The notes below the pieces were generated by a model that did not search any database, was not told the origin of the DNA, and saw only the letters and a list, made by a program, of their open reading frames with translations. A stretch of DNA of 64,000 nucleotides, taken from Vampirovibrionales bacterium (GTDB taxonomy: Bacteria > Cyanobacteriota > Vampirovibrionia > Vampirovibrionales > JAJTHC01). Both the position numbers and the translations under genes were made by a program. The stretch spans positions 145,224 through 209,223 of the forward strand of contig JBIIZQ010000001.1 of the NCBI GenBank assembly GCA_044346175.1, read 5' to 3'. This document shows, piece after piece, positions 1-64,000 of this stretch. Within the stretch, counting starts at the first letter, position 1. Every line of letters starts with the position of its first letter.

Positions 1-400
1 TTAAACACATGCGTATTAAGCCTCTTTCATCGGTACCAGAGGGGAAGAATCCATGGCGTTGAAAAAAGTTTAAACTGGCGATATTGTCTGGTTTAACCTT
101 AATTTCTGCTTCAGGGAAAAGGGGCAATACAGCTTTCAACATGCACCCAGCAACCCCTTGTCTTTGAAAAGAGGGTGCGACAGCCAAACGGAGGTCTTTC
201 TCTACCACGCCAATGAAGCCCACGGGTTCCGTTCCTGCCCAGCATATCCAGTAAAAAGCACGATACTTTGCCATATATAGGGCTTGTTGCTCAGAGGTAA
301 TATCCTCTTGGTATACAAAGCCTGATTTGAGGGTATTACGTAGTACCCGAATAAACTCATCTTCTTGAGGGGTTGCTGGCAGACACGTAAGCGTTACCAT
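1..400 (-). CDS. GNAT-family N-acetyltransferase, partial (C-terminus runs off the window start)
   Basis: Not in the ORF track (no stop in window). Manual translation of the minus strand from ATG at 398-400 gives MVTLTCLPATPQEDEFIRVL...VGFIGVVEKDLRLAVAPSFQRQGVAGCMLKAV..., a GNAT motif-A-like Q/R-x-x-G-x-G/A segment. The start overlaps the stop of the upstream ORF as ATGGTAA. Confidence 0.45.
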   Translation of the reverse strand, partial: MVTLTCLPATPQEDEFIRVLRNTLKSGFVYQEDITSEQQALYMAKYRAFYWICWAGTEPVGFIGVVEKDLRLAVAPSFQRQGVAGCMLKAVLPLFPEAEIKVKPDNIASLNFFQRHGFFPSGTDERGLIRMCL

Positions 401-1266
401 AGACAGACCTTTCCTGAGTCGGCATTATGCTCACCCAACCAAAGCTCCTTGAGATAGGCACGATCTAACTTCATCCCCATGAAAGCATTCAACGCCGTAC
501 CTACATCCATGTAGGTATTACTATCGCACGTTTCATAAAGCTGATGAATGGCCATTTTACTGAACGAGGAAGCTGAAAATAAAAACAGATGCCCTGTAAT
601 GCCTTCTGAAAGTATCCATTGCTTCATGGTATCAATTAACCCATAATCGTTAATCATGGCATTATAGCCTACCTTAAAAGTCTTCATAACAAAGGGGAAA
701 AGGGTAGGGTCGGCTTTCTCGTTACACACAAACACAGTAGGGTACTGATTAAAAAGTGGGAGCATTTCATGGATAAACCGATGATAATTGGCGTTAATTA
801 ACAGATTCGCCCATGTTAAGTGTTCCAAGTCCCCCGTACCGTGGGCTTCTCGTTGCCATTCAAAATCTTCTTGTCCTACACAACACCGACAACTTAGCCC
901 CTTAAAGTAGCGTGGTTTACGAAACCGAAAAGCATCCATGAGGCGTGCTTGATAAAAGCCATGCTCATCAGGATGGAAGCGCTTGAAGTCCTCTTTTGCA
1001 TAAGGACCCTCTGTGACGTGTGACCCAATTTTAACTAAGTTCTGGTCAAGCACGAGTTCTTTATTTTGGAGGATGAACAATTCACCGTCTGAAAATCGGT
1101 TAAAGGCAAAAGGGATACGGTTCTGAAGTAAAGTCAGGATAGTGTTGAAGTCTTGCTTAAAACATTTGCTTGCTTCTGTGACAGGCATAGGCATGGCTTC
1201 AGCCACATAGGGCGTGGCTAACGGCATAGGAAAGACTCCTGAGCTGTTGAGACGTTTTGTGACCAC
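394..1266 (-). CDS. Putative glycosyltransferase, possibly GT-D/DUF1792-like with an RFSDGE (DxE) motif. The true start is probably an internal ATG near 1194-1227, because the listed start is GTG directly after an in-frame TGA.
   Basis: 290-aa ORF co-directional with GT-A and lpxD. The FNRFSDGE segment resembles the DxE metal-binding motif of DUF1792 transferases. The family call is weak. Confidence 0.3.
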   Translation of the reverse strand: MVTKRLNSSGVFPMPLATPYVAEAMPMPVTEASKCFKQDFNTILTLLQNRIPFAFNRFSDGELFILQNKELVLDQNLVKIGSHVTEGPYAKEDFKRFHPDEHGFYQARLMDAFRFRKPRYFKGLSCRCCVGQEDFEWQREAHGTGDLEHLTWANLLINANYHRFIHEMLPLFNQYPTVFVCNEKADPTLFPFVMKTFKVGYNAMINDYGLIDTMKQWILSEGITGHLFLFSASSFSKMAIHQLYETCDSNTYMDVGTALNAFMGMKLDRAYLKELWLGEHNADSGKVCLW

Positions 1267-2132
1267 TCAGAAAATTTTAAAAGCTGCCAACCTTGGCTTA
1301 TACAGGCACGATAGTACTGGTTGACACCCGTCAAAAAGGTGTCATCCGCTTTTTGTAGGCTTCGCTTTTTTTTGATATGTTTTAAGGAAATAGCATGAGT
1401 ATCGGTGCCAAGTTCCCAGCCTTGGGTACTTCCCCAAAACTCAGGAGCCTCTTTAGGATGAGGTGGTACCCAAGTGGGTAAGTTCATATATTTTTGAAGG
1501 GTATATGAAAAATGAATATCCTCACCACAAAGCTGTACATCTAATAGCGGTAATTCACGACAATATGCCGTGAGGAAGGCTTTTTCAAAAAACCAAGCGT
1601 GTCCCACAATATCCACTAGCACAGGTGTTTCGTTCGGGTTTGCCCAGCCATGGCGGGTGTGTTGATAATAATCTTGAGGGTCATCAAACACCAAGCCAAT
1701 ACTTCCTAGTAACCCTCGGTGTGTTTGGCTGGTGTGTAAGCAGTTCTCTAACCAACGGGGGCCAGGAATGGTATCGTCGTCGAAAATGCACACGTAGGTT
1801 GTGCGGGCATTCAGTGCATAGTAAAACCTTGCCCATACGCCCCAGTTATGGTTACTTACCGCCGCTTTTGTACGGGTAATCGCCCCAAAGTTGTAGCGGG
1901 TTAAACTCCCCAGCCCTTCAGAGGGGGCATTATACCAGAGCATGACCTCGGTAGGTGGCACGGTTTGTTGTTGCAAAGCTTTGAGTTGTGCATCGAGGTT
2001 TTTACCACGTCGAAAGCCATTGAGAATCACCGTCACGTCGGTAGCTGAAGGCAAACTTAAACGAGGACTTCCTTGCTGATAACACAAAGATACATCGTGA
2101 GCTGAAGAATCATTCACAGAAGCCATGACCAT
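1218..2132 (-). CDS. GT-A fold glycosyltransferase (DxD motif)
   Basis: 304 aa. The N-terminal VTVILNGFRRGKNL...QQT pattern is typical of GT2-like Rossmann N-termini. CIFDDDTIPGP is a DxD motif; CGEDIHFS follows. Contains an A8 coding tract (KKK) at 1366-1373. Confidence 0.45.
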   Translation of the reverse strand: MVMASVNDSSAHDVSLCYQQGSPRLSLPSATDVTVILNGFRRGKNLDAQLKALQQQTVPPTEVMLWYNAPSEGLGSLTRYNFGAITRTKAAVSNHNWGVWARFYYALNARTTYVCIFDDDTIPGPRWLENCLHTSQTHRGLLGSIGLVFDDPQDYYQHTRHGWANPNETPVLVDIVGHAWFFEKAFLTAYCRELPLLDVQLCGEDIHFSYTLQKYMNLPTWVPPHPKEAPEFWGSTQGWELGTDTHAISLKHIKKKRSLQKADDTFLTGVNQYYRACISQGWQLLKFSEWSQNVSTAQESFLCR

Positions 2133-2341
2133 GGATGCAATACTCTTTTTTTACGGAGATTCAGTGATTGAGGGGCAGTTACTTTGAGGGGAATCATTTT
2201 TGGGGTAATTATCCTTTTAATCATACCACAGGCAAAGGTTTCCCTGACACGTGCAAGGTTCGAGTGTGGTTATTTTAGCATGTTAAACCATAGAGGACAC
2301 AAACGATAGGGGCGAACCTATGGATGCACTCCTACCGTTTT

Positions 2342-3532
2342 TTAGGTGGCTTTTAAGGCATCCAGTTCTGAACGTAACTGACGAATCTCATCGTACATTG
2401 ATTTCAGTTTTCCCATGAGTGCCAATTCTGTAAATGCCTGACGACGAGGTTTTGCTGGAATACCCGCCACGACTTGTTTAGGCTCTACATCATTCATTAA
2501 CCCAGACTTTGCCATGACAATAGCATCATCCCCAATGGTGAGATGGTCTGCCATGCCTGTTTGCCCCGCAATAACAACACGTTTTCCAATACGGCAACTG
2601 CCCGCAATCCCCGTTTGACCTACAATCAAGCAATCTTCACCGATATGGGCATTATGAGCCACTTGCACTAAATTATCAATTTTGGTTCCAGAGGCAATGT
2701 ATGTATCCCCTAGTGTGGCACGGTCTACACAAGTGTTAGCACCAATTTCAACGTCGTCACCAATGACAACCCGTCCTAGAGAATGAATCCGTAAGATGTG
2801 TCCCTGCTGTTTTGCTTCTTTGTTAGGTAAAGAGGGGCTTCCTGTTTTTGCTTGTTCTGCCCTTGAAGCTTCTTGTGTGACAAAACTAAAGCCATCCCCT
2901 GCAATCACGGCATTGGGTTGTATGACGACTCGGTGTCCTAACACGGAACGGTCTCCTACACGTACCCCACTCATTAAAACACACCCTGAAGCAAGTGTGA
3001 CTTCCGCCCCTAGGGTGACATGGGGAAACAGCACGCATCCCGCATCCACTTTGCAATGAGGCCCCACGACACTATAAGCACCGACATGAGCCGTTGCATC
3101 CACTGAAGCCGTTGCATCAATGCACGCTGTAGGATGAATACCCTGTACATAGTGCATAGGCTGATTGAAACATTGAGACAAACTGGCTAAAAGTTTACGA
3201 GGACGAGGGGCTGAGACCCATCCCTCTAAGCCATGTGCCTCAGGGAGTGTAAGGTTTTCTGCAACAATCGCTACCTTTGCGTGTGGATGAGTCAAAACAG
3301 CCAAGGCGGACGCATCCATCAATAAGACAAGTTCATCCGATGCTTTCAATGCACGGGGATGTACCAACTGACAAACGGGTAACATGGGGTTCCCGTGTAA
3401 TGTCAAAGGCTCTTGGGTTTCAAGTAGCAAATAGTCATACAGTGCTTGGAGCGTCATAGGAGGCACTTCAGCACCCTCCTCAGACCCATGAGGCAAACGA
3501 TACAGCATCGGGTGTATCAAAGAAGAAAGCAT
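2342..3532 (-). CDS. lpxD: UDP-3-O-acylglucosamine N-acyltransferase LpxD, with a ~23-aa loop insertion
   Basis: Left-handed beta-helix hexapeptide repeats. The segment [51 protein letters not shown] aligns with E. coli LpxD. Extra residues [23 protein letters not shown] sit between GDGFSF and LGRV. Confidence 0.8.
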
Positions 3533-4746
3533 GATGGAGGTACCTTTAAAGCTTTACACAGAGACAAGCATCGTCATAAACACAGGTATTTCACTTGCAG
3601 TGAGAAGAGGGCGGGGGAAGAGAACCTGTAGGGTCTATCCCCTCCCTCTTGAGATACGCTTAGTATATGACAAAGGTAGCACTTAGACGTACCCTTTTAA
3701 CGTGAACACAGGGCTTGGTACCTATTTTACGTACGCCTATCCAGCACATATAAAAAGACAAAGACTCATAGACTGTGGCTATTACAAGCCTGAAAAGAAA
3801 AATGACCCTTGAAACCAGCTTCTGCTTGGAGGTGGTATCGAGTAAAAGGCTACACAAAGCCTTACAAGACCCCTACCTCACAAACCTTCAGACGGTAACG
3901 AGAGCCAAAGTGACTGAATGCTATTGAACTCAATATCCAAAAAACGCTGGCGCAATAAAACGCCCAAACGGCAATAGCTTTTTACAGTATCTTAAATAGC
4001 TTAAACAGACGTTCACACGATTTTCACAGCGTCGCTCATGAGTACATCACAAGAAAAACCCACAGTATCTTTAATGATACGATAAGTTTTTAGCCTTGAA
4101 GTGCCAAACCCGTATGTGCCACTTGGGAGGACGGTCTACCGTAGGCATTACGTGCCGCTGCACTACACAGCGCAGATTTACACTCTTGGAACATGAGTCC
4201 AGTACCCGTTAAATAAACTTGAAATGCGTTTGGAGGTGCTTGTAGTTTGTTGACTGTGGTATTGGCTTGCATAGCGGTTGTGGCAAGGTGAGCTGGCTGA
4301 GCGACGGTGCTTACCTTTGCACCAAAAACAGCTGGCTTACTGAGTGCATAGACTGGGAAGTTTTGTTGAATGCGCATCAGGGATACCTCACTAGCCACAA
4401 AAGGTGATTCACTTAAAAAGAACACCATACAAAGTAAAATAAAGCTTTTAGGAAAGCACTAACAGCTTTTCCTTATGTTGTTATAGTAGCACTTTGTCAT
4501 AGAGTTGTCAACATTTTGTCAAGATATTGTCAATAAGATGCCTTGAAGTTGTCTTATATATGTCTTCAAAATGTCACGAATAAGCTTGGGTGTCACACAA
4601 GAAGCATCCGCCATGCGTTAGAGATGACGTATCGTATGCTCGTAGGGTATTTCAAGCAAGAGGATTATCAGCCCCCTAAGACTCTGGCATACTAGCTTCA
4701 TACGCTTATCGCAGCACCACCTTTTTGTACCCGTTGCTACTCACAG

Positions 4747-5787
4747 TTGCCATTGAAAAAGAGGTTTCACGTTGAAATGATGTCTCTCTATAACTTTTTT
4801 GCAAATGCTTTTCACCGTGATGGCACTTCTAAAAATGGCTCTGAAGACCCCTTAAAGCCACACACCCAAGCCATGCCATCAGGCATGAATGCCTCCACTC
4901 AAGAAAGACGACAAGAAGGCTCAAATGCTGAGCTTGTTACAGAAGTGCGAACAGAAGTGCGACAGGTATCCGATACGACGGCCTCTACCATACCAACAGA
5001 CACGTCTACCCCAAGTGCCATGGCGGCACATGCACGTTTAAAACGAGAACTTCAACAAGAGGTTCAAGTATTGAGGGCTTTCAATGAAGTACAAGACCCC
5101 CATTTGCATACACCATCCCCCGCCCATGCCTCTGCCAAAACGATGGACACTGAAAATCAACTGATTCATCAATATAGTCCTTTGAAGCAATATGTGGGTA
5201 TTGAGGTCATTGAAACCTATACCCCCACGCAGTATGCTTCTGCTGTGGAAGAAAACCCACAAGAGGCTCTTACTTCAAGAGACAGACAAGCCCAAGGGCT
5301 AAAGCATACTTCAGCGACAGTTTTACTCACCCCTGAGGAAGCACCTACTGACAAAAGCACTTCTCAGGCTATGACGCAAGTGCATAAAAGCTTTTGGGAA
5401 GGATGTTTGTATCAGGTATCCCCTAACATTCATATTGTCACCTATCATAGCCATATGGCAGGGCAACGCTATACCCATACCTTAAAAATGGCAGCAGGTA
5501 TCCTGAATATGGTCAAAATGGGTGAAGACCAAGTGCGTCAAACGTTTCAAATGAATGACTGGCATGCCACACAACATTTTTTTGAGGGGCGTTCTCTAGT
5601 ATTGCGCCATTTCACCCATCGCTTAACACTTAACTTTCAGCCTACGCAAGATTGTTTTAGCCCTGCACAAAATAAAACATCGGATACTTTGGGAGGGGCT
5701 TTGGGACATATCTACTTGACCTACGACCTCTGGAGTGGGAATCATGTTTTGGGGCGTTATGAAAAATCTTGGCGGTTTTTCGGCTGA
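4747..5787 (+). CDS. Hypothetical protein with a low-complexity S/T/Q-rich N-terminal half
   Basis: 346-aa ORF in otherwise empty space. No recognisable motif. Confidence 0.35.
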   Translation: MPLKKRFHVEMMSLYNFFANAFHRDGTSKNGSEDPLKPHTQAMPSGMNASTQERRQEGSNAELVTEVRTEVRQVSDTTASTIPTDTSTPSAMAAHARLKRELQQEVQVLRAFNEVQDPHLHTPSPAHASAKTMDTENQLIHQYSPLKQYVGIEVIETYTPTQYASAVEENPQEALTSRDRQAQGLKHTSATVLLTPEEAPTDKSTSQAMTQVHKSFWEGCLYQVSPNIHIVTYHSHMAGQRYTHTLKMAAGILNMVKMGEDQVRQTFQMNDWHATQHFFEGRSLVLRHFTHRLTLNFQPTQDCFSPAQNKTSDTLGGALGHIYLTYDLWSGNHVLGRYEKSWRFFG

Positions 5788-6171
5788 ATTGCGTCATCCT
5801 TGAATGCTTTTTGTCTATCCTATGGGTTAGTCTTGAGGCCTAGCTCATGAAATGCCATGAAAAGCAAAAAAAAGCTTAATGCACTTTCATTAAAGCGTGT
5901 GTTCCATTATATTAAAAAAGTTAAGTGTGAATCCAGCGCCGTACTCGTTTCTTAAACCGTGTTCTCTACAGAATTTTCGAGGGGTCTTTTCGTCAAAGTC
6001 CTTTATTCTGTCAGTGTCATTGTGTTACAGTAGGGTATTGAAAGTGTGTTTTCTCTCTTCATCCCCACACAATGTCTTTCGCTTTCTCTTTCTTGTTGTG
6101 TGGTACCCTGAGAAGGGCCATGCTACTTGTTTGTTTACCAATTTTATTTTTAAAAAGACAGGACCAATGCT

Positions 6172-6504
6172 ATGATGATGGCTGGCAACGTGATTGAAAT
6201 TACTGATGCTCAGTTTGAAGAACAAGTACTTCAGGCCACTACTCCCGTACTTGTTGACTTTTGGGCGCCTTGGTGTGGTCCTTGCCGTGCTTTGGCACCT
6301 ACCATTGCTGAAGTCTCCGAAGAACTTGCTGGCAAAGTCAGAGTTTGCAAAATCAACACTGATGAAAACATCCAAAGTGCTCAAAAATTTGGTATCAGTA
6401 GCATTCCTACGGTCATCCTTTTCAAAGATGGCAAACCTGTTGAGCAAAGCGTTGGCAACCGTCCCAAAGCAGACTTTGTGAAAATGATTGAAGCCCATTT
6501 ATAG
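6172..6504 (+). CDS. trxA: Thioredoxin
   Basis: 110 aa with the WCGPC active site and a thioredoxin fold pattern (VLVDFWAPWCGPCR...KINTDEN...PTVILFKDGK). Confidence 0.85.
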   Translation: MMMAGNVIEITDAQFEEQVLQATTPVLVDFWAPWCGPCRALAPTIAEVSEELAGKVRVCKINTDENIQSAQKFGISSIPTVILFKDGKPVEQSVGNRPKADFVKMIEAHL

Positions 6505-6512
6505 GGTTTATT

Positions 6513-6570
6513 CAATACCAAGACAAAAGGGGTGCAGTAGTGCTACTGCACCCCTTTTGTCTTGGTATTG
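6513..6570. terminator. Bidirectional intrinsic terminator: perfect 28-bp inverted repeat with a 2-nt spacer
   Basis: caataccaagacaaaaggggtgcagtag-tg-ctactgcaccccttttgtcttggtattg. A GC-rich stem core is followed by a TTTTG run on both strands. It lies between convergent trxA and the minus-strand low-complexity gene. Confidence 0.6.
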
Positions 6571-6629
6571 AAAGATAAAAATAAAGAGAGAGAGTGTGTA
6601 TGTGTGCTTGAGAGAGAGGGTAAAACACC

Positions 6630-7643
6630 CTAAACGGTTTGATAACTACTTGGACGACCCAACATGGACGTATTTTGTAGCATTTGCATAAACGCTGTAA
6701 TGGAGGCGGGTAAAGCCCCAATTTGAGGCCCAATATTATCATAGCCTACAGGGATACCAAAGGCATTATTACGAAAGCTTTTAAGAGGCGAAAGAGGGTC
6801 TCCTCCTGTGGCGGTCGCAGCAAGAGGGGTTCGTCCATCTCCCTGTGGGGAACGAGGTAAGGGTAAACCCCGTGCTGCAATATTGGGGGTACCCGTGGCT
6901 CGTGGCGGTTGGTCAGCCAAACGCTGGTTGGCAAGCATCTGAATAATGCCCTCCATGGTACGAGAAACCTGTTGTGCATCTCTTTGTGGGGTTTGAGCAA
7001 GCCCCGTCCTTGCTTGAATAAGACTTTGCAATACCAAGCCCATGAGTGCCTGTTGCTGCTGGGCTTGTTGAAGTTGTTGGCGTTGGGCTTCAGCAGCTTG
7101 GATTTGAGGACCTTGTGCCATTGGGGGAGCCATCATGGGGGTAGGTGGTTGAAATGGAGACTGACCTTGAGGCGGCATGCCATGACCAACAGGCATACCA
7201 TTGGGTGAAGGCATGTTCATAACCCCTGGGGTAGGCATGGGTGTGGGAGCGTTATTTGCAGAGGTATTGAGGGTAATCGTCATACCGCCGCTTTGAATGG
7301 TTGCCGACCCACCTGGAGGAATCCCTATGGTTTGACCATTCACTTGAAACATCGAGCCACCTTGGGGACTAGGAGGAGGCATTTGCAACTGTGCTTGGGG
7401 TGAAAACTGAGGCATGGCATTTTGGGGTATGCCTTGGTTGGGCAACATCATGGATGCAAAGGGGATGCTTCCTGGGGGCATTGGCCCGCCTCCCGTAGCT
7501 GAAGAACCTCCTGCGGCTCCTAGGCTCATCGCACCACCCATGCCTGAGGCATTGCCTCCCTGTGTTTGAGGGGACATACCCATGGGGTTGAAGCCGTTCA
7601 TCATAGGTTGTCCGCCACCCATGGGGGGCATCATCATGTTCAT
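6630..7643 (-). CDS. Met/Pro/Gly/Gln-rich low-complexity protein with a more ordered C-terminal ~90 aa
   Basis: 337 aa, MNMMMPPMGGGQPMMNGFNPMGM... with a Q-rich coiled segment QRQQLQQAQQQQALMGL. Flanked by two clean terminators. Confidence 0.5.
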   Translation of the reverse strand: MNMMMPPMGGGQPMMNGFNPMGMSPQTQGGNASGMGGAMSLGAAGGSSATGGGPMPPGSIPFASMMLPNQGIPQNAMPQFSPQAQLQMPPPSPQGGSMFQVNGQTIGIPPGGSATIQSGGMTITLNTSANNAPTPMPTPGVMNMPSPNGMPVGHGMPPQGQSPFQPPTPMMAPPMAQGPQIQAAEAQRQQLQQAQQQQALMGLVLQSLIQARTGLAQTPQRDAQQVSRTMEGIIQMLANQRLADQPPRATGTPNIAARGLPLPRSPQGDGRTPLAATATGGDPLSPLKSFRNNAFGIPVGYDNIGPQIGALPASITAFMQMLQNTSMLGRPSSYQTV

Positions 7644-7733
7644 ATTTTTTAGCTCTCGGTGTTGGGTCTCTTCAATGGGGAGGTGTCAAGTTGGTATAGC
7701 TTAATAAAACCTTGTAAAAGGAGACGATTGCCC

Positions 7734-7770
7734 AAAAACTCAGGACTTGGTATGTTTACCAAGTCCTGAG
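7734..7770 (-). terminator. Intrinsic terminator of rpsA
   Basis: Perfect 14-bp stem ctcaggacttggta / taccaagtcctgag with loop tgtt, followed on the minus strand by TTTTT. It lies ~35 nt downstream of the rpsA stop. Confidence 0.55.
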
Positions 7771-7803
7771 GGAGAGATGGTGCGATGAGACTCGCTACAC
7801 TAC

Positions 7804-8943
7804 TTATTCAGCAGAAGATTCATCTGCAATGGGCATTAAACCCATGCTAACACGACGCTCTTCCACATTTAAGCGGTTAATGTAACCTTGTACCAAAGTA
7901 CCAGGCTGCAACTTCTCACCACGTTGTTGCTCAAGTGCATGGAGTTCACGTGAGGGTAATAAGGCTTCAACACCAGTAATAATTTCAACAAAGGCACCGA
8001 AGTTTTTCACACGAGTAATAGCACCTTCAACAGCTTTACCGATGGAGAGTTCACGCTCAACAGTAATCCATGGGTCTTCCTGAAGGGATTTCACAGACAG
8101 CGAAATGCGCTGACGTTCCGCATCTACACTGATGACTTCCACTTTTACGCTATCGCCCACTTTAAGCAAGTCGCCAGGATGTTCCACCCAACGCCAAGAC
8201 ATTTGTGATAAGGGCAGTAAGCCATCTACGCCACCAAGGTCGACGAAAGCACCAAAGTCTGCAAGACGAACCACTTTACCTTCGATAACAGCACCAATAT
8301 CGATTTTCTCGAATTGCTCACGACGGTCAGCAAACTGTTGCTCGCTAAGCACTTTTTTGTGGCTAAGAATAAGGTTGTTGCGTGCGGCATCCAAGGTAAG
8401 GATTTTAACCTGCACGGTGGTACCGATAAGTTCTTCAAGAGGCTTTTGAATCCCTAAATGGCTCCGAGGAATAAACCCACGTACACCTTCAACCACACCC
8501 AGTAAACCGCCACGTACACGACCAATAATGGCACAGTCTAAGATACGGTCTTCAGTGGCAATAACTTCAATTTGTTTCCAAGCGTATGCCACAGCAACAC
8601 GCTTACGAGAGAGGGTAATAACCCCATGTTGGTCTTCATGACGTAGGATGAAAAACTCATACTCAGAACCCGCCACGAGTTTACCATCTTCCCCTTCAGC
8701 AAGGGTACTTTTGTCAGCAACTTCACGGTAAGGACACACGGCATGGGTTTTTGCCCCAATATCAACGTGGTACCCTTGGTGTTCTTGGGCAATAACTTTA
8801 CCTTGAATGATTTGACCTTTTTGAAAGCTATAGCCATAGCTTTCTTCAAGCAATGAGGTAAACTCAGTTTTAAAATCGTCAGCTTGTTGGAGAATATCAC
8901 TGAGTTTACGAAGGCGGGTTTTGAACAGGGAGGACAGCATCAT
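7804..8943 (-). CDS. rpsA: 30S ribosomal protein S1, short four-S1-domain form
   Basis: 379 aa with four S1/OB repeats (GQIIQGKVI.., ILDCAIIGRV.., GAVIEGKVVRLADFGAFVDLGG.., GKAVEGAITRVKNFGAFVEI..). Resembles the Bacillus YpfD-type S1. Confidence 0.8.
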   Translation of the reverse strand: MMLSSLFKTRLRKLSDILQQADDFKTEFTSLLEESYGYSFQKGQIIQGKVIAQEHQGYHVDIGAKTHAVCPYREVADKSTLAEGEDGKLVAGSEYEFFILRHEDQHGVITLSRKRVAVAYAWKQIEVIATEDRILDCAIIGRVRGGLLGVVEGVRGFIPRSHLGIQKPLEELIGTTVQVKILTLDAARNNLILSHKKVLSEQQFADRREQFEKIDIGAVIEGKVVRLADFGAFVDLGGVDGLLPLSQMSWRWVEHPGDLLKVGDSVKVEVISVDAERQRISLSVKSLQEDPWITVERELSIGKAVEGAITRVKNFGAFVEIITGVEALLPSRELHALEQQRGEKLQPGTLVQGYINRLNVEERRVSMGLMPIADESSAE

Positions 8944-9093
8944 AGGGTCGTATGGGAGTCACACATGACGGTCATTACTGCTATGGCGATACCAGTAAGA
9001 GGCTGTGTGGTCTTAAACTAAAGGGTAACGTTAAAAATCAAAAGGAGAGCAAAAAACACGTATCAGAAAAACAAGTCTTAAAGTAAGGCTAAG

Positions 9094-9134
9094 TATATAC
9101 TACTATATATACTATGGTAATACATATATACTAC
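9094..9134. repeat. Three copies of TATATACTA(C/T) in the rpsA upstream region
   Basis: Copies at 9094, 9106 and 9125 in AT-rich DNA ~150-190 bp upstream of the rpsA start. Confidence 0.5.
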
Positions 9135-9177
9135 AAGTAAAACCTGAGATGACACAAGTATGAAAAATTAACCCTTT

Positions 9178-9206
9178 CCATTTAAAACTGTAACATGGCG
9201 TTACAG
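9178..9206 (-). terminator. Probable terminator of the SWIM/SNF2 helicase gene
   Basis: Stem ctgtaac / gttacag with loop atggc, followed on the minus strand by TTTTAAAT. It lies ~130 nt downstream of the stop at 9337. Confidence 0.35.
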
Positions 9207-9336
9207 TCTATCAGGAAGCAAGCCATTCTCAAAAAACGCCGACTTCTTTGTTAATGATAGATTATTTCATCACAAAAAGTTAGCACCTCGCCATTTCTAA
9301 GGTAAGTGCAGGAGGCTGTGCAGCATAGAGATAACC

Positions 9337-12300
9337 TTAGAACTCACTCGATAGAATCTCTTTAAGACTGTCAAACGTCAGGAACTTATCCATAGCGGAG
9401 CGGTCAGCCGAGATAATCGAGTCAACCAAATCACGCTTCACGCCTTGAAGCCGTTGGATTTTTTCTTCCACAGAGCTACGAGTAATCATCCGATAGACAA
9501 ATACCGTCTTGTTCTGTCCAATCCGATAGGCTCGGTCGGTGGCTTGGTCTTCTGCGGCAGGGTTCCACCAAGGGTCGTAGTGAATGACCACATCCGCGCC
9601 TGTTAGGTTTAATCCTGTGCCACCCGCTTTAAGGCTAATGAGGAATAAAGGAATATCGGTCTGCGTATTAAACTTCGTGACTTCCGCTTCTCGGTTACGT
9701 GTTTCACCCGTAAGGTAACAGTACTTTAAGCCTTCTTCATCCAACCAACCACGAATGATTTTAAGCATCTCAACAAATTGGCTAAAGAGTAGGATACGAT
9801 GTCCGTTTGCAATGGCGGAAAGTACAAACTCCTTCAGGGCTTCAAACTTACCAGAGGTCATGACATTCCCTCGGATAGCAGGGTCAAGCAGCATCGGGTG
9901 GCAGCAAATCTGTCTGAGACGAATCAGCGCCCTGAAAATGGCAGCTTGTGCCTTTTTTAAACCTGTTTCGCTCGGGTCGGACATAATTTCACGGCGGGTC
10001 TCCTCAAGCACACGCAAGTAGAGGTCGTACTGCTCGTCGGTCATTTCGCAATGATGGATACTCTCAATTTTAGGAGGTAGCTCTGAAAGTACATCCTGTT
10101 TTAAACGACGCAACATAAATGGCGAAACCTGTTTACGTAAACGACGCTCGGCATCACGATTGCCTTTTTCTTCAATGGGGAGTACGTATTTTTGTCTGAA
10201 GAGGGGCTTTTCATATAAAAAGCCTGGCATTAGGAAGTCAAACAAACTCCATAGCTCCAAAAGGCTATTTTCAATAGGGGTACCTGACAATGCTAAACGA
10301 TGATTGGCATTGAGTTCCTTAGCGGCAAGTGCGGTTTGCGATTCAGGATTTTTAATATTCTGTGCCTCATCCAAAATGACGCAGCGGAACGGGTACTTTT
10401 TGAGTGCTTTAATATCACGTCGCATGATGGTGTAGCTTGTGACGACAACATCGGCTTGTTTAATATGGGTGTACTCATCAAAACGGGTTGACCCTGTTAA
10501 ATTAAGCACCTGAAGTTCAGGGGCAAAGCGTGTTAGCTCATTGACCCAGTTAAACACCACCGAGGTAGGCGCCACAATCAGTGAGGGGGCTTGCCCGTGG
10601 ATGTTTTTAACATGTTGAAGTAATGTAATGGCTTGGAGGGTTTTACCAAGCCCCATGTCGTCGGCCAAAATACCGTTAAGCCCATAGTTATGAAGGAACA
10701 GGAGCCAGTTAAACCCTTGCGTTTGATAATGACGCAAGGTCGCTTGGATGTTCTCAGAGGGTGGTACTTCTTGGATGGGCTTACTGGAAGACATCACTTG
10801 CCAGAAGCCTTGGAATTGCTCATCCATGTTTAAAATCACGCCTTGGTCTTGCAACTCAGAGAGTAAACCTGCCTTGAAGGTTTGTACCAGATAGCTATCA
10901 GGGCCAAGGGTTTCAGCGTCAAAGGCTTGAATGGTTTTGCCAAACTGAAGCACGGTGGCTAAAGGCACTTCCACATAACCAGCCCCATCCAGATAAAAAT
11001 ACTTTTTACCTTGGAGCATGTAGGTTTGTACCTGCCCTAAATCCATCGTAATTTGGTCAACTTTGGCCGATAAGTTCAAACGGAACATATCCACTCTACC
11101 AGGCTCGAAGGCAATATCGGCAACCAGTCTCAATGGGTATTTAGAGACCTTAATCACGTTGAGGTCTTGCTGATTAGTGGGTAATTTTACCTGCCAACGG
11201 TGCTTATCAAGGCTAGGAATAATTTCATGAATAAAGTCAATGGCTCTATCGCCCTCGGCTTGGAAAAAATTAGCCTGAATGGGTTCAACCCCTAAATGAA
11301 CCAAATGCTCGAAGGCTTGCTGCTCGGCTTTCAAGTCACGCTTCATCCAGTAGATTTGGTCAGGGTTTTGCTTTACGACCATCACATACATACTATTTTC
11401 AGGCAGACTCCGTGTGTAGGCAACTTCCACGCCATCATAAGAGAAGGTCATACTGATACGCATTCTCAACGCTGCGGGGTCAATGAGTTCCACATGAAGT
11501 ATGCTCACAGGGGGGCGACGATAAAGCTTTGGACTGGTCAGCCCACCCCCAAAGTCTAAACTTAGGAAACGTTGGATTTTAGGTAACTCCTCAAAGAGGA
11601 ATTTTCCACCATCGGTGTCTCGAATATCATTGAAGGTCGACTTGACAAGATGTTTAGGCAACATGGAAAGTCGGATAGAAAGCGGATACAGTGTCTGACG
11701 GTACTGCCCCCATGGTACTTCCTTAGAGAAGATACGCATGGCTTCAAGCGGTATTTCTTCAATGACAGGATGTTTTTCACCCTGTTTATCCACCAGTAAC
11801 TGATGCTGTGCCTCCACGGAGAAAACCTTTTCAATATCAGCCTCTGAGGTATAATCACCCACATGCTCGTGATGACCAAAAAATAAGTCATCCCATACGT
11901 AATCCTCAGGGGCTTCAGGCACAAGCCAATGTAAAGAGGTCATGACATGACCGCCTTGTCCTGAAGCATTCACGGAGAGCTGGAGTACCAACGGGGTAGG
12001 GTAAAAATGGAAAGGAGCCCCTGTTTCTGCTTCAAGCACAAGGGGGTGGTGAGAAATAACCCGCAGGACATGGTCCAGTTTCTGCACGGGTAATTCAATC
12101 CAACCCTCCAGAGGATGCCGTGAGGGGAACGGAACCACTTGCTCCTTATGGAACCACTGCATTAGACGAATCTCTTGCTGCTCAATATCATTCAAGTGAG
12201 AAGTGCCGATGGTTGCTGCCAGACGAAGGATTTTCTCAAACTGTGTAACGGGTTGACGGGTTAAACGCTCAATTAAACGAATACCGACGTAACGGTCATC

Positions 12301-14247
12301 ACGGTGTAAGTCAAGTAAAATGACATATTGACAGGAGGCGGCGGCACTTAGCTTTTCATATTGCTCTTTAGGGGGGAGTTCTTGAGGGGCGGTGTGAGGC
12401 GAGTACGCCTGCCAAAAACGTAGCCAGTACCCACTATCAATGACGGTCAGTGCTGCCGCAATGGCATGCTTACACCAAATTTGTTCCAATGGACAGTTAC
12501 ACTCAGGACGCAAAGGGAGTTCTTCAGCATGGAGTTTTACTTGGTAGCCCTCTTTGAAACGCCCTTTAATTTCAGCATGGAAGCCATAATCAGTAAGCTC
12601 CACTTTACGCACCTGCCCAGAAGTTTGAAAGTATCCAAATCCACGGCGCCAATCACCAGGTTTTGCCCATTGACGAATCAGCTGAAAAGTCAGCGGGTAG
12701 AAATCGCTTGCCCACTGGACATTTTTTTCTGTGTGGAGCGGTTCATCACTCACATAAGGTTCGGGGAGGGTGGTTACGCTATCAGTGAAGTTTTCAGCTG
12801 TGTGCTGTAGCCTTTCCTCAAGTGCATACTCAAAAGTACGGTGGCGTGTTGTTGCTTCAGGCAACACAACAGGGGGTACTGTTTCAGCAGTCAGTGCGAC
12901 ATCGTGGTGTGGCAAGGTATCAGCTGCTGAGGAGGCTTGCGAGTGGTCTAAAATCTGCGAGGTGTAGGGAATTGTTTCACCGAGAGGAGGCTTGCTATTC
13001 TCTGAAAAATCTTCTAATACCCTCGAAGTAGGAAGAGAGGCTTCTACAAGCCCTTGTGGTAGCTCTGTTTCAGAAGTTTTTAGGCTTTTCTGTGAGGTTC
13101 CCTTAGGCGGACGACCTCGACGTTTCGGCATCACGACTTGTACTGCGGATACCTCGACCTCTTGGGAGGATACGACCGCTTCAAGCCCTTGTAGAGGGGC
13201 TTGCAAGCTTTCTTTTAAGTTTTCTTGGTGGGTTGTGGTGCTGGTTATAGCAACCGTCGACACGGCGTGTGTAGGTTCCAAGGCTTTCAGCTTTGCTGGA
13301 CGACCCCGTTTACGTTTTTGAATAGCTTCTACCATGTCTTTTGGGGTAGGTGCGTTCGGTTGCAGTACCATCGCCTGCGAGGTTTCTGTAAGGTCGGTTG
13401 CCATGGTCAACACGAGACCTTGCGTACTAAGTGAGTTTGGAGGCAAACTTCCAGGTAAAGAGGCTGTTTTTTTTGCAGGTCTAGGGGTGCTGCGTTTGGG
13501 ATGATGTCGCTTTGTGGTACCCGATACACTATTTTTTGAGTCGGAAGCCTTAGAAAAAGCCCGAGCAGACTGCATGGGGTCTGCTTTTCCAGTGGTTTTA
13601 GATTTCTGCTTAGTCGTTTTAAGGTTTTTACTTAGTGTGCCACTTGTTGTACTAAGGAGTGAGGGTGCTTTGGTGGGTCGTCCCTGTTGCTTTGCATTTT
13701 TACCTTTGTGTGATTTTTGCTGCCCCACAACTTCTTCTTGGTATACTTGCATCGCCTGGTGTAAGGCTTCTGCCAGTTGCTCAGTGGAGACTCCTAAACG
13801 AGGTAAAGGATTCTTGTAGCCTTTGGCTTTAAGCTTTGTGGGTGCTTTGGGAAAATGCCCTTGTGTGTCGGGTTTATCTTGTGGATGAGAGCCGTTTGTA
13901 CGTCTTTTAGGGGCTGCCATGGGGCGAGACCGACTCGTTTTTGAGCCTAAAGTCTTTGAAGCGTTTTGAGAGGATGAGAGGTTTGTTTGCAAAGTATGTG
14001 TGCTTGGCGTATTGCCTTCAGAGGATAATATTTGAGATACTTGAGAAGTCACCAATGGCTTTGCGTCTCTCCCTCTTTGTTTAGGTGTTCCCTGTGAGGA
14101 GATGGCTGGCGTGGCTTGTTCTGATTTTGCTTTGGGAGGACGACCCCGTTTCTTAGGAACCCCTTGGGATGTGTGTAGGGAAGCTTCGGAGGAAGCGTTG
14201 GAAACTTGGCGTTCTTGAGCCATCGAAGGGTCTGAAGTAGTGCGCAT
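9337..14247 (-). CDS. SNF2-family helicase with SWIM zinc finger and a ~550-aa disordered N-terminal tail carrying AT-hook motifs
   Basis: 1636 aa. SWIM motif CNCPLEQIWCKH. SNF2 motifs GLGKT, DEAQNIKN, SGTPIEN. Helicase C motifs GGTGLNLTGADVVIHYDPWWNP and QATDRAYRIGQ. The N-terminal tail has RGRP AT-hook cores at residues 34-37, 314-317 and 377-380. Confidence 0.85.
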   Translation of the reverse strand: MRTTSDPSMAQERQVSNASSEASLHTSQGVPKKRGRPPKAKSEQATPAISSQGTPKQRGRDAKPLVTSQVSQILSSEGNTPSTHTLQTNLSSSQNASKTLGSKTSRSRPMAAPKRRTNGSHPQDKPDTQGHFPKAPTKLKAKGYKNPLPRLGVSTEQLAEALHQAMQVYQEEVVGQQKSHKGKNAKQQGRPTKAPSLLSTTSGTLSKNLKTTKQKSKTTGKADPMQSARAFSKASDSKNSVSGTTKRHHPKRSTPRPAKKTASLPGSLPPNSLSTQGLVLTMATDLTETSQAMVLQPNAPTPKDMVEAIQKRKRGRPAKLKALEPTHAVSTVAITSTTTHQENLKESLQAPLQGLEAVVSSQEVEVSAVQVVMPKRRGRPPKGTSQKSLKTSETELPQGLVEASLPTSRVLEDFSENSKPPLGETIPYTSQILDHSQASSAADTLPHHDVALTAETVPPVVLPEATTRHRTFEYALEERLQHTAENFTDSVTTLPEPYVSDEPLHTEKNVQWASDFYPLTFQLIRQWAKPGDWRRGFGYFQTSGQVRKVELTDYGFHAEIKGRFKEGYQVKLHAEELPLRPECNCPLEQIWCKHAIAAALTVIDSGYWLRFWQAYSPHTAPQELPPKEQYEKLSAAASCQYVILLDLHRDDRYVGIRLIERLTRQPVTQFEKILRLAATIGTSHLNDIEQQEIRLMQWFHKEQVVPFPSRHPLEGWIELPVQKLDHVLRVISHHPLVLEAETGAPFHFYPTPLVLQLSVNASGQGGHVMTSLHWLVPEAPEDYVWDDLFFGHHEHVGDYTSEADIEKVFSVEAQHQLLVDKQGEKHPVIEEIPLEAMRIFSKEVPWGQYRQTLYPLSIRLSMLPKHLVKSTFNDIRDTDGGKFLFEELPKIQRFLSLDFGGGLTSPKLYRRPPVSILHVELIDPAALRMRISMTFSYDGVEVAYTRSLPENSMYVMVVKQNPDQIYWMKRDLKAEQQAFEHLVHLGVEPIQANFFQAEGDRAIDFIHEIIPSLDKHRWQVKLPTNQQDLNVIKVSKYPLRLVADIAFEPGRVDMFRLNLSAKVDQITMDLGQVQTYMLQGKKYFYLDGAGYVEVPLATVLQFGKTIQAFDAETLGPDSYLVQTFKAGLLSELQDQGVILNMDEQFQGFWQVMSSSKPIQEVPPSENIQATLRHYQTQGFNWLLFLHNYGLNGILADDMGLGKTLQAITLLQHVKNIHGQAPSLIVAPTSVVFNWVNELTRFAPELQVLNLTGSTRFDEYTHIKQADVVVTSYTIMRRDIKALKKYPFRCVILDEAQNIKNPESQTALAAKELNANHRLALSGTPIENSLLELWSLFDFLMPGFLYEKPLFRQKYVLPIEEKGNRDAERRLRKQVSPFMLRRLKQDVLSELPPKIESIHHCEMTDEQYDLYLRVLEETRREIMSDPSETGLKKAQAAIFRALIRLRQICCHPMLLDPAIRGNVMTSGKFEALKEFVLSAIANGHRILLFSQFVEMLKIIRGWLDEEGLKYCYLTGETRNREAEVTKFNTQTDIPLFLISLKAGGTGLNLTGADVVIHYDPWWNPAAEDQATDRAYRIGQNKTVFVYRMITRSSVEEKIQRLQGVKRDLVDSIISADRSAMDKFLTFDSLKEILSSEF

Positions 14248-14882
14248 TAAAACAATACAGTTTTCAGAGAAGCATTAAAGGGTTAACATCATTACAAACA
14301 CAGTATAGCTTATTGAGCGACCTCACTTTTTGAGAGTATCGTTTGCTAAGGGTATACTTCAAAAAAATATTTCAATACGATGAATCATCGCCATCCATTG
14401 TTGCCATCAACACGTTACGTTCTAAACGCTTTTGCCCCTCTTTATAAAGTGTGGATAGGGGGGGAGAAGGTACTTTAATCTCACTGATTGAAGGTACACG
14501 AGTGCCATGCACACTTTTAAATAAGAGATAAGCCCCTAAACATCATTGTGAAGCACACCAAAATCATCTAAATCCTGCATAGTGAGCGTGTAAGCCAGCG
14601 TAGTGTTGTGCCATCATTTTAGAAAAGAACCCCTACGCTAGCGTGCATTCATGGCATAATTTCTCATGGCACACTAGAAGCGATATTTTAGGATAGCATT
14701 TTTGGAAGACCACCTAAAAGATTAAACCTATGATAGTGCAGGCTACTATATTTCATAGCACGGGCAAATAAAAAATACAACCTTCCACGGTAACCCTATA
14801 TCAAAATATCCTTTAAAAAGAGGAGTCTCATAGTTAGCGCGTGTAGACGTACCGCCCCGTTACACCACCTAACCCACGTTGC

Positions 14883-15953
14883 TTAGCACCAGCCTACTTC
14901 TTGAAGCACTTGAGGCACAACGGTATCTCGTGTTGGTTGATGCCCTGTCCATACCTTACACACGCAAACTTCCCCTGTATCAAGACGTAACACACACACC
15001 AAGGCTTCTGCACCTGATTTACTTACTAAGGGAATGCTTGCCTTTTGTCTCATAAGACGGGTATCAAGCCTTGGGTTTCCGCCCATATTGCCTGCTAGGA
15101 GTTCAGGGTGCTTGGCCATGGCTTCTATGATAGGGCGTGTGACGGGGTCAGCCCACAAAGCATGGTAGGCATAGGTAAGCCATTTAAAAGAGCTACTCGG
15201 CACAGGTAAACCGCACCCGTCTTGGTGCCACAGAAGCGTTTCACGGGCTAATTCAGGCTCGAAACCCGTATGCTTTGCCAGCCAAGTATGGATACATTGC
15301 CGCCAATCAGACAAAGCCGCTTCAGGATAAAAGCCCTCTGTTAATATGTTTTCTTGGCGTGTTTGTTGAGAGGTTTCAGGTGCGTGCATATGATACAACC
15401 AAGTGAGAAAAGCACTATGTTTTCCTGAACAATTATGGTGTAACGATGTTATCGCCAAGGGTGCTACCTCGGGTAAGCCTTGCAACCCTAACGGCCCATG
15501 GGTACCACATTTCAGATGGTTTACGTCTGCGAGCGCTTTTTCAAGCCACCATGAGACCCACTGTGTATGCTCAGGCATACCGCTATGGCTTGCACACGCA
15601 ATGGCAATGGCTTGTGAGGGAAGGGCTTGACGTGCTTCAGGGCTTAGTGCCAACCAATAGGGTAAAAATTGAAAAGGTTTTGCAGCCGAACGCCAACATA
15701 CCCGTCGTGGTAGGGGGTCAGGTGTTGTGTCTTTTATCTGTGGTGATACTTCACGCCACTGGTAGGAGGCATCCTGAGTGAGGGTGAGCCAGCCCCAAGT
15801 GATAGGATGTACCGATTCCATGACGTAGGATGTATTGTCAAGGCTTGCGTCCTGTGAGCAGTGTTCACCCCAAAGCGGACGAACGTACTGAGCCATTGTA
15901 CAATCGGCATTTAAAATAGGTTGAAACCCTTGGGTGATAGGCATGAATGACAT
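14883..15953 (-). CDS. L-asparaginase II family protein (PF06089-like)
   Basis: 356 aa with an NCSGKHSAFL motif characteristic of the asparaginase_II family. The call is moderate. Confidence 0.45.
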   Translation of the reverse strand: MSFMPITQGFQPILNADCTMAQYVRPLWGEHCSQDASLDNTSYVMESVHPITWGWLTLTQDASYQWREVSPQIKDTTPDPLPRRVCWRSAAKPFQFLPYWLALSPEARQALPSQAIAIACASHSGMPEHTQWVSWWLEKALADVNHLKCGTHGPLGLQGLPEVAPLAITSLHHNCSGKHSAFLTWLYHMHAPETSQQTRQENILTEGFYPEAALSDWRQCIHTWLAKHTGFEPELARETLLWHQDGCGLPVPSSSFKWLTYAYHALWADPVTRPIIEAMAKHPELLAGNMGGNPRLDTRLMRQKASIPLVSKSGAEALVCVLRLDTGEVCVCKVWTGHQPTRDTVVPQVLQEVGWC

Positions 15954-16129
15954 CCTACAAAGTACTTAGACATCCTATGGATAAAGGAAATTGTACCCTT
16001 TTCACAGTACAGCATCCTCCCATGACTGTACCATAAGTATGACGTGATGGTGGAGACCTCTCCCTTTTCAGACGAACGGTATTCTGAATAATAGCCACAC
16101 AGGCATTTTAAAAGCTTAAGCCCTTCTCA

Positions 16130-17023
16130 TTGCCTCACAAGGAGTACCCTCCCTTTATGATGATGTTTGTTGACCCCTTCATTACGGCGATGAACAGCCA
16201 TAAGGCAGCCCAAGAGTGGTTTAGTGCCATGTCTCAAAACGTTGGCAATATGTACACAATGGGTTACAAACAAAAAGTTGCCCAGTTTGGCGACTTTCTC
16301 AACGGCGTGTACGTAGACCGTATTGCAATTGATGCTGGGCAGGGTAATAGTTTTCCAGGAAAATCCGACACTAACTTATTTGTGGAAGGTAGTGGGTGGT
16401 TTATTGTGCGTAAGCCCGATGGCTCACAACGCTTTACTCGTATTGGGGATTTTAAACTCAATGGCGATGGTGCCCTTGTGAATGAAGCGGGGTGGAAAGT
16501 ACAGGGATATTTGCTAGGGGATGATGGGCAGATGGTTGATACTGGCAATGCCGCCACACCACCTAGCTTAAGTAAAGCCCCCGCAGGGTTTGCGAAAAGC
16601 CACAGCAAGGGGGATGTGTTTGATATGCCCACTACAGAAATATCCTTGTGGGTTGACCCGAGCAACGGTAAGTTTTTTGGCAAGTATGACGAGTACAAAA
16701 TCAAGTCGGATGGTACCATTGTGGGGGTTGCTAATAAGGGTAAGCTGACGGTACCCCTTTTTAAAGTTGCCCTCGCCCGTTTCCAAAACCCTGACGGGTT
16801 ACGTGAAATTGAAGACAATATGTTTATTCCTTCTGCTGCCTCGGGGGAACCGATTAAGGGTGACACGGGGGAAGTGCGTAAGGGGCTACTGGAAAAATCC
16901 AACACCAGTGGGCGTAAAAATGCCCTCTATTTGCAACAAGCTAAGGCACAAATGGAGATTGCTAATAAGCTGATTACGACCACTAAGGGGATTCTGGATG
17001 AAGCCTTGAGGCTGATTCAGTAA
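16130..17023 (+). CDS. flgE: Flagellar hook/basal-body rod family protein (FlgE-like, short)
   Basis: The N-terminal rod motif SAMSQNVGNMYTMGYK resembles NIANxNTxGYK. The C-terminus GLLEKSNTSGRKNALYLQQAKAQMEIANKLITTTKGILDEALRL resembles the Flg_bbr_C signature. The internal NGDGALVNEAGWKVQGY and ARFQNPDGL are FlgE-like. The real start is probably MMMFVDPF at ~16157. Confidence 0.6.
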   Translation: MPHKEYPPFMMMFVDPFITAMNSHKAAQEWFSAMSQNVGNMYTMGYKQKVAQFGDFLNGVYVDRIAIDAGQGNSFPGKSDTNLFVEGSGWFIVRKPDGSQRFTRIGDFKLNGDGALVNEAGWKVQGYLLGDDGQMVDTGNAATPPSLSKAPAGFAKSHSKGDVFDMPTTEISLWVDPSNGKFFGKYDEYKIKSDGTIVGVANKGKLTVPLFKVALARFQNPDGLREIEDNMFIPSAASGEPIKGDTGEVRKGLLEKSNTSGRKNALYLQQAKAQMEIANKLITTTKGILDEALRLIQ

Positions 17024-17031
17024 CGGGTTTT

Positions 17032-17868
17032 TCACGAAGCACAGTATCGTGCAAGCTGAGGTAAGTCTAGGACTCCCACACGACATACGGACACCTTGTC
17101 TAGTGCTGTTGTGTCTGTGGCTTTTGAGGCGTGTCCGCAATCAAGAGGTTTGGTTGTGCTACCTTCCGTTGAGGTGTCCATCTCCAGTGTGTGTATGCCT
17201 TGCCCCGATGATAGTAACATCAAGGCTTGGGCTTGTAGGGTTTGGGCGAGATACATCGCAAGGTATTCATTCTCTTGATACCCGAGGGTGTCTGAGTCGT
17301 ATACGGTGGGGGTGAGTTCGTGTTGACTCACAATAGGTATGAGTTCAGGGGCAGTAAGCATAGGGAGTATGCTTTGGGCGAGTGCATGTAAGCTCCCTGA
17401 GAGTTCACCGTGTACACCGACCTGACTCACCACATACCCTTGTGGTAACAACAACTGGGCTAAAAGGGTCATCAAAACGGGTTGCCCCATGGCAACGAGC
17501 ATAGCGTGCGTATAACAAGGCAAAGGGTGAGTTCCAAGTGCTATCCGATGCACGGGGTTATCGGTTTCGTACTGTCGCCATTGGGTCATGCGTTGCCCCA
17601 CTAAGTTTGCCTCTGAAAGGACTAAAACGACCTTTTGACCTTGTCCTTTGCACTGACACATCCAGTGTACAAGGGTTTGTAGCTTTTGCATGGATACCCC
17701 AAAGTAGGGTGGCAGGTAAGTCATCATGTCGGGTGAGGAGGTGTCGGGTATCTCCGTCATTAAAGCCCCTGTGCTTATGTGCAGTACGTGGCAGTGGGCT
17801 GAGCGTATGTCGGTAGCAGTCTTTGCCAAATGGAAGGAGCGAGTGCTTTTGGAGGCGTGTTGTTTCAT
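17032..17868 (-). CDS. Hypothetical protein, fourth gene of the arg operon
   Basis: The track ORF runs 17032..18009 but overlaps argF. The ATG at 17866-17868 overlaps the argF stop as ATGA. No recognisable motif. Confidence 0.4.
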   Translation of the reverse strand: MKQHASKSTRSFHLAKTATDIRSAHCHVLHISTGALMTEIPDTSSPDMMTYLPPYFGVSMQKLQTLVHWMCQCKGQGQKVVLVLSEANLVGQRMTQWRQYETDNPVHRIALGTHPLPCYTHAMLVAMGQPVLMTLLAQLLLPQGYVVSQVGVHGELSGSLHALAQSILPMLTAPELIPIVSQHELTPTVYDSDTLGYQENEYLAMYLAQTLQAQALMLLSSGQGIHTLEMDTSTEGSTTKPLDCGHASKATDTTALDKVSVCRVGVLDLPQLARYCAS

Positions 17869-18938
17869 AGGTGCATGGCTCCTAAGGCACAGGCACTTAA
17901 AATAGCTTTCTGGGCATGGAGTCGATTTTCGGCCTGTGTAAAAATGGTCTCTGCATGGGCTTCTAATACGCCGTGGGTGATTTCTTCTTCTCGATGGGCG
18001 GGTAAACAATGCAGCACAAGGGTGTTAGGTTTGGCTTGGGTTAGCATGGCTTCGTTGACTTGATAGGGCTTAAAAATCTGGAGCCTTTCCTGATAGCTTT
18101 CCTCTTGCCCCATACTGGTCCATACATCGGTGTAAATCGCATCCGCATGTTGGGTTGGTAGGGGTGTTTCTGTATGTACTGCCACCCGACTTCCTGTCAA
18201 TGCCTGCCATGGCTGGAGGGCATCAAGGGTTTCCTGAGAGGGGGTATAGCCCTCAGGGCATGCTAACGTGATATGTAAGCCACAAGCCACGGCGGCTTGC
18301 ATGAGGCTTACTGCTACATTATTGCCATCGCCTACGTACATGAGTGTTTTACCACGCATCGCTTCAAGACGACCACCCCATGCACCCATCAAAGTTAGCA
18401 TATCAGCCATGGCTTGGCAGGGATGATGCGTATCACTTAAGCCGTTAATAATGGGTACCTTGCTCCAGTGTGCTAGTTCAGTCACGATTTCATGGGCAAA
18501 GGTCCGAATCATAACACCATGCACATAGCCTTGTAGTGTACGTGCCACGTCAGCCACACTTTCTCGTACGCCTAAGCCTATTTCCTCTTGACGCAGGCTC
18601 ATGGGGGTACCGCCTAACTCCCGAATCCCCACCTCAAAGCTCACCCGAGTGCGACAAGAAGGTTTCTCAAAATACAATGCCCAGGTTTGCCCTCGTAGAG
18701 GCGTGTAAAGGCTTTGCTGTGTATGACGATGTTGTTTCATCCATTGTGCATGATGTAACAAGGCTTGAATGATGGCAGGGCTTAGGGTGTCCAATTGAAG
18801 AAAGTCTTCCAAGTAGGGCAGTGTACCCATGGGAAAGCCCGTAGGATTTGGTGAGGCTTGTGGGAGTGTGGACGGATGCTGAGGAGGCATCGTCGTTTTT
18901 GACAAAGACTTTAATAATAAAGAAGGTAATGGCGACAT
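17865..18938 (-). CDS. argF: Ornithine carbamoyltransferase
   Basis: SCRTR(VS)FE carbamoyl-phosphate motif, HPCQ, HCLPAHR. Carries a ~35-aa low-complexity N-terminal extension in the longest ORF. Confidence 0.8.
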   Translation of the reverse strand: MSPLPSLLLKSLSKTTMPPQHPSTLPQASPNPTGFPMGTLPYLEDFLQLDTLSPAIIQALLHHAQWMKQHRHTQQSLYTPLRGQTWALYFEKPSCRTRVSFEVGIRELGGTPMSLRQEEIGLGVRESVADVARTLQGYVHGVMIRTFAHEIVTELAHWSKVPIINGLSDTHHPCQAMADMLTLMGAWGGRLEAMRGKTLMYVGDGNNVAVSLMQAAVACGLHITLACPEGYTPSQETLDALQPWQALTGSRVAVHTETPLPTQHADAIYTDVWTSMGQEESYQERLQIFKPYQVNEAMLTQAKPNTLVLHCLPAHREEEITHGVLEAHAETIFTQAENRLHAQKAILSACALGAMHL

Positions 18939-18971
18939 GGATGAGGGGGTACTTTCTTGGCTCAGAGAGGA

Positions 18972-20369
18972 TTATGTTGTAACCATGTGGTGTGCGGTGA
19001 GTGCTTCAAACAGGGCAGGGGTTGCTTCAGGATACAGTGCTTGATAATCCGTCAAGGTGAGGGCTTCCAGTCCACATCCCCCTTTAGATTCAGAGAGGGC
19101 AACGGCTTGCCCCACCACACGGTAGGCTTCTCGAAACGGCATACCCTGCTGCACAAAATATTCCGCCAACCACGTGGCGTTTAAATACCCTTGAGGGTGT
19201 TGCATCACTTCTTGCAATCGGGCTTGATTCACTTCAAGACCACTCGCACAGGCTTGCATGGCTTCCACACAAAGGCTAAACGTGTCCAAGGCATCAAAGA
19301 GACCCTCTTTATCCTCTTGCATGTCTTTGTTGTAAGCCAAGGGGAGGGCTTTCATGACGGTGAGTAACCCTATGAGGCTTCCAAAAACACGTCCTGTTTT
19401 ACCCCGCACTAGCTCAGGGAGGTCGGGGTTTTTCTTTTGAGGCATCATGCTTGAACCCGTACACAGTGCCAAGGGTAATTGAATAAACTGAAATTCTTGG
19501 CTGCTCCACAGTATAAGTTCTTCTGCAAACCGACTCAAATGCACCATCGCAATACTCAATACTGAAAGAACCTCTAATACAAAATCTCGACTCCCCACGG
19601 CATCAAGCGTGTTTTCAAGCACCCCTGTCATCCCCAAGGACGTTGCCACAAAGTGACGATTCAAAGGTAAACTTGAACCTGCCAAAGCCCCCGCACCCAG
19701 AGGGGACACATTGCAATGTGCCATGGCATGTTGCAACCGAACAATGTCTCTACCCGCCATGGCGTGATAGGCCATGAAGTGGTTGCCCATTGTCACGGGC
19801 ATAGCCCTCTGAAGATGGGTATAGCCTGGCATCCATGTGCTGGTGTGTGCTTCGCCAAGGTTCTGGAGGGTTTTTTGATACGCTGTGAGCTTATCAATGA
19901 GTCGTGCAAGGGTATCACGCAAATAGAGCCGTAAGGCAAGACATACTTGGTCATTACGGCTACGTCCTGTATGGAGCTTTTTAGCCACCTCCCCCATGGA
20001 TTCAGCAAGAAAAGCCTCGATAAAGCTATGAACATCTTCACACCCTGAAGCCTCAAGGTTCAGCTCACCCGCTTGATACTGCATAGCCAGTGTTTCTAAA
20101 CCCAGTGTGAGTTGCTCATATTCCTGTTGCGTTAATAAACCCACTTCTTGCAACATGGCAACATGGGCAAGGCATCCCTGAATGTCCCACGGTAATAGAC
20201 GCTGGTCATAGCCAATGGAGGCATTGAATGCTTGTAACAAAGTGTGACTACCCAACGCATCAGCGTTGGGCTTGTACCATAAGGGCTTATGACTGACCTG
20301 AGATGTACTAAACATGGCACATGACCTCCTCTTGAGAAACCTTTGTCTGAGGCACGAGAGGGCTTTCAA
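18972..20369 (-). CDS. argH: Argininosuccinate lyase
   Basis: Fumarate-lyase family signature GSS(M/L)MPQKKNPD. The listed start is TTG and overlaps argG. A more likely start is Met19 (MFSTSQ), ~2 nt after the argG stop. Confidence 0.85.
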   Translation of the reverse strand: MKALSCLRQRFLKRRSCAMFSTSQVSHKPLWYKPNADALGSHTLLQAFNASIGYDQRLLPWDIQGCLAHVAMLQEVGLLTQQEYEQLTLGLETLAMQYQAGELNLEASGCEDVHSFIEAFLAESMGEVAKKLHTGRSRNDQVCLALRLYLRDTLARLIDKLTAYQKTLQNLGEAHTSTWMPGYTHLQRAMPVTMGNHFMAYHAMAGRDIVRLQHAMAHCNVSPLGAGALAGSSLPLNRHFVATSLGMTGVLENTLDAVGSRDFVLEVLSVLSIAMVHLSRFAEELILWSSQEFQFIQLPLALCTGSSMMPQKKNPDLPELVRGKTGRVFGSLIGLLTVMKALPLAYNKDMQEDKEGLFDALDTFSLCVEAMQACASGLEVNQARLQEVMQHPQGYLNATWLAEYFVQQGMPFREAYRVVGQAVALSESKGGCGLEALTLTDYQALYPEATPALFEALTAHHMVTT

Positions 20370-21660
20370 GGTGGGACTGCATTTTCAATGCCCGTACCTT
20401 TAAGGGTAAGCCCATGAGGGTAATAAATCCGTGTGAATCGCCATGATGATACAGGTTTCCTGTGGTAAAGCTCGACAACGATTCTTCATACAAACTATAA
20501 GGTGAGCTTACCCCAGCAGGAAGGACATTACCCTTATAGAGGGTTAGGGTTACTTCCCCTGTAAGGGGGGCTACCAAAACATTCATAAAGGCATCCACCG
20601 CTTCCCGTAAGGGGGTAAACCATTGCCCTTCGTAGACTAAATTAGCATAGGTTGTTCCCATCATGTGCTTATGATGAAGGGTGTTGCGGTCAAGGCAGAG
20701 TTGCTCAAGAATGCCTAGCGCTTTATACAAAATGGTACCGCCAGGGGTCTCATAGACCCCTCTTGACTTTAAGCCCACCACACGGTTTTCAATCATATCT
20801 AAAATCCCAACCCCATGCTTGGCTCCAAGGCTATTGAGGGCTTTTAGTAAACTGACACCCGCCATGGTTTCTCCATTGAGTTGTACGGGGATACCTTGAT
20901 GAAACGTTAATGTAAGCGTTTCAGGGGTGTCGGGTGCTTCTTGAGGTGTATGACTCCACTGAAGGAGGTGTTTGTAATGCGGTGCGTTGGCGGGGGTTTC
21001 AAGCTCTTGTCCCTCATGGCTTAAGTGCCATAGGTTCATGTCTCGGCTATAGGTTTTATCCAGTGCAAAGGGGATTGGGAGGTTTTTGGTCTGTAAGTAA
21101 GCCATGGCATCTTCCCGAGAAGCAATATGCCAGTGGCGCCAAGGTGCAATCACAGTCATATCAGGAGCAAGGGCTTTGATACTTAATTCAAAACGTACTT
21201 GGTCATTGCCTTTTCCTGTGGCACCATGGCATATCGCTTTTGCTTTGTATTGATGTGCCACATCCACCAATGCTTTGGCAATTAAGGGGCGTGCCATCGC
21301 CGTACCTAGTAAATACTGTTGCTCATACTTGGCACCTGCTTTTAAACAAGGGAAGATATACGCCTGTACAAAGGTTTCTTCCGCTTCAACCATCTCAAAC
21401 GCATCGGCACCGAACTGTAAGGCACGTGCTTCCAAGCCCCCTAATTCATCCGCCATGCCTACATTCACACAGGTTGCAACAATCTTACTTTGAGGGAAGT
21501 GTTCCTTGAGCCAAGGTAGAATGGTACTAGTGTCTAACCCGCCTGAATAGGCAAGAATAATGGTTTCCCCAGCGAGGCTTTCAGCGGAGGGTAAACATAG
21601 AGAGGTCTCGTTGGAAACCTGTGGGTGTTGGGTATAAAAAGGGTGTACAGTCATCATCAT
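20308..21660 (-). CDS. argG: Argininosuccinate synthase
   Basis: AYSGGLDTS PP-loop and full-length similarity to the ArgG pattern. Confidence 0.85.
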   Translation of the reverse strand: MMMTVHPFYTQHPQVSNETSLCLPSAESLAGETIILAYSGGLDTSTILPWLKEHFPQSKIVATCVNVGMADELGGLEARALQFGADAFEMVEAEETFVQAYIFPCLKAGAKYEQQYLLGTAMARPLIAKALVDVAHQYKAKAICHGATGKGNDQVRFELSIKALAPDMTVIAPWRHWHIASREDAMAYLQTKNLPIPFALDKTYSRDMNLWHLSHEGQELETPANAPHYKHLLQWSHTPQEAPDTPETLTLTFHQGIPVQLNGETMAGVSLLKALNSLGAKHGVGILDMIENRVVGLKSRGVYETPGGTILYKALGILEQLCLDRNTLHHKHMMGTTYANLVYEGQWFTPLREAVDAFMNVLVAPLTGEVTLTLYKGNVLPAGVSSPYSLYEESLSSFTTGNLYHHGDSHGFITLMGLPLKVRALKMQSHLESPLVPQTKVSQEEVMCHV

Positions 21661-22370
21661 CTAAAGCATTTCTTTCGTGGGTGTTAAAATTTGAAGATTC
21701 AAAAACACGTAACTCGTCATGCAAGTAAAGGCAAGCACGACACTTTGAGGTATCCCTCTTACTGTACTCAGCAGAGGGAACCCACATGGTTTGCACGCAT
21801 ATATATGACACAAGCACATGGCACAAGCACACGGCAAAACCCGAACGTTTAAACCACGTTCTCCTCTTCGCTTCACGCTGTGGCGTAATTCTATCACTTG
21901 GAATAGGGGGTGGTGGAGGGGTGAGAGAGACAGGACGAAATCCTAATCATCACCAAGTGAAAATAGTACAGGGGATACCCCAAATGCTTGTTATGAAACC
22001 AAGCGATTGTACTATTGTGTGGAGGGTATTTTACACTTGCTTGATGAAGCAAAAACCTCATGAAACCCATCTTGTGAAGGATGATATTTCAACACAACAC
22101 CAAAAACAACACCGAACGTTGTCGGCACACTCATCCAAAGCTCGTACTAATAAGCAGTACTGAATACGCAAGCGGAAGGAGAGGAGACACTTCGTCGTCG
22201 TCGTCGTTGACGGTATGTATGAAACGCAATAAACAAGGCTGTGAGGTTTCTTTAATTTTTACTTCAAACGTTTAGAACTTAAAAAGGTCTAAACCAAGTG
22301 AAATACACAATACTTTACGTATGCAGAAGCACTTATCGTAACTTCTTAACAGTACATGACGTTTTTAAAT

Positions 22371-22398
22371 TTGTCAACGTCTCCCTTTGAAGTATAGT
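22371..22398 (+). promoter_or_regulatory. Candidate sigma-70-type promoter TTGTCA-N16-TATAGT
   Basis: Hexamers at 22371-22376 and 22393-22398, ~50 nt upstream of the 22446 ORF. Confidence 0.25.
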
Positions 22399-22445
22399 CA
22401 TGGTACAATGAAAGGCTGTAAGTCATTACGTTTGTCCATCCTCAT

Positions 22446-23669
22446 TTGAACCCCCTACCCCTCATGATGCCCGTCTCTCCGCAACAAGCTTCACCGCCAC
22501 AAGTCTCTCGTGGTTCTGTCACGCAGGAGGTTTCTGGTGGGCATCACGCACCAAGAAGCGTGCAAGAATCTTTCAATGCAACCCCTTTGCCAGCCTTGGC
22601 AATGCTTGAAGCACCATGGATGCAAGAGGCTCCTTTTATGAACCCTCTTGCGAGCAAAGACATAGAGACGTTTTCTTATCCTTGGCTTGTCGCTTATCTG
22701 GGCATTGAGCCACCTGCCTTGGATGTCCTCATGAATCGTCTGGGGATTATGCCAGTCCCTTACAGTGCTACCCAAGAAAATATCTTGGAACCCTACCGTC
22801 AAGGGTATCTCCATGCCCATAGCCATACGCCCCAAAGTGAACCCCCACGCCATCATCATCGACAATATACGCTTTACGATAAAATTTCTGTGGAGTTTTT
22901 ACAGCAAGCCCTCCAGCTCACCTTGCCACAACAGGGCGACCCTTTGTCTCCTGATGAACAAGAACGCATCATTCAGAACCTTAGAAGCCTTTATCATGAT
23001 AAGCAGATGCTTGAGCAAAAACAACGTTACCAGATTTTTCTCCAAGCATCTTCTACTAACCTTACAATACACGCACCACACACCACGACACACCATGACC
23101 ATGGGTCTCAATACTATGAGGGTCTTCACAGTATGACAACATCAGAATTTTATACCGCTCCTAATTCTCCATCTGAATTATCCCCCAGCGACGTTGAAGC
23201 CCTTGACGCACAAGCAATGAGTAAGCAAGATACGCCCCCTATCTTGGGTGCTATCCGTGATGCCGCACCAGCCGCTATTGATGCTCTTCAACCTTCTATC
23301 ACTGAGATAGTACCTCCTGCATCTTCAGACTTTGTGTCTGGGGCTACATCCTCTGCCGCTACAACACTTGGCTTTGCCGAACGTCACCCAGAAAATACGC
23401 AAGGGTACTTCCATACAGGGTCTCTTGAGCAGCTCCTCCAGCATGTCTCTTTTTTACGAGAAACCTTACAAACAACGCTCCTCCAACAAGTCCATGAAGC
23501 GGTTGCTCCTGTTGAGAAGCTTGGTCTTGAACTTATCCGTTTGCAAGAGCATAACCGACTTTTAGAGCAACGCCTTACGGCGATGAGTCAGGAACTCCAC
23601 ACGCTACAACAAGAAGTGGAGAGTTTTAAGCCTTTCCAATTTGGGCTTTATAAAAAGGTACCTAAATAG
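22446..23669 (+). CDS. Low-complexity protein with a C-terminal coiled coil
   Basis: 407 aa, P/Q/S/H-rich. Ends with LIRLQEHNRLLEQRLTAMSQELHTLQQEVESFK. Confidence 0.45.
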   Translation: MNPLPLMMPVSPQQASPPQVSRGSVTQEVSGGHHAPRSVQESFNATPLPALAMLEAPWMQEAPFMNPLASKDIETFSYPWLVAYLGIEPPALDVLMNRLGIMPVPYSATQENILEPYRQGYLHAHSHTPQSEPPRHHHRQYTLYDKISVEFLQQALQLTLPQQGDPLSPDEQERIIQNLRSLYHDKQMLEQKQRYQIFLQASSTNLTIHAPHTTTHHDHGSQYYEGLHSMTTSEFYTAPNSPSELSPSDVEALDAQAMSKQDTPPILGAIRDAAPAAIDALQPSITEIVPPASSDFVSGATSSAATTLGFAERHPENTQGYFHTGSLEQLLQHVSFLRETLQTTLLQQVHEAVAPVEKLGLELIRLQEHNRLLEQRLTAMSQELHTLQQEVESFKPFQFGLYKKVPK

Positions 23670-23739
23670 GAATCTTAAACAAAGCTAAGGAATTCGTATT
23701 TAAGGCACATGTTTACAGTATCATGGATGATGCTTTACA

Positions 23740-24234
23740 ATGGCAAGTGTCGTTCCTCTCAATATGCACCCTTACATGAAGGTCTTCCTTATGCCTGATG
23801 CTGATAACACCTCCCATCAACGCTTCTTCTCACTGGAAGATGCTACTTTACTATTGCAAGAACTGTCAGGAAAAGTGGAAGATGCCCAGCATGAAATCCA
23901 CACCCTGCACAGTCACTTGATTCTTCAAAAAAGATTGGTGGTTCAGCGTGAAAAAGCTCTAGGACGCTATCCTTCTGAGGAAGAACTTATGCTCATTGCC
24001 AAGAGTGGCTTGAAGCTAGAGAGCTGTATTGAGTACTGGGTCACTTACTTTGAGCGTCAGGGTGTACTCCTGAGAGACCCTAAAATGGGACTCATTGATT
24101 TCCCTTATAAAAGCGAAACCACGGATGAGGTTTTTTTCCTTTCTTGGTGTTTGGAAGATGAGGGCTTATTCTACTTCCATACGGCAGACGAACCCCCTCA
24201 CTATCGGCACCCTATTAGTTTACTTCCTGCCTAA
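23740..24234 (+). CDS. Hypothetical protein
   Basis: 164-aa ORF with no motif. Lies in the low-complexity gene cluster. Confidence 0.35.
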   Translation: MASVVPLNMHPYMKVFLMPDADNTSHQRFFSLEDATLLLQELSGKVEDAQHEIHTLHSHLILQKRLVVQREKALGRYPSEEELMLIAKSGLKLESCIEYWVTYFERQGVLLRDPKMGLIDFPYKSETTDEVFFLSWCLEDEGLFYFHTADEPPHYRHPISLLPA

Positions 24235-24281
24235 AGCGTTAGGTCGTGTGAAGTATAAACCCTATATCTTTACATAAAAAA

Positions 24282-24309
24282 CCCTCTTTACCATTGTTTG
24301 TAAAGAGGG
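24282..24309. terminator. Bidirectional terminator between convergent genes
   Basis: Perfect 10-bp stem ccctctttac / gtaaagaggg with loop cattgttt. An A6 run lies 5' and a T-rich run 3'. Confidence 0.5.
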
Positions 24310-24415
24310 GATTATGTGTGTGAATCTTTAAAATAAGTTGTCTAACATTTCATAAATATTGGTATTTATCATAAAGCATAGTAGTCATAAAAGGTATCAA
24401 CCGTTTTTGCCAAGC

Positions 24416-24997
24416 TTACGCCAAGTTTAACCCTGGAAAAGGCATTGGTGGCTGAGGAGGAAAGCCTCCAAGAATCGAACCCCCTCTTGCACCTGCTGAG
24501 GCATTGGCACTCGCTTGAGCAAGTAACATAGCCTGTGTGGCATTACCATCTAGTTTATGAGCGTTATGTTGAGGTGTGCAATGGTCGTCTTGTTGCATCA
24601 TCATCATCATCATGGGCATCATCATCATCATAGGATTCATGCCGCCTTGTGTCCCAGCACCGCCTTGCATTCCTGTCATTGCAAACATCATCATCATCAT
24701 GGGGAGCATGGTTTTCATAGGGTTGTCAGCTTTAGGGGCTTGCTTACGACCCAAGTGAGGTAACAAAGCTTGTAAATCATCACAGCCGCCCTTAGGATGA
24801 CACGTTGGTGCAAAGGTTTCACGGTATACACGACCTGCACGACTTGCAGCACGTGCATCGGCACTTGCAAATGCACTACCGACTTCAGGTCCTACAGGTG
24901 GACGCAAATGAGGAGGCATAGGACGAAAGTTAGAAACAACAGTATTCATCATCATGGTAAAAGGGCTTTCTCTCTCAGTGTTATCAACCAGAAGCAT
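24416..24997 (-). CDS. Met-rich low-complexity protein with poly-Met tracts
   Basis: 193 aa containing MMMMMF and MMMMMPMMMMMM runs, encoded by ATG/CAT trinucleotide repeats. Confidence 0.5.
   Translation of the reverse strand: MLLVDNTERESPFTMMMNTVVSNFRPMPPHLRPPVGPEVGSAFASADARAASRAGRVYRETFAPTCHPKGGCDDLQALLPHLGRKQAPKADNPMKTMLPMMMMMFAMTGMQGGAGTQGGMNPMMMMMPMMMMMMQQDDHCTPQHNAHKLDGNATQAMLLAQASANASAGARGGSILGGFPPQPPMPFPGLNLA
24596..24700. repeat. Three (CAT)5-6 microsatellite tracts inside the Met-rich gene
   Basis: (CAT)6 at 24596-24613, (CAT)5 at 24617-24631 and (CAT)5 at 24686-24700 on the plus strand. Confidence 0.9.
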
Positions 24998-25001
24998 GGT
25001 T

Positions 25002-25028
25002 AAAGATAGTCAACGCAAAGATAGTCAA
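25002..25028. promoter_or_regulatory. Tandem 12-bp direct repeat AAAGATAGTCAA-cgc-AAAGATAGTCAA in a divergent promoter region
   Basis: Perfect duplicate with a 3-bp spacer, just upstream of the start of the minus-strand Met-rich gene. Confidence 0.3.
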
Positions 25029-25262
25029 TGATTGTGGCTTGATGTTAAAGGCGTATCTCTCAGATGTCATAATCAACACTTGAACATACCAGAAATTGCG
25101 TGCTGTCATCCTGTGAAAGTCTTTTTTGTTACATTCTGTTACTGAAACACCTGTTTTATGCTGTCTTTGTAAGGTTAGCCACACATCGCATGGGCTTAAA
25201 AGTGTTTATGCTATTGAGTCACGTATCAGACAGAGGGTCTCCTTTTAAAGTCAACAAGGGAG

Positions 25263-25850
25263 GTGTACTTCTCTGAACGTCAACCACACAGGCACGGGAT
25301 ATTAAACTACAGTGAGCCAAGCCATATCAAGGAACATCGTATCGTGATGATGAACTCATTATACAATACTGCCGTAAGCAACTACTTCGGCTTTTTGGTA
25401 CCTCCTGGTATCAATCAAAACCAAGTACGTCCTATTTTTAGTCCTTTTCCAGGGAGTAATACGGGGATTAACTATCTGTTTAATCCACCAGGCTTTTCGA
25501 GCTATGATACGGCGTTAATCAATAACCACAATTACCTTGAAGAACTCATTTCTGTGGGAACCATTAACGAAATTAACAAGCAAGTGGGTTTACCTGAGTA
25601 TTTTGCACCCACACCCTACCAAAGTGCTTGGCCTGTGCCGCCTAGTTATAACTATCAGGTACCCAATGTGTCTCCTGTGACACAACCAACGCCTATCGGG
25701 CAACCACCCGCCAGTGCTACGGTGCCTGCAAGTGTTTCTACCCCTTGGTCAGCAGGGGCATTAGGCGTGAACCCTATTGTGAATGGTAATACCACAGCAC
25801 CTGCAATGAACAACACACAACAAGCCACACGTATTAACCGTGTCGTGTAA
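25263..25850 (+). CDS. N/P-rich low-complexity protein
   Basis: 195-aa ORF lying 66 nt upstream of and co-directional with the CHAP-domain gene. Confidence 0.4.
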   Translation: MYFSERQPHRHGILNYSEPSHIKEHRIVMMNSLYNTAVSNYFGFLVPPGINQNQVRPIFSPFPGSNTGINYLFNPPGFSSYDTALINNHNYLEELISVGTINEINKQVGLPEYFAPTPYQSAWPVPPSYNYQVPNVSPVTQPTPIGQPPASATVPASVSTPWSAGALGVNPIVNGNTTAPAMNNTQQATRINRVV

Positions 25851-25916
25851 TGCGGTTATTTGTATGATACACATCATCAGGCATTTTTAACTTACTAGGG
25901 GAATGATTAACGTACC

Positions 25917-28094
25917 ATGAGCATCGGGAATGTATACGGACAACCTGAAACCGCTAATGACTACTGGGTGAACCCAGGGCATTACGGTTTTCAGCCTCAG
26001 TATCGTCAAGGATACACATGGCGACTTACGACAAGCCCTGCCGTAAACTATGCTGTGGATGCGACAAACTTCCTAGAGGAAGCCCTGTACAGACAAACCA
26101 GCCAGAATATTCAAAACAATCAAGGACTAGGTACCTTTATTCCTGTGCCTGAAACCCCTGGTTTTGAAAGCTTGCTCCAACTCCAGTCACAACAAAATCC
26201 TCAAGCCTATATGACTCCCTCTGCACAAGTCAACGTAGAACCTACTCAAAGTGTGCTATCTCAAGTACTACCTACACGGAGTGTGAACAACATCGAACCT
26301 TTTGATGGCTTACTCACGGCATTTCAAGCAGAAAAAGCCCAAACAAGTACACCTTTCCAAGTGGGTACTCCCATCAACTCACCTGCATGGAATACTGACC
26401 CCAGACTTAACATTGACTTTAATACCCTGCCCAGTCAGTATGGACAACCCAGTAACATGCCCGTGGGCTATACCCTACGCTATAGTGTCCGTCCACTTTC
26501 AGGATGGTTGGAAAATGCTGAGCGTGCAGGAGCCACACACATAGAACCCGTTCAGAGACTCTCAGGACGCTTTGGGAACACCAGTGGTCATCTTGGTAAT
26601 GGACAAGTCAGCGATAGTCTTGGTACCAACACGGCGGTAGGACAGTTGGGCGGACTCTATGAGGCGGGTACAGGGGCAAGTAGTCGGTACCAACCTGGTC
26701 AGTTCATGAAAGCCTATCAACAGGCAAACCCACAGCCTCAAGTGATGCAAGGACAAGTACCACAAATAGCACCTCAAGTTGTGCCACCCACGCCAGTGGT
26801 TACACAACCAACACCCTTGCAACAACAATCGTTGCAACAACCTGCCCTACAACAGCCTGCCATGCTATCGCCAGCACAACCCACAAGTATGGTGCAACCT
26901 ACCCAACCTCAGCTCATGCAGCCTCAAGTGGGTATGAATCCTATGCCCGTGCAAGGTATGACTCAAAATACAACGCAAAGTATGATGCCGAATCAAAATA
27001 CGTTACCCAGTAGCAGTACCCCTCAGCCTGTCAGTACGGCCGCTCCTTATGGACAAAATTATAGTCATTTAAGTATGCTATCCAGCAGTACTCGGGGATT
27101 ATTGGAAGACTCTGCCACGGCCCTACCAGGGATTGAAGCACAACTACAATCCTTAGTGACAGAAGCACAACAACAAACCGCTGCTAAAAAAGGGCAAATG
27201 CAGGGTGTTGAGCAGGCGGCACAACAAACGCAACCACCCGTACCACAAGCCTACCCTTCGCTCGCTCCGCAGCCCACACAACCACAGCAACAACAACCCA
27301 TCATGCCCGTGCAATCACCTGCTCCACAAGCCACTACTGTGAACCTAGGTGCAGTAAATGATTCAGGTGAGCGTGCCATGGCACAAAGTAAAATCAACCA
27401 ACTGTATCAACAAGGGCAACACATGGTACGACTGTATCAATCAGGGTTACTCCAAGAGGCTGAAGCGAATCAGATTCTTTCTGAAATTAACACTGCCCTT
27501 TATACCCTCATGCAACGTTATGGTCTTGAGCCTGTCCAAGTAGCTCAAGCTATTCAAGCTCAGCAACAAATGCAGCAACAAGCACAAGCCGCACCAAGTA
27601 TGCCTGTAGCACCCACCAGCACTTTAGAGGATAGATTCCCTCGGCAAACCAATGCGAGCAACACAGAACCACCTTCCCGAAGAGGTATGATGCTTGCTCA
27701 ACTCAACCGTCAAGTTGCGTCACAAATGAATTCAACGGGTTGGTGCTATAAGGGCGTTGCACGGGCGGCCGAACGTATGGGCATCAGTTTAACAGGTGCC
27801 TCGGCTTACATGGCGGCAGACCAACTCGCCAAAAGGCAAGACTTTAAAGAAGTGACCCCAGGGGGATGGATACCACCACAACAACTGCCTACGCTTGTAA
27901 AACCTGGTGATATTGTGGTGTACGACCGAGGTTCTGGTAAACCCCACGGGCATATTGCCACCGTACTTGGTCAAGAAAATGGTCAGTGGAAAGAGGCCAG
28001 TGACCATGTCTCGAACCTAAACGTCAATTATCCTACAGGCCGTGCGAGAGTGTTTCGTCCTCTTGACACCCAAACCCAAAGTAACATTGCCTAA
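25917..28094 (+). CDS. Q/P-rich low-complexity protein with a C-terminal CHAP (papain-fold amidase/peptidase) domain
   Basis: 725 aa. The C-terminal ~130 aa has Cys in GWCYKGV and His in PGDIVVYD...GHIATVLG, which is CHAP-like. There is no obvious signal peptide. Confidence 0.55.
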   Translation: MSIGNVYGQPETANDYWVNPGHYGFQPQYRQGYTWRLTTSPAVNYAVDATNFLEEALYRQTSQNIQNNQGLGTFIPVPETPGFESLLQLQSQQNPQAYMTPSAQVNVEPTQSVLSQVLPTRSVNNIEPFDGLLTAFQAEKAQTSTPFQVGTPINSPAWNTDPRLNIDFNTLPSQYGQPSNMPVGYTLRYSVRPLSGWLENAERAGATHIEPVQRLSGRFGNTSGHLGNGQVSDSLGTNTAVGQLGGLYEAGTGASSRYQPGQFMKAYQQANPQPQVMQGQVPQIAPQVVPPTPVVTQPTPLQQQSLQQPALQQPAMLSPAQPTSMVQPTQPQLMQPQVGMNPMPVQGMTQNTTQSMMPNQNTLPSSSTPQPVSTAAPYGQNYSHLSMLSSSTRGLLEDSATALPGIEAQLQSLVTEAQQQTAAKKGQMQGVEQAAQQTQPPVPQAYPSLAPQPTQPQQQQPIMPVQSPAPQATTVNLGAVNDSGERAMAQSKINQLYQQGQHMVRLYQSGLLQEAEANQILSEINTALYTLMQRYGLEPVQVAQAIQAQQQMQQQAQAAPSMPVAPTSTLEDRFPRQTNASNTEPPSRRGMMLAQLNRQVASQMNSTGWCYKGVARAAERMGISLTGASAYMAADQLAKRQDFKEVTPGGWIPPQQLPTLVKPGDIVVYDRGSGKPHGHIATVLGQENGQWKEASDHVSNLNVNYPTGRARVFRPLDTQTQSNIA

Positions 28095-28240
28095 GCATAC
28101 CTGCCAGAGAACATCCCGTGTGAACATACGCTTTTTACGTCACACCTATGCCATGGTGTATGATAACCCTGCCTACAGATGATTCGTGGGGGAGGGTTTG
28201 TCACCCTCCCGAAAGCCGACATCGGTAAACTTAAAGAAGT

Positions 28241-30232
28241 TTATTTGAAAAGAGGTAATGCCTGACGTAGGCGTGCATTTTCCTCTTCAAGGGATGTGAT
28301 ACGTTCCAGCAAAGAAGGTAAATCTTCAAGCCCTTCTTGGGTCTTTACCGTTTTTTCTTGCAAATTACGGGTTTGCTGATGCTGTTGCTGATATTTTTTC
28401 ACACTTGAGTAGAGGGTCAAGCTGGGCGAGTGGCGTAGGAGTCCTGTCACCATGGTACACGCACGCTCAACGAGTTCAATTTCAAATTCACGTTGCAAGT
28501 TTGCATCAACATGCCCTGTATAAGGGTGCATGACACGCTGGCGGATACTCTGATTGAGCAATAATTTATGGCGGAGAGGGTCGTCGGATAACTTAAGTTG
28601 TGGGTTATACCAACGCAGGGCTCCATGGAATACGGATAACTCTTTACCTAAAAGATTACTCAGAAGATACGTTACTTGAGGCTGAAGCACCACGACATGG
28701 GCAATCCCCAGGAGGTAATGATGGAGGAATTCTGGGTCGAGCAAGGGCGTGCGTGCATCACGGTCATAGGTCATCACTAACACGGGCAGGGTTCGTTCGG
28801 TAGACAATAAAAAGCGTTGAAATTGGTCAAACGCAATGTCATCGCCTACTATCCAAGGACTTGGACGAAAACGGACAACACCATCAAACAAACCTAACTC
28901 TTGAGAAAGTTGACGCAGGAAATGTGGCATTTGACGATGTTTTACAGGTGTCATATGCCCACCCTTGCACACATACTGACTCAAGCTCATCAAGACATGC
29001 GTACTCTCCTCTTCAATATGCTCGTCTAACACTACCTGTGTGACCCACTTTCGTTGAGGCACCTGAGCATCGTCTTGAATAAATTGTAACGCCCAATAGG
29101 GTGGCTCCATGATAGCTTCGCACTCTGAGCCGCCAAAAGCTGCGTAATTCACTTGAAAACTTTCGCCTTGGTACGCCACGGCAGGTAAACGACATTGTTG
29201 GTCACGTACCCACTGGAGGACTTTACTTTGGACGTTTTCAATAATCAATGCTTTATCTTCATGCTCTCGTCCCACTTCAACCAGTAAATTAAACACAGGC
29301 TGAATACTTGTGGCGGGGTTAGGCATCCCTGCTTGTCCAGACGGTGTTACCTGAGAAGCACCATAGGGACCAGACATGGCATGTGCTTCATGAGACGGAG
29401 AGGGAGGCATATAGCTCGATGCTTGATGCACAGGCGTATAGGCTCTGTGAGAAGAACGCTTGTCATAGTAAGTATTCCCACCACCATAGCCTTGAGGGTA
29501 TCCTTGAGCCGTGCCTGTATCATAAGAAGAGGAAGAAGGATAAGGACGATATCCTGATGCCCCATGGAATCCAGCATCAGAAGGTTGCCCGTCATGGGTC
29601 GTGTAGCCCGATAAACCCCCTAGCTCAGGGGTGGTTGTTTGGGGTGCGTTGCCGTGTGGTATATGGGTAGAACTATGATGATTGGCGGTATGGCGAGAGG
29701 TCTCTTGACGAGGGTTTTCTTGTGCATAAAAGTTAGCATCGGGCGGATACCCATTGCTTTCATAGCCATAATGATGCGTAGGCACTGGTGCTGGATAAGA
29801 TGCTCCTTGGTAGTTTGAGGGTTTTCCGTAACGTCCAGCAGAAGGGTGGGAGGCTGCCGTCTGCCCATAATGTCCTTTAGGGTGACGATGTCCATGTGCC
29901 TCGTAACCTTGATAGGATTGGGGTGCTGCTGTAGAGGCAAAGGCTGGTACGGTATTTTGGGTGCCTTGAGAGAAGTTAGCTTGATGCGTGTACTCAGTGT
30001 GGGCTGTATCGATAGAGGGGTAATGATACCGCTCTGTGTCAGCGTTTTCTTCTGGTAGGGTGGGTCGCCCTGTTGGATGTGTGTAAGGACGTGAGGTTCC
30101 TAAGGGCAGAAAATTAGACGAATAGTCAGAAACGTTATCCCCTGTCGTGTCGTGTTGACCAGATGTCATACCAGTATCCTGTGTTGCTTGTGATACTTGA
30201 GGATTCACAGTGGGGTCATAAGAAGAGGTCAT
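28241..30232 (-). CDS. Protein with a Y/G/S/P/H/Q-rich prion-like N-terminal half, a structured C-terminal half and a terminal coiled coil
   Basis: 663 aa. The C-terminal domain has no recognised motif. Ends LERITSLEEENARLRQAL. Confidence 0.45.
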   Translation of the reverse strand: MTSSYDPTVNPQVSQATQDTGMTSGQHDTTGDNVSDYSSNFLPLGTSRPYTHPTGRPTLPEENADTERYHYPSIDTAHTEYTHQANFSQGTQNTVPAFASTAAPQSYQGYEAHGHRHPKGHYGQTAASHPSAGRYGKPSNYQGASYPAPVPTHHYGYESNGYPPDANFYAQENPRQETSRHTANHHSSTHIPHGNAPQTTTPELGGLSGYTTHDGQPSDAGFHGASGYRPYPSSSSYDTGTAQGYPQGYGGGNTYYDKRSSHRAYTPVHQASSYMPPSPSHEAHAMSGPYGASQVTPSGQAGMPNPATSIQPVFNLLVEVGREHEDKALIIENVQSKVLQWVRDQQCRLPAVAYQGESFQVNYAAFGGSECEAIMEPPYWALQFIQDDAQVPQRKWVTQVVLDEHIEEESTHVLMSLSQYVCKGGHMTPVKHRQMPHFLRQLSQELGLFDGVVRFRPSPWIVGDDIAFDQFQRFLLSTERTLPVLVMTYDRDARTPLLDPEFLHHYLLGIAHVVVLQPQVTYLLSNLLGKELSVFHGALRWYNPQLKLSDDPLRHKLLLNQSIRQRVMHPYTGHVDANLQREFEIELVERACTMVTGLLRHSPSLTLYSSVKKYQQQHQQTRNLQEKTVKTQEGLEDLPSLLERITSLEEENARLRQALPLFK

Positions 30233-30561
30233 GGGTTTTAATGATTAACCTTTTAATAAAAAACGATTATTAACACTTACTACTTCACTAAAACAACGGA
30301 ACGCTCAACACACATTCTCAATACACATTCAATGTAAGGCAGTTTGCCTTTTTAACATCCATCATCAACACTTCAACGAGCATATGTAATAAAAGGGGAG
30401 TTACCACTAAAAGAGGCTACCATAGCATGGTGTATTTGGTTTATCGTTTAAGGCAAAATAGCACCTTATTGACATCAATAAACAGGTACTTCATGCTACT
30501 TTATAGATACCATACCACAGTTCTTAGCAATCGACCATGCCTAAGATACTTGAGGCTTTGG

Positions 30562-32181
30562 CTATTCAATAGCCTCAAGCATACTGCTAGCGGTCATGGC
30601 TTCAGGCACTGATAGTCCTAGTACGGTTAAGAGGGTTGGTGCCACATTTGCCAAGCTAAAACGAGGGTCGGCTTTAAACTTAAACTCGTTGCCAGCTTGT
30701 CCTACCATGATGAATGGCACAGGATTGATGGTATGTGCAGTGTGTTCACCTCCATTTTCATCGAACATTTGTTCAATGTTACCGTGGTCGGCACTGACAA
30801 AAAGCGTCCCATTCACAGCAAGCACCGCCTCGGAGACCTCTTTCAAAGCGGCATCAATCGCTTTCACAGCCTCAATCGCAGCGGGTAGTTTACCACAATG
30901 CCCTACCATATCAGGATTGGCGAAGTTACAAATCATGACATCATAACGACGCTCAAGAATAGCTTCAACCAGTTTGGCTTTTACCTCTGGTAAGCTCATA
31001 GCTGGCTGCATATCATAGGTAGCCACCTTGGGGGAATCAACCAACACACGGGTTTCGCCTTCAAAGCATGCTTCACGTCCGCCACTAAAGAAGTACGTCA
31101 CATGGGCGTATTTCTCAGTTTCAGCGATGCGTAGCTGGGTTAACCCTGCTTTTGAAATCACTTCAGGGAAGAAGTCCACGAGCGGTTCTTTAGGGAATGC
31201 GACGGGTTGGTTCTTTAATTGACTGCCGTAAGAGGTCATACACACAAAGTGAAGGTCTTTCAGGACTTTGGAACGCTCAAACCCATTAAAATCAGGGTCT
31301 ACAAAGGCAGTCGTAATTTCTCTGGCACGGTCAGGGCGGAAGTTAGCAAAAACGACAACATCGCCATCTTTCATGCCGTCGTAAGTCAGGTCTGTAATGG
31401 CGGGTAGTACAAACTCGTCTAACACGTCTTGTTCATAACTTAAATGTAGGGCATTTAACGATAAGAGGTGTCTGCGTCCGTAAGATTGCGCTGTCATGTT
31501 GCCTGAGTCTTCCAAGGCACTGGCTTGTTCGGCATCCATGACCATGGTTTCATACGCCATTTGGACTCTGTCCCAACGGTTGTCTCTATCCATGGCGTAG
31601 TAACGTCCGTGAATGGTGGCAATTTGAGGGAGGTCAAGGTCAAGGAGGGCTTCTTCAATTTTACGTAACGAGGCTTCAGCCGACTTAGGAGGCACGTCTC
31701 TGCCATCCAAAAACGCATGCACTGCCACCTTGCTGAGTCCTTGCTGATGAGCCATTTTTAAAAGGGCAACGATGTGGTCCTCATGGCTATGAACCCCACC
31801 AGGACTCGTAAGCCCCATGACGTGAAAGCACGTCCCTCGTTGTTTCGCAAGTGCCATGGCATCCAACAGAACTTGGTTTTTTTCAAATAAGCTTTCAGCA
31901 ATATGTTTGTTGATTTTAGTCAATTCTTGATAAAGCACCCGTCCTGCACCGAAGGTCATATGACCCACTTCCGAATTACCAATTTGTCCATCAGGTAAGC
32001 CCACGAAAGACTCTGAGGCTTGGATAGCCACATGAGGCTGTGTGGCAAGCAGATGTTTAAACCAGTCTGCTGGGGCTTGCTCAATGGCATTCCCTGAAAT
32101 GTCCTGCGAGGTGGATAACCCCCAACCATCTAAAATCAGCAATACTAAAGGGGTATGGTTTGCAGTGGTGGTGGTCATCAT
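30562..32181 (-). CDS. gpmI: 2,3-bisphosphoglycerate-independent phosphoglycerate mutase
   Basis: 539 aa with full-length iPGM pattern (LLILDGWG, metal-binding DHG, SADHGN). Confidence 0.85.
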   Translation of the reverse strand: MMTTTTANHTPLVLLILDGWGLSTSQDISGNAIEQAPADWFKHLLATQPHVAIQASESFVGLPDGQIGNSEVGHMTFGAGRVLYQELTKINKHIAESLFEKNQVLLDAMALAKQRGTCFHVMGLTSPGGVHSHEDHIVALLKMAHQQGLSKVAVHAFLDGRDVPPKSAEASLRKIEEALLDLDLPQIATIHGRYYAMDRDNRWDRVQMAYETMVMDAEQASALEDSGNMTAQSYGRRHLLSLNALHLSYEQDVLDEFVLPAITDLTYDGMKDGDVVVFANFRPDRAREITTAFVDPDFNGFERSKVLKDLHFVCMTSYGSQLKNQPVAFPKEPLVDFFPEVISKAGLTQLRIAETEKYAHVTYFFSGGREACFEGETRVLVDSPKVATYDMQPAMSLPEVKAKLVEAILERRYDVMICNFANPDMVGHCGKLPAAIEAVKAIDAALKEVSEAVLAVNGTLFVSADHGNIEQMFDENGGEHTAHTINPVPFIMVGQAGNEFKFKADPRFSLANVAPTLLTVLGLSVPEAMTASSMLEAIE

Positions 32182-32570
32182 GGTTTAAACAATCTCCTAG
32201 ATGGAAACGAAAGAGGATGCAACGGAGGGTGTTTCGTGTCGTTTGTTGTGATTGGGCAATAGATGCCTCAAGCTACGAGACGATTATAACTGTATACCCT
32301 ATATATAGGTGTAGCACACCCATCGAGTAGGGCGGGCAGGTGGTAAAAGGACAATGAACCCTCCACACGAGATACTACTATCAATGCCATAAAGACACGT
32401 TCTTGAAAAGCGAAAGTTTCGTTGTGACCTACGTTTGCTTGGTAACATTGAGCTTATCCTGATTTGATGATATTTTTAGTGTAAATCCCGCTTAAGTCGA
32501 TAATATGTTCCCAATTTTAAACAAAAAACTTTTAAAGTGAGTTAAAGAAATCGAAAGTTAGGTTGAGTTT

Positions 32571-35500
32571 ATGGTGCTATACGACAACAAAGACAATAAA
32601 GTATCCGATTTCTTGGAAATGTATTTGGAGGAGGGTGCTTCATTACGTTTAGTATCAGCTTATTTCACGGTGCAGGCTTTTTTTAAACTACGCAATAAAT
32701 TGAATGGATTGAAAGAGACTCGCTTCCTTTTCGGTGAACCTCGCTTCATTCAAAAGATAAACCAGAAAGAAACAGAGTATCAACCGTTTAAAATAGAGGG
32801 GGAATCAATTAAGCCCAGTTATGCTATCAAACAAAGTTTACTTGCTAAGGCTTGTAAGCAATGGATTGAGAAAGATAGTGTACATATTAAATCTGTGAAA
32901 CAATCAGGCTTGCTTCACGGGAAAATGTACTATGTAACGAGTAAAACGAATGCTACTCAGGCAATTATTGGTAGTTCTAACTTTACTGAGGCTGGTTTAG
33001 GGTTCTCTCAGTCACCTAACATAGAGCTTAATATGACCGTTGAAGACAGACGGGACTGTCACGACTTAGAAAAATGGTTTGATAGCCAGTGGTGCAGTGA
33101 TAATTTAGTAGAGGATGTGAAGGCAAAAGTTTTATATTATCTTGAACAGTTATATCAAAAAGTCTCTCCCAAAACACTCTATTACAAAACGCTATTTCAC
33201 CTTTTTGAAAGACACTTAGAAGACAATCAAAATGTGGAAGATGCCGAAGCTAAAACAAGACTTCCTGAGACGGTTATATGGCAAGCGTTATATGGATTTC
33301 AAAAACAGGCAGTTCGTTTGGCTTTAAGTAAATTAGAACATTATGGTGGATGTATTATAGCCGATAGTGTGGGTCTTGGTAAAACCTATGAGGCACTTGC
33401 GGTTATTAAGGCATTTGAAAATAAGAATAAAGAGGTTTTAGTGTTATGTCCTAAAAAGCTGGAACGTAACTGGAAACAGTTTATTGAAAAACGGGACACG
33501 AATCCGCTCCTGAAAGACCGTTTCTCTTATACGGTAAAACCACATTCCATTTTTTCAACGCAAGAGGAAACAGCCTTTGCTTGGAATCATTTTGAACTTA
33601 TTGTAATAGATGAATCACACCATTTTAGAAATGAAAGTGCCTCTCGCTTTCAGAAACTTTTGGATGTTATGAAAACCTCCAAGCCTAAAGTTTTGTTGCT
33701 ATCAGCAACGCCTGTTAACAATAATTTAAATGATTTGAAAAACCAATTACGGTTTATTGCTTCTGATGAAAGTCATCATTTTGATGATGATATTTTAGGA
33801 ATTTCAAACTTTAAAACCTTGTTGGATCATGCCCAAAGAGAATATAAGGCTTGGTATGATTCTAAAGGGTCTGATACCAGTAAGGTGAAAAACCTTCAGG
33901 AGTGCCTTCCTATAGACTACTTCAAGTTGTGTGATGAAATCATTATTGCACGTTCTCGTAAGCATATCGAAACCTTTTACAAAGAAGATTTGGAGAAGCT
34001 AGGTGCGTTTCCTCGAAGGCTTTCTAACCTTTCTTATAAGACATACCCATTAAAAATAGGAGACCCACTTTGTTATGAGGAGTTGGCAGAATGTTTTGAA
34101 GACCTAACGCTTGCCTCCTATAAACGAAGTGACTTTATTAAACCCGAGTATCGTGAGCGATACAGAGGTATGAATCATGACCAAATTGTTGGATTGTTGA
34201 AAATAGGGCTGTTTAAACGTTTGGAAAGCTCTGTTTCCTCTTTTGCATCAACCCTTACTCGTATGATTGAGCGTATTGAAAATATTCAAACAGGCTTAGA
34301 ACATGCTAAGTTTGACAGAGACATACTTGACATCAATGACCTGTTTATTGAAGATGATACGCTCCTTGATGCTATGGAGACCCATAAGTATGACAGAGAA
34401 GGTATACCACTTGAACATATTGATATAGACACATGGCAACAAAAGTTAAGAGCAGATAGAGAATTATTGGAAAGCATGTTTGGCTTAGTGCAAGATGCAC
34501 AAGGTCAAAATGATGGAAAATTAGAAAAGCTCAAAACCCATATTCAAGACAAGTTAAAGCAAAATAATCGTAAAGTCTTAGTCTTTACGCAATACTCAGA
34601 TACTGCCTCTTATCTGTACAAAGAGCTAAAAGAATTGTTGCCTCATGCTTCTTTAGGACTGGTTACAGGCACAGAGACTAAAGCAACTTGTGGTGCTGTT
34701 GATTTTGAAAGTATTTTAAGCAACTTTTCTCCTCGTTCTAAAAAAAGACTCACCCATCAAGAAATTGATATTCTGGTTGCAACAGATTGTATTTCTGAAG
34801 GTCAAAACTTGCAGGATTGTGACCAAGTGGTTAACTACGATATTCACTGGAATCCTGTTCGTCTTATCCAGCGTTTTGGACGAATTGACCGTTTGAATAG
34901 TCAAAATAAAGCCATTCAAATGGTTAATTTTTGGCCAACAGAGACCCTAGAAGATTATCTTAAGTTAGAAAGGCGTATTTCTGGAAAGTCTGAGCTTGCG
35001 AACTTAAGCACCTCAGGGAACGATAATGTTTTAAGTGATGAAAGTGTTGAATATGATTACCGTAAGAAGCAATTTGAAATTATTGAGGACGAGTCAGGTC
35101 ATCTGGAAAATGTCATGAAAGATGACTTAGATTTTTCTTCACACTCTTTCAATGACTTTATCACTGAGTTGTTACAATTTTTAGGCACGCAAAAAGAAGC
35201 CCTTAGGAAAATGCCACTGGGGTTACACGCTATTGTTGAATCAGAAACTCAAGCATCTCTTGGTACGATTTTTTGTTTGAAACAAACTGTGAATACGAAG
35301 CGTAACAAGCATGTGAACGCTTTTAACCCGTACTACCTCATTTACGTTACTGAAAAAGGTATACAGGGTACCTCTATAAAAACCAGAGCTGAAGCATTTG
35401 AGACTCTAAACCTTTACAGACAACTATGTAAGGATAAACATCGTCCTAATGAGGAGCTTTCAAAGTGGTTTGATGAAAGGCTTGAGAATCAGAATAATGA

Positions 35501-35669
35501 CTTTGATAACCTCTTGAAAAGAGCCATTGCTTCGCTTTCTTCTGATTATAAACATCAAGTAGAAAAACTTATTGACAATTTTGATATTGAGTTACCTCAA
35601 TTTAATGAGAATGAAGCCGTTACAGATGAATCAAGTTTAGAGCTAGTCACATGGTTAATTATACGTTAG
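32571..35669 (+). CDS. PLD-family nuclease domain fused to an SNF2-family helicase
   Basis: 1032 aa. N-terminal HxK..GSxN motif (LHGKMYYV...IIGSSNFT). SNF2 motifs: [23 protein letters not shown], helicase-C [12 protein letters not shown]. The gene is AT-rich. Confidence 0.8.
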
Positions 35670-37525
35670 ATAAGCCATATATTCCTGTACCTCTTAAGCC
35701 ATTACAGCTTAAGAGGAAGCGTAGTTTTTCTGAGATGTATCATCCTTTACCGATACACCCTCAAAATAAACTACAGGAGCTTTTTCGTACGTTGATTTGT
35801 GATGCGAAAGCAGAAGATGCTTTGGCATGCTTTGAGCATCTAGGGTGGGATATTTCTCAACGTTTAGAGGGTATCGGCTATGAGAGTCCGTACGCTTTTG
35901 TAGAGAGTCGACCTCAGGGTGCAAGGTTTGATAAAGAAAAGGCATTATTCTGGCAATGGCATAAAGTTCAGTTACTTTTTAGGTCGCATTATAGCCCTAA
36001 GCGGTCTTCGGGTTTTATTGTTTTAATGGTTCAAATGGATTCTTCTGAAGAAGATAAAAACTATAAGGTCATTTCTCACGAAATCGCTAAATGCTATAAA
36101 TGTTCTGTTTTAATTCTCTATGTGGTAGCGGATAAAACATTATATATTCAGCATGTGGAAAAGCGACCAAGTAAAGATACTAGCTCTAGAGAAGTCATAA
36201 AGGATAGTTTCTTTAAACAAGTGAGGCTTGATGACTTGTATCTCAGCAAAACATTAGACTGGTTAGAAGGCTTTTCATTAGAAACGCTCAATCATGTCGT
36301 TCAAGTGAGTCGAACGTTGAAAAGTTATCCTGTTGAAACGGCTACAGGTGATGACCCATGGGTAAATGGCGTATTAAAAGAGGATGAGCAACAGCATGCT
36401 TCCATGATGCAAAAAAGTGATAACGACTCTGAAGAAGAAGATGACTCTGATGAACCTAAAAGAAAAGATAATAATGACTATGTGAGAATGTATCTTCGTG
36501 AGATTGGACGTATCAAGCTGTTGAACGCTACTGAAGAAATCGAGCTAGCAAAGCAAATAGTAGAGGATGAGTCTTTGGGTGCAACAGCCAAGGAAAAGTT
36601 TGTAAAGGCGAACTTACGCCTTGTTGTAAGTATCGCTAAAAAGTATCTGGGGCGTGGTTTAGAATTTCTTGACCTTATTCAAGAAGGTAACTTAGGACTC
36701 ATTCTTGCTACTGAAAAGTTTGACTACGCCCGTGGATACAAGTTTTCAACCTATGCCACTTGGTGGATTCGTCAAGCAATTACTCGTGCTATTGCCGACA
36801 AAGCACGAGTGATTCGTCTTCCTGTCCATATGGTTGAAACAATTAAAAAACTTAAAAAAATTGAGAGTAAGCTTGAACAAGCACTCAGCCGTAAGCCTGA
36901 TGAGGAAGAGCTTGCCAAGCACATGGGTATCAGTATTAGCAAGCTACGTGAAATTATTCAAGTAGCACAGGAACCCAAATCATTAGACCAGCCTGTAGGC
37001 AAAGAAGAAGGAAGCTGTTTGATTGACTCTATTGAAGATAGCAATGCCGCACGCCCTTTTAAAGATATGGCAGATACACTGCGAAAAGTAATCCTAAACC
37101 ATTTATTTGAATCTCAGCTTTTACCCAGAGAACAAGAGGTATTACGCTTACGTTTTGGCTTAGGTGATAATCGTGAGCGTACCTTAGAAGAAGTGGGGCA
37201 GTTGTTTGGCTTGACTCGTGAGCGTATTCGTCAAGTTGAAGCAAAAGCTTTGAGCAAATTACAGGGGAACTCCGCAAAGAGAGAGATGTTGATGTCTTTG
37301 AAGCATCTTGTTGAAGCAGATAATCTATCAACCATTCGACAGCTTGAAATAATGGAGTCGATAAGCTTTGAAAACTTTAGAGCGATTTTTATCAAAGCAG
37401 AAGCCCAATTCTTGCGTACCGAGCAAGTGAATAGCATCTTAGGGATGTGTCGCCGTATTTGGGTTTTAAAGATGAAAGTATCTCCTCGTTATAAGGCTTA
37501 CTTCAAGAGGAAAGGTCTGCCATGA
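35651..37525 (+). CDS. Sigma-70 regions 1.2-4.2 module embedded in a fusion protein: ~250-aa novel N-domain, sigma module, ~90-aa C-extension
   Basis: 624 aa. Residues ~277-535 are ~80% identical to the rpoD at 52222..53331 ([25 protein letters not shown]...[13 protein letters not shown]). The start ATG lies inside the last codons of the PLD-SNF2 gene (19-nt overlap). A possible internal start is MMQKSD at ~36401. The last 20 nt come from the dcm-derived repeat. Confidence 0.75.
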
Positions 37526-37612
37526 TTTTATCAGCAAGGGCTTTGCCTAAGGCTACGGGTACGGCATTGCCTACCATTTTGTAACCTACGGCAACATCTT
37601 TGTAGTGAAAAA
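37506..37612 (-). pseudogene. Exact 107-bp inverted copy of the 3' end of dcm (residues ~296-331), a fragment only
   Basis: The reverse complement of 37506-37612 is identical to 61069-61175. The track's 74-aa ORF 37503..37727 ends [35 protein letters not shown], identical to Dcm. Confidence 0.85.
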
Positions 37613-37682
37613 ACAAAAAACTATGACGAGGAGAAGCTAGCATTGTAAACAAACCATCCAAAACTGACGAGACATAACACGC

Positions 37683-38645
37683 TTGAGCGAAAGGCAACCA
37701 TGCCACTATACTAAAACAGTATACCATGAGCCATGCTTGAACCTGTGCTTAAGACATGCTGCTATCTTTTCCTCATACCCCAATGTAAGGTACCCTTCTC
37801 ACGTGATGAATGCCCCCCCACCCCCTCTTAATACAACCCATACTGCTGTGGTGTTTGGTGCCTCAAGCGGCTTAGGACAAGCCTCCGCAGAAGCCCTTGC
37901 CCTAGAAGGCTACCACGTTGTGACCGTTGCACGACGGGAAGAAGCCCTTACGGAACAAGCAGAGACCTTCAAAGCCACCTACCCCACCTGCCATGGTACG
38001 CTTCTCCCTTTGGCTTGGGATTTAAACGATAGTACGCAATGGGATGCGCTACCCCCACGTGTGGCTGACCTTTTAGGGCATCATCTCGGTTGTCCTACGC
38101 CTGTTTATCCTGCCGTGGTACTCCATAACAGTGGCGGTCCTGCCGTGGGGCATGCACGTAGTTTTTCTACAGCTACTTGGGAAGAAACCTTCAAACAACA
38201 ATGTTTACGTGTCATTGCACTGGATGCCCACTTCATACCCGCCATGGTGGCTCAAGGGTATGGTCGATGGTTGGCTATTACCTCGGTTGCCGTGGCACAG
38301 CCCGTCCCTCACCTTGCTCTTAGTAATGCAAGCCGTGCAGGACTCACGGGCTACATGAAAAGTCTTGCTCATGAGCTTGCACCTCAGGGTATTACGGTGA
38401 ATGCTATTGCCCCAGGCTTGTTTGGCACAAGCCGTTTAACCCATCTTTTTGAAACCCAAGCTCAGGCTCAAGGACTTTCACCAGAAGCCTATCAAGCCAG
38501 CCAGACCCAACACATCCCTATGCAAAGACTTGGCACACCCAAAGAATTTGCCCATGCTGTGACGTTTTTAGCTTCCCCTTTGGCGAGCTACATCACAGGA
38601 ACCACCTTACACATTGATGGTGGACTCCACAAAGGGCTTCTGTAA
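37683..38645 (+). CDS. Short-chain dehydrogenase/reductase (SDR)
   Basis: Rossmann motif VVFGASSGLGQA. The likely real start is MNAPPPP at ~37809. Confidence 0.7.
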   Translation: MSERQPCHYTKTVYHEPCLNLCLRHAAIFSSYPNVRYPSHVMNAPPPPLNTTHTAVVFGASSGLGQASAEALALEGYHVVTVARREEALTEQAETFKATYPTCHGTLLPLAWDLNDSTQWDALPPRVADLLGHHLGCPTPVYPAVVLHNSGGPAVGHARSFSTATWEETFKQQCLRVIALDAHFIPAMVAQGYGRWLAITSVAVAQPVPHLALSNASRAGLTGYMKSLAHELAPQGITVNAIAPGLFGTSRLTHLFETQAQAQGLSPEAYQASQTQHIPMQRLGTPKEFAHAVTFLASPLASYITGTTLHIDGGLHKGLL

Positions 38646-38727
38646 CTCCCATATTTGTTGATAGATAGGCATTTGATAGTGTTTAGGTTTATTCATGTTA
38701 CCCTAAAAAAGTCAATGTTTATTTCTT

Positions 38728-40419
38728 GTGGAGCCTCTTTCAATGTCTATGTACCATTCAATATCCCAGGTTTCTGACCCTTCAATAGTAAAACCGTTGG
38801 CATCTAAAAATAGGAATCAATACGTAGGGCGAAAATTGCCCCTTGTCTGCTTTAATGATGTTTATGATGTGAACCGAATGGCTCAGTTCACCACGGTCCT
38901 TAAAGGATTTTTAAAGCGCTACCCCAATGCAGTAGGCTTATTTGGAGGTGATGTACTCTCTCCGAGTGTAGAGTCTAGAGCGACGAAGGGGTTACACATG
39001 ATTGATGGTTTGAACTATGTTGCCCAACTATTCAAAGGACGGTTCGTAGCTGTGCCTGGAAATCATGAATTTGATTTCGGGTTTTCTAATTTTTCCACAG
39101 CTTTAAAGAAGAGTCGTTTTTCATGGGTGCTTGCCAATGTGGTCACTGATGCTAGTACAAAAAAAGTACTGCCTCCATACGTCGTACTCAATCACCAAGG
39201 TATGAAAACGCTTGTTTACGGATTGACTTTAAAAGAAAATTACGCAAACTTACCAGAACACTTCCAAATAAAAGACCCTTTTGCGCAAGCACATCAAGAA
39301 CTTACGGAACTGCGGAAGCGCATACGTCCTGATGCGACCATTTTATTGGCACACTTGGGAGAGCATACCTACAACGACATCGCCAAGCTTCCTATTGATG
39401 TCGCTATTGTGGGACATGACCACAACCGAAAGCTGTTGACAAAAAACGGCATTAAAATCATACGAGCAGATGCCGATTTAGAGACCTTTGCAGCTTTAAC
39501 ACTACAAATGAAAAAACAACGTCCATTATGGCGGCGTATGATAGCTTTGATGCATGACACGATTTACAATCGTCTTCCTTCTTCTCGTGTAGAGCGTATA
39601 GAGCATCAATTCATTCAGGTATCTCCTCATACAGAACTTGATAAAGGCTTAATGAATCGTATTGACCCTAAAGTTTCTGAAGAGGTACATCGTTTACAGG
39701 AAAGTCTTTTTCAGGCGAAAGAGCCGCTTGATGTCCGTGCAAATAAAATTAGAGGATTTGAATCCCCTATAAGTAATTTATTGACAGATGCTTTTAGGGC
39801 AGGTTGGAATGATGAGCATCCTGATAAACCTGTTGATATGGCTTTGATTCATGCAGGAAATATTCGAGGAGATAAAATTATTCCACCAAAAGAACAGGGG
39901 TTCACCTTAAGAAACTTTTATGAAGTCTTACCTTTTCGTAACCCTGCTTTCCGTATAGAAATGTCAGGTTCTATGCTCCAATCTATATTGGAGCATTCGT
40001 TAGCGCATATTGCAAAGGGGGAGATTCCCAACAAGCATGCGGGGTCGTTTATAACCTTTAGTGGTATACGTGTGGAAGCAGATTTGACAAAGCCTTATGG
40101 AAAACGTATTTTACAAGTTACAACATTAAATGGGAAACCATTAGAAGCCACCAAAACGTATGCTATAGTCATGGATTCTTTTATTCTTCAAAAAGATGCT
40201 GGTTTCCCTATGCTACATGAATATGCCAACCAACATCCAAACAGCGTCTATAAGGATTCAAAGAGTAATTCAGACTATATTAAGTCTTGGCTATTGAAAC
40301 AAAAAAAGGAGGGTATTTCAAATAAACCTACTCTGGACGGACGCTTGCAAAAGACATCGCAGGTTCATCTTGCACATCGATGGTGGACACCACAAAAGGC
40401 TTCTATTAAGGTGTCCTGA
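38728..40419 (+). CDS. Bifunctional metallophosphatase/5'-nucleotidase family protein
   Basis: Calcineurin-like motifs GDVLS, GNHEFD and GHDH, plus the 5'-nucleotidase C-terminal domain pattern. Confidence 0.7.
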   Translation: MEPLSMSMYHSISQVSDPSIVKPLASKNRNQYVGRKLPLVCFNDVYDVNRMAQFTTVLKGFLKRYPNAVGLFGGDVLSPSVESRATKGLHMIDGLNYVAQLFKGRFVAVPGNHEFDFGFSNFSTALKKSRFSWVLANVVTDASTKKVLPPYVVLNHQGMKTLVYGLTLKENYANLPEHFQIKDPFAQAHQELTELRKRIRPDATILLAHLGEHTYNDIAKLPIDVAIVGHDHNRKLLTKNGIKIIRADADLETFAALTLQMKKQRPLWRRMIALMHDTIYNRLPSSRVERIEHQFIQVSPHTELDKGLMNRIDPKVSEEVHRLQESLFQAKEPLDVRANKIRGFESPISNLLTDAFRAGWNDEHPDKPVDMALIHAGNIRGDKIIPPKEQGFTLRNFYEVLPFRNPAFRIEMSGSMLQSILEHSLAHIAKGEIPNKHAGSFITFSGIRVEADLTKPYGKRILQVTTLNGKPLEATKTYAIVMDSFILQKDAGFPMLHEYANQHPNSVYKDSKSNSDYIKSWLLKQKKEGISNKPTLDGRLQKTSQVHLAHRWWTPQKASIKVS

Positions 40420-40590
40420 AAATCTAAAAAAAAGCCAAACCTTCTCTGGAGAGGGGAGGGTCTGTGGTATCATGTTCGTGATAGGCTTAAAGGGTGTCGT
40501 TTAAGATATGGCTGTGTACACATGCCCCTTGACGTACCTCTGCCCCATAAGCACCATGAATTGCCTCAAGTTTTATCTGTCTGTTAACCT

Positions 40591-41205
40591 TTGGTATCCC
40601 CTAGTAAGCGACTGTTTACGCCCATGATGACAACGCCCGAAATACCCAACCCTTTCCAAACAAACGCCACTGATGAAACCCCTACAGATGATTCTGTACT
40701 TGAGATACTCTCTCCTGAGTCTGCAAGTACTCCTCAAGAAGAAGACTGGCAAGCCAAATATCACGATATGCTTGACCAACATTTGCGTCTTCGTGCCGAC
40801 TTTGAAAACTTCCGTAAGCGTCGTCAGCAAGAACTCGATGCGGCAAGAAAGTATGATGGTCAGTACATGTTATTAAACTTACTGGGAGCTTTGGATAACT
40901 ACCAGCGTGCCATGAGCTACATGCGGGAAGATTCCGACCCCAAAACACTTTTCCAAACCCTTCAAATGCTCTCCCAAGGACTCCTTCAAGCCCTTGAGCA
41001 ATCTGGCGTGTCACGCATCCAAACCCTGAATCAACCTTTCAATGCTCAAGAACATGAGGCTGTAGGCACTGTACCCTCGCAAGAGGTATCACCTGATACC
41101 GTCGTACAAGAAACCTTAGCTGGCTATAAACTTGCGGATAAACTCATCCGTCCTGCACAGGTGTTGGTGGCTGTAGCCCCTGAAACCGTCAGTAGCGAAG
41201 CCTAA
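40591..41205 (+). CDS. grpE: Nucleotide exchange factor GrpE
   Basis: RLRADFENFRKR GrpE signature and a C-terminal beta domain. Confidence 0.8.
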   Translation: MVSPSKRLFTPMMTTPEIPNPFQTNATDETPTDDSVLEILSPESASTPQEEDWQAKYHDMLDQHLRLRADFENFRKRRQQELDAARKYDGQYMLLNLLGALDNYQRAMSYMREDSDPKTLFQTLQMLSQGLLQALEQSGVSRIQTLNQPFNAQEHEAVGTVPSQEVSPDTVVQETLAGYKLADKLIRPAQVLVAVAPETVSSEA

Positions 41206-41310
41206 GCCACATACTGTTCCGCTTATTGAGAACTCGGCTTATGTCGAGTACTCATCTCAAAAAGTGCCAGAACTTCGGTTGCTGGCACATTGACTTCCTT
41301 TACCGTTTGA

Positions 41311-42579
41311 TTGACTGTCATAAGGACATCATGCTCTACAATGCAAAGTTCTCAAGATTTTTATCAGGTTCTCGGTGTTGACCGTGCCGCCTCTCAAGAT
41401 GAAATTAAAAAAGCGTTTCGCCAAAAAGCCAAACAATATCACCCTGATATGAACAAAGCCCCTGATGCAGAGGTAAAGTTTAAGGCATTAGGAGAAGCCT
41501 ACGACGTACTTGGCAATGCTGATAAACGTCGGATGTACGACCAATACGGACACGCCGCCTTCCAGCAACAAGCCCAAGGGGGTGGGGGTGGCTATGGCGG
41601 TGGCTACGAACAATGGGATTGGATGGATAACTTTGGGGATTTGTCTGATATTTTTTCCGCCTTTTTTGGTGCGGATATGGGGGGGCGGCGTGGAGGGCAA
41701 CGTGGCACTCGTGGTGGACGACGCTCCAAAGCACGTCGTGGGGATGACCTACAAACAGCCGTAAACCTTACCTTTAAGGAAGCCATTTTTGGTGTTGAAA
41801 AAACAATTACCATCCACCATGCTGTCACTTGTGGGGACTGTAACGGCTCGGGTGCCTCCAAAGAAAGCGGGGGCCCCGTCTCTTGTCATCATTGTGGTGG
41901 TACAGGGCAATTGCAACAAACCGCACAAACCATGCTCGGTTACTTTACTCAGATTGTTCCTTGTCATCATTGTCATGGGACTGGTGAACTCATTAGCGAC
42001 CCTTGTAAAACCTGCCATGGCTCTGGGCAAGTAGAACAAGAGAAAGAACTTAAACTCACGATTCCCCCAGGCGTTGACCACGGCTTACGTCTTAGAATGC
42101 TCAATGAAGGTAATGCTGGGGTGCATGGCGGGCCTGCAGGTGATTTATATGTCCTGTTACAGGTAGAGGCTGACCCCCTCTTTACTCGTGACGGTGACAC
42201 CCTTTACAGTACGGTGCCTGTGACTTACAGTCAACTTGCCTTAGGGGCGACCCTTCAAATAGAAGGGCTAGAAGGACCTATCTCCTTAGAAATACCTGCT
42301 GGCACCCCTATTGGGCATCAGTTCAGACTCAAAAACCAAGGGATTCCAAAGCTCCGAAATAATAAACAACGGGGTGACCATATGGTGACTGTGGAAGTTA
42401 GTGTCCCTAAGAAACTTTCAGGTACGCATAAAAAGCTTCTACAAGCACTCAATCAGCTTCAAAATCATGAGGCTGAGGGTAAGCCTACTCCTCATATTGC
42501 TGAATTACTCGGGATTCAGGGTGCTGCACAAAAAGATGGACTATGGGATAAAGTCTCACAGTTTTTTGGTGAGCATTAA
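41311..42579 (+). CDS. dnaJ: Chaperone DnaJ
   Basis: J-domain (DFYQVLGV...HPD), G/F-rich linker, four CxxCxGxG zinc repeats and the C-terminal domain. The probable start is MQSSQDFY at ~41341. Confidence 0.9.
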
Positions 42580-42597
42580 GCACTTAACAAATATCAC

Positions 42598-42643
42598 AAA
42601 GGTCGTGTGGACATTATAAGGTCTTCACACGACCTTTGTTTTG
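42598..42643 (+). terminator. Intrinsic terminator of dnaJ
   Basis: 12-bp perfect stem aaaggtcgtgtg / cacacgaccttt with a 16-nt loop, followed by GTTTTG. Confidence 0.6.
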
Positions 42644-42712
42644 CATTGATAGTGCCAGAGGGTAGTACTGTAAGCTTATTCAATCGTGTTCTTTGGTCTA
42701 CGTACTATCTCG

Positions 42713-42745
42713 CTTATGGCCCACTTATGGCCCGCTTATGGTAGC
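42713..42745. repeat. Three tandem 11-bp units CTTATGG(CCC/TAG)N
   Basis: cttatggccca, cttatggcccg and cttatggtagc, downstream of the membrane-protein gene. Confidence 0.6.
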
Positions 42746-42774
42746 CTTAAAGTGCTAAAAATGTCTGTAAAACC

Positions 42775-45084
42775 TTAATACCAAGGCATGGGCTTATATT
42801 GGAAGATATGCACTTGCTCAAGCACCGCATCCGATAAGGGCGTGAGCTTTGTTGTGTGCGGTGTTGCTTCAGAGGTGGCTTGTGAGGCAGGGCTTAAATC
42901 GGTTTGCAGCCAACGCATACCACCATCTTGATAGAGACTTGCCGTAGGGGTTAGCCCAAGGGTCATGCTTACCCAAAACGGTCTTCGTGGTATGGCCATG
43001 GTTTGAATAAGCTGCCACTGTCGCCGTTGGTAATGAGGCCAAGAGAAATATTCGGCATCGGACAGTGCGAGCCATATTGATTGAGGTTGAGCTTGAGATT
43101 GAGACGCAGTAAAGGGTTGTTTGGGGCGTTGCAGTGCTGAATTGGTAGGCAAAGTATCATTTTGTGATGATAAGACCAATGCCCCTTGTGGTTGGGCTTT
43201 GTACTGTAGCCAAGCTTCCTCCGTGAGCATTTCATGTAGGCGGGGAAGGTTGTGAATCGGTGTCTGGGCAAGCCAAATCATGCTGAGGTCTTTTTGGTAG
43301 GGTAAAACCATCCAGACTGAAGTACCTTGTCTTGAAGGCGAGACTAAAGGGTTTTGACTTGTTTGCCAAGTGGGTGTATCGCCATAGCGTCCTAAAATAG
43401 GAATGATGGCCCATGCCATGAGGAGCCAAAAACTTAAACACCAACAAATGAGACCCTTGAGCCACTGCCGACGGGAGACCTCTTGTTGTAAAAGCCATAA
43501 AAAGCTTCCGCCCAACAACATCCAGACACAGACACCGTAAAGAGGCAACTTCCAAAATGCTGCGGTATCAAGGACTTGGAACATCGTGACAAGGGTACTA
43601 GGTAGTGCCAAGGTGTGTAACCAAGCTTCAAGCTCGTGGACACCTGGTTGCATGACGGCGGGGAGTCCTTGAGCAATCGCCATCAGACCAACTAATGCTC
43701 CGATAACGAGGCCAAAGGGAAAGACACGATGCACCCAAAATAGGAGGTCTTTTCGGTGGTCCTGTGGGGCGGTAAGCACCCAGTCTTCCAAAAGGGCGAC
43801 AAGGCGAGGTAGTAAAATGGGTACCCAGAGTGCCACGCTAGGATAAAGCCCTGTGAACCCTTCTGTGAGGGTTGAGACATGACTAGACTGAACTGGCGAA
43901 GCCATCCAGAGGAAACTCATAAACACCAGTAATAGAAGTAGCCACATGGGTGGATGACTTGCAAAGTCCTGTTGTAGAAGCCACATGCCAGGACGTTGAC
44001 GGGTTTGACGTACCCCCCCCAAGGAAAAACCTCCCTGCTTTTCAATCATATCCAATAGCACAATAAACACGAACCCTGTCCAAGGGAAGGGGTCACGTAG
44101 GGTACTCATCAACCAAGCACCTAGGAGCTTCAAAGTGGCGATAGGATTTAGCCATAGCTGGTCAAGTGCAAGAAGATGCCGTGACCATTCCAGTGTTTGT
44201 AACCACCACGCTTGTAAAGATAACCACCCTAGCGTAATACATACCGCAAACGTACACGTAAGCCAAAACAAGGTACGCATGAGGGCGGTTTGTGCCATCA
44301 GAGGATGCCAGCCATAGAGAAACTGCATTTGAGCAAGAAGATATGCCAGGCCAAGGGTTAAACCCCAACCTCCTGCTACCCAAGTTTGAAGGACGATAAG
44401 GACGCTGACGCTAAAGGGGATAATATGCTTAAGAATAGTATGTTCTAAGTGGTACTGCCATAGTAGGAGAGAGGAAGTCCCTGAAATCCTTACAGGAGGG
44501 CGCCGACGTTGCTCGTCTCGGAGTGATTCTCCCCAACTTAACAGGACATGCCAAAGGAGCATGGTACACCCTAGCCATACAAATTGTCCTGTGGGTTGAA
44601 ACCATTCAAGCCACACCGCCTGAAGGGAAAAGAAACACCCTATTACCCACCAGCTGACCCCGTGAAACATCGAGGGGCTTGCTTGTTTACCGCCTAAAGT
44701 GATGACTGTACGACTCTGCCAAGCCATGAGAAGCCCGATACTGATACATAGCCCAATGATGTGGGTAAGTTGTGCCATCATAAGGGGTGTTGTACGACCA
44801 AAAACCCATGAAATTAAAGGCGTTGACTGTATTAAGGAGGCGAGCTGCACATGCTTTAAAAACCATGCTGCGGTACCTTCCTTTAACACCGCAAAACCGC
44901 AAGAAGCCCAAGCACCCCATGCTATTATCAACCCTAGCCCAATCAGGGTAAGGACTAAGCCCCATCCGAATTGACTCTGTATACTTTGTATGAAAGCAGG
45001 CACATGTCTGCTAAATTGAGCGGGTGAAACGGGGTGTTTAAGAGGTGGCATCGTAGCGGGTAGATGGCTTTTCTGTCGTGGCAT
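42775..45084 (-). CDS. Large W-rich polytopic membrane protein of unknown function (possibly a glycosyl- or lipid-transferase-like integral membrane enzyme). Likely co-transcribed with hemN.
   Basis: 769 aa with more than 12 predicted hydrophobic segments. Begins 19 nt after the hemN stop. Contains a G8 coding homopolymer (C8 on the plus strand, 44013-44020). Confidence 0.5.
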   Translation of the reverse strand: MPRQKSHLPATMPPLKHPVSPAQFSRHVPAFIQSIQSQFGWGLVLTLIGLGLIIAWGAWASCGFAVLKEGTAAWFLKHVQLASLIQSTPLISWVFGRTTPLMMAQLTHIIGLCISIGLLMAWQSRTVITLGGKQASPSMFHGVSWWVIGCFFSLQAVWLEWFQPTGQFVWLGCTMLLWHVLLSWGESLRDEQRRRPPVRISGTSSLLLWQYHLEHTILKHIIPFSVSVLIVLQTWVAGGWGLTLGLAYLLAQMQFLYGWHPLMAQTALMRTLFWLTCTFAVCITLGWLSLQAWWLQTLEWSRHLLALDQLWLNPIATLKLLGAWLMSTLRDPFPWTGFVFIVLLDMIEKQGGFSLGGVRQTRQRPGMWLLQQDFASHPPMWLLLLLVFMSFLWMASPVQSSHVSTLTEGFTGLYPSVALWVPILLPRLVALLEDWVLTAPQDHRKDLLFWVHRVFPFGLVIGALVGLMAIAQGLPAVMQPGVHELEAWLHTLALPSTLVTMFQVLDTAAFWKLPLYGVCVWMLLGGSFLWLLQQEVSRRQWLKGLICWCLSFWLLMAWAIIPILGRYGDTPTWQTSQNPLVSPSRQGTSVWMVLPYQKDLSMIWLAQTPIHNLPRLHEMLTEEAWLQYKAQPQGALVLSSQNDTLPTNSALQRPKQPFTASQSQAQPQSIWLALSDAEYFSWPHYQRRQWQLIQTMAIPRRPFWVSMTLGLTPTASLYQDGGMRWLQTDLSPASQATSEATPHTTKLTPLSDAVLEQVHIFQYKPMPWY

Positions 45085-45102
45085 CCCAAAGGGTGTTTGG
45101 GG

Positions 45103-46647
45103 TTACAAAGTACGTGAGAACACAGAACGGCCATAACGTTGTATGGCTTGGCTTTGTTGCTGTTTGAGGTAGGCATCAAAGGGCATGGCGATGTTGCGAC
45201 TAAAAATGCGTCCCAAAGGCGTAAGACGCATGGTATCATGGTGCCACTCTAGGAGTCCATCATCCACAGGGGCTGTACGTAACCATGTGAATGCTTCTGA
45301 AAAATGGCTCTGACTGTCTAAGTCAAAGAGTTTATCGACCAAAGACCAAGACAGTTGTCCTTCACACAAGAGTTGACTTATCACAAAGCGTCTTAATTGG
45401 TCTTCAGGAGAAAGTACCAAGCCACGCATCACAGGCAGTGATTCAGGGTCATGAGCGGGACGTGCCATAGCCTGATAGTAACTAGAAAGCTTTTTGACAT
45501 TTTGATAGTAAGTATGGCTACTGGCCCCTATGGCACTTACCCCAAAAGAGAACATATCGAAAAGAGGGTCTTCCCAGTGGGTTACTTCGGAGGTCATGGT
45601 ATGTGGTTTAACCGTATAGCCCATAAAATTACGGTGGAGTCGTCCTTGATAGAGGGCTTGGGTAAGCGGGTCGGACGTTTTGGCGAAATGGTCCATCCCG
45701 ATATATTCATAGCCAGCGTTGAGAAAATGAAGTAACCCTTGACGGAAAATGTTGAATTTTTCCTCTCCTTTGGGAAGGGTGTCGGTGTTCATTTTGTTTT
45801 GATGAGGGCTTAACCAAGGGACATACGCAAAGTTGTAGAGTGCTAAGCGGTCAGGCTTAAACGCTTGGGTTACAACTTCTAATGTCTGTTCAAAACTGCT
45901 GAGTGTTTGGTGAGGAAGCCCGTAAATCAGGTCGATATTCACCCCATGTTGAAAGCCAAGCTCACGTGCAATATCAATAAGTGCTTGGGTTTGTGCGACG
46001 GGCTGTATGCGGTTAATACTGTGTTGAACGTCTGTTTGAATATCCTGTACCCCCATACTAACACGGGTAAAACCTAAGGCTTTGAGGGTATACATATGTT
46101 CGGGGGTTGTCACACGAGGGTCTACCTCAAGGGCAATCTCTGCATCGGGTAGTAATACAAAACGACTGGTGAGTTTTGCATGCAGACGTGTTAACTGCTC
46201 AGGGGTGAGATATGTGGGTGTACCACCTCCCAAGTGAAGTTGTCCGACACGAGGAGGCATGTCGCCCAAGGCATCTGCGACACGGTCAATTTCTATCATT
46301 AAGTGCCTGAGATAGGTTTCGGCATGCTCACGTTGAGGGGTAATAATTACGTTGCAACTACAAAAGCTACACCGAGACTCACAAAAAGGCAAATGAACGT
46401 AAACAGACACAGGCTTTTCTTGATAAGTGAGGTCGGTACTGCGCCGCTCTTTTAACTGCTGTAGTGTTTCTTGGTATGCCTTGCTCTGGTAGCCTTCATG
46501 CCATGTGGGGGCGGTAGGGTAACTGGTGTAGCGTGGGCCTGCTGTGTTATAGCGTTGGAGTAATTCAAAGGGTACGGTAAGGGATTGTGCGATAGGTTCT
46601 AAGGCGGAAAAAGAAGGTTTTAAAACGGCATCGGACGAGAAGGACAT
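45103..46647 (-). CDS. hemN: Oxygen-independent coproporphyrinogen III oxidase (radical SAM)
   Basis: Cx3CxxC cluster LPFCESRCSFCSC and full-length HemN pattern (GGGTPTYL). Confidence 0.8.
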   Translation of the reverse strand: MSFSSDAVLKPSFSALEPIAQSLTVPFELLQRYNTAGPRYTSYPTAPTWHEGYQSKAYQETLQQLKERRSTDLTYQEKPVSVYVHLPFCESRCSFCSCNVIITPQREHAETYLRHLMIEIDRVADALGDMPPRVGQLHLGGGTPTYLTPEQLTRLHAKLTSRFVLLPDAEIALEVDPRVTTPEHMYTLKALGFTRVSMGVQDIQTDVQHSINRIQPVAQTQALIDIARELGFQHGVNIDLIYGLPHQTLSSFEQTLEVVTQAFKPDRLALYNFAYVPWLSPHQNKMNTDTLPKGEEKFNIFRQGLLHFLNAGYEYIGMDHFAKTSDPLTQALYQGRLHRNFMGYTVKPHTMTSEVTHWEDPLFDMFSFGVSAIGASSHTYYQNVKKLSSYYQAMARPAHDPESLPVMRGLVLSPEDQLRRFVISQLLCEGQLSWSLVDKLFDLDSQSHFSEAFTWLRTAPVDDGLLEWHHDTMRLTPLGRIFSRNIAMPFDAYLKQQQSQAIQRYGRSVFSRTL

Positions 46648-46737
46648 AAGCGTGAAGGCTTTTCAAATAAGCTAAAGGACGGAGCAGTAAAGGACGGAAG
46701 GGGGTGATGATATCGAGGGGCGTTCGTTGTAAGCGTG

Positions 46738-47883
46738 TTAGCCTCGAGTGAGACGTGATTGCATGAGTACGCTTAGCATAGCAAGGGTACGTTTCAGGGT
46801 GGGGCAAGGTACACCTAATTGGGTGCCAAGTGCGGCGACAGAGGCAACAATGTTGCCCACTTCAAGGGGCTTACGTTGCAGGGCATCTTGTAACATGGAG
46901 CTTTTATGGTCAGCGATGGTTTCCAAAACACGGGCATGAATTTCAGTAACATCTAGCATATGAATATCTTCACCAGCGGCGAAGCCAATGGCTTTGGCTT
47001 CGCACCCAAGTTCATGGAGCCATTCAGCAAGTTCAGGTACTCTTAACATTTCACCGTAAGTCGCTTCAGTTAATACACTCGTAGGTGCAAGTGAAAGGTT
47101 AATGAGAATTTTCCGCCATACCTCTTGGCGTATATCGTTGAGTGCCTTGACGTATAGCCCAGTTCCCTCAAACAAATCAGCCACAGCTTGTAAACGAAGG
47201 GATACGCCTAAACGGACATCGGCTTCCCCAAGGAAGAGGCGTGCGTCATTTAAGACATGCACGTTGCCAGGCTTGGTGACTTCTGCTGGCACATGAATGA
47301 CGGCTCCTAGCGTTTGTGAAGGGGGGAGTTGGTGTGCAATGGCACCCGTATCATCCACACCTAAAACATGTTGGAGTGGTTGACCTTCATGCGTTTTTAA
47401 CGACTTACCATGTAAGTACCAGTAACTTAGACCATTCATGACGGGTACAATCACCGTACCTGCATGGCAGAGTGGTGCAAGTGCTTCAGCCACCTGCTGT
47501 AAGGCATACCCCTTTACTGTGATAAAAATGAGGTCTTGCGGGGGCAGTTCAGCCATAGTATGGACGACATGTACTTTTGTGTGAAGCGGTAGTGGCAGCC
47601 CCTGCATGGTACCTGTGATGGTTAAGCCTTCAGTTGCCATATGATGGCCATGAGGTCCTCGTGCCACAAGCGTAAGTTTGGGCAAGGTTGCTTGAGCATC
47701 TGCTTTATGTGCTTCATGTTCTGGCGTAGCCTCGGCGTATTGAGAGAGTTTATGTTGGAGTAGTCCGCCAAGGAAAGACCCCACGGCACCGGCACCTACA
47801 ATCGCAATACGTTTAAAACGAAACCAAGAGGGTAGACCCTGCCCATGAGGTATGGAGGCTTCAGGTATTGAGCATGGCATCAT
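46738..47883 (-). CDS. panE: 2-dehydropantoate 2-reductase (ApbA/PanE family)
   Basis: IAIVGAGAVGSFLGGLL Rossmann motif and ketopantoate reductase family pattern. Carries a ~20-aa N-terminal extension. Confidence 0.65.
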   Translation of the reverse strand: MMPCSIPEASIPHGQGLPSWFRFKRIAIVGAGAVGSFLGGLLQHKLSQYAEATPEHEAHKADAQATLPKLTLVARGPHGHHMATEGLTITGTMQGLPLPLHTKVHVVHTMAELPPQDLIFITVKGYALQQVAEALAPLCHAGTVIVPVMNGLSYWYLHGKSLKTHEGQPLQHVLGVDDTGAIAHQLPPSQTLGAVIHVPAEVTKPGNVHVLNDARLFLGEADVRLGVSLRLQAVADLFEGTGLYVKALNDIRQEVWRKILINLSLAPTSVLTEATYGEMLRVPELAEWLHELGCEAKAIGFAAGEDIHMLDVTEIHARVLETIADHKSSMLQDALQRKPLEVGNIVASVAALGTQLGVPCPTLKRTLAMLSVLMQSRLTRG

Positions 47884-48219
47884 GGTGCATGACCTCTTTT
47901 CTGTAGGTTAAAAACTTAGGCAATATTTTAGAGCAAGGATATACCTTGATGGGATAAGGTTTTGCGGTATTTTGCTAAGGCAATTCATTCTAAAAGTTTA
48001 ACATTAAAAAGCTTTTCTTAAAAAGGGCAAACGAAGGAGACCCCGCCACTGCGTGCGGGGTGATGGTGGGTGGGTGGTGTTGCGTCGTGATGTCCCTGAT
48101 GCCGAAAGTCAGAATCCATAGCGTATTATCAAGCATGGGCGAGGGCTAAATAGCGAGGGGGTATGTTACGGTTTCGTTATATTCCTTGAGGGTTTTATGA
48201 GTCGTACTAGCTTCTAAAC

Positions 48220-51200
48220 ATGAAAGTTTTGTATACTCTTACTAAAGTGGTAACTCACACAACGAGTGGTTCCAGTAGGCGGTTTAAAATCGTAAGTGTC
48301 TCTTTACTCATGATGTTTGCATCTTTTCCTTCAACATCCCATGAAGCCTCTCACGCAGTAGGTACTTCGGGTCATGGCTTACAAGCAGTCCCCTTTGAAG
48401 TGGCTTTGGAACGTGTCAAAAGTAGTTTGAACCTCTTAGAGGTTGTAGGACGTAAGGTTGCCTTAAAAAAGCATGGACGTAACTATCTGGGCTTATGTCC
48501 TTTCCATCAGGAAAAAACGCCTTCCTTCAATGTCAGTGAAACAAAGGGGATGTTTAAGTGCTTTGGATGTGGCGCAGGGGGCGATGCCCTCAAGTTTTTA
48601 ATGGAGACTGAGCAACTCAGCTTCCCTGAACTCATTGAGCAAGAAGCCAAAGCTCTTGGCTTAGTCATTGTACGGGATGCTCAAGCCTCACGAGAAGCCA
48701 AAGCACGCCGTACTGAGGAAGACCGTTTACTTGAGCTGTTGCAAACCATCCAACACTATTACCAACAATGGCTCCTTACGCCTGCTACAGGTCAAGAAAC
48801 CCAACGTTACTTACAACAAGAACGTCTGTTTCCTGAAGCCATTTGGCGACGGTTTGGCCTTGGTCTTGCTCTGCAAGCTTGGGAGAATCTTTACCCCACC
48901 TTGGAAAAGCACTTGAAAACCCAAGTGACCAATGCTACAGAGTATCAAGCCCAAAAAACACACCTTTTTGAAGACCTTCAACATCTTGGGTTTCTGGTGT
49001 CTCGTCCTGACAACAAGGGGCATTATGACCGTTTTCGACATCGACTGATGATACCTATCCACAACGCCAAAGGACAGGTTGTCGCTTTTGGGGGTCGGGT
49101 ACTGCACGCTCAGGACACCCCTAAGTACATGAACAGTCCTGAACATATCTTGTATCAAAAGAGCGATACACTCTATGCACTCCACTTGGCTAAAAAAGCG
49201 ATTCATGAGACCCAAGAAGCTTGTATCGTTGAAGGCTACTTTGATGTGATGCGACTCCACCAGTTTGGTTGGCATCATACCGTGGCGACCTGTGGCACGG
49301 CATTTACGGAAGGACATTTAAGAATTCTCCAGCAGCAAGGGGTCAAACGAATCTACTTAGCCTTTGACAGTGACAAAGCAGGGCAGAAAGCAACGTTAAG
49401 TGCACTATCCTTGCTAGCCGAAACCTCTATCGATGTATGGGTATTACAGTACCCTGAAAAAGATGCCGATGCTTGGCTAGCACCCTACCAAGACCATCCT
49501 ACACAGGCACAAAGTATGCTTGCACAATGGAAAACACAAGCACTGAGTCCTACGATGTTTCGATGCCAGCAAGCTTTAAAGCACTTTCTTCATGAACAGT
49601 TAAATCACCCGCCAGACGACACATCCGAGCGTCTCAACGCTTGGCTTTCAGGAACATGGCAACCTGTATTGAGTATGTCGAATGTCATGACTTTGGGAAG
49701 ACTACTTATCCCACTCATGGCAAGTTGTTCTCCTATTGAAAGTGCTTTACTTGCCAAACAATACGCCCCTCTTTTGGGGGTTACGCCCGAGGTTTTTCAG
49801 CAAGAACTCTCTTTGTATCGTCAACATGCAAAAGTTCAAGGTGCCTCGGAGGAACGAGGTGGGCTTGAACGCACTCACACCACGAAAGCCACCTCAAAAA
49901 ACGCATCGCATAGTCCTCAAAGCGATATGTCTCGTAGAACCTCTCACAGTAGACAGGGGGCTTCCTCCCAGTATTCAAACCAGTACTCAAAATCTTATTC
50001 AGAGACAACACCTGATGCAGATGGTTATTCAGAGGACTATTCAGAGAGCTATTCAAACACAAAGGTGCATCTCTCGGATTCAGGTTTTGGAGGGAGTGCT
50101 TATGCTTATGAGCCTGCTTTGAGGCATACCATGCGTCAAAGCAAAGATACCAACACACAGCCTATGATGGCGTATCCAACAAAAGCAAGACCCTACGCTA
50201 AAAAGCCTTTGAAAGGCACTCAATTTAAGTCTCCTAGTAAAAAAGGAGGGTTAAAGTCAGACCAGCTCATCATGCAGGATGAAACTCCCATGGCACCGCC
50301 CATCCATGATGCCCTTTCTCGTGAAACCGAGCGTTACAAGACCCTAGAGGTGTATTTGTTTCTCCTGTGGTGGGTTGTGAGTGGTCAGGCACGCTTGGCG
50401 GTATGGCAAGTGGTTCAGGAAACGATTTGGCCTCAACTTGACCCCGATAGTACCTTATACAAATTATGGCATTTGTTAAACCAATGGTTTGAAAGTGCCA
50501 TGCTCCAACAAGAACACCTTACCCAGCAAGATTGTCTTGATATTTTAGTCCCTCTTTTAAAGGACAAGCCCGCTCTGCAACGTCAAACCTTGCACCTCCT
50601 CCAACAGATTCCAAAACTCACTTCGAGCCTTCCTTGGATTGACCCTCTTCGAGAACCCCATGGACAGGACCCCGCGCTCCTTAATCGCTTCTACCATATT
50701 CTTATGGAATGGCAACTTGAGTGGAAACGTCTCCAAGTGCGTCATGTCCTTCGAGAGAAAAATAAAGAACTCTATCAGCTGGAACAGCATACCAACAGTG
50801 TGCAAAAGCCTCATCCCCTCCCTGTGCATGACGACGAGGCCTATGCTCTACCTCATACCTTACCTATGGTTGAGACCCTCTACCAAGGGGATATCCCACT
50901 GTATGACGTTCCAAATGATGCTCCAAATGCCTCTCCTGCCTCTATACACACAGAGGCACCAGCGGTCACCCTTCATCCTACTTTTACGTCTCCCTCACTA
51001 GCGAGCAACAATCCTCATCTTTCCCTCACACAGGAACACCCACCCCATCAGGAAACGCCTCATCAGGAAACGATGGTCTCCTCATCAAACCTTAAAACCA
51101 AACCAGCCCCCGCTCAATCTCAAGCACATATTGCCTTACACCAAGATTTTCGTCAGACGCTTAAGGCTTCCGACAGTTACCGTTTAAAATCGAGCCAAGG

Positions 51201-51819
51201 GTTTGGCTCCGCTTTAGGTCGTCCGTTGACTTTACCTGTCTCTAGCGCATCTGGTATGTCTCCTTCTGGTATTGTTACACAAGCTTTACCCGTGCCTGCT
51301 ACGACCCTAGCGGAGCATCAGCATATCCCACACGACCCAAACACTGTGATGGATTCAATACCGTCTGCTTCAACCCATATTACACAGCATCTTTATATTG
51401 CCAATCAAATGTTGGTACAACATCATGAAGCATCTGTCCCTGTCATTTATACGCCTGTGCAACCTGTCACGCCCTCTGAAACACCAGAAACCTCTCCTAC
51501 CTCCTCTGTGTCCCCTCCGCCCTTGCTTTCTTCTCAGGAACCTGATGCCATGTTGACGATACCTCCAGAGCCACCCTGTAATTGGATTTTAGATGAAACA
51601 CCCCCTAAAGGGTCTCTTCCTTCGCCTTCAATACCCTCCCCTTATGTGCCTTCCTCTCAAATGCCCTCTACCCAAGTGCCCTCTACCCAAGTGCCCTATC
51701 ATGCAGGACTCTTTCCGTCCCAACCCTCTCATCAGGATACAGAAGACACCCTTGTGAATCCTTTTTCTGATATTCCTATGCCTGCCACCTTCAACCCCGA
51801 AGCCTTGAGATTTTCCTAG
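48220..51819 (+). CDS. dnaG: DNA primase DnaG with a ~600-aa low-complexity C-terminal extension
   Basis: Zn ribbon CPFH...CFGCG, TOPRIM domain (EGYFDVM, DSDKAGQKA). Then an S/P/Q/T-rich tail containing one conserved-looking helical segment (LEVYLFLLWWV...). The probable start is MMF at ~48310. Confidence 0.85.
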   Translation: MKVLYTLTKVVTHTTSGSSRRFKIVSVSLLMMFASFPSTSHEASHAVGTSGHGLQAVPFEVALERVKSSLNLLEVVGRKVALKKHGRNYLGLCPFHQEKTPSFNVSETKGMFKCFGCGAGGDALKFLMETEQLSFPELIEQEAKALGLVIVRDAQASREAKARRTEEDRLLELLQTIQHYYQQWLLTPATGQETQRYLQQERLFPEAIWRRFGLGLALQAWENLYPTLEKHLKTQVTNATEYQAQKTHLFEDLQHLGFLVSRPDNKGHYDRFRHRLMIPIHNAKGQVVAFGGRVLHAQDTPKYMNSPEHILYQKSDTLYALHLAKKAIHETQEACIVEGYFDVMRLHQFGWHHTVATCGTAFTEGHLRILQQQGVKRIYLAFDSDKAGQKATLSALSLLAETSIDVWVLQYPEKDADAWLAPYQDHPTQAQSMLAQWKTQALSPTMFRCQQALKHFLHEQLNHPPDDTSERLNAWLSGTWQPVLSMSNVMTLGRLLIPLMASCSPIESALLAKQYAPLLGVTPEVFQQELSLYRQHAKVQGASEERGGLERTHTTKATSKNASHSPQSDMSRRTSHSRQGASSQYSNQYSKSYSETTPDADGYSEDYSESYSNTKVHLSDSGFGGSAYAYEPALRHTMRQSKDTNTQPMMAYPTKARPYAKKPLKGTQFKSPSKKGGLKSDQLIMQDETPMAPPIHDALSRETERYKTLEVYLFLLWWVVSGQARLAVWQVVQETIWPQLDPDSTLYKLWHLLNQWFESAMLQQEHLTQQDCLDILVPLLKDKPALQRQTLHLLQQIPKLTSSLPWIDPLREPHGQDPALLNRFYHILMEWQLEWKRLQVRHVLREKNKELYQLEQHTNSVQKPHPLPVHDDEAYALPHTLPMVETLYQGDIPLYDVPNDAPNASPASIHTEAPAVTLHPTFTSPSLASNNPHLSLTQEHPPHQETPHQETMVSSSNLKTKPAPAQSQAHIALHQDFRQTLKASDSYRLKSSQGFGSALGRPLTLPVSSASGMSPSGIVTQALPVPATTLAEHQHIPHDPNTVMDSIPSASTHITQHLYIANQMLVQHHEASVPVIYTPVQPVTPSETPETSPTSSVSPPPLLSSQEPDAMLTIPPEPPCNWILDETPPKGSLPSPSIPSPYVPSSQMPSTQVPSTQVPYHAGLFPSQPSHQDTEDTLVNPFSDIPMPATFNPEALRFS

Positions 51820-52061
51820 GCAAACACTTATATTCTCCCTAGCAACATTTACCATTGACCATGCTTACTACCTGTGTAAGCCTCAAACAAACGCTCCCAA
51901 GGCTAATGTGAATGTTTGTTTGCAAGGTCGCTTCTTGTTTTGTCTTACAACTCTTGATAAAATGATAAGAGTCTTACCTTTTTCTATCGTATGCCTCAGG
52001 TATTGATACCCTCTTTTGGCGAAATCTCTTGAAACAAGGCATCTGTTAGCCTACACAGCAC

Positions 52062-52095
52062 CCAAAGTTTCTGCCAAGCCAAAGTTTCTGCCAAG
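52062..52095. repeat. Perfect tandem duplication of the 17-bp unit CCAAAGTTTCTGCCAAG upstream of rpoD
   Basis: Units at 52062-52078 and 52079-52095, ~130 nt upstream of the rpoD start. Confidence 0.8.
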
Positions 52096-52221
52096 TTTAT
52101 ACCTTAACTGCACATGCTACTCTGTAGAGGCGATGCAGGCTTGGTTTTTCTCGAATGATTTTGAATCGTTTTTCTATTGTCTCTGTTGCATTTTTTGACC
52201 GTGAAGTGAGACTTTTTCTCC

Positions 52222-53331
52222 ATGATGATAACCCGTCGCCGTAGTTCAGGTGCCTTTACCGATGTGCTTGAAAAAGAGCAGGATACCGAGGTGGCTGAAG
52301 CCTATGAGGAAGACACCCTTGATGAACCAACCCCCGTTGTTGCTGAAGCTACTACCTTTTACACACGTGCCAAAAGCATTGCTGATTTAGACCATCTGGA
52401 ACCCACGGATGATGAGCTTTTTGAAGAATCAATTGATGAAGAAGCTCCTGGTGCAGCTCCTGAACTGAGTGCCGCCGAACTTCGGGGTATTTCCAGCATT
52501 GATGACCCCGTAAGAATGTATCTTCGTGAGATTGGACGCATCAAGCTGTTGAACGCCACTGAAGAAATCGAGCTTGCCAAACAGATTGCTGCGGGTGGTG
52601 CTTTAGGTGCAAGAGCCAAACAAAAGCTCGTGCAAGCTAACTTGCGTCTTGTCGTAAGTATTGCCAAGAAGTACGTAGGGCGTGGCTTGTTATTTCTTGA
52701 CCTCATTCAAGAAGGCAACTTGGGGCTGATTCGTGCAAGTGAAAAGTTTGACTATGCCCGTGGGTACAAGTTTTCAACCTATGCCACTTGGTGGATTCGT
52801 CAAGCAATCACCCGTGCCATTGCAGACCAAGCACGTACCATCCGTATTCCTGTCCACATGGTGGAAACTATCAACAAACTCAAGAAAGTAACACGTAAGC
52901 TGGCTCAAGAACTCAGTCGTAAACCGAATGAGGAAGAACTTGCCAAGCACATGGGTATCAGCATTAGCAAGCTACGTGAAATTATCAAAGTCGCTCAGGA
53001 GCCGCTTTCATTGGAAACCCCTATTGGCAAAGAGGAAGATAGCCGTTTGGGTGACTTCATTGAAGACCGAGATGCTGAAGCACCTGCCATTACCGTGGCA
53101 CACGAGTTGCTTCGTGAAGACCTCACCGAGGTATTAAGCTCCCTTTCCCCTCGTGAGCGGGACGTACTACGGTTACGTTTCGGTTTGGATGATGGTCGTC
53201 AACGTACCCTTGAGGAAGTAGGTCAGTTATTCGGGGTGACTCGTGAGCGTATCCGTCAGATTGAAGCCAAAGCCCTTCGTAAACTTCGGCACCCGAACCG
53301 TAGCCGTCGTTTACGGGAGTACGTTGAATAG
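52222..53331 (+). CDS. rpoD: Primary RNA polymerase sigma factor (SigA/RpoD type)
   Basis: 369 aa. Acidic N-terminal region, then regions 1.2-4.2 with near-identity to Bacillus-type SigA ([43 protein letters not shown]). Sits immediately downstream of dnaG. Confidence 0.9.
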
Positions 53332-53808
53332 GCTTGCTTTAAGTATCCTTTTCTTTTAACCCTGTATCATCACATTTTGAACCTCTCCAATGCGGTATGT
53401 CACCGAAATATTGGGGAGGTTTAAGATTGATGACTGGGAGTGTAACGAGACGTAACAATTAAAGTTGCTTTGTCTGGTTTTTTCATTCAAGAGGCAATTT
53501 AAATTATCCGATACCGTTATTATTAGAGTACGTCTATGGTGTCTTAAAATGATAAGGCTGAGAGAAACCCCATAACATTCGCACTCTAAGTACTCCCCTG
53601 AAAGATACAAACGGCTTTTGTAAGGAAGCCTTTGTGAGATACTTCAAGGTTCGTTGCGTGGTGCGTATTGATGGTCAGTGAGATAACAATAACATGACAG
53701 CTAGGACGAAGTGATGACTCGGCTTGATGGTGCCTTGGGCGTTGACTTAGGTGTTGGGAGAAATGTCGACATGTTTATCTTCCACCCACGCTCCAATGAG
53801 ACCCTACC

Positions 53809-55113
53809 TTGTGTTTCCCCCTAACAAGACTTTTTTCGATTGATTGTGTTGATTCTAAGAGAGGGAGTTTAATAAACCCTATGATGAGCAGTATTTCCCA
53901 AGCGATTACAATTAACGGTGTTTCTGGACCTGTTAGTGCTGTTAATGCAGCCAATACAGCGGCTGTCAATGCGTCTGCCAATGGGAGCGGTGCTTCAGTG
54001 AGTGCTTCGCCACCACCCACGACTTTACCCAACACGCCACCACCTCCACCTGTCAATGTGAATGTGCCTCCCCCACCCGTTGGCTTACCAGCCCCTCCTT
54101 TACCAACAGCACCTTTATCGTTAAGCACAAACATTATTCTTGGGCAGCAACCCCCACCACCACCAACGCCATTACCCTCCTTGAGTAACACCATCAATAT
54201 TTATCAAAATCAGACATCCTCAACGCCTCAGGTACAGATTCTTAACCAGCCAGGAATACCCAATCATAGCATTCCTCCTGTGCCACCTTCCGTTAACCAG
54301 AGTGTACAAGGGATGGGTACCAACATTAACATCAATGGTGGTCCTAACGCCATTACCATTTCTCAGAATGGGCAACCCATTGGAAATGTCAATCAAGGAA
54401 CCTTCATGCCTTTAGCTCCGAATGGGATGATGCCTCCCAACGGGATGCCGAATATGCCTCCTAGACCTGGGTTTTATCCTAATATGCCTCCCAACGGCAT
54501 GATGCCCCCGAATGGTATGCCCAACATGCCTCCCAATGGCATGCCAAACATGCCCTCAGGGTTTAATCCAGCACTGAATAACCCAGCCCTTGCACAGGCT
54601 CAGGCACAGGCAGCGGCTCAAGCGGCTCTAGGGCAGAACCCCTATGGTGCCATGCCTTCACAAGCTGGACTTCCTGAAGGCATGCCTCCTTGGTTACCTC
54701 AATTACTGCAACAATTAGGCGTAGGGGGTCAGCCTCCCACCCCACCTAATCAGGGGATGTCTCAGATGATGCCCTTCATGCTCATGATGATGATGCAAAT
54801 GATGAAGGCAAAACAAGATGACGGTGGCGACAAAAAAGATGAGATGGCTGTTAAAAACAGAATGGCTCTCATCAATGCCCTTAGTACAGGAAACCATCGT
54901 CCTGCTCGGGCCGATGTTCGTAGAGAGTTACCTCCTATGCCCCCTGAACCACGCCGTATGCCACCCAGAAGAGAAGATGATGAGCCACCCGTTTCACGTG
55001 CTTCCGCCCGTGCATCAGGTACCACTTTTGCATCTTTGTTTGATAATGGCCCATCCGCTTCATCTGCCAAAGCGAACGCTTCTGCAAAAGCAAAAACACA
55101 AGTAAAGCGTTAG
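53809..55113 (+). CDS. P/M/N-rich low-complexity protein with PNGMPNMP peptide repeats and a poly-Met segment
   Basis: 434 aa with the repeats NGMMPPNGMPNMPP and FMLMMMMQMMKAKQ. Confidence 0.5.
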   Translation: MCFPLTRLFSIDCVDSKRGSLINPMMSSISQAITINGVSGPVSAVNAANTAAVNASANGSGASVSASPPPTTLPNTPPPPPVNVNVPPPPVGLPAPPLPTAPLSLSTNIILGQQPPPPPTPLPSLSNTINIYQNQTSSTPQVQILNQPGIPNHSIPPVPPSVNQSVQGMGTNININGGPNAITISQNGQPIGNVNQGTFMPLAPNGMMPPNGMPNMPPRPGFYPNMPPNGMMPPNGMPNMPPNGMPNMPSGFNPALNNPALAQAQAQAAAQAALGQNPYGAMPSQAGLPEGMPPWLPQLLQQLGVGGQPPTPPNQGMSQMMPFMLMMMMQMMKAKQDDGGDKKDEMAVKNRMALINALSTGNHRPARADVRRELPPMPPEPRRMPPRREDDEPPVSRASARASGTTFASLFDNGPSASSAKANASAKAKTQVKR

Positions 55114-55289
55114 TAAAGGCAATCTTTTACGGGTATTATAAAGTCCTTTTGTAACAAGTCACACAGAAGTCTGATACATGGTTTTATCCCTATAAAAGCT
55201 ATGTTACGGTTAAAGTAGTATAGGCATAGTGCTTTATGCGTCTGCCTCGCTCAGCCACCGCTTCGTGTCATTGAAAGCAAAAGGACTTT

Positions 55290-57422
55290 TTGTCGCCCAT
55301 GATGATGTCTGCCTCAGATGCCTCCCTACCTCACACACACCCATTAGCCTCGCTAAGACGGATGGGGCATCCGTTGCCTACCCATTTTGGACAATCTGCA
55401 CAACAGGCGCATGACCCCCTCTATATCGAGGCAAAGGCACAAGCCCACCAAACAGCCCAAGAAGCAACAGGCACACAACACACAGGGCCAACCATTATCA
55501 TTAACATGGGGCCTCCCATGGGAGATGCCTTTGAAAAAGGCCATGTGTCACCAACACCAACACTAACACCAACACCAGCCTTATCATCACGCCCCATGGC
55601 ACCTCTACAAGCCCCTAATTCTTCTTTGGCTATGGATAAACAGGAGCCTGTAAAGCCTGCCCCTCAAAGTCCTATTCCCTATGATGAGCAGCCCTCCACC
55701 CAAGCCTTAGCACCCTCCTTTGCATCCTCTACCTCTTCTTCATCTGCCATGGCAGGTGCTGACAACGTACCAACGCCACTGACACAGTGGATAAACCAAG
55801 GCATTGATACCCACTCGCCTGAATTCCTAAAGCTTCTTCTTCAAGAATTACAGTTGCCGAGAGCCACATTACCTGTCGCTCCTGATGTACTACTGGCAAC
55901 CCCCAATAAGGGGAATGTATGGGAGGGGCTGACCCAAGGACTCCCCTCTGAAACAGCTTTAAAGCCTAGTAATGCGTTGTCTGATGGGCTTTTAGACCAG
56001 CCTCCTACTCAGGTAGCCTCACAAAGCAATAATTCACCCATACCCTCAGCTCAAGCTTCACAGAACCCTTCACAGAGCAATGGTGTGACACCAGCTCAAG
56101 TAGCAAATGCAACACCAGTACCTCCCTCCCCTTCAGGGAATGTCGCTCAACAAAGTACTAACCCTCAGGTCAATCCTCAGGCTAACCCTCTCCCAGCAAA
56201 CCCACTACCTGCCCAGAGTAATCCAGCTGGACAGCCACCTAATCCAGCGAACCCAGTCAATACCCCCAATCCAGCAGGTGGCGATGAAACCTACAAGTTT
56301 GCCCATGCGTTTAACGACCCTGTCATTCAAAGTTTAAATCGACGCTTCAACGACCCCGACCCCAATATTCGGAGCGATGCTGCCACAGAGTTTTATCAAA
56401 TCATTTCAAGCAACCCCGGTATTGTGACCGACCATCGTGCCAAGCCCTATATTGAGGCTTTTGCAAAGAAAATTGCACGAGATAGTAGTTCAAATGTGCA
56501 TGTCCCACTCCTGTTAGCACTTGAGTCAGGGCTTCTGAAAGATGTATCGCCTAGTGTCATTGAAGACGTTCGCAAAATCAAAGACAACAACGGGATGTTA
56601 GGGATGGAACCCGCCATGGTCAATGATGCACTACGTGCCTATGAGTTTCAAACTGGTGGTAAGTCACCAACGCCTCAAGCCTCTACAGTAAACACCTCCC
56701 CTCACAACACCACGGGGACACCTCCGTCAACAACAGACAGTCAAGAGGGTGCTAAAGCGGAGTCGTCTCAGACTCCAAAAAACAGTGTTCCTACCTCTAC
56801 GCCACATAAGCCGACAAGTAACAAACCCAAGCAAGGCTTTTGGCAACGACTATGGCCATGGGGTAAAAAACACGCTTCAGACCCTACACCTTCCCAACAG
56901 CAGGGTGTTTCAGAGAAAAAGTTACCTGCACCGCAGAACGTACCACTCACCAAAGCACTTCATGATTTGCCTATTTCGCAACTTAAAGAAGAACAAAATC
57001 CATCCCCTCTCCCACCTGCATACCCAAGAGCTTACTCAGAGGAAGCCCCTCCACCTAACGTGCAACCGCCACAATCAGCCGCCATGCAACCACCCCTCAC
57101 AGCAGGAACCCCCATGGCACCTAGCAACCTTCCAGCACAGCCCATGGGCATGCCACCCTCTGGCACTGAGGGTAGCATAACGCCGACTTCACCGCTTACA
57201 GGTCAAGATGCTTTAAACGACCGAGCCCTACAAGAGGCTATGGCGGCTATTCAGGCACAGCAGACACAAACGCCACAGGCACCCAAGCAAGCCAGTAATG
57301 CTCAAGGACAACCTCAAGCTCAAGATATGCCACCACTGACCCCTGAAATGATGCAGGCACTTATGGCAATGAGTCAAGCCCCAGCTCAACCCACCCCCCA
57401 AGTCCCTTCTCCTAAAGCCTAG
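55290..57422 (+). CDS. P/Q/S-rich low-complexity protein with a central HEAT/PBS-lyase-like repeat region
   Basis: 710 aa. The central segment NDPDPNIRSDAATEFYQI...AKPYIEAFAKKIARD resembles HEAT-like repeats. Confidence 0.5.
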   Translation: MSPMMMSASDASLPHTHPLASLRRMGHPLPTHFGQSAQQAHDPLYIEAKAQAHQTAQEATGTQHTGPTIIINMGPPMGDAFEKGHVSPTPTLTPTPALSSRPMAPLQAPNSSLAMDKQEPVKPAPQSPIPYDEQPSTQALAPSFASSTSSSSAMAGADNVPTPLTQWINQGIDTHSPEFLKLLLQELQLPRATLPVAPDVLLATPNKGNVWEGLTQGLPSETALKPSNALSDGLLDQPPTQVASQSNNSPIPSAQASQNPSQSNGVTPAQVANATPVPPSPSGNVAQQSTNPQVNPQANPLPANPLPAQSNPAGQPPNPANPVNTPNPAGGDETYKFAHAFNDPVIQSLNRRFNDPDPNIRSDAATEFYQIISSNPGIVTDHRAKPYIEAFAKKIARDSSSNVHVPLLLALESGLLKDVSPSVIEDVRKIKDNNGMLGMEPAMVNDALRAYEFQTGGKSPTPQASTVNTSPHNTTGTPPSTTDSQEGAKAESSQTPKNSVPTSTPHKPTSNKPKQGFWQRLWPWGKKHASDPTPSQQQGVSEKKLPAPQNVPLTKALHDLPISQLKEEQNPSPLPPAYPRAYSEEAPPPNVQPPQSAAMQPPLTAGTPMAPSNLPAQPMGMPPSGTEGSITPTSPLTGQDALNDRALQEAMAAIQAQQTQTPQAPKQASNAQGQPQAQDMPPLTPEMMQALMAMSQAPAQPTPQVPSPKA

Positions 57423-57434
57423 CAGTACGGCTCA

Positions 57435-58019
57435 TTAGAGGCTAGGTAATACTGGAGGAAGGGCTAGAAGAAGGTCTCGCTCACCTTGGGCAAGGGTATG
57501 ATTAACCACTTGATGATGAAACTTCTCGGCAAGAGGCTGCTCCTTCTGAGCAATCAGGAGGCGTTTTTCAATTTCTTCAAGTGGTTCTCTACCTCGCTCA
57601 ATCAGGCGTTGTTTAAGAACGTCTAAACTAGGAGGGTGCAAAAAAATGAGCCAAGCTTGCGTCTTGAAGCGTTCCAAGACTTGAAACGCACCTTGAACGT
57701 CAATTTCAAGCAAAACGTGTTTGCCAGCGTCCAATGCTTCACGTACTTTTGCCTCTGGTGTGCCGTAATACTGATGATTGTAGGTTGCCCACTCTAAAAA
57801 GCCGTTGTCCTGAATGGCTTTTTCAAAGGTATCCTTACTGTAAAACCAATAGTCTTTACCGTGGATTTCACCTTCTCTTTGATTACGAGTAGTCGCTGAA
57901 ACAGATAACTGAATATCGGTACGTTGTTGTAAAATACGTTTTACAAGCGTCCCTTTTCCTGTACCTGAGGGCCCTGATAAAACAATGACTTTGGCTTGCG
58001 TGGGGTCAAGATGATTCAT
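57435..58019 (-). CDS. gmk: Guanylate kinase
   Basis: P-loop GPSGTGKGT and GMP-binding pattern (Y...E...R). Confidence 0.85.
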   Translation of the reverse strand: MNHLDPTQAKVIVLSGPSGTGKGTLVKRILQQRTDIQLSVSATTRNQREGEIHGKDYWFYSKDTFEKAIQDNGFLEWATYNHQYYGTPEAKVREALDAGKHVLLEIDVQGAFQVLERFKTQAWLIFLHPPSLDVLKQRLIERGREPLEEIEKRLLIAQKEQPLAEKFHHQVVNHTLAQGERDLLLALPPVLPSL

Positions 58020-58167
58020 AAGACGTATCCTATGGCTTCAAAAAAGGACACTTGAAACAGTATTTAAAAAGCGACTACCAGAACATGTGGTGCTTTTACC
58101 TAAGAATTTTATACTTAAGTATAGCGTAAAAGCCCCTCACAGATTTGACTTAAAGCAATAAATCTCC

Positions 58168-58878
58168 TTAAAGTGGTATATCTAGGAAGGTTTCGTTTGG
58201 GGTGTTGAGAGGAATATGATGCTGAACACAAAGAGCATTCAGTATTTTGGGTGACAGAATGCGAGGTGGAGGGATGTCAGGAGAGATGGGTTTTAAAGTC
58301 ACAGGACACCTTGTAAGATAAAGCGTGTGGAGCATACGGGCTTCATGAAGCTGTTGGAATAGTGAAGCACCGCCACAAAGCAGGACTTTAAAAGGAGGTA
58401 TGGGCAAGCTAGAGGGTTTTATCGCTTTAATACCCAAACATTCACTTGCTAAATCCTGAAGAAGCCTCTTTAGTGTAGAGAAAAGTGCCTCATTAGGGTG
58501 CGAGTCCTGTAAACAATACCAATGGCATGTTGGGGGGTGAATGTTTGAAGGAGGACTCTTGGCTGTAATGACATGCAAAACGACCCTCCCCGACACGCAA
58601 GCTTGCCATAAAGGACTGTTATAAAGGCTTTCCCATTGGCTTGTAATTAAAATATGAACAGGTGCTGGGGCATCATTAGGATGTTTATGGACTTGAGGCC
58701 AAGCTCGAAAGGTAGCTCCTCCCAGCAGTACGGCATGATGCTGCGTACGAAGAAAGAGCAGACGTTCAAGGTCTCTCTTTGAAGCGAACCTTGCGGTATC
58801 GTTTGGATGGCGTGCAACGACACCTGTTGTATCACAGGCAAAGCAGGCGTTAATTTGAATCAGAGAGGACGAGGACAT
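58168..58878 (-). CDS. RibD C-terminal domain (dihydrofolate-reductase-like) reductase
   Basis: LLCGGASLFQQLHEARMLHTLYLT and LLGGATF patterns typical of RibD_C. Confidence 0.5.
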   Translation of the reverse strand: MSSSSLIQINACFACDTTGVVARHPNDTARFASKRDLERLLFLRTQHHAVLLGGATFRAWPQVHKHPNDAPAPVHILITSQWESLYNSPLWQACVSGRVVLHVITAKSPPSNIHPPTCHWYCLQDSHPNEALFSTLKRLLQDLASECLGIKAIKPSSLPIPPFKVLLCGGASLFQQLHEARMLHTLYLTRCPVTLKPISPDIPPPRILSPKILNALCVQHHIPLNTPNETFLDIPL

Positions 58879-58956
58879 ACTTTTGATAAATACAAGCCAT
58901 GAAAAAAGCGTTCACCTCAACACAAGGGCCAGGTGAACGCTTTAAACCATAAAGGC

Positions 58957-59283
58957 TTATAACACTTGAAACTCTACGTTTTCAATGGCATGGCTAAGCG
59001 TGTGGTAACTTACTTGCTTGGCAACCACTTGAAGACCATCCAAGTGAGGCAAGGTAAACACACGTTGACCACGTTGGTAGGCCAAGCTAAACGCCTTAAC
59101 AGGTAACTGTAAAGAGACGGGAGCCTCTACGTTTCCGTACACTGTGGCGGGGATGAACCCTTCACGGCGAACCATACGGGGATTTTGTCCAGCTACACGG
59201 GCTTGAGAGCCTTCAATAGCCATGGCGGACTGGGAAGCAAGCAACTCGGTAAGTTCTTGTTTAGTATTATTGATAATTGGCAT
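58957..59283 (-). CDS. rplY: 50S ribosomal protein L25 (short form)
   Basis: 108 aa. REGFIPATVYG...LQVVAKQVSYHTLSHAIENVEF matches the L25 N-domain. Confidence 0.65.
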   Translation of the reverse strand: MPIINNTKQELTELLASQSAMAIEGSQARVAGQNPRMVRREGFIPATVYGNVEAPVSLQLPVKAFSLAYQRGQRVFTLPHLDGLQVVAKQVSYHTLSHAIENVEFQVL

Positions 59284-59346
59284 GTCGCAGAATCCTTAAA
59301 GGCTGATATCAAAAAGCTGACAAGGTCATGGAACCCAAAAAAGGGA

Positions 59347-59628
59347 CTAGCCTTGTAGAGACACACTATACTTATGGATACGTTGCATTAAACGAGATTT
59401 GTAACGAGCCACGGTATTTTTGTGGTAAATCCCTTTAAAAACGGCTTTATCCAAGAGGCTATGGACAGCACTCATGCTCGCTTGCACGGTGGGCATATCA
59501 GCTTTAAGCTCTAAGGAAGTACGTACTTTTTTAATGGCGGTACGTACAGCAGATTTATATTGACGGTTACGCTCTTGGTTACGAAGAGCGACTTGAGCCT
59601 TTTTAACGGCTGATTTATTTTTACGCAT
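59347..59628 (-). CDS. rpsT: 30S ribosomal protein S20
   Basis: 93 aa, basic, with the S20 helical pattern (KSAVKKAQVALRN...KSAVRTAIKK). Confidence 0.8.
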   Translation of the reverse strand: MRKNKSAVKKAQVALRNQERNRQYKSAVRTAIKKVRTSLELKADMPTVQASMSAVHSLLDKAVFKGIYHKNTVARYKSRLMQRIHKYSVSLQG

Positions 59629-60182
59629 AAGGGTAATACTCGGCTTCTATTAGTGTGGGCTAATATGATGAACGAACACAGACGCAACAAACGCAAATGC
59701 AATTAAACACGAGTCGAAGCGGTTTTGTACCTTACAAAGAGCTTACTTTGAAGACTGGAAGTAAAAGGTACCTCTTCATCATGTCATAAACATGCGATAA
59801 GGCAACGTTTGTACACGATGAGAGCGTGTTTATTTTAGGGTGTCAATAAGGTGTTAACATAGCACTTCTTTTTGTGGGCTTCTTTTTTGCATGCTTCTGT
59901 TTACCTCCTCCCTACCGACGCATGTCGGCATTCAGAAGTGCGAGTATCTCCTCTCGCCCTGTCACCCTGCACGCAGTGTCGGGGTCTCCCTTGAAGTAAG
60001 GTGTATGCCTTGTAAAAACATCGTCAATCAAGCGAGTGAATCAAGATGTTAAGCTTTTCCGCTTGTGATAATATTTAGAATGTGGTCTTCATATCCATAA
60101 AGTCATGATTGAAAACCCTGATAATCCCGCAAAACTTATTGAGGCGGTGTTATTAACTTATGAAAAAAGAAAAGAGGCATAA

Positions 60183-61214
60183 ATGAAAGTTGTGTCTTTC
60201 TTTGCAGGTGCTGGTGGGCTTGACCTCGGCTTTACACAAGCGGGGTTTGATGTGGTCTGGGCCAATGAATATGACAAAACGATTTGGGAAACCTTCCGAG
60301 CAAACCACCCTCATACTTTTTTAGATACACGTAGCATTACGGCGATTGAAGCGTGTGAAGTCCCAACTTGTGACGGTATTATCGGTGGACCACCCTGCCA
60401 AAGCTGGAGTGAAGCTGGTACACTACGAGGGATTCAAGATAAACGAGGACAACTCTTTTTTGACTTCATACGTATTTTAAAGGACAAGCAACCTAGGTTC
60501 TTTCTGGCTGAAAATGTACCAGGTATGCTACATGCCAGACACGCCGAATCCCTGCAAACCATTTTAGAACTCTTTGCCTCATGTGGCTATGATTTAAGTA
60601 TGCAACGACTCAATGCCGCTGATTATGGCGTGCCTCAAGATAGAAAGCGTGTCTTTTTCGTGGGTTATCGGCAAGACTTAAAACAAAGGTTTCAATTTCC
60701 AAGACCCACCACTTTTTTAAACTTTCAGAAAAAAACATTGCACGATGCAATTGCAGATTTACAACTCAGTGCAGTGCCAGCTTTACCTAAAAACAAAAGT
60801 AATCATGGGTTTTGCGAAGTGCCTAACCATGAGTACATGACAGGCGGTTTTTCAACTATTTATATGTCTCGGAACCGTGTACGTGCTTGGGATGAGGTTT
60901 CCTATACCATTCAAGCAGGTGGCAGACATGCCCCTTTGCACCCGCAAGCCCCCAAGATGATTCATGTGGGGCATAATCAAATGATATTTGATGCAGAACA
61001 CCTTGAGGCTTATCGGCGGTTGTCGGTAAGAGAATGTGCAAGAATCCAGACCTTCCCTGACGATTTTATTTTTCACTACAAAGATGTTGCCGTAGGTTAC
61101 AAAATGGTAGGCAATGCCGTACCCGTAGCCTTAGGCAAAGCCCTTGCTGATAAAATCATGGCAGACCTTTCCTCTGATTTAGTTCCAGCCCTACCCTTGG
61201 TTGCCACGATGTGA
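60183..61214 (+). CDS. dcm: DNA (cytosine-5)-methyltransferase, orphan
   Basis: Motif I FAGAGGLDLG, motif IV GGPPCQ(S)WS, ENV motif FLAENVPGM, and the C-terminal motif X. No adjacent endonuclease or vsr. Confidence 0.85.
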   Translation: MKVVSFFAGAGGLDLGFTQAGFDVVWANEYDKTIWETFRANHPHTFLDTRSITAIEACEVPTCDGIIGGPPCQSWSEAGTLRGIQDKRGQLFFDFIRILKDKQPRFFLAENVPGMLHARHAESLQTILELFASCGYDLSMQRLNAADYGVPQDRKRVFFVGYRQDLKQRFQFPRPTTFLNFQKKTLHDAIADLQLSAVPALPKNKSNHGFCEVPNHEYMTGGFSTIYMSRNRVRAWDEVSYTIQAGGRHAPLHPQAPKMIHVGHNQMIFDAEHLEAYRRLSVRECARIQTFPDDFIFHYKDVAVGYKMVGNAVPVALGKALADKIMADLSSDLVPALPLVATM

Positions 61215-61425
61215 GTGATGGTTTAATTTGAGAGGCAGTGATATTGATGCGAGCATCTTAATAGAACACTTCAGAAGTAATTCACTCTAGCATCCTCCAA
61301 AATTAAGAATTTGATAGCACCCTGTGATGACCCACGCAAGTTTTGGTGTCTTTTTAGGTTTGATATGTTTAGGTTTTTACTTTATGCAATTTTAGTGGTA
61401 CGCATGACAGGAGAATGTAAAGTTT

Positions 61426-61866
61426 ATGATGATGTCAGGTTTATCGTTACAGCCAAGTAGTACGCAACACATGATGGCAGCACCTCAAGGGCTTTCTCAA
61501 GGTATTACAGGGCGTTATGGAGGCGGTTTTTATCATCAGGCAGCGGCGGATGTCTTTGTAAGCGGGGGTGCTAAAGCCTTAGGGTATACGCCTACGGTGG
61601 CTGAAAGTGTCTTGCGGTCGGTTAAGAATATTTTCCCTAAAATAAGTGATATGCTTTCGGCACTTGTGGGCGGGCGTGTGGGTTACGATATGGGGCGTTC
61701 TGTTGCCACTACGGCACAGCTCTCTGAGCAACAAACACTCGCAGCAGGGGTGATAGGTGGTGTGAGTGGTGCAAGCATCGGGTTGAAATTTTCAAGATGG
61801 CTTAAGCATCATTTCGGTGCTGATATGTTTAAAGCGTTGAAAAACACTGTGATAGGCAATCATTAA
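61426..61866 (+). CDS. Gly-rich hypothetical protein
   Basis: 146-aa ORF downstream of dcm with no motif. Confidence 0.3.
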   Translation: MMMSGLSLQPSSTQHMMAAPQGLSQGITGRYGGGFYHQAAADVFVSGGAKALGYTPTVAESVLRSVKNIFPKISDMLSALVGGRVGYDMGRSVATTAQLSEQQTLAAGVIGGVSGASIGLKFSRWLKHHFGADMFKALKNTVIGNH

Positions 61867-62012
61867 ACAAGAAACAAGAGATACCTCATCCTTAAGATGC
61901 TTATCATATCTAAATAAGCGTGCATGCAAGTATACTTAAAACATGATGACATCCTTTAGTTGGGTGCTTCTTGAAAAATCATGATGTAATCCAGTAGAAA
62001 GTATCCTTAACC

Positions 62013-62948
62013 ATGCACACTCAATGCCAAGACATACCTTGTATACTGCCCCAAGGGTTTGTATTCAATACACCTCTTGTTTCTGTAAGTGCTTTGTATG
62101 AAGCCCTTCAAAAAGGTACGACCCTTCAGCTATGGGACGTACGCTATGCACTCCCTAACGCACCCTGTCGTGCTGAGGAGAGCTTTCAACAAAAACATCT
62201 TCCAGAGAGTCGTTTTGTGTGTCTCGACACAGACCTTTCTGTACCTGACCCACAAGGTCGCCCTCATATGATGCCTGCTGCTGATGTCTTTGCAACCCTC
62301 CTAGGGCGTTTGGACTATCATCCTCAGGTTCCTTTAGTCTTGGTTGACACAGGCGAGGGGTTACGAAGTGCTGCAAGAGTATGGTGGATGTTTCAGAGTG
62401 TAGGGCTGGAAAATGTCTGGTTACTCGATGGTGGTTTAAAAGCTTGGGAGCGTGAGGGTTTGCCCGTAACCCATACCCACAGTGCTACACCCTCCCTCAA
62501 AGAAGTTCTCCCTGCTACGGTGCAACGTATTCACGGCTGTATGAAGCCTGATAGGCTTCATCTTTACTGGTGCGATAAACAGGCTATTGACAACCGAGAC
62601 GTAGCCCGTACGCCTGTACTTGATGCCCGCATGCCTGAGCGTTTTTTAGGTACGGTTCCTGAGCCTCGTGCTGGGCTGCGTTCAGGACATATTGAGGGGT
62701 CGTGTAATATGCCTTTTCATCAGGTGTACGATACCGCTACTGGAAAGTTCTTGGCACCAGAAAAACTGCACGTGCTTTTATCCCCCTATATGAAAGATGC
62801 CACAAGTCTTTTTACCACTTGTGGTTCAGGTGTTACGGCTTGTAGTTTAGCAGTAGCGTTACGGCTTCTCGATACGGATGTAAACGCAAAGATACCTCCC
62901 GTAATGGTTTACGATGGTTCGTGGGCTGAATATGGTATGCAGTTTTAA
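62013..62948 (+). CDS. sseA: Two-domain rhodanese sulfurtransferase (thiosulfate/3-mercaptopyruvate type)
   Basis: Tandem rhodanese domains. The catalytic Cys is in CGSGVTAC. Confidence 0.7.
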   Translation: MHTQCQDIPCILPQGFVFNTPLVSVSALYEALQKGTTLQLWDVRYALPNAPCRAEESFQQKHLPESRFVCLDTDLSVPDPQGRPHMMPAADVFATLLGRLDYHPQVPLVLVDTGEGLRSAARVWWMFQSVGLENVWLLDGGLKAWEREGLPVTHTHSATPSLKEVLPATVQRIHGCMKPDRLHLYWCDKQAIDNRDVARTPVLDARMPERFLGTVPEPRAGLRSGHIEGSCNMPFHQVYDTATGKFLAPEKLHVLLSPYMKDATSLFTTCGSGVTACSLAVALRLLDTDVNAKIPPVMVYDGSWAEYGMQF

Positions 62949-63293
62949 ATACACCTTTCGTGTGGTGTACAACTCTTTACAAAACGTTACCTTGGTGTCG
63001 TATGTACTTCACAGATGTTTGTGTTAGTGTTTAATAATCCCTCTTCTTGTAGATGAATGTTGCGGTACACTCTATTGCAATCTTGCTAAGATAACCTTGT
63101 TAGGTATTTTAGTCATCAACATCACAAAAGCATTGAGGTGGTATTCAGATAGCAATCTTTTAGAAGATACTGGCTGATGCATTGTACACACTGTGCTTTG
63201 TGAATGGTTATCAATATTGTGTTCCTGCAATGGCATGTTTGATGTTGTGTTTTGTTTGCATATTATAGGCTTTTTAAGGCTTTGTTTTACACT

Positions 63294-64000
63294 ATGATGA
63301 TAATGCGTCGTTTTCTTCTAGGCTCCTTCTCGGTAGCATTATTTTGTTTAGCGTTACAATCGGGTACGCTAATGACGTTTGCAGATACTATGAATGTTGC
63401 TTCTGTAGGTGCTGGTCAAGTGGCTGGGCAAACTGCAGACATGGCTTTGTCTATCGGAAATCTCTTAGAGCAAGCCGCTAAAGCTGCAAATGCTAAAGAA
63501 TATGCAAAAGCAGAGTCCCTCTACCGTGAGTTAATGGCTCGCTACCCTCAAAATACAAATGTTTACGTGCGTTTAGCACAATTGTTACAACGTCAAGGTA
63601 AAACCCAAGACGCTGAAACTATCCGTATGACTGCCCGTGAAAAGTTTAACAATCCTTACTGGGCTTATTCCTACCTTCCCCCTGCTACAGGGAATCGTAA
63701 TGCGTGGGCAAAAGAGTCCTTGGCTCGTTTACAAGCAGCCAGCTTGAAAGAGCCTACCAATCCAGAAATTTTATTCTTGATGGGGAACGTAAGTCGTTTC
63801 TCTCAAAACACCAATGATGCTATCATGTACTATGATAAAGCACTTGCCATTAAAGCTGACTACATGGATGCCAAAATTGGTAAAGCCAATGCCTTGAATG
63901 CCATGGGTAAAGCGTCTGAAGCTGTGGCATTGTTTCAATCCGATGTGGCACAGTTAGCAGTTTCTGCAGCACCTACAACCCAAAATCCAGGGGAAGCCGT
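63294..64000 (+). CDS. Signal-peptide-bearing TPR-repeat protein, partial (runs off the window end)
   Basis: Not in the track (no stop). Manual translation gives MMIMRRFLLGSFSVALFCLALQSG..., followed by TPR-like helices (AKAESLYRELMARYPQN.., AIMYYDKALAIKADYMDAKIGKANAL). Confidence 0.5.
   Translation, partial: MMIMRRFLLGSFSVALFCLALQSGTLMTFADTMNVASVGAGQVAGQTADMALSIGNLLEQAAKAANAKEYAKAESLYRELMARYPQNTNVYVRLAQLLQRQGKTQDAETIRMTAREKFNNPYWAYSYLPPATGNRNAWAKESLARLQAASLKEPTNPEILFLMGNVSRFSQNTNDAIMYYDKALAIKADYMDAKIGKANALNAMGKASEAVALFQSDVAQLAVSAAPTTQNPGEA

Follow-up and report, generated by a model that had tools for sequence, protein, structure and literature searches.

The two-gene module considered here lies in a stretch of 64,000 nucleotides of Vampirovibrionales DNA (the window) and is, judging from its sequence, a rare and undescribed sigma-fused variant of a widespread restriction-like defence cassette. 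Both open reading frames run exactly as an earlier note on this DNA had placed them, and the module is made up of the following features.

32519..32530, no strand: left copy of the 12-bp direct repeat AAACAAAAAACT, at the left edge of a low-GC tract
32571..35669, plus strand: gene 1, HKD(PLD)-SNF2 helicase, 1032 aa
32850..33092, plus strand: PLD/HKD nuclease domain, aa 94-174, with H116-x-K118 ... G134SSN137
33297..33770, plus strand: SNF2 N-lobe (SNF2-rel_dom/ResIII), aa 243-400, with GLGK271T (motif I), D347ESHH (motif II) and SATPVNN (motif III)
34518..34895, plus strand: Helicase_C lobe, aa 650-775, with motif VI Q767RFGRIDR
35651..35669, plus strand: overlap of the two genes, 19 nt, from the ATG of gene 2 to the TAG of gene 1
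35651..37525, plus strand: gene 2, DUF4391-like domain fused to a complete RpoD-type sigma factor, 624 aa
35762..36295, plus strand: DUF4391-like domain, aa ~38-215, restriction-endonuclease-like fold
36296..36475, plus strand: acidic, poorly conserved linker, aa 216-275
36476..37264, plus strand: sigma-70 regions 1.2, 2, 3 and 4 (Pfam), aa 276-538, including the region 2.2 core-binding segment, the region 2.3/2.4 motif and the region 4.2 motif
37295..37525, plus strand: C-terminal extension of ~75 aa, in this copy alone
37521..37610, minus strand: putative 3'-end remnant of a C5 cytosine methyltransferase gene, with a motif X-like GNAVPV, within the repeat-bounded tract
37611..37622, no strand: right copy of the 12-bp direct repeat

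The fusion of a PLD nuclease (HxK...GSxN) to a whole helicase core, first recognised in gene 1 from sequence alone, is borne out by Pfam domains and by the presence of all motifs. PLDc_2 (33.4 bits) and RE_NgoFVII (31.1 bits) match over the nuclease domain, while the PADLOC model PDLC01075 ('C3a139 HKD+Snf2') matches over the full length (E=7e-92). The Vampirovibrio orthologues at loci L007 and L001 are 68.5% identical to gene 1, and the HKD motif is intact in the sigma-linked orthologues. Gene 1 is predicted to be an ATP-dependent translocase-nuclease effector.

Among the closest known arrangements is one found on plasmids, where a DUF4391 gene comes immediately after a close homologue of gene 1 and a DNA methyltransferase gene is next in line (6/6 plasmids, six genera). 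The same adjacency occurs at 35 of 44 IMG/VR loci. PADLOC labels the downstream plasmid genes MTase_III and REase_III, RefSeq names in the cassette are 'helicase-related protein', 'DUF4391 domain-containing protein', 'site-specific DNA-methyltransferase' and 'DEAD/DEAH box helicase', and the variable extras include a Type III Res, an ABC ATPase or DrmAB. No characterisation of this cassette was found beyond the PADLOC candidate model named above. The window module resembles it in its helicase (a full-length family member at 32-36% identity), in gene order and tight coupling, with the partner gene beginning at the helicase stop, and in the DUF4391-like domain of the partner. It differs in that the partner includes an entire RpoD-type sigma factor as a fusion, that neither a methyltransferase nor a Res gene is present, and that the HKD motif is intact, whereas PLD goes undetected by Pfam in five Type III-linked plasmid versions. 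What the earlier note took for a free-standing new pairing is better described as a derived form of a common cassette.

The N-domain of gene 2, previously called unrecognisable, is DUF4391-like and has detectable homologues, namely free-standing DUF4391-like proteins and the N-termini of Eco57I-type methyltransferases. In relatives, DUF4391 lies either between the helicase and a methyltransferase/specificity subunit or at the N-terminus of an Eco57I-type methyltransferase. The homologue family reaches PF14335 at 24-30 bits, and direct profile-profile comparison links it weakly (23%) to the Type III-linked DUF4391 proteins of plasmids, so that the chain of homology consists of borderline PF14335 matches and positional equivalence. 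The domain of gene 2 is a remote branch in which many family-invariant residues are lost. No PD-(D/E)xK or other recognisable catalytic motif was identified in it, and there is no sequence-level match among PDB chains. The small DUF4391 protein of relatives has a restriction-endonuclease-like fold and is probably non-catalytic; the domain of gene 2 is predicted to act as a helicase adaptor. Since the N-domain is conserved across homologues, gene 2 starts upstream of the sigma part and not at an internal methionine. The linker that follows has a mean pairwise identity of 17% among fusions; homology to the acidic N-terminal part of 355-aa RpoDs sets in ahead of it, at about aa 203, the residue where the tblastn match to RpoD begins.

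All sigma-70 regions from 1.2 to 4 are present in gene 2, as had been claimed, and over this stretch of the protein the identity to RpoD of Gastranaerophilales and Clostridia is 60-70%. The core-binding and promoter-contact segments are selectively conserved: identity among fusions is 84% in region 2.2, 74% in region 2, 61% in region 4 and 29% in region 3, and the region 4.2 helix TRERIRQxE does not vary at all, its flanks hardly. In the window copy, the residues contacting the -10 and -35 elements are those of a primary sigma factor. The modules are mosaic, region 4 being RpoD-like in the L007 fusion and carrying 30-aa inserts in some others. Given these inserts and the substitutions at -10-melting positions in L007, full promoter function may be dispensable in the fusions. 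Homologues all stop at ...LKGFLD, equivalent to window residues ~549-555, and the C-terminal extension (put at ~90 aa before, ~75 aa here) is missing from every one of them. It has no Pfam or PHROG match and probably arose by read-through once the ancestral stop codon was lost; absent from homologues, it is idiosyncratic and there is no basis to call it a domain.

The proposal that the two genes are translationally coupled is upheld by the overlap, whose identical 19-nt ATGG...TAG/TAA junction is kept in L001, L003, L007 and L011. A helicase lies directly upstream of every sigma fusion with an informative upstream region (L001-L005, L007, L008, L010, L011 and the P0128 contig), and the pair recurs in other Vampirovibrionales. 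Comparison of these sequences supports a genuine, conserved and translationally coupled pair. The fusion is very rare, with ~5 clusters among 1.84 billion representatives, and the copies at L003, L004 and L008 are disrupted, a state that would fit either a costly or a decaying system. No published description of the combination of nuclease-helicase and sigma fusion was found in the literature, in agreement with the suggestion that it had not been described as a system.

The tract carrying the pair (32531-37610) has a GC content of 38.0%, against 46.7% in the remainder of the window. Windows of the same size outside the tract (n=97) have a mean of 46.9% (sd 1.2, minimum 44.2), which places the 5.1-kb tract ~7 sd below the mean; its atypical composition is therefore confirmed, although the flanks measure ~47% and not the ~50% first stated. 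Third codon positions follow the same trend (GC3 of 32-35% in the tract genes versus 44-47% in iPGM and SDR). The 12-bp repeat was correctly located at both bounds and occurs exactly twice in the window, versus 0.03 copies expected. As an insertion scar it is suggestive, not proof, because the test is post hoc and the sequence A-rich. Homology of the host flank to the relative L016 runs to ~32420, and in the closest relative the pair is missing from the interval bounded by the iPGM and SDR orthologues. Foreign GC content, flanking repeat and absence at this locus together show that the tract is horizontally acquired and not a vertically inherited housekeeping locus; no integrase or other mobility gene accompanies the window copy. 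As for the methyltransferase fragment reported at the end of the tract, a PF00145 match does exist there (positions 295-323 of 324, the last 30; E=0.0014), but its 18.6 bits fall below the cut-off of 22 bits and the support is accordingly weak.

Other copies of the pair do lie in defence or mobile islands, and their neighbourhoods vary between genomes. The L007 pair is flanked by Gabija, a Type III R-M pair and a serine recombinase, and the L008/L009 pair by ArdA, a Type I R-M system and Fic. In L010, from an AT-rich organism, a Type IIG-like REase-MTase and an ABC-type ATPase are encoded in the same operon as the pair. No methyltransferase gene accompanies the Vampirovibrionales form.

Several defence systems share parts of this design. 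Class 1 DISARM (DrmD SNF2, DrmC PLD, DrmMI, DrmA, DrmB) has the SNF2 and PLD chemistry of gene 1, but the window lacks DrmA, DrmB and a methyltransferase, its PLD and SNF2 parts are in one protein, and DISARM has no sigma component. DrmD models match gene 1 partially (equivalog 176 versus a cut-off of 610), and drmA and a DUF1998 (DrmB) gene immediately precede the canonical HKD-SNF2/DUF4391/MTase cassette on a plasmid of B. cereus. PbeA, a Type-2 BREX-related helicase and HmaA of Hma combine an N-terminal HKD with an SF2/SNF2 helicase as a restriction-type effector (PMC10853773, PMC12839542, PMC8565338). Gene 1 has the same fusion design, but the PADLOC models of PbeA and HmaA match it only partially and the partners differ (CxC-ABC ATPase and DndE; DUF499 and DUF3780; m5C MTase and ATPase); none of the three reports describes a sigma-fused partner. 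Compared with Type IIG/IIL R-M enzymes (MmeI, DrdV, BpuSI, Eco57I class), the recognition module is a sigma factor instead of an MTase-TRD, and no PD-(D/E)xK motif is identifiable. A sigma subunit in defence has a precedent, since MzaA of Mza (mzaABCDE), a system validated against T4 (bioRxiv 10.1101/2022.06.16.496414), carries, like gene 2, a C-terminal sigma-70-family module in a larger defence-operon protein. The matches of gene 2 to NCBIfam NF041931 and to the PADLOC MzaA model are confined to the sigma part.

The reading favoured here, given about an even chance of being right, is that of an acquired minimal two-gene HKD-SNF2/DUF4391 cassette whose DUF4391-sigma adaptor delivers a nuclease-motor to RNA polymerase or promoters. 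Gene 1, a DNA translocase of the SF2/SNF2 type whose HKD nuclease site is intact, would act as effector, and gene 2 would fill the slot of the small DUF4391 protein of relatives. The motor would dock on the DUF4391-like domain while the sigma module binds core RNA polymerase and sigma-A-type promoters, so that the nuclease would be brought to transcription-initiation complexes. The sigma factor would thus serve as a targeting module, replacing the methyltransferase/TRD in Vampirovibrionales and supplementing it in L010. The nuclease would cleave DNA, with an anti-phage effect. How a nuclease tethered to RNA polymerase would spare host promoters is not obvious, given that the Vampirovibrionales version has no methyltransferase.

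That difficulty would not arise if the sigma part were a decoy, an RpoD-like bait for phage sigma-binding proteins (of the anti-sigma or sigma-appropriator type) whose capture lets the DUF4391-like domain free or activate the nuclease, leading to abortive infection or DNA degradation; methylation-based self-marking would then be unnecessary, which suits the Vampirovibrionales form. The window sigma is nearer to genuine RpoDs (62%) than to other fusions (38-49%), and this, with the mosaic modules, fits repeated renewal from host rpoD. Gene 2 also evolves far faster than gene 1 (~41% versus 68% identity between the same genomes), as expected at a host-parasite interface. This explanation is nonetheless unlikely: this lineage has no known phage ligand, the strongest conservation (region 2.2 and the DNA-contact helices) is equally explained by real holoenzyme function, and the methyltransferase kept in L010 points to self/non-self marking of the classical kind in one member or more.

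The completeness of the sigma regions and the primary-sigma contacts of the window copy could also indicate a dedicated alternative sigma factor, with a regulatory N-domain, perhaps helicase-controlled, that turns on the operon, the island or a stress regulon upon infection while the helicase-nuclease acts separately. With recognition residues equal to those of the housekeeping sigma factor, however, it could not specify a regulon of its own, and neither the operon nor the DNA upstream of it has a promoter-like signal above chance. The homologues of the N-domain are subunits or domains of R-M-like enzymes, none of them a known sigma-regulatory domain, and the strictness with which gene 2 is coupled to the helicase speaks for a shared complex, making such a role quite improbable.

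A weapon of a mobile element or phage, taking over host transcription and degrading host or competitor DNA, is very unlikely. It would suit the foreign composition, the flanking repeat, the serine recombinase and ArdA near other copies, and the presence of the gene-1 family on 50 IMG/VR contigs and in phrog_26785. However, IMG/VR yielded no copy of the sigma fusion, so the 'transcription hijacking' raised earlier is not favoured as the act of a phage; the neighbours belong to host defence (Gabija, Type I/III R-M) and not to phage structure or replication, and the window copy stands apart from any mobility gene. That gene 2 is simply the primary sigma factor and gene 1 a RapA-like RNA polymerase recycling ATPase, as the JGI label of gene 2 ('RNA polymerase primary sigma factor'), a gene-1 homologue called rapA in one plasmid record and a weak NCBIfam RapA match might suggest, is scarcely credible in view of sub-cut-off scores (RpoD equivalogs 394 versus 555 and 387.5 versus 572; RapA 62 versus 576), the HKD nuclease domain, the low GC, the rarity and differing neighbourhoods of the fusion, and the absence of the pair at the corresponding locus of a relative with 86% identity in iPGM.

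With delivery of the nuclease-motor by a sigma adaptor as the preferred reading, the module may couple DNA restriction to RNA polymerase.

Two co-directional open reading frames occupy a low-GC tract of the window, at exactly the positions that an earlier note had assigned to them:

32571..35669, plus strand: gene 1, HKD-SNF2 helicase, 1032 aa
35651..37525, plus strand: gene 2, sigma fusion, 624 aa, with its ATG 19 nt before the stop of gene 1

The pair is assigned to the HKD-SNF2/DUF4391 restriction-like family and constitutes a foreign, conserved and translationally coupled module found in defence islands. Gene 1 contains the Pfam domains PLDc_2 (residues 94-174), SNF2/ResIII (243-400) and Helicase_C (650-775), with all catalytic signatures in place (H116-x-K118...G134SSN137, GLGK271T, D347ESHH, SATPVNN and Q767RFGRIDR). 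Its best library match is the PADLOC model PDLC01075 (‘C3a139, HKD+Snf2’, E=7.4e-92), which is aligned over its full length, residues 6-1002 corresponding to model positions 7-928 of 948; the helicases of the E. coli plasmid and of locus L010 score 404 and 416 bits, respectively, with the same model. The models for DrmD, BrxH, DpdE, PbeA and HmaA match gene 1 only partially, and the NCBIfam equivalogs for DrmD, the PLD anti-phage protein and RapA leave it far under their respective cut-offs.

Full-length homologues of gene 1, at 32-36% identity, occur in 118 plasmid records. In the six plasmids inspected (Leuconostoc, B. cereus, Mycolicibacterium, Acinetobacter, E. coli and Desulforapulum), the next gene is invariably annotated as a ‘DUF4391 domain-containing protein’ and precedes a site-specific DNA methyltransferase, with a DEAD/DEAH helicase also following in five of them. 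PADLOC recognizes these last two proteins as MTase_III and REase_III but lacks any model of the DUF4391 protein. The B. cereus cassette follows drmA and a DUF1998 gene and is therefore DISARM-linked. Similar arrangements are observed among the viral contigs of IMG/VR, where a DUF4391 ORF lies at the helicase stop in 35 of the 44 helicase loci with downstream room. At L010, the order is HKD-SNF2 helicase, DUF4391-like sigma fusion, Type IIG-like REase-MTase and ABC-type ATPase; at L012, a methyltransferase and an ATPase of these kinds come after a free DUF4391-like protein. Compared with this cassette, the window has no methyltransferase in the same operon, whereas the L010 member has one. A third wiring of the DUF4391-like domain after the helicase is seen on the IMG/VR contig L143 (3336-8018), where a 1560-aa protein with a DUF4391-like N-terminus, presumably a Type IIG-like fusion, comes after the helicase.

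The state of the HKD site differs between these forms. Pfam finds the PLD domain in the helicases that accompany sigma fusions (window, L007 of Vampirovibrio sp. OL03a, and L010). Five Type III-linked plasmid helicases (L014, L015, L017, L018 and L019) have no Pfam PLD domain, and their HxK and GSxN positions are substituted. The site appears to have decayed where a Res nuclease occurs and to have been kept where Res is missing, which suggests that in cassettes linked to Type III R-M the nuclease role has been handed to Res, and fits a reading in which gene 1 provides the only nuclease of the sigma-linked form.

The slot directly downstream of the helicase, held by a DUF4391 gene in the cassette, is held here by gene 2. 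The N-terminal domain of gene 2 had been called unrecognizable, and direct scans of Pfam, NCBIfam and PHROG were indeed blank, PF14335 (DUF4391) included, but profile comparison reveals DUF4391-like homologues. A profile built from three N-domains recovered only 13 proteins from 1.84 billion representative sequences, namely the sigma fusions P0125, P0126, P0128 and P0132, two DUF4391 (PF14335) proteins and the N-termini of ~1230-aa Eco57I/TaqI_C methyltransferases. By HHalign, the N-domains of the sigma fusions match the Eco57I-linked DUF4391-like group with 99.8% probability (E=7.5e-29), a value that becomes 99.1% without the intermediate P0132. Membership of PF14335 is strong for the plasmid DUF4391 proteins (up to 234 bits), and the Eco57I-linked family reaches 24-30 bits for a cut-off of 29.9; the direct HHalign comparison of the N-domain group with the plasmid proteins is weak (23%). 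The name ‘DUF4391-like’ is thus given on the grounds of a transitive, borderline sequence link together with exact positional equivalence. Upon inspection of the sequences, no conserved acidic/lysine triad of the D...(D/E)xK type is evident in the Vampirovibrionales fusions, in which many near-invariant residues of the family, at Q, N, R, D and H positions, have been replaced; P0132 has kept them. The AF2 model of the N-domain was computed from a 75-sequence alignment, an earlier 3-sequence version (pLDDT 44) having been dropped as unusable. Foldseek gave no significant match in PDB and BFVD, and a profile search of PDB sequences gave none.

In the remainder of gene 2, Pfam recognizes sigma-70 regions 1.2, 2, 3 and 4. 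The sigma module shares 60-70% identity with the 355-aa RpoD of Gastranaerophilales and Clostridia and, since this likeness begins at about residue 203, essentially the whole of a primary-type sigma is embedded, its acidic N-terminal stretch included. The motifs contacting the -10 and -35 elements (regions 2.3/2.4 and 4.2) are identical or near-identical to those of the RpoD P0011; the assignment of sigma residues to core and promoter contacts follows established structure-function work on sigma-70. The RpoD equivalog scores nevertheless stay under the cut-offs (394 versus 555 and 387.5 versus 572). Conservation among seven fusions is uneven, with mean pairwise identities of 39% in the DUF4391-like domain, 17% in the linker, 44% in region 1.2, 74% in region 2, 84% in the core-binding segment 2.2, 29% in region 3 and 61% in region 4. 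No variation is seen across the seven in the region 4.2 helix TRERIRQxE, and hardly any in its flanking residues; four fusions have an insert of ~30 aa in region 4. In a distance tree, the sigma module of the window lies beside genuine RpoDs (62% identity) and not beside the other fusions (38-49%). The fusion of L007 (9932-11734) contains an insert of ~50 aa between regions 1.2 and 2.1 and substitutions at the equivalents of E. coli Y425, Y430 and T440, which are -10-melting/recognition residues, together with a region 4 almost identical to that of genuine RpoD; its sigma module looks like a mosaic or recombinant. The C-terminal extension, previously counted as part of the fusion architecture, has to be set aside: all homologues end at ...LKGFLD. 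The last ~75 residues of gene 2, unique to the window copy and matchless in the Pfam, NCBIfam and PHROG scans, are therefore regarded as read-through rather than as a domain.

The coupling of the two genes is borne out by comparison with other loci. Wherever the sequence upstream of a sigma fusion is informative, an HKD-SNF2 gene lies directly next to the fusion on that side:

L001/L002: fusion P0003
L003-L005: fusion P0016
L007: fusion of Vampirovibrio sp. OL03a
L008/L009: fusion of a Vampirovibrionales MAG
L011: fusion P0126
P0128 contig: fusion P0128
L010: fusion P0132

The 19-nt overlap junction (ATGG...TAG/TAA) is common to five loci, namely the window, L001, L003, L007 and L011. Gene 1 shares 68.5% identity with its L007 and L001 orthologues, and gene 2 only ~41%. 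In the low-GC island of L007, a large serine recombinase is encoded upstream, and Gabija (GajA/GajB-like) and Type III Res/Mod genes lie downstream in convergent orientation; the GajB of L007 is also present in L001-L005 at 87-90% identity. No hidden R-M linkage is proposed, the Type III pair of L007 being not specifically related to the canonical Mod/Res of the cassette. Around L008/L009 lie ArdA and a Type I R-M system accompanied by an IS200-like gene, along with HTH-Fic genes.

The helicase match starts only at residue ~385-391 in three loci (L003:1-124 and L004, both at contig starts, and L008:7925-8000). The resulting ‘649-aa helicases’ of L003 and L004 were rejected as a separate short form, as their DNA is 99% identical to L007 up to a sharp breakpoint abutting a transposase-like 3′ end. 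The sequence before this breakpoint encodes the C-terminus LKECEWRFNLRSQNIYAILLKELRKNPL, followed by a stop, which we take to be typical of IS1595-family transposases. The break in L008 is located ~23 nt from that of L003 and abuts the ArdA gene. L003, L004 and L008 appear to be copies of the system that were disrupted independently of one another.

The fusions are rare, amounting to about five clusters at 50% identity. None was found in the viral contigs of IMG/VR, and two metagenome scans yielded no further true copies; the 120 motif matches from the viral and metagenome scans were all due to chance. P0002 (L006), the second-best match to gene 2, was also discarded: this 434-aa protein on a 2.2-kb contig has tandemly duplicated sigma regions 1.2-3 and most likely arose by misassembly of a Gastranaerophilales rpoD.

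The foreign character of the pair is evident in its composition. GC content is 38.0% in the tract (32531-37610) and 46.7% in the remaining window, where 97 windows of the same size give 46.9 ± 1.2% with a minimum of 44.2%. The tract is thus the clear outlier that the earlier note had described, against flanks measured at about 47% and not the ~50% then given. GC3 is 32-35% in the tract, as opposed to 44-47% in the adjoining iPGM and SDR genes. The 12-mer AAACAAAAAACT occurs twice in the 64 kb, at 32519-32530 and 37611-37622, for 0.03 expected; as this A-rich repeat was tested post hoc, it is treated as suggestive. As to the methyltransferase fragment proposed at the tract end, a minus-strand stretch at ~37521-37610 gives a weak match to the last 30 positions of a C5-methyltransferase model (E=0.0014), below the cut-off. 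A scan for promoters and terminators gave nothing above chance.

The genes neighbouring the pair encode iPGM, SDR, 5′-nucleotidase, GrpE and DnaJ. The nearest iPGM (86% identity) is that of a Vampirovibrionales bacterium MAG, and further matches come from Vampirovibrio/Vampirovibrionales. In this nearest relative, HD-domain, DUF1292 and NTP-transferase genes stand between the iPGM and SDR orthologues in place of the pair, which is therefore not vertically fixed at the locus; a conserved vertical housekeeping locus, envisaged beforehand as a refuting outcome, is not what is found. Just past the island, the 5′-nucleotidase/metallophosphatase gene (38728-40419) has a GC3 of 34.6%, and the 39-40 kb bin a GC content of 40%. 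This gene is possibly a second acquisition; alternatively, the variable region may reach to the right beyond the repeat. Elsewhere in the window, the minus strand encodes a 663-aa protein (28241-30232) whose long N-terminal half is of low complexity, with Q, Y, G, P, S, T and H in abundance, and which has no match in a Pfam scan; a 38%-identical orthologue adjoins iPGM in the relative L016, and the protein appears lineage-specific. Also on the minus strand is a 1636-aa ORF (9337-14247), within which AT skew is strongly negative (-0.30) and GC skew positive (+0.18) in the bin 13001-14000.

Effectors of the HKD-SF2 helicase type are known from DISARM, PbeABCD, Type-2 BREX-related systems and Hma (PMC10853773, PMC12839542, PMC8565338, PMC11232893). 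Unlike DISARM class 1, the pair has no DrmA or DrmB (DUF1998) gene among its neighbours, as had been noticed from the sequence. In the comparison with DISARM DrmD, gene 1 obtains 176 bits of the 610 required (NF038317) and 106 of 950 (NF038318); in that with RapA/HepA, it obtains 62 of 576 (NF003426). Hma is defined by HmaA together with the m5C methyltransferase HmaB and the ATPase HmaC (PMC8565338); here the HmaA model covers only residues 644-794 of gene 1, and HmaB and HmaC are missing. A precedent for the sigma part exists in Mza, a validated defence system with a sigma-family subunit, MzaA, whose role is left unexplained in the accessible papers. Gene 2 reaches 319 bits of the 800 required by the MzaA model NF041931, over model positions 429-711 only, and matches the PADLOC model over 429-659 of 683 only, i.e. 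the sigma part; its MzaA score is lower than its RpoD score, and no Mza-type neighbours (MzaB-E) are present in the window. In the indexed literature, DUF4391 is mentioned in just two papers, and there only in passing, and the search found neither a fusion of sigma to DUF4391 nor one to an HKD-SNF2 partner, in agreement with the earlier view of an undescribed combination.

As to mechanism, the DUF4391-like domain may be a docking or adaptor element for the helicase-nuclease, given that in relatives it always lies at the helicase stop or forms the N-terminal domain of an MTase-TRD protein. The sigma module would bind the RNA polymerase core and sigma-A promoters, and the nuclease-motor would thereby be brought to transcription-initiation complexes. 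Instead of relying on a methyltransferase/specificity subunit, the enzyme would be loaded via the RNAP holoenzyme at sigma-A promoters, for example strong early phage promoters. Such transcription-coupled restriction, with a primary-type sigma as targeting subunit, or its close variant in which a mimic of the host sigma senses phage sigma-hijacking proteins, is put forward tentatively, the odds being rather against it. A decoy or guard role of the RpoD mimic is a serious rival, because the methyltransferase-less Vampirovibrionales form has no evident self-protection mechanism, which is the main weakness of tethering; such a role would also agree with the mosaic nature and rapid evolution of gene 2. 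A sigma with a purely regulatory function is less probable, as the recognition residues equal those of the housekeeping sigma. Plain housekeeping RpoD and RapA functions are ruled out by composition, distribution and cut-off scores. The JGI annotation of gene 2 as ‘RNA polymerase primary sigma factor’ and that of the gene 1 homologue on plasmid MW265923.1 as ‘rapA’ are likely misannotations, with scores far under curated cut-offs, and would mislead metabolic and regulatory reconstructions of Vampirovibrionales MAGs.

For the uncharacterized and widespread DUF4391 family, these data provide a context, that of an obligatory HKD-SNF2 neighbour in Type III-, Type IIG- and DISARM-linked cassettes, together with a predicted restriction-endonuclease-like fold and a testable adaptor role between targeting and motor-nuclease modules. 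The swapping of a whole RpoD into what would be the targeting position amounts to a natural experiment and suggests that restriction-type effectors can be coupled to RNAP or to sigma mimicry. Besides MzaA, it provides a second, independent candidate for a sigma-containing defence architecture, in which the role of sigma in immunity can be tested with a two-gene construct. If transcription-coupled restriction holds true, it would represent a previously undescribed coupling of the transcription machinery to DNA-level immunity and might explain the sigma subunit of Mza.

Follow-up and report, generated by a model that had tools for sequence, protein, structure and literature searches.

RapA/HepA, an ATPase of the SNF2 family in bacteria, binds directly to RNA polymerase (RNAP) and carries no nuclease domain. 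Among the closest described systems to the locus presented here are the cassettes of PADLOC family C3a139, in which an HKD-SNF2 protein is accompanied by a DUF4391 protein and an N6-adenine methyltransferase (PADLOC/Shah 2019). In PMC6546367 the family is defined as a cluster associated with type III CRISPR; its cassettes resemble the pairing of DrmD with DrmMI in class 1 DISARM. A sigma factor is also present in one validated anti-phage system, since mzaA of Mza (mzaABCDE; Gao et al. 2020, cited in PMC9523054) is described as such in PMC9523054. Literature searches on HKD/SNF2 proteins with sigma, on DUF4391 and on Mza brought up no account of a DUF4391-like N-terminal domain fused to a sigma factor.

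Layout of the locus

The window analysed here is a stretch of 64,000 nucleotides from a Vampirovibrionales genome. Its low-GC island contains two genes and stands alone amid housekeeping genes (Table 1). The helicase-nuclease gene ends within the start of the second gene, implying probable translational coupling. The second gene encodes a fusion protein whose linker occupies the position of sigma region 1.1 in the alignment, and nucleotide homology with rpoD begins only at about 36470. The 80-aa tail is missing from the closest cassette relatives and has a GC3 of 0.425. The housekeeping copy lies 15 kb from the island copy, in the same orientation, downstream of a gene that we take to be dnaG from its sequence motifs and from general knowledge. 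Since dnaG-rpoD is a classical gene arrangement, this copy was assigned as the primary sigma gene.

A first-pass annotation of this DNA had treated the island as a mobile element. This finds no support in the scanned island, where no integrase, att-like direct repeats, flanking repeats or tRNA marking such an element were detected. Promoter and terminator scans of the island returned background level only. The only defence-like match nearby is a HEC-07-like gene, 2 kb from the cassette (PADLOC).

Table 1. Coordinates of the features discussed, numbered from the first nucleotide of the window.
Feature	Position	Strand	Basis
Low-GC two-gene island	32400..37700	.	Composition profiles: GC 0.32-0.42, flanks about 0.46-0.50
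iPGM gene, one island border	30562..32181	-	
Short-chain dehydrogenase (SDR) gene, other island border	37683..38645	+	
PLD(HKD)-SNF2 helicase-nuclease, 1032 aa	32571..35669	+	Translation, Pfam, PADLOC
Overlap of helicase end and fusion start, 19 nt	35651..35669	+	ORF coordinates
Fusion protein, 624 aa: N-domain, acidic linker, sigma-70 regions 1.2-4, 80-aa tail	35651..37525	+	
Fusion N-domain, residues about 28-215, DUF4391-like alpha/beta adaptor (by remote homology)	35732..36295	+	phmmer, hhalign, AF2
Fusion linker with an acidic tract of 21 residues	36296..36472	+	Translation, alignment
Sigma module, residues 275-545, regions 1.2, 2.1-2.4, 3.0-3.2, 4.1-4.2	36473..37285	+	Pfam
Fusion C-terminal extension, 80 aa past the normal sigma end	37286..37525	+	Alignment
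Housekeeping rpoD, 369 aa	52222..53331	+	Pfam, dnaG upstream
rpoD block homologous to the island copy	52501..53328	+	
Presumed dnaG (primase), 1199 aa, upstream of rpoD	48220..51819	+	Primase zinc-finger and Toprim motifs in translation

The helicase-nuclease and the adaptor domain

All motifs expected of the helicase-nuclease are intact, namely HGK...GSSNFT (HKD), GLGKT (Walker A), DESHH (DExH) and a further stretch of 12 residues, and Pfam recognises the domains PLDc_2, SNF2-rel_dom and Helicase_C. The PADLOC profile C3a139 'HKD+Snf2' matches residues 6-1002 at 7.4e-92 over profile positions 7-928 of 948; the match to DrmD is partial (2e-42). Homologues at 40-42% identity number more than 8000, one protein (P0131) reaches 69%, and one plasmid homologue is annotated 'rapA'.

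In the N-terminal domain of the fusion no catalytic motif is evident. Its fusion family was recovered by exhaustive phmmer; a word-index search with the domain gave no match, a metagenome scan with its single sequence gave no relatives, and a profile search of PDB sequences gave no match. By hhalign the domain aligns with the N-terminus of an Eco57I-type methylase at a probability of 99% (E 5e-18). Judged by this profile comparison, the Eco57I-type methylases found downstream of the same helicase carry this adaptor domain at their N-terminus. Its link to DUF4391 is more distant. The N-domain of the window has no direct Pfam match, that of a methylase-type relative (L094) matches Pfam DUF4391 at E 0.0025, short of the curated cut-off, and profile-profile hhalign gives E 1e-3 at a probability of 20%. 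Bridging proteins at the DUF4391 position in two loci (L101 and L104) match both HMMs. By remote homology, a DUF4391-type module thus appears to lie directly downstream of the helicase. An AF2 model of the domain reached a pLDDT of 83.5 from a five-sequence alignment and 44 from the single sequence. Foldseek of the model against the PDB returned nothing significant; the best match, to Hjc resolvase (E 0.07), hints only weakly at a nuclease-like fold, and no catalytic motif accompanies it.

Relationship of the sigma module to the host rpoD

The first-pass annotation placed the homologous blocks correctly, positions 36479-37256 encoding residues 277-535 of the fusion and positions 52510-53287 residues 97-355 of RpoD, but it overrated their likeness. 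The protein similarity, put at about 80%, is real and weaker, with 76.4% identity in the codon alignment (BLASTP: 74% over 272 aa, E 5e-131), and the nucleotide identity of about 85-90% was an overestimate, the codon alignment giving 75.5% over 774 nt. The 190 nucleotide differences fall at third (111), first (44) and second (35) codon positions, and pairwise Nei-Gojobori estimates are dS 1.13 and dN 0.16 (dN/dS 0.14). With dS at this level and a nucleotide identity of about 75%, the description of the island module as a recent paralogue is unsupported.

Synonymous third-position differences do lean toward A/T in the island copy, as had been seen by eye (45 from G/C in rpoD to A/T in the island, 18 the reverse and 10 other), a bias whose direction is unpolarisable, synonymous sites being saturated in all outgroups. 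The amelioration toward A/T that had been read from it cannot be shown; the GC3 of the module, 0.345, is simply that of its island surroundings. Overall, GC3 is about 0.34 in the island copy, about 0.43-0.45 in rpoD and 0.32-0.33 elsewhere in the island, with values of about 0.35-0.39 in some host genes. Amino-acid changes are distributed very unevenly, 52-62 being unique to the island copy and 0-4 to the host rpoD, and the protein evolution of the island module is more than 15-fold faster. Host RpoD itself is 91% identical to one Vampirovibrionales RpoD and 85-86% identical to Gastranaerophilales RpoDs.

The sigma module is specifically related to the rpoD of the host lineage, as indicated by third positions, pS, a codon-usage null and a gradient of protein identity. 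Identical codons occupy 115 of the 196 identical degenerate amino-acid positions, where host and island codon usage predicts 67-75; none of 20,000 codon-usage simulations reached this value (maximum 96). The pS between the island copy and rpoD is 0.59, compared with 0.74-0.92 for rpoD and 0.78-0.93 for the island copy against nine Melainabacteria orthologues. At synonymous sites, none of the orthologues sampled is as close to either the island copy or host rpoD as these two are to one another. We also classified third positions among the island copy (I), host rpoD (H) and each of the nine orthologues (V), which gave 43-64 sites with I=H≠V, 15-26 with I=V≠H and 15-27 with H=V≠I, a 2-3 fold excess of the first class against orthologues of any GC3 (0.16 to 0.62). 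The protein identity of the module declines from host (77%) through Vampirovibrionales (73%), Gastranaerophilales (72%) and Firmicutes (67%) to cyanobacterial SigA (65%). Both copies share KQ in ELAKQI, GRGL, FDYARG and AKHMGIS, which depart from the consensus of the nine Melainabacteria RpoDs and occur in some individual RpoDs too.

The protein phylogeny was less informative. A NJ tree was ambiguous, probably from long branches, placing the fusion sigmas together with 65% bootstrap and the window module with host rpoD with 23%; replacement by host rpoD thus rests on the synonymous-site evidence. Codon-level runs tests on identical codons between the two copies revealed no significant clustering (p = 0.11 and 0.30), and a three-way nucleotide runs test against the clade-A fusions, on an alignment that contains indels, gave p = 0.0002-0.017 with a more fusion-like C-terminus. 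Given these mixed results and the indels, we claim no defined gene-conversion tracts. The 486 bits of P0001, the top database match to the sigma module, do not make it a closer relative; it carries regions 1.2-3 twice, probably through an assembly artefact.

A module taken from the rpoD of a close, lower-GC Melainabacterium, with later transfer of the whole cassette, would also resemble the resident rpoD through the relatedness of donor and host, and we give this route slightly less than an even chance. The GC3 of the module fits the rest of the island and not rpoD (0.43), and composition marks all 5.3 kb of the block as foreign. The identical-codon fraction between clade-A modules and host rpoD is raised (0.45-0.46, against a baseline of 0.30-0.40), which suggests a family-level source that they may share. 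However, the fraction between the island copy and host rpoD (0.59) exceeds both this value and that between the island copy and the clade-A fusions (0.50-0.54), and none of the sampled orthologues is as close as the resident gene. The short distance and common orientation of the two genes make ectopic conversion possible, and host genes with GC3 of about 0.35-0.39 make a lower neutral GC3 possible; the GC3 match with the island fits capture in a lower-GC relative, with later transfer of the cassette, as well as it fits amelioration. We give almost no credence to a likeness arising merely from protein constraint and shared codon usage: Firmicutes SigA is likewise 72-75% identical to host RpoD over the conserved part, so that 76% protein identity alone proves little, but the simulations (0/20,000), a pS of 0.59 where every other comparison gave at least 0.74, the third-position excess at any orthologue GC3 (0.16 to 0.62) and the shared off-consensus residues reject it.

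Recurrence of the gene pair and module exchange

The pair of helicase and fusion gene also occurs in nine other metagenomic or genomic contexts. It is kept in L001, L002, GCA_041442895, L003, L084-86 and L087/88, as well as in L089 (Gastranaerophilales) and L093 (Microcoleus). The identical 19-nt overlap recurs in L001, L002, L084, L087 (start at 5006) and the methylase-type locus L094. In other loci the pair often neighbours Gabija-like genes (OLD-TOPRIM and UvrD), type III restriction-modification genes, a gene for an Eco57I methylase together with one for an SMC-like ATPase, or genes of the toxins HigB and PemK.

Most relatives carry the N-domain alone or fused to an Eco57I-type methyltransferase, and a DUF4391 protein takes the partner position in three plasmids sampled and in about 40 of 50 viral-contig loci. 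Sigma fusion is rare, with only six 50%-identity clusters in a single-sequence search of 1.84 billion representatives. Sigma-type cassettes are polyphyletic in the SNF2 tree; the fusions arose several times independently. The Microcoleus fusion has a module of the cyanobacterial SigA type, which is 70% identical to cyanobacterial SigA and 61-63% to Melainabacteria RpoD, and carries the motifs DGETPED and PVHL. Both members with a named host have the primary sigma type of the host's group. Between L084 and L087, nucleotide identity is 93-99% across helicase and adaptor and 52-82% from the linker through the sigma part; these near-identical cassettes differ abruptly in their sigma module, which is module swapping. 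The capture of a host sigma gene by a mobile element, as initially proposed for this island, therefore gives way to a different picture, in which sigma is a module of a conserved fusion and its acquisition was not a one-off.

Residues retained in the sigma module

Pfam identifies Sigma70_r1_2 (1e-11), r2 (3.5e-23), r3 (4e-21) and r4 (3e-15) within residues 276-538. As a ruler we used the E. coli sigma-70 sequence, checked against landmark residues. The fusion, E. coli sigma-70 and host RpoD are identical at L402, D403, Q406, E407, N409, Y425, Y430, W433, W434, Q437, T440, R441, R451, H455 and E458, and at R584, E585, R586, R588 and Q589, all of them housekeeping-type residues that bind the core or recognise the -10 and -35 elements. 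Across all nine fusions, D403, Q406, E407, N409, Y430, W433, W434, Q437, R441 and R451, together with R584, E585, R586, R588 and Q589, are invariant or nearly so, and conservation amounts to 71-78% in regions 2 and 4.2 and 31-39% in regions 3.0-3.2. The sigma finger is altered in the window copy (D516G, H518C, G520I, F522S) and is not conserved in the family. Region 4.1 has diverged. A comparison of regions 2.4 and 4.2, proposed with the initial description, thus finds the -10 and -35 recognition residues kept and several surface residues of region 4.2 changed (R596S, R599Q, H600G).

Since the module keeps the residues that contact the core and the -10 and -35 elements, the roles of targeting subunit, decoy or competitor suggested earlier appear reasonable ideas. 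We count the dN/dS of 0.14 as evidence of retained function. The conserved DNA-contact residues could instead reflect surfaces bound by other proteins. Source databases annotate the fusion as 'RNA polymerase primary sigma factor'; the region 1.1-type N-terminus, the standing of an essential principal sigma and the slow evolution of a primary sigma were not found in it.

A candidate targeting module in a defence-type cassette

We estimate a probability of roughly one half that the two translationally coupled genes form a restriction- or defence-type cassette in which sigma takes over from a methylase as the targeting module. The first gene provides a PLD(HKD)-SNF2 translocase-nuclease and the second its partner, composed of a DUF4391-like adaptor, an acidic linker and a primary-type sigma. 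Across the wider family the helicase is followed by a stand-alone DUF4391 protein and a separate methyltransferase, by the adaptor fused to an Eco57I-type methyltransferase and a specificity module, or, rarely, by the adaptor fused to sigma, the last arising when the recognition/modification module is swapped for a copy of the principal sigma of the host group. The module in the window descends from the host-lineage rpoD. It either stems from the resident gene 15 kb away, by ectopic recombination or conversion, or was captured in a close lower-GC relative, and it has since diverged to a dS of about 1.1, with nearly all amino-acid change on the island branch.

Sigma would dock the cassette on the RNAP core through regions 2.2 and 4, and on housekeeping-type promoters through their -10 and -35 elements. 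The adaptor would thereby recruit the HKD-SNF2 motor-nuclease to complexes that are initiating transcription, such as those on phage or plasmid DNA that enters the cell and relies on the host sigma for its early promoters. The degenerate sigma finger suggests a complex that would be built for binding and not for productive transcription. The defence role we infer through guilt by association, from the Gabija, restriction-modification and toxin neighbours elsewhere and from the CRISPR-associated cluster. Speaking against this reading, a cassette without a methyltransferase leaves self/non-self discrimination without explanation; the lone housekeeping setting in the window, the rarity of sigma fusions, the ambiguous protein tree and the mixed mosaicism tests also weigh against it.

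The sigma module might instead be an integrated decoy, or guard, a mimic bound by phage anti-sigma or sigma-appropriating proteins, with the adaptor relaying the signal and switching on the HKD-SNF2 nuclease. Such a mimic needs to be of the host-group primary type and renewed from the host, as is the module in the two named-host members, and the model requires no methylase. Regions 4 and 2, the usual targets of phage anti-sigma proteins such as T4 AsiA, are the best-conserved parts. Yet a pure protein bait would have no obvious need of the -10 and -35 contact residues, which stay unchanged even where the identity of a member to RpoD falls to 45-57%. The changes R596S, R599Q and H600G and the fast divergence (52-62 unique changes) would erode mimicry, and no phage partner is known. 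We consider this role unlikely.

An ordinary alternative sigma of group-2-like type, with an N-terminal regulatory domain and a purely regulatory link to the helicase, would agree with the presence of all sigma regions, with promoter-recognition residues that are the same as in the primary sigma, and with the database annotation. We nevertheless find it improbable. Those same housekeeping-type residues imply no distinct regulon, and the family as a whole has not conserved the finger and regions 3.0-3.2, on which efficient initiation depends. The coupling to an HKD-SNF2 nuclease-helicase is invariable, often with the 19-nt overlap, and elsewhere the N-domain is the N-terminus of restriction-type methylases. 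It is quite improbable that the protein acts as a transcription-blocking effector, a finger-defective sigma occupying the RNAP core and sigma-70-type promoters in abortive infection with the helicase-nuclease as sensor: the altered finger and the conserved core- and promoter-binding residues would suit it, but in related cassettes the HKD nuclease is the obvious effector and the partner serves recognition (methylase and specificity module), and nothing points to sensing by the helicase.

A broader proposal, which we advance tentatively and hold to be rather doubtful, is that these cassettes form a new class of modification-independent immunity, a nuclease-translocase steered by a stolen and periodically refreshed host principal sigma that either rides RNAP or acts as an anti-sigma decoy. 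If so, the repeated sigma-for-methylase swaps in Cyanobacteria and Melainabacteria would represent a convergent exchange of target-recognition devices. Should sigma guide or arm the nuclease, target recognition in this restriction-like system would run via the transcription machinery and not via DNA methylation. This would be a new self/non-self logic, and also a natural case of repeated recruitment of a host core gene into an immune operon. The proposal predicts that the sigma module of each fusion matches the principal sigma of its own host. The database label 'RNA polymerase primary sigma factor' is misleading when genomes of Melainabacteria and Cyanobacteria are annotated and their sigma factors counted.

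Comparison with known systems

The sigma part of the fusion resembles a primary sigma-70 (RpoD/SigA) in having regions 1.2, 2, 3 and 4 with identical core-binding, -10 and -35 residues, and it resembles the host RpoD in particular through 75-77% amino-acid identity and synonymous-site kinship. Unlike RpoD, the fusion has a DUF4391-like domain and acidic linker for the region 1.1-like segment, plus the 80-aa tail, a diverged finger and region 4.1, changes at R596, R599 and H600, and evolution more than 15-fold faster. It also lies outside the dnaG-rpoD locus, coupled to a nuclease-helicase.

The MzaA protein shares with the fusion the placement of a sigma-70-type protein inside an anti-phage system. 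The PADLOC profile of MzaA matches the fusion only over profile positions 429-659, the sigma part, leaving the N-terminal 428 positions of the profile unmatched, and no MzaB-E were found among the neighbours. Membership in Mza was rejected; housekeeping RpoD matches the MzaA profile better than the fusion does (6e-65 vs 2e-57), so that the match is no evidence of membership. For class 1 DISARM, no DrmA, DrmB (DUF1998), DrmC or DrmMI was detected near the island.

With the C3a139 cassettes the locus shares a homologous full-length HKD-SNF2 protein, a probable DUF4391-type module directly downstream, often overlapping, and, in its relatives, defence-island neighbourhoods. It differs from them in lacking a methyltransferase domain, both within the fusion and among the flanking genes, as well as a specificity domain and a second helicase, the methylase part being apparently swapped for sigma. 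As in RapA/HepA, an SNF2-family motor would be tied to RNAP, whereas the putative link in this cassette would be indirect, running through the sigma-fused partner.

The island and its surroundings

The two-gene island stands out in the composition profile, with a GC content of 0.32-0.42 across 32.4-37.7 kb versus about 0.46-0.50 outside. The end of its helicase gene and the start of its fusion gene overlap by 19 nt. In the helicase the HKD, Walker A, DExH and arginine-finger motifs are all intact. The PADLOC model C3a139 'HKD+Snf2' hits the protein along its whole length (7e-92), and DrmD models hit it in part; C3a139 is a cluster defined by association with type III CRISPR loci (PMC6546367). 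In the fusion protein, the N-domain (about residues 28-215) is joined through an acidic linker to sigma regions 1.2-4 (Pfam), and an 80-aa tail follows. The 80 codons of the tail, which have a higher GC3 (0.43), lie beyond the point where rpoD and the relatives of the window's own group of sigma-type cassettes (clade A) stop, and no homologue of this extension was detected; it looks like read-through into the former 3′ flank following loss of the ancestral stop codon. An antisense ORF is present at the end of the fusion gene.

A search of the island flanks for a tRNA, an integrase and flanking repeats found none that would mark a mobile element. The flanking genes are housekeeping genes (iPGM, SDR, 5′-nucleotidase, grpE, dnaJ), with the exception of a HEC-07-like gene 2 kb from the island, separated from it by iPGM, which has a host-normal GC of 0.48 and whose product is without a Pfam domain. 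The 5′-nucleotidase gene, two genes past the island, is as low in GC as the island and below its neighbours (GC 0.41, GC3 0.35), and it may also be foreign or may be a sign of low neutral GC3 in the host genome. Closer to rpoD, the dnaG product extends C-terminally past its primase part by 600 aa or more of low-complexity, Ser/Pro/Thr/Gln-rich sequence, the stretch at 51-52 kb has a strongly negative GC skew, and the two long ORFs just past rpoD encode repetitive, extremely Pro/Asn/Gln/Met-rich proteins with PNGMPNMPP-type repeats.

Features of the island and its neighbourhood in the window
Feature	Position	Strand	Size or description	Basis
HEC-07-like gene	28241-30232	-	663 aa	PADLOC candidate family HEC-07, 2e-55, residues 305-651
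HKD-SNF2 helicase-nuclease	32571-35669	+	1032 aa, PLD(HKD)-SNF2	translation, Pfam
Fusion gene	35651-37525	+	624 aa	translation, Pfam
C-terminal extension of fusion ORF	37286-37525	+	80 codons	
Antisense ORF	37059-37331	-		
5′-nucleotidase/metallophosphatase	38728-40419	+		
dnaG	48220-51819	+	1199 aa	
Host rpoD	52222-53331	+	369 aa, just downstream of dnaG	translation
Long ORF just downstream of rpoD	53809-55113	+		
Second long ORF	55290-57422	+		

Relationship of the sigma module to the host rpoD

The first-pass annotation described the sigma module as a recent paralogue of rpoD and paired residues 277-535 of the fusion with residues 97-355 of RpoD, a pairing that is correct. BLASTP aligns the two proteins at 74% identity over 272 aa (E 5e-131), and over the paired range the resemblance is real, at 76.4% amino-acid identity, whereas nucleotide identity is 75.5% over 774 nt of codon alignment and not the 85-90% estimated by eye. 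By the Nei-Gojobori method dS is 1.13, dN 0.16 and dN/dS 0.14; with this divergence and nucleotide identity, the island copy is therefore not recent. Third positions hold 111 of the 190 nucleotide differences. Among the synonymous ones, 45 pair a G/C in rpoD with an A/T in the island, versus 18 the opposite way, and GC3 over the aligned range is 0.34 in the island versus 0.45 in rpoD; the A/T bias previously described is thus real, while its reading as drift in that direction is unproven. Relative-rate tests place 52-62 amino-acid changes on the island branch versus 0-4 on the rpoD branch.

The host protein belongs to the Melainabacteria RpoDs: it shares 91% identity with the RpoD of an uncultured member of Vampirovibrionales and 85-86% with those of Gastranaerophilales. 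Identity of the island module declines from host RpoD (77%) through Vampirovibrionales (73%), Gastranaerophilales (72%) and Firmicutes (67%) to cyanobacterial SigA (65%). Since Firmicutes SigA proteins are themselves 72-75% identical to the conserved part of host RpoD, protein identity alone is not proof of specificity. Third positions were compared at codons with a shared amino acid only, using nine Melainabacteria orthologues with GC3 from 0.16 to 0.62. Island and host agree against the orthologue at 43-64 sites, versus 15-26 for island and orthologue against host and 15-27 for host and orthologue against island; pS is 0.59 between island and rpoD, 0.74-0.92 between rpoD and the orthologues, and 0.78-0.93 between island and orthologues. 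The same codon is used at 115 of 196 identical degenerate amino-acid positions, where host and island codon usage predicts 67-75, and the count of 115 was reached in none of 20,000 simulation runs. Together, the identity gradient, the third-position and pS comparison and the codon-usage null bear out the proposed relationship with the host rpoD and show that the two genes descend from one nucleotide sequence that postdates the host's separation from every relative sampled.

Conservation of sigma residues

Nine fusions were mapped on E. coli sigma-70 numbering, using a ruler sequence verified on landmark residues. On this numbering, the region 2.2 core-binding residues D403, Q406, E407 and N409 are kept in 9/9 fusions. 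The DNA-recognition residues, for which a difference from RpoD had been considered, are equally kept in all nine, both those of -10 melting and recognition (Y430, W433, W434, Q437, R441, R451) and the -35 contacts (R584, E585, R586, R588, Q589). K446 and L452 are common to most fusions, and position 449 (T in RpoD) is replaced in most, by differing residues. Identity to the Melainabacteria RpoD consensus is 71-78% in regions 2.1-2.4 and 4.2 and only 31-39% in regions 3.0-3.2. The sigma finger is unconserved across fusions (D516G, H518C, G520I and F522S in the window copy), and on the surface of the window copy R596, R599 and H600 have changed as well. Combined with the dN/dS of 0.14, this pattern points to selection that maintains binding to RNAP core and to housekeeping-type promoters, but not efficient initiation. 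The module does keep its RNAP determinants, as had been suggested, and its promoter determinants as well, which makes a decoy or targeting role plausible.

A family of sigma fusions paired with the helicase

With the N-domain as query, an exhaustive phmmer search of 1.84 billion representatives returned five other clusters of 516-600-aa proteins, all with a C-terminal sigma module; one is represented by a 314-aa fragment, and its full-length member (P0127) has 600 aa. All five are encoded directly after an HKD-SNF2 gene, and the same holds for the partner that accompanies the nearest homologue of the helicase (L087/L088, 69% identity). This order recurs in more distant cassettes, one from a Gastranaerophilales MAG (L089) and one from Microcoleus vaginatus (L093), whose true fusion ORF spans 9297-12122 (941 aa), the public gene call starting at 9867 and omitting the N-domain. 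After sigma, the Microcoleus fusion extends by about 450 aa and that of L089 by about 100 aa. The capture of a sigma gene proposed earlier is thus not a lone event: sigma is a module of a fusion family always paired with an HKD-SNF2 helicase, and databases name these proteins primary sigma factors. The related loci lie in typical defence-island surroundings, next to Gabija-like OLD-TOPRIM and UvrD, type III restriction-modification, HigB and PemK toxins, and an Eco57I-type methylase with an SMC-like ATPase.

The top-scoring match to the sigma module, P0001 (434 aa, on a 2245-bp metagenome contig), was rejected; it is a Gastranaerophilales-type RpoD, probably an artefact of assembly, with regions 1.2-3 in tandem duplicate, which inflates its score, and an out-of-frame end.

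Poribacteria, Deltaproteobacteria and Ardenticatenaceae encode an Eco57I-type methyltransferase after the helicase, and in L094 the overlap of 19 nt recurs. The first 200 or so residues of this methyltransferase share homology with the N-domain (hhalign probability 99%, E 5e-18; HMM matches). Three sampled plasmids (Bacillus, Leuconostoc, Acinetobacter) encode helicase, stand-alone DUF4391 protein, methyltransferase and DEAD-box helicase, and the B. cereus cassette adjoins DrmA and DrmB. Among 50 sampled viral-contig loci, DUF4391 follows the helicase in about 40, an N-domain-methylase fusion in one and a sigma fusion in none. The N-domain is linked to DUF4391 by a sub-threshold Pfam match (E 0.0025) and by a profile-profile E of 1e-3. 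Two viral-contig proteins in the DUF4391 position after HKD-SNF2 (L101 8222-9010, L104 8201-8959) match the N-domain HMM (2e-4, 3e-5) and bridge the DUF4391 and sigma/methylase N-domain families. The N-domain, shared with methylase N-termini and standing in the DUF4391 position, is the adaptor domain of a wider restriction-like family. Within it, the sigma fusion represents a rare variant, with sigma in place of the partner's methylase and specificity part. The AF2 model of the N-domain (5-sequence alignment) is alpha/beta and confident (pLDDT 83.5), with no significant neighbour in the PDB and no conserved catalytic motif evident by eye in the alignments.

Repeated origin and turnover of the sigma module

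The NJ tree of helicases shows polyphyly of the sigma-type cassettes: one clade (100% bootstrap) unites the window with L001, L084, L087 and the P0125 partner, and the Microcoleus cassette sits with methylase-type cassettes (100%). N-domains of the Microcoleus fusion and P0126 are 41-49% identical to methylase N-domains versus 18-34% to other sigma fusions. In Microcoleus the module belongs to the cyanobacterial SigA type (289 bits against cyanobacterial SigA in the PDB, other fusions 249 bits or less; 70% to SigA versus 61-63% to Melainabacteria RpoD; shared motifs DGETPED and PVHL), and that of the window is of Melainabacteria type. Sigma fusions have repeated origins and their sigma module turns over. 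One locus, L003, encodes an N-domain-sigma fusion (3708-5282) directly followed by an N-domain-Eco57I methylase (5279-9130), their N-domains 48% identical, and then an SMC-like ATPase and PemK toxin; it may represent a step on the way from methylase to sigma, or else a system of three parts. L084 and L087 are 93-99% identical in nucleotides from helicase through N-domain and 52-82% from linker through sigma, with a sharp, recombination-like breakpoint at the N-domain/linker boundary (L084 about 3909, versus L087 and L001), which indicates a module swap or conversion. In the L084 module, a long insertion of roughly 40-60 aa also separates region 1.2 from region 2.1.

Identical-codon fractions are 0.59 between island and host rpoD, 0.50-0.54 between island and other clade-A fusions, and 0.45-0.46 between those fusions and host rpoD (baseline 0.30-0.40). 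These values fit a module source in the host's family and make the window copy the latest to have been derived or re-converted. The protein tree leaves the order of events unsettled, grouping fusion sigma modules at 65% and window with host at 23%, and mosaic-tract tests of the island copy gave a mixed outcome. Capture of the module in a lower-GC relative followed by transfer of the cassette is a live alternative to in-genome conversion, because the GC3 of the module equals that of the island.

Proposed function and comparison with known systems

The analogy with methylase-type cassettes, domain content and the example of Type I, ISP and DISARM systems suggest a division of labour in which the partner protein would recognize the target and HKD-SNF2 would translocate and cleave. 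The sigma module would dock the complex on RNAP core and sigma-70-type promoters, and the adaptor domain would recruit the motor-nuclease to the docked RNAP or promoter. In the main competing view of its function, the module would serve phage anti-sigma proteins as an integrated decoy, and its host-matching would be accounted for as well; a transcription-blocking sigma and an ordinary alternative sigma are weaker readings.

For a sigma factor within a validated defence system, mzaA offers a precedent (PMC9523054); identification of the window fusion as MzaA was rejected. In the literature searched, we found no account of sigma fused to the partner of an HKD-SNF2 protein. Already known kinds are the helicase family, DUF4391 and methylase-type cassettes; as far as our searches show, what is new is the replacement of methylase by sigma, the recurrence of that replacement and the link with the host rpoD at nucleotide level.
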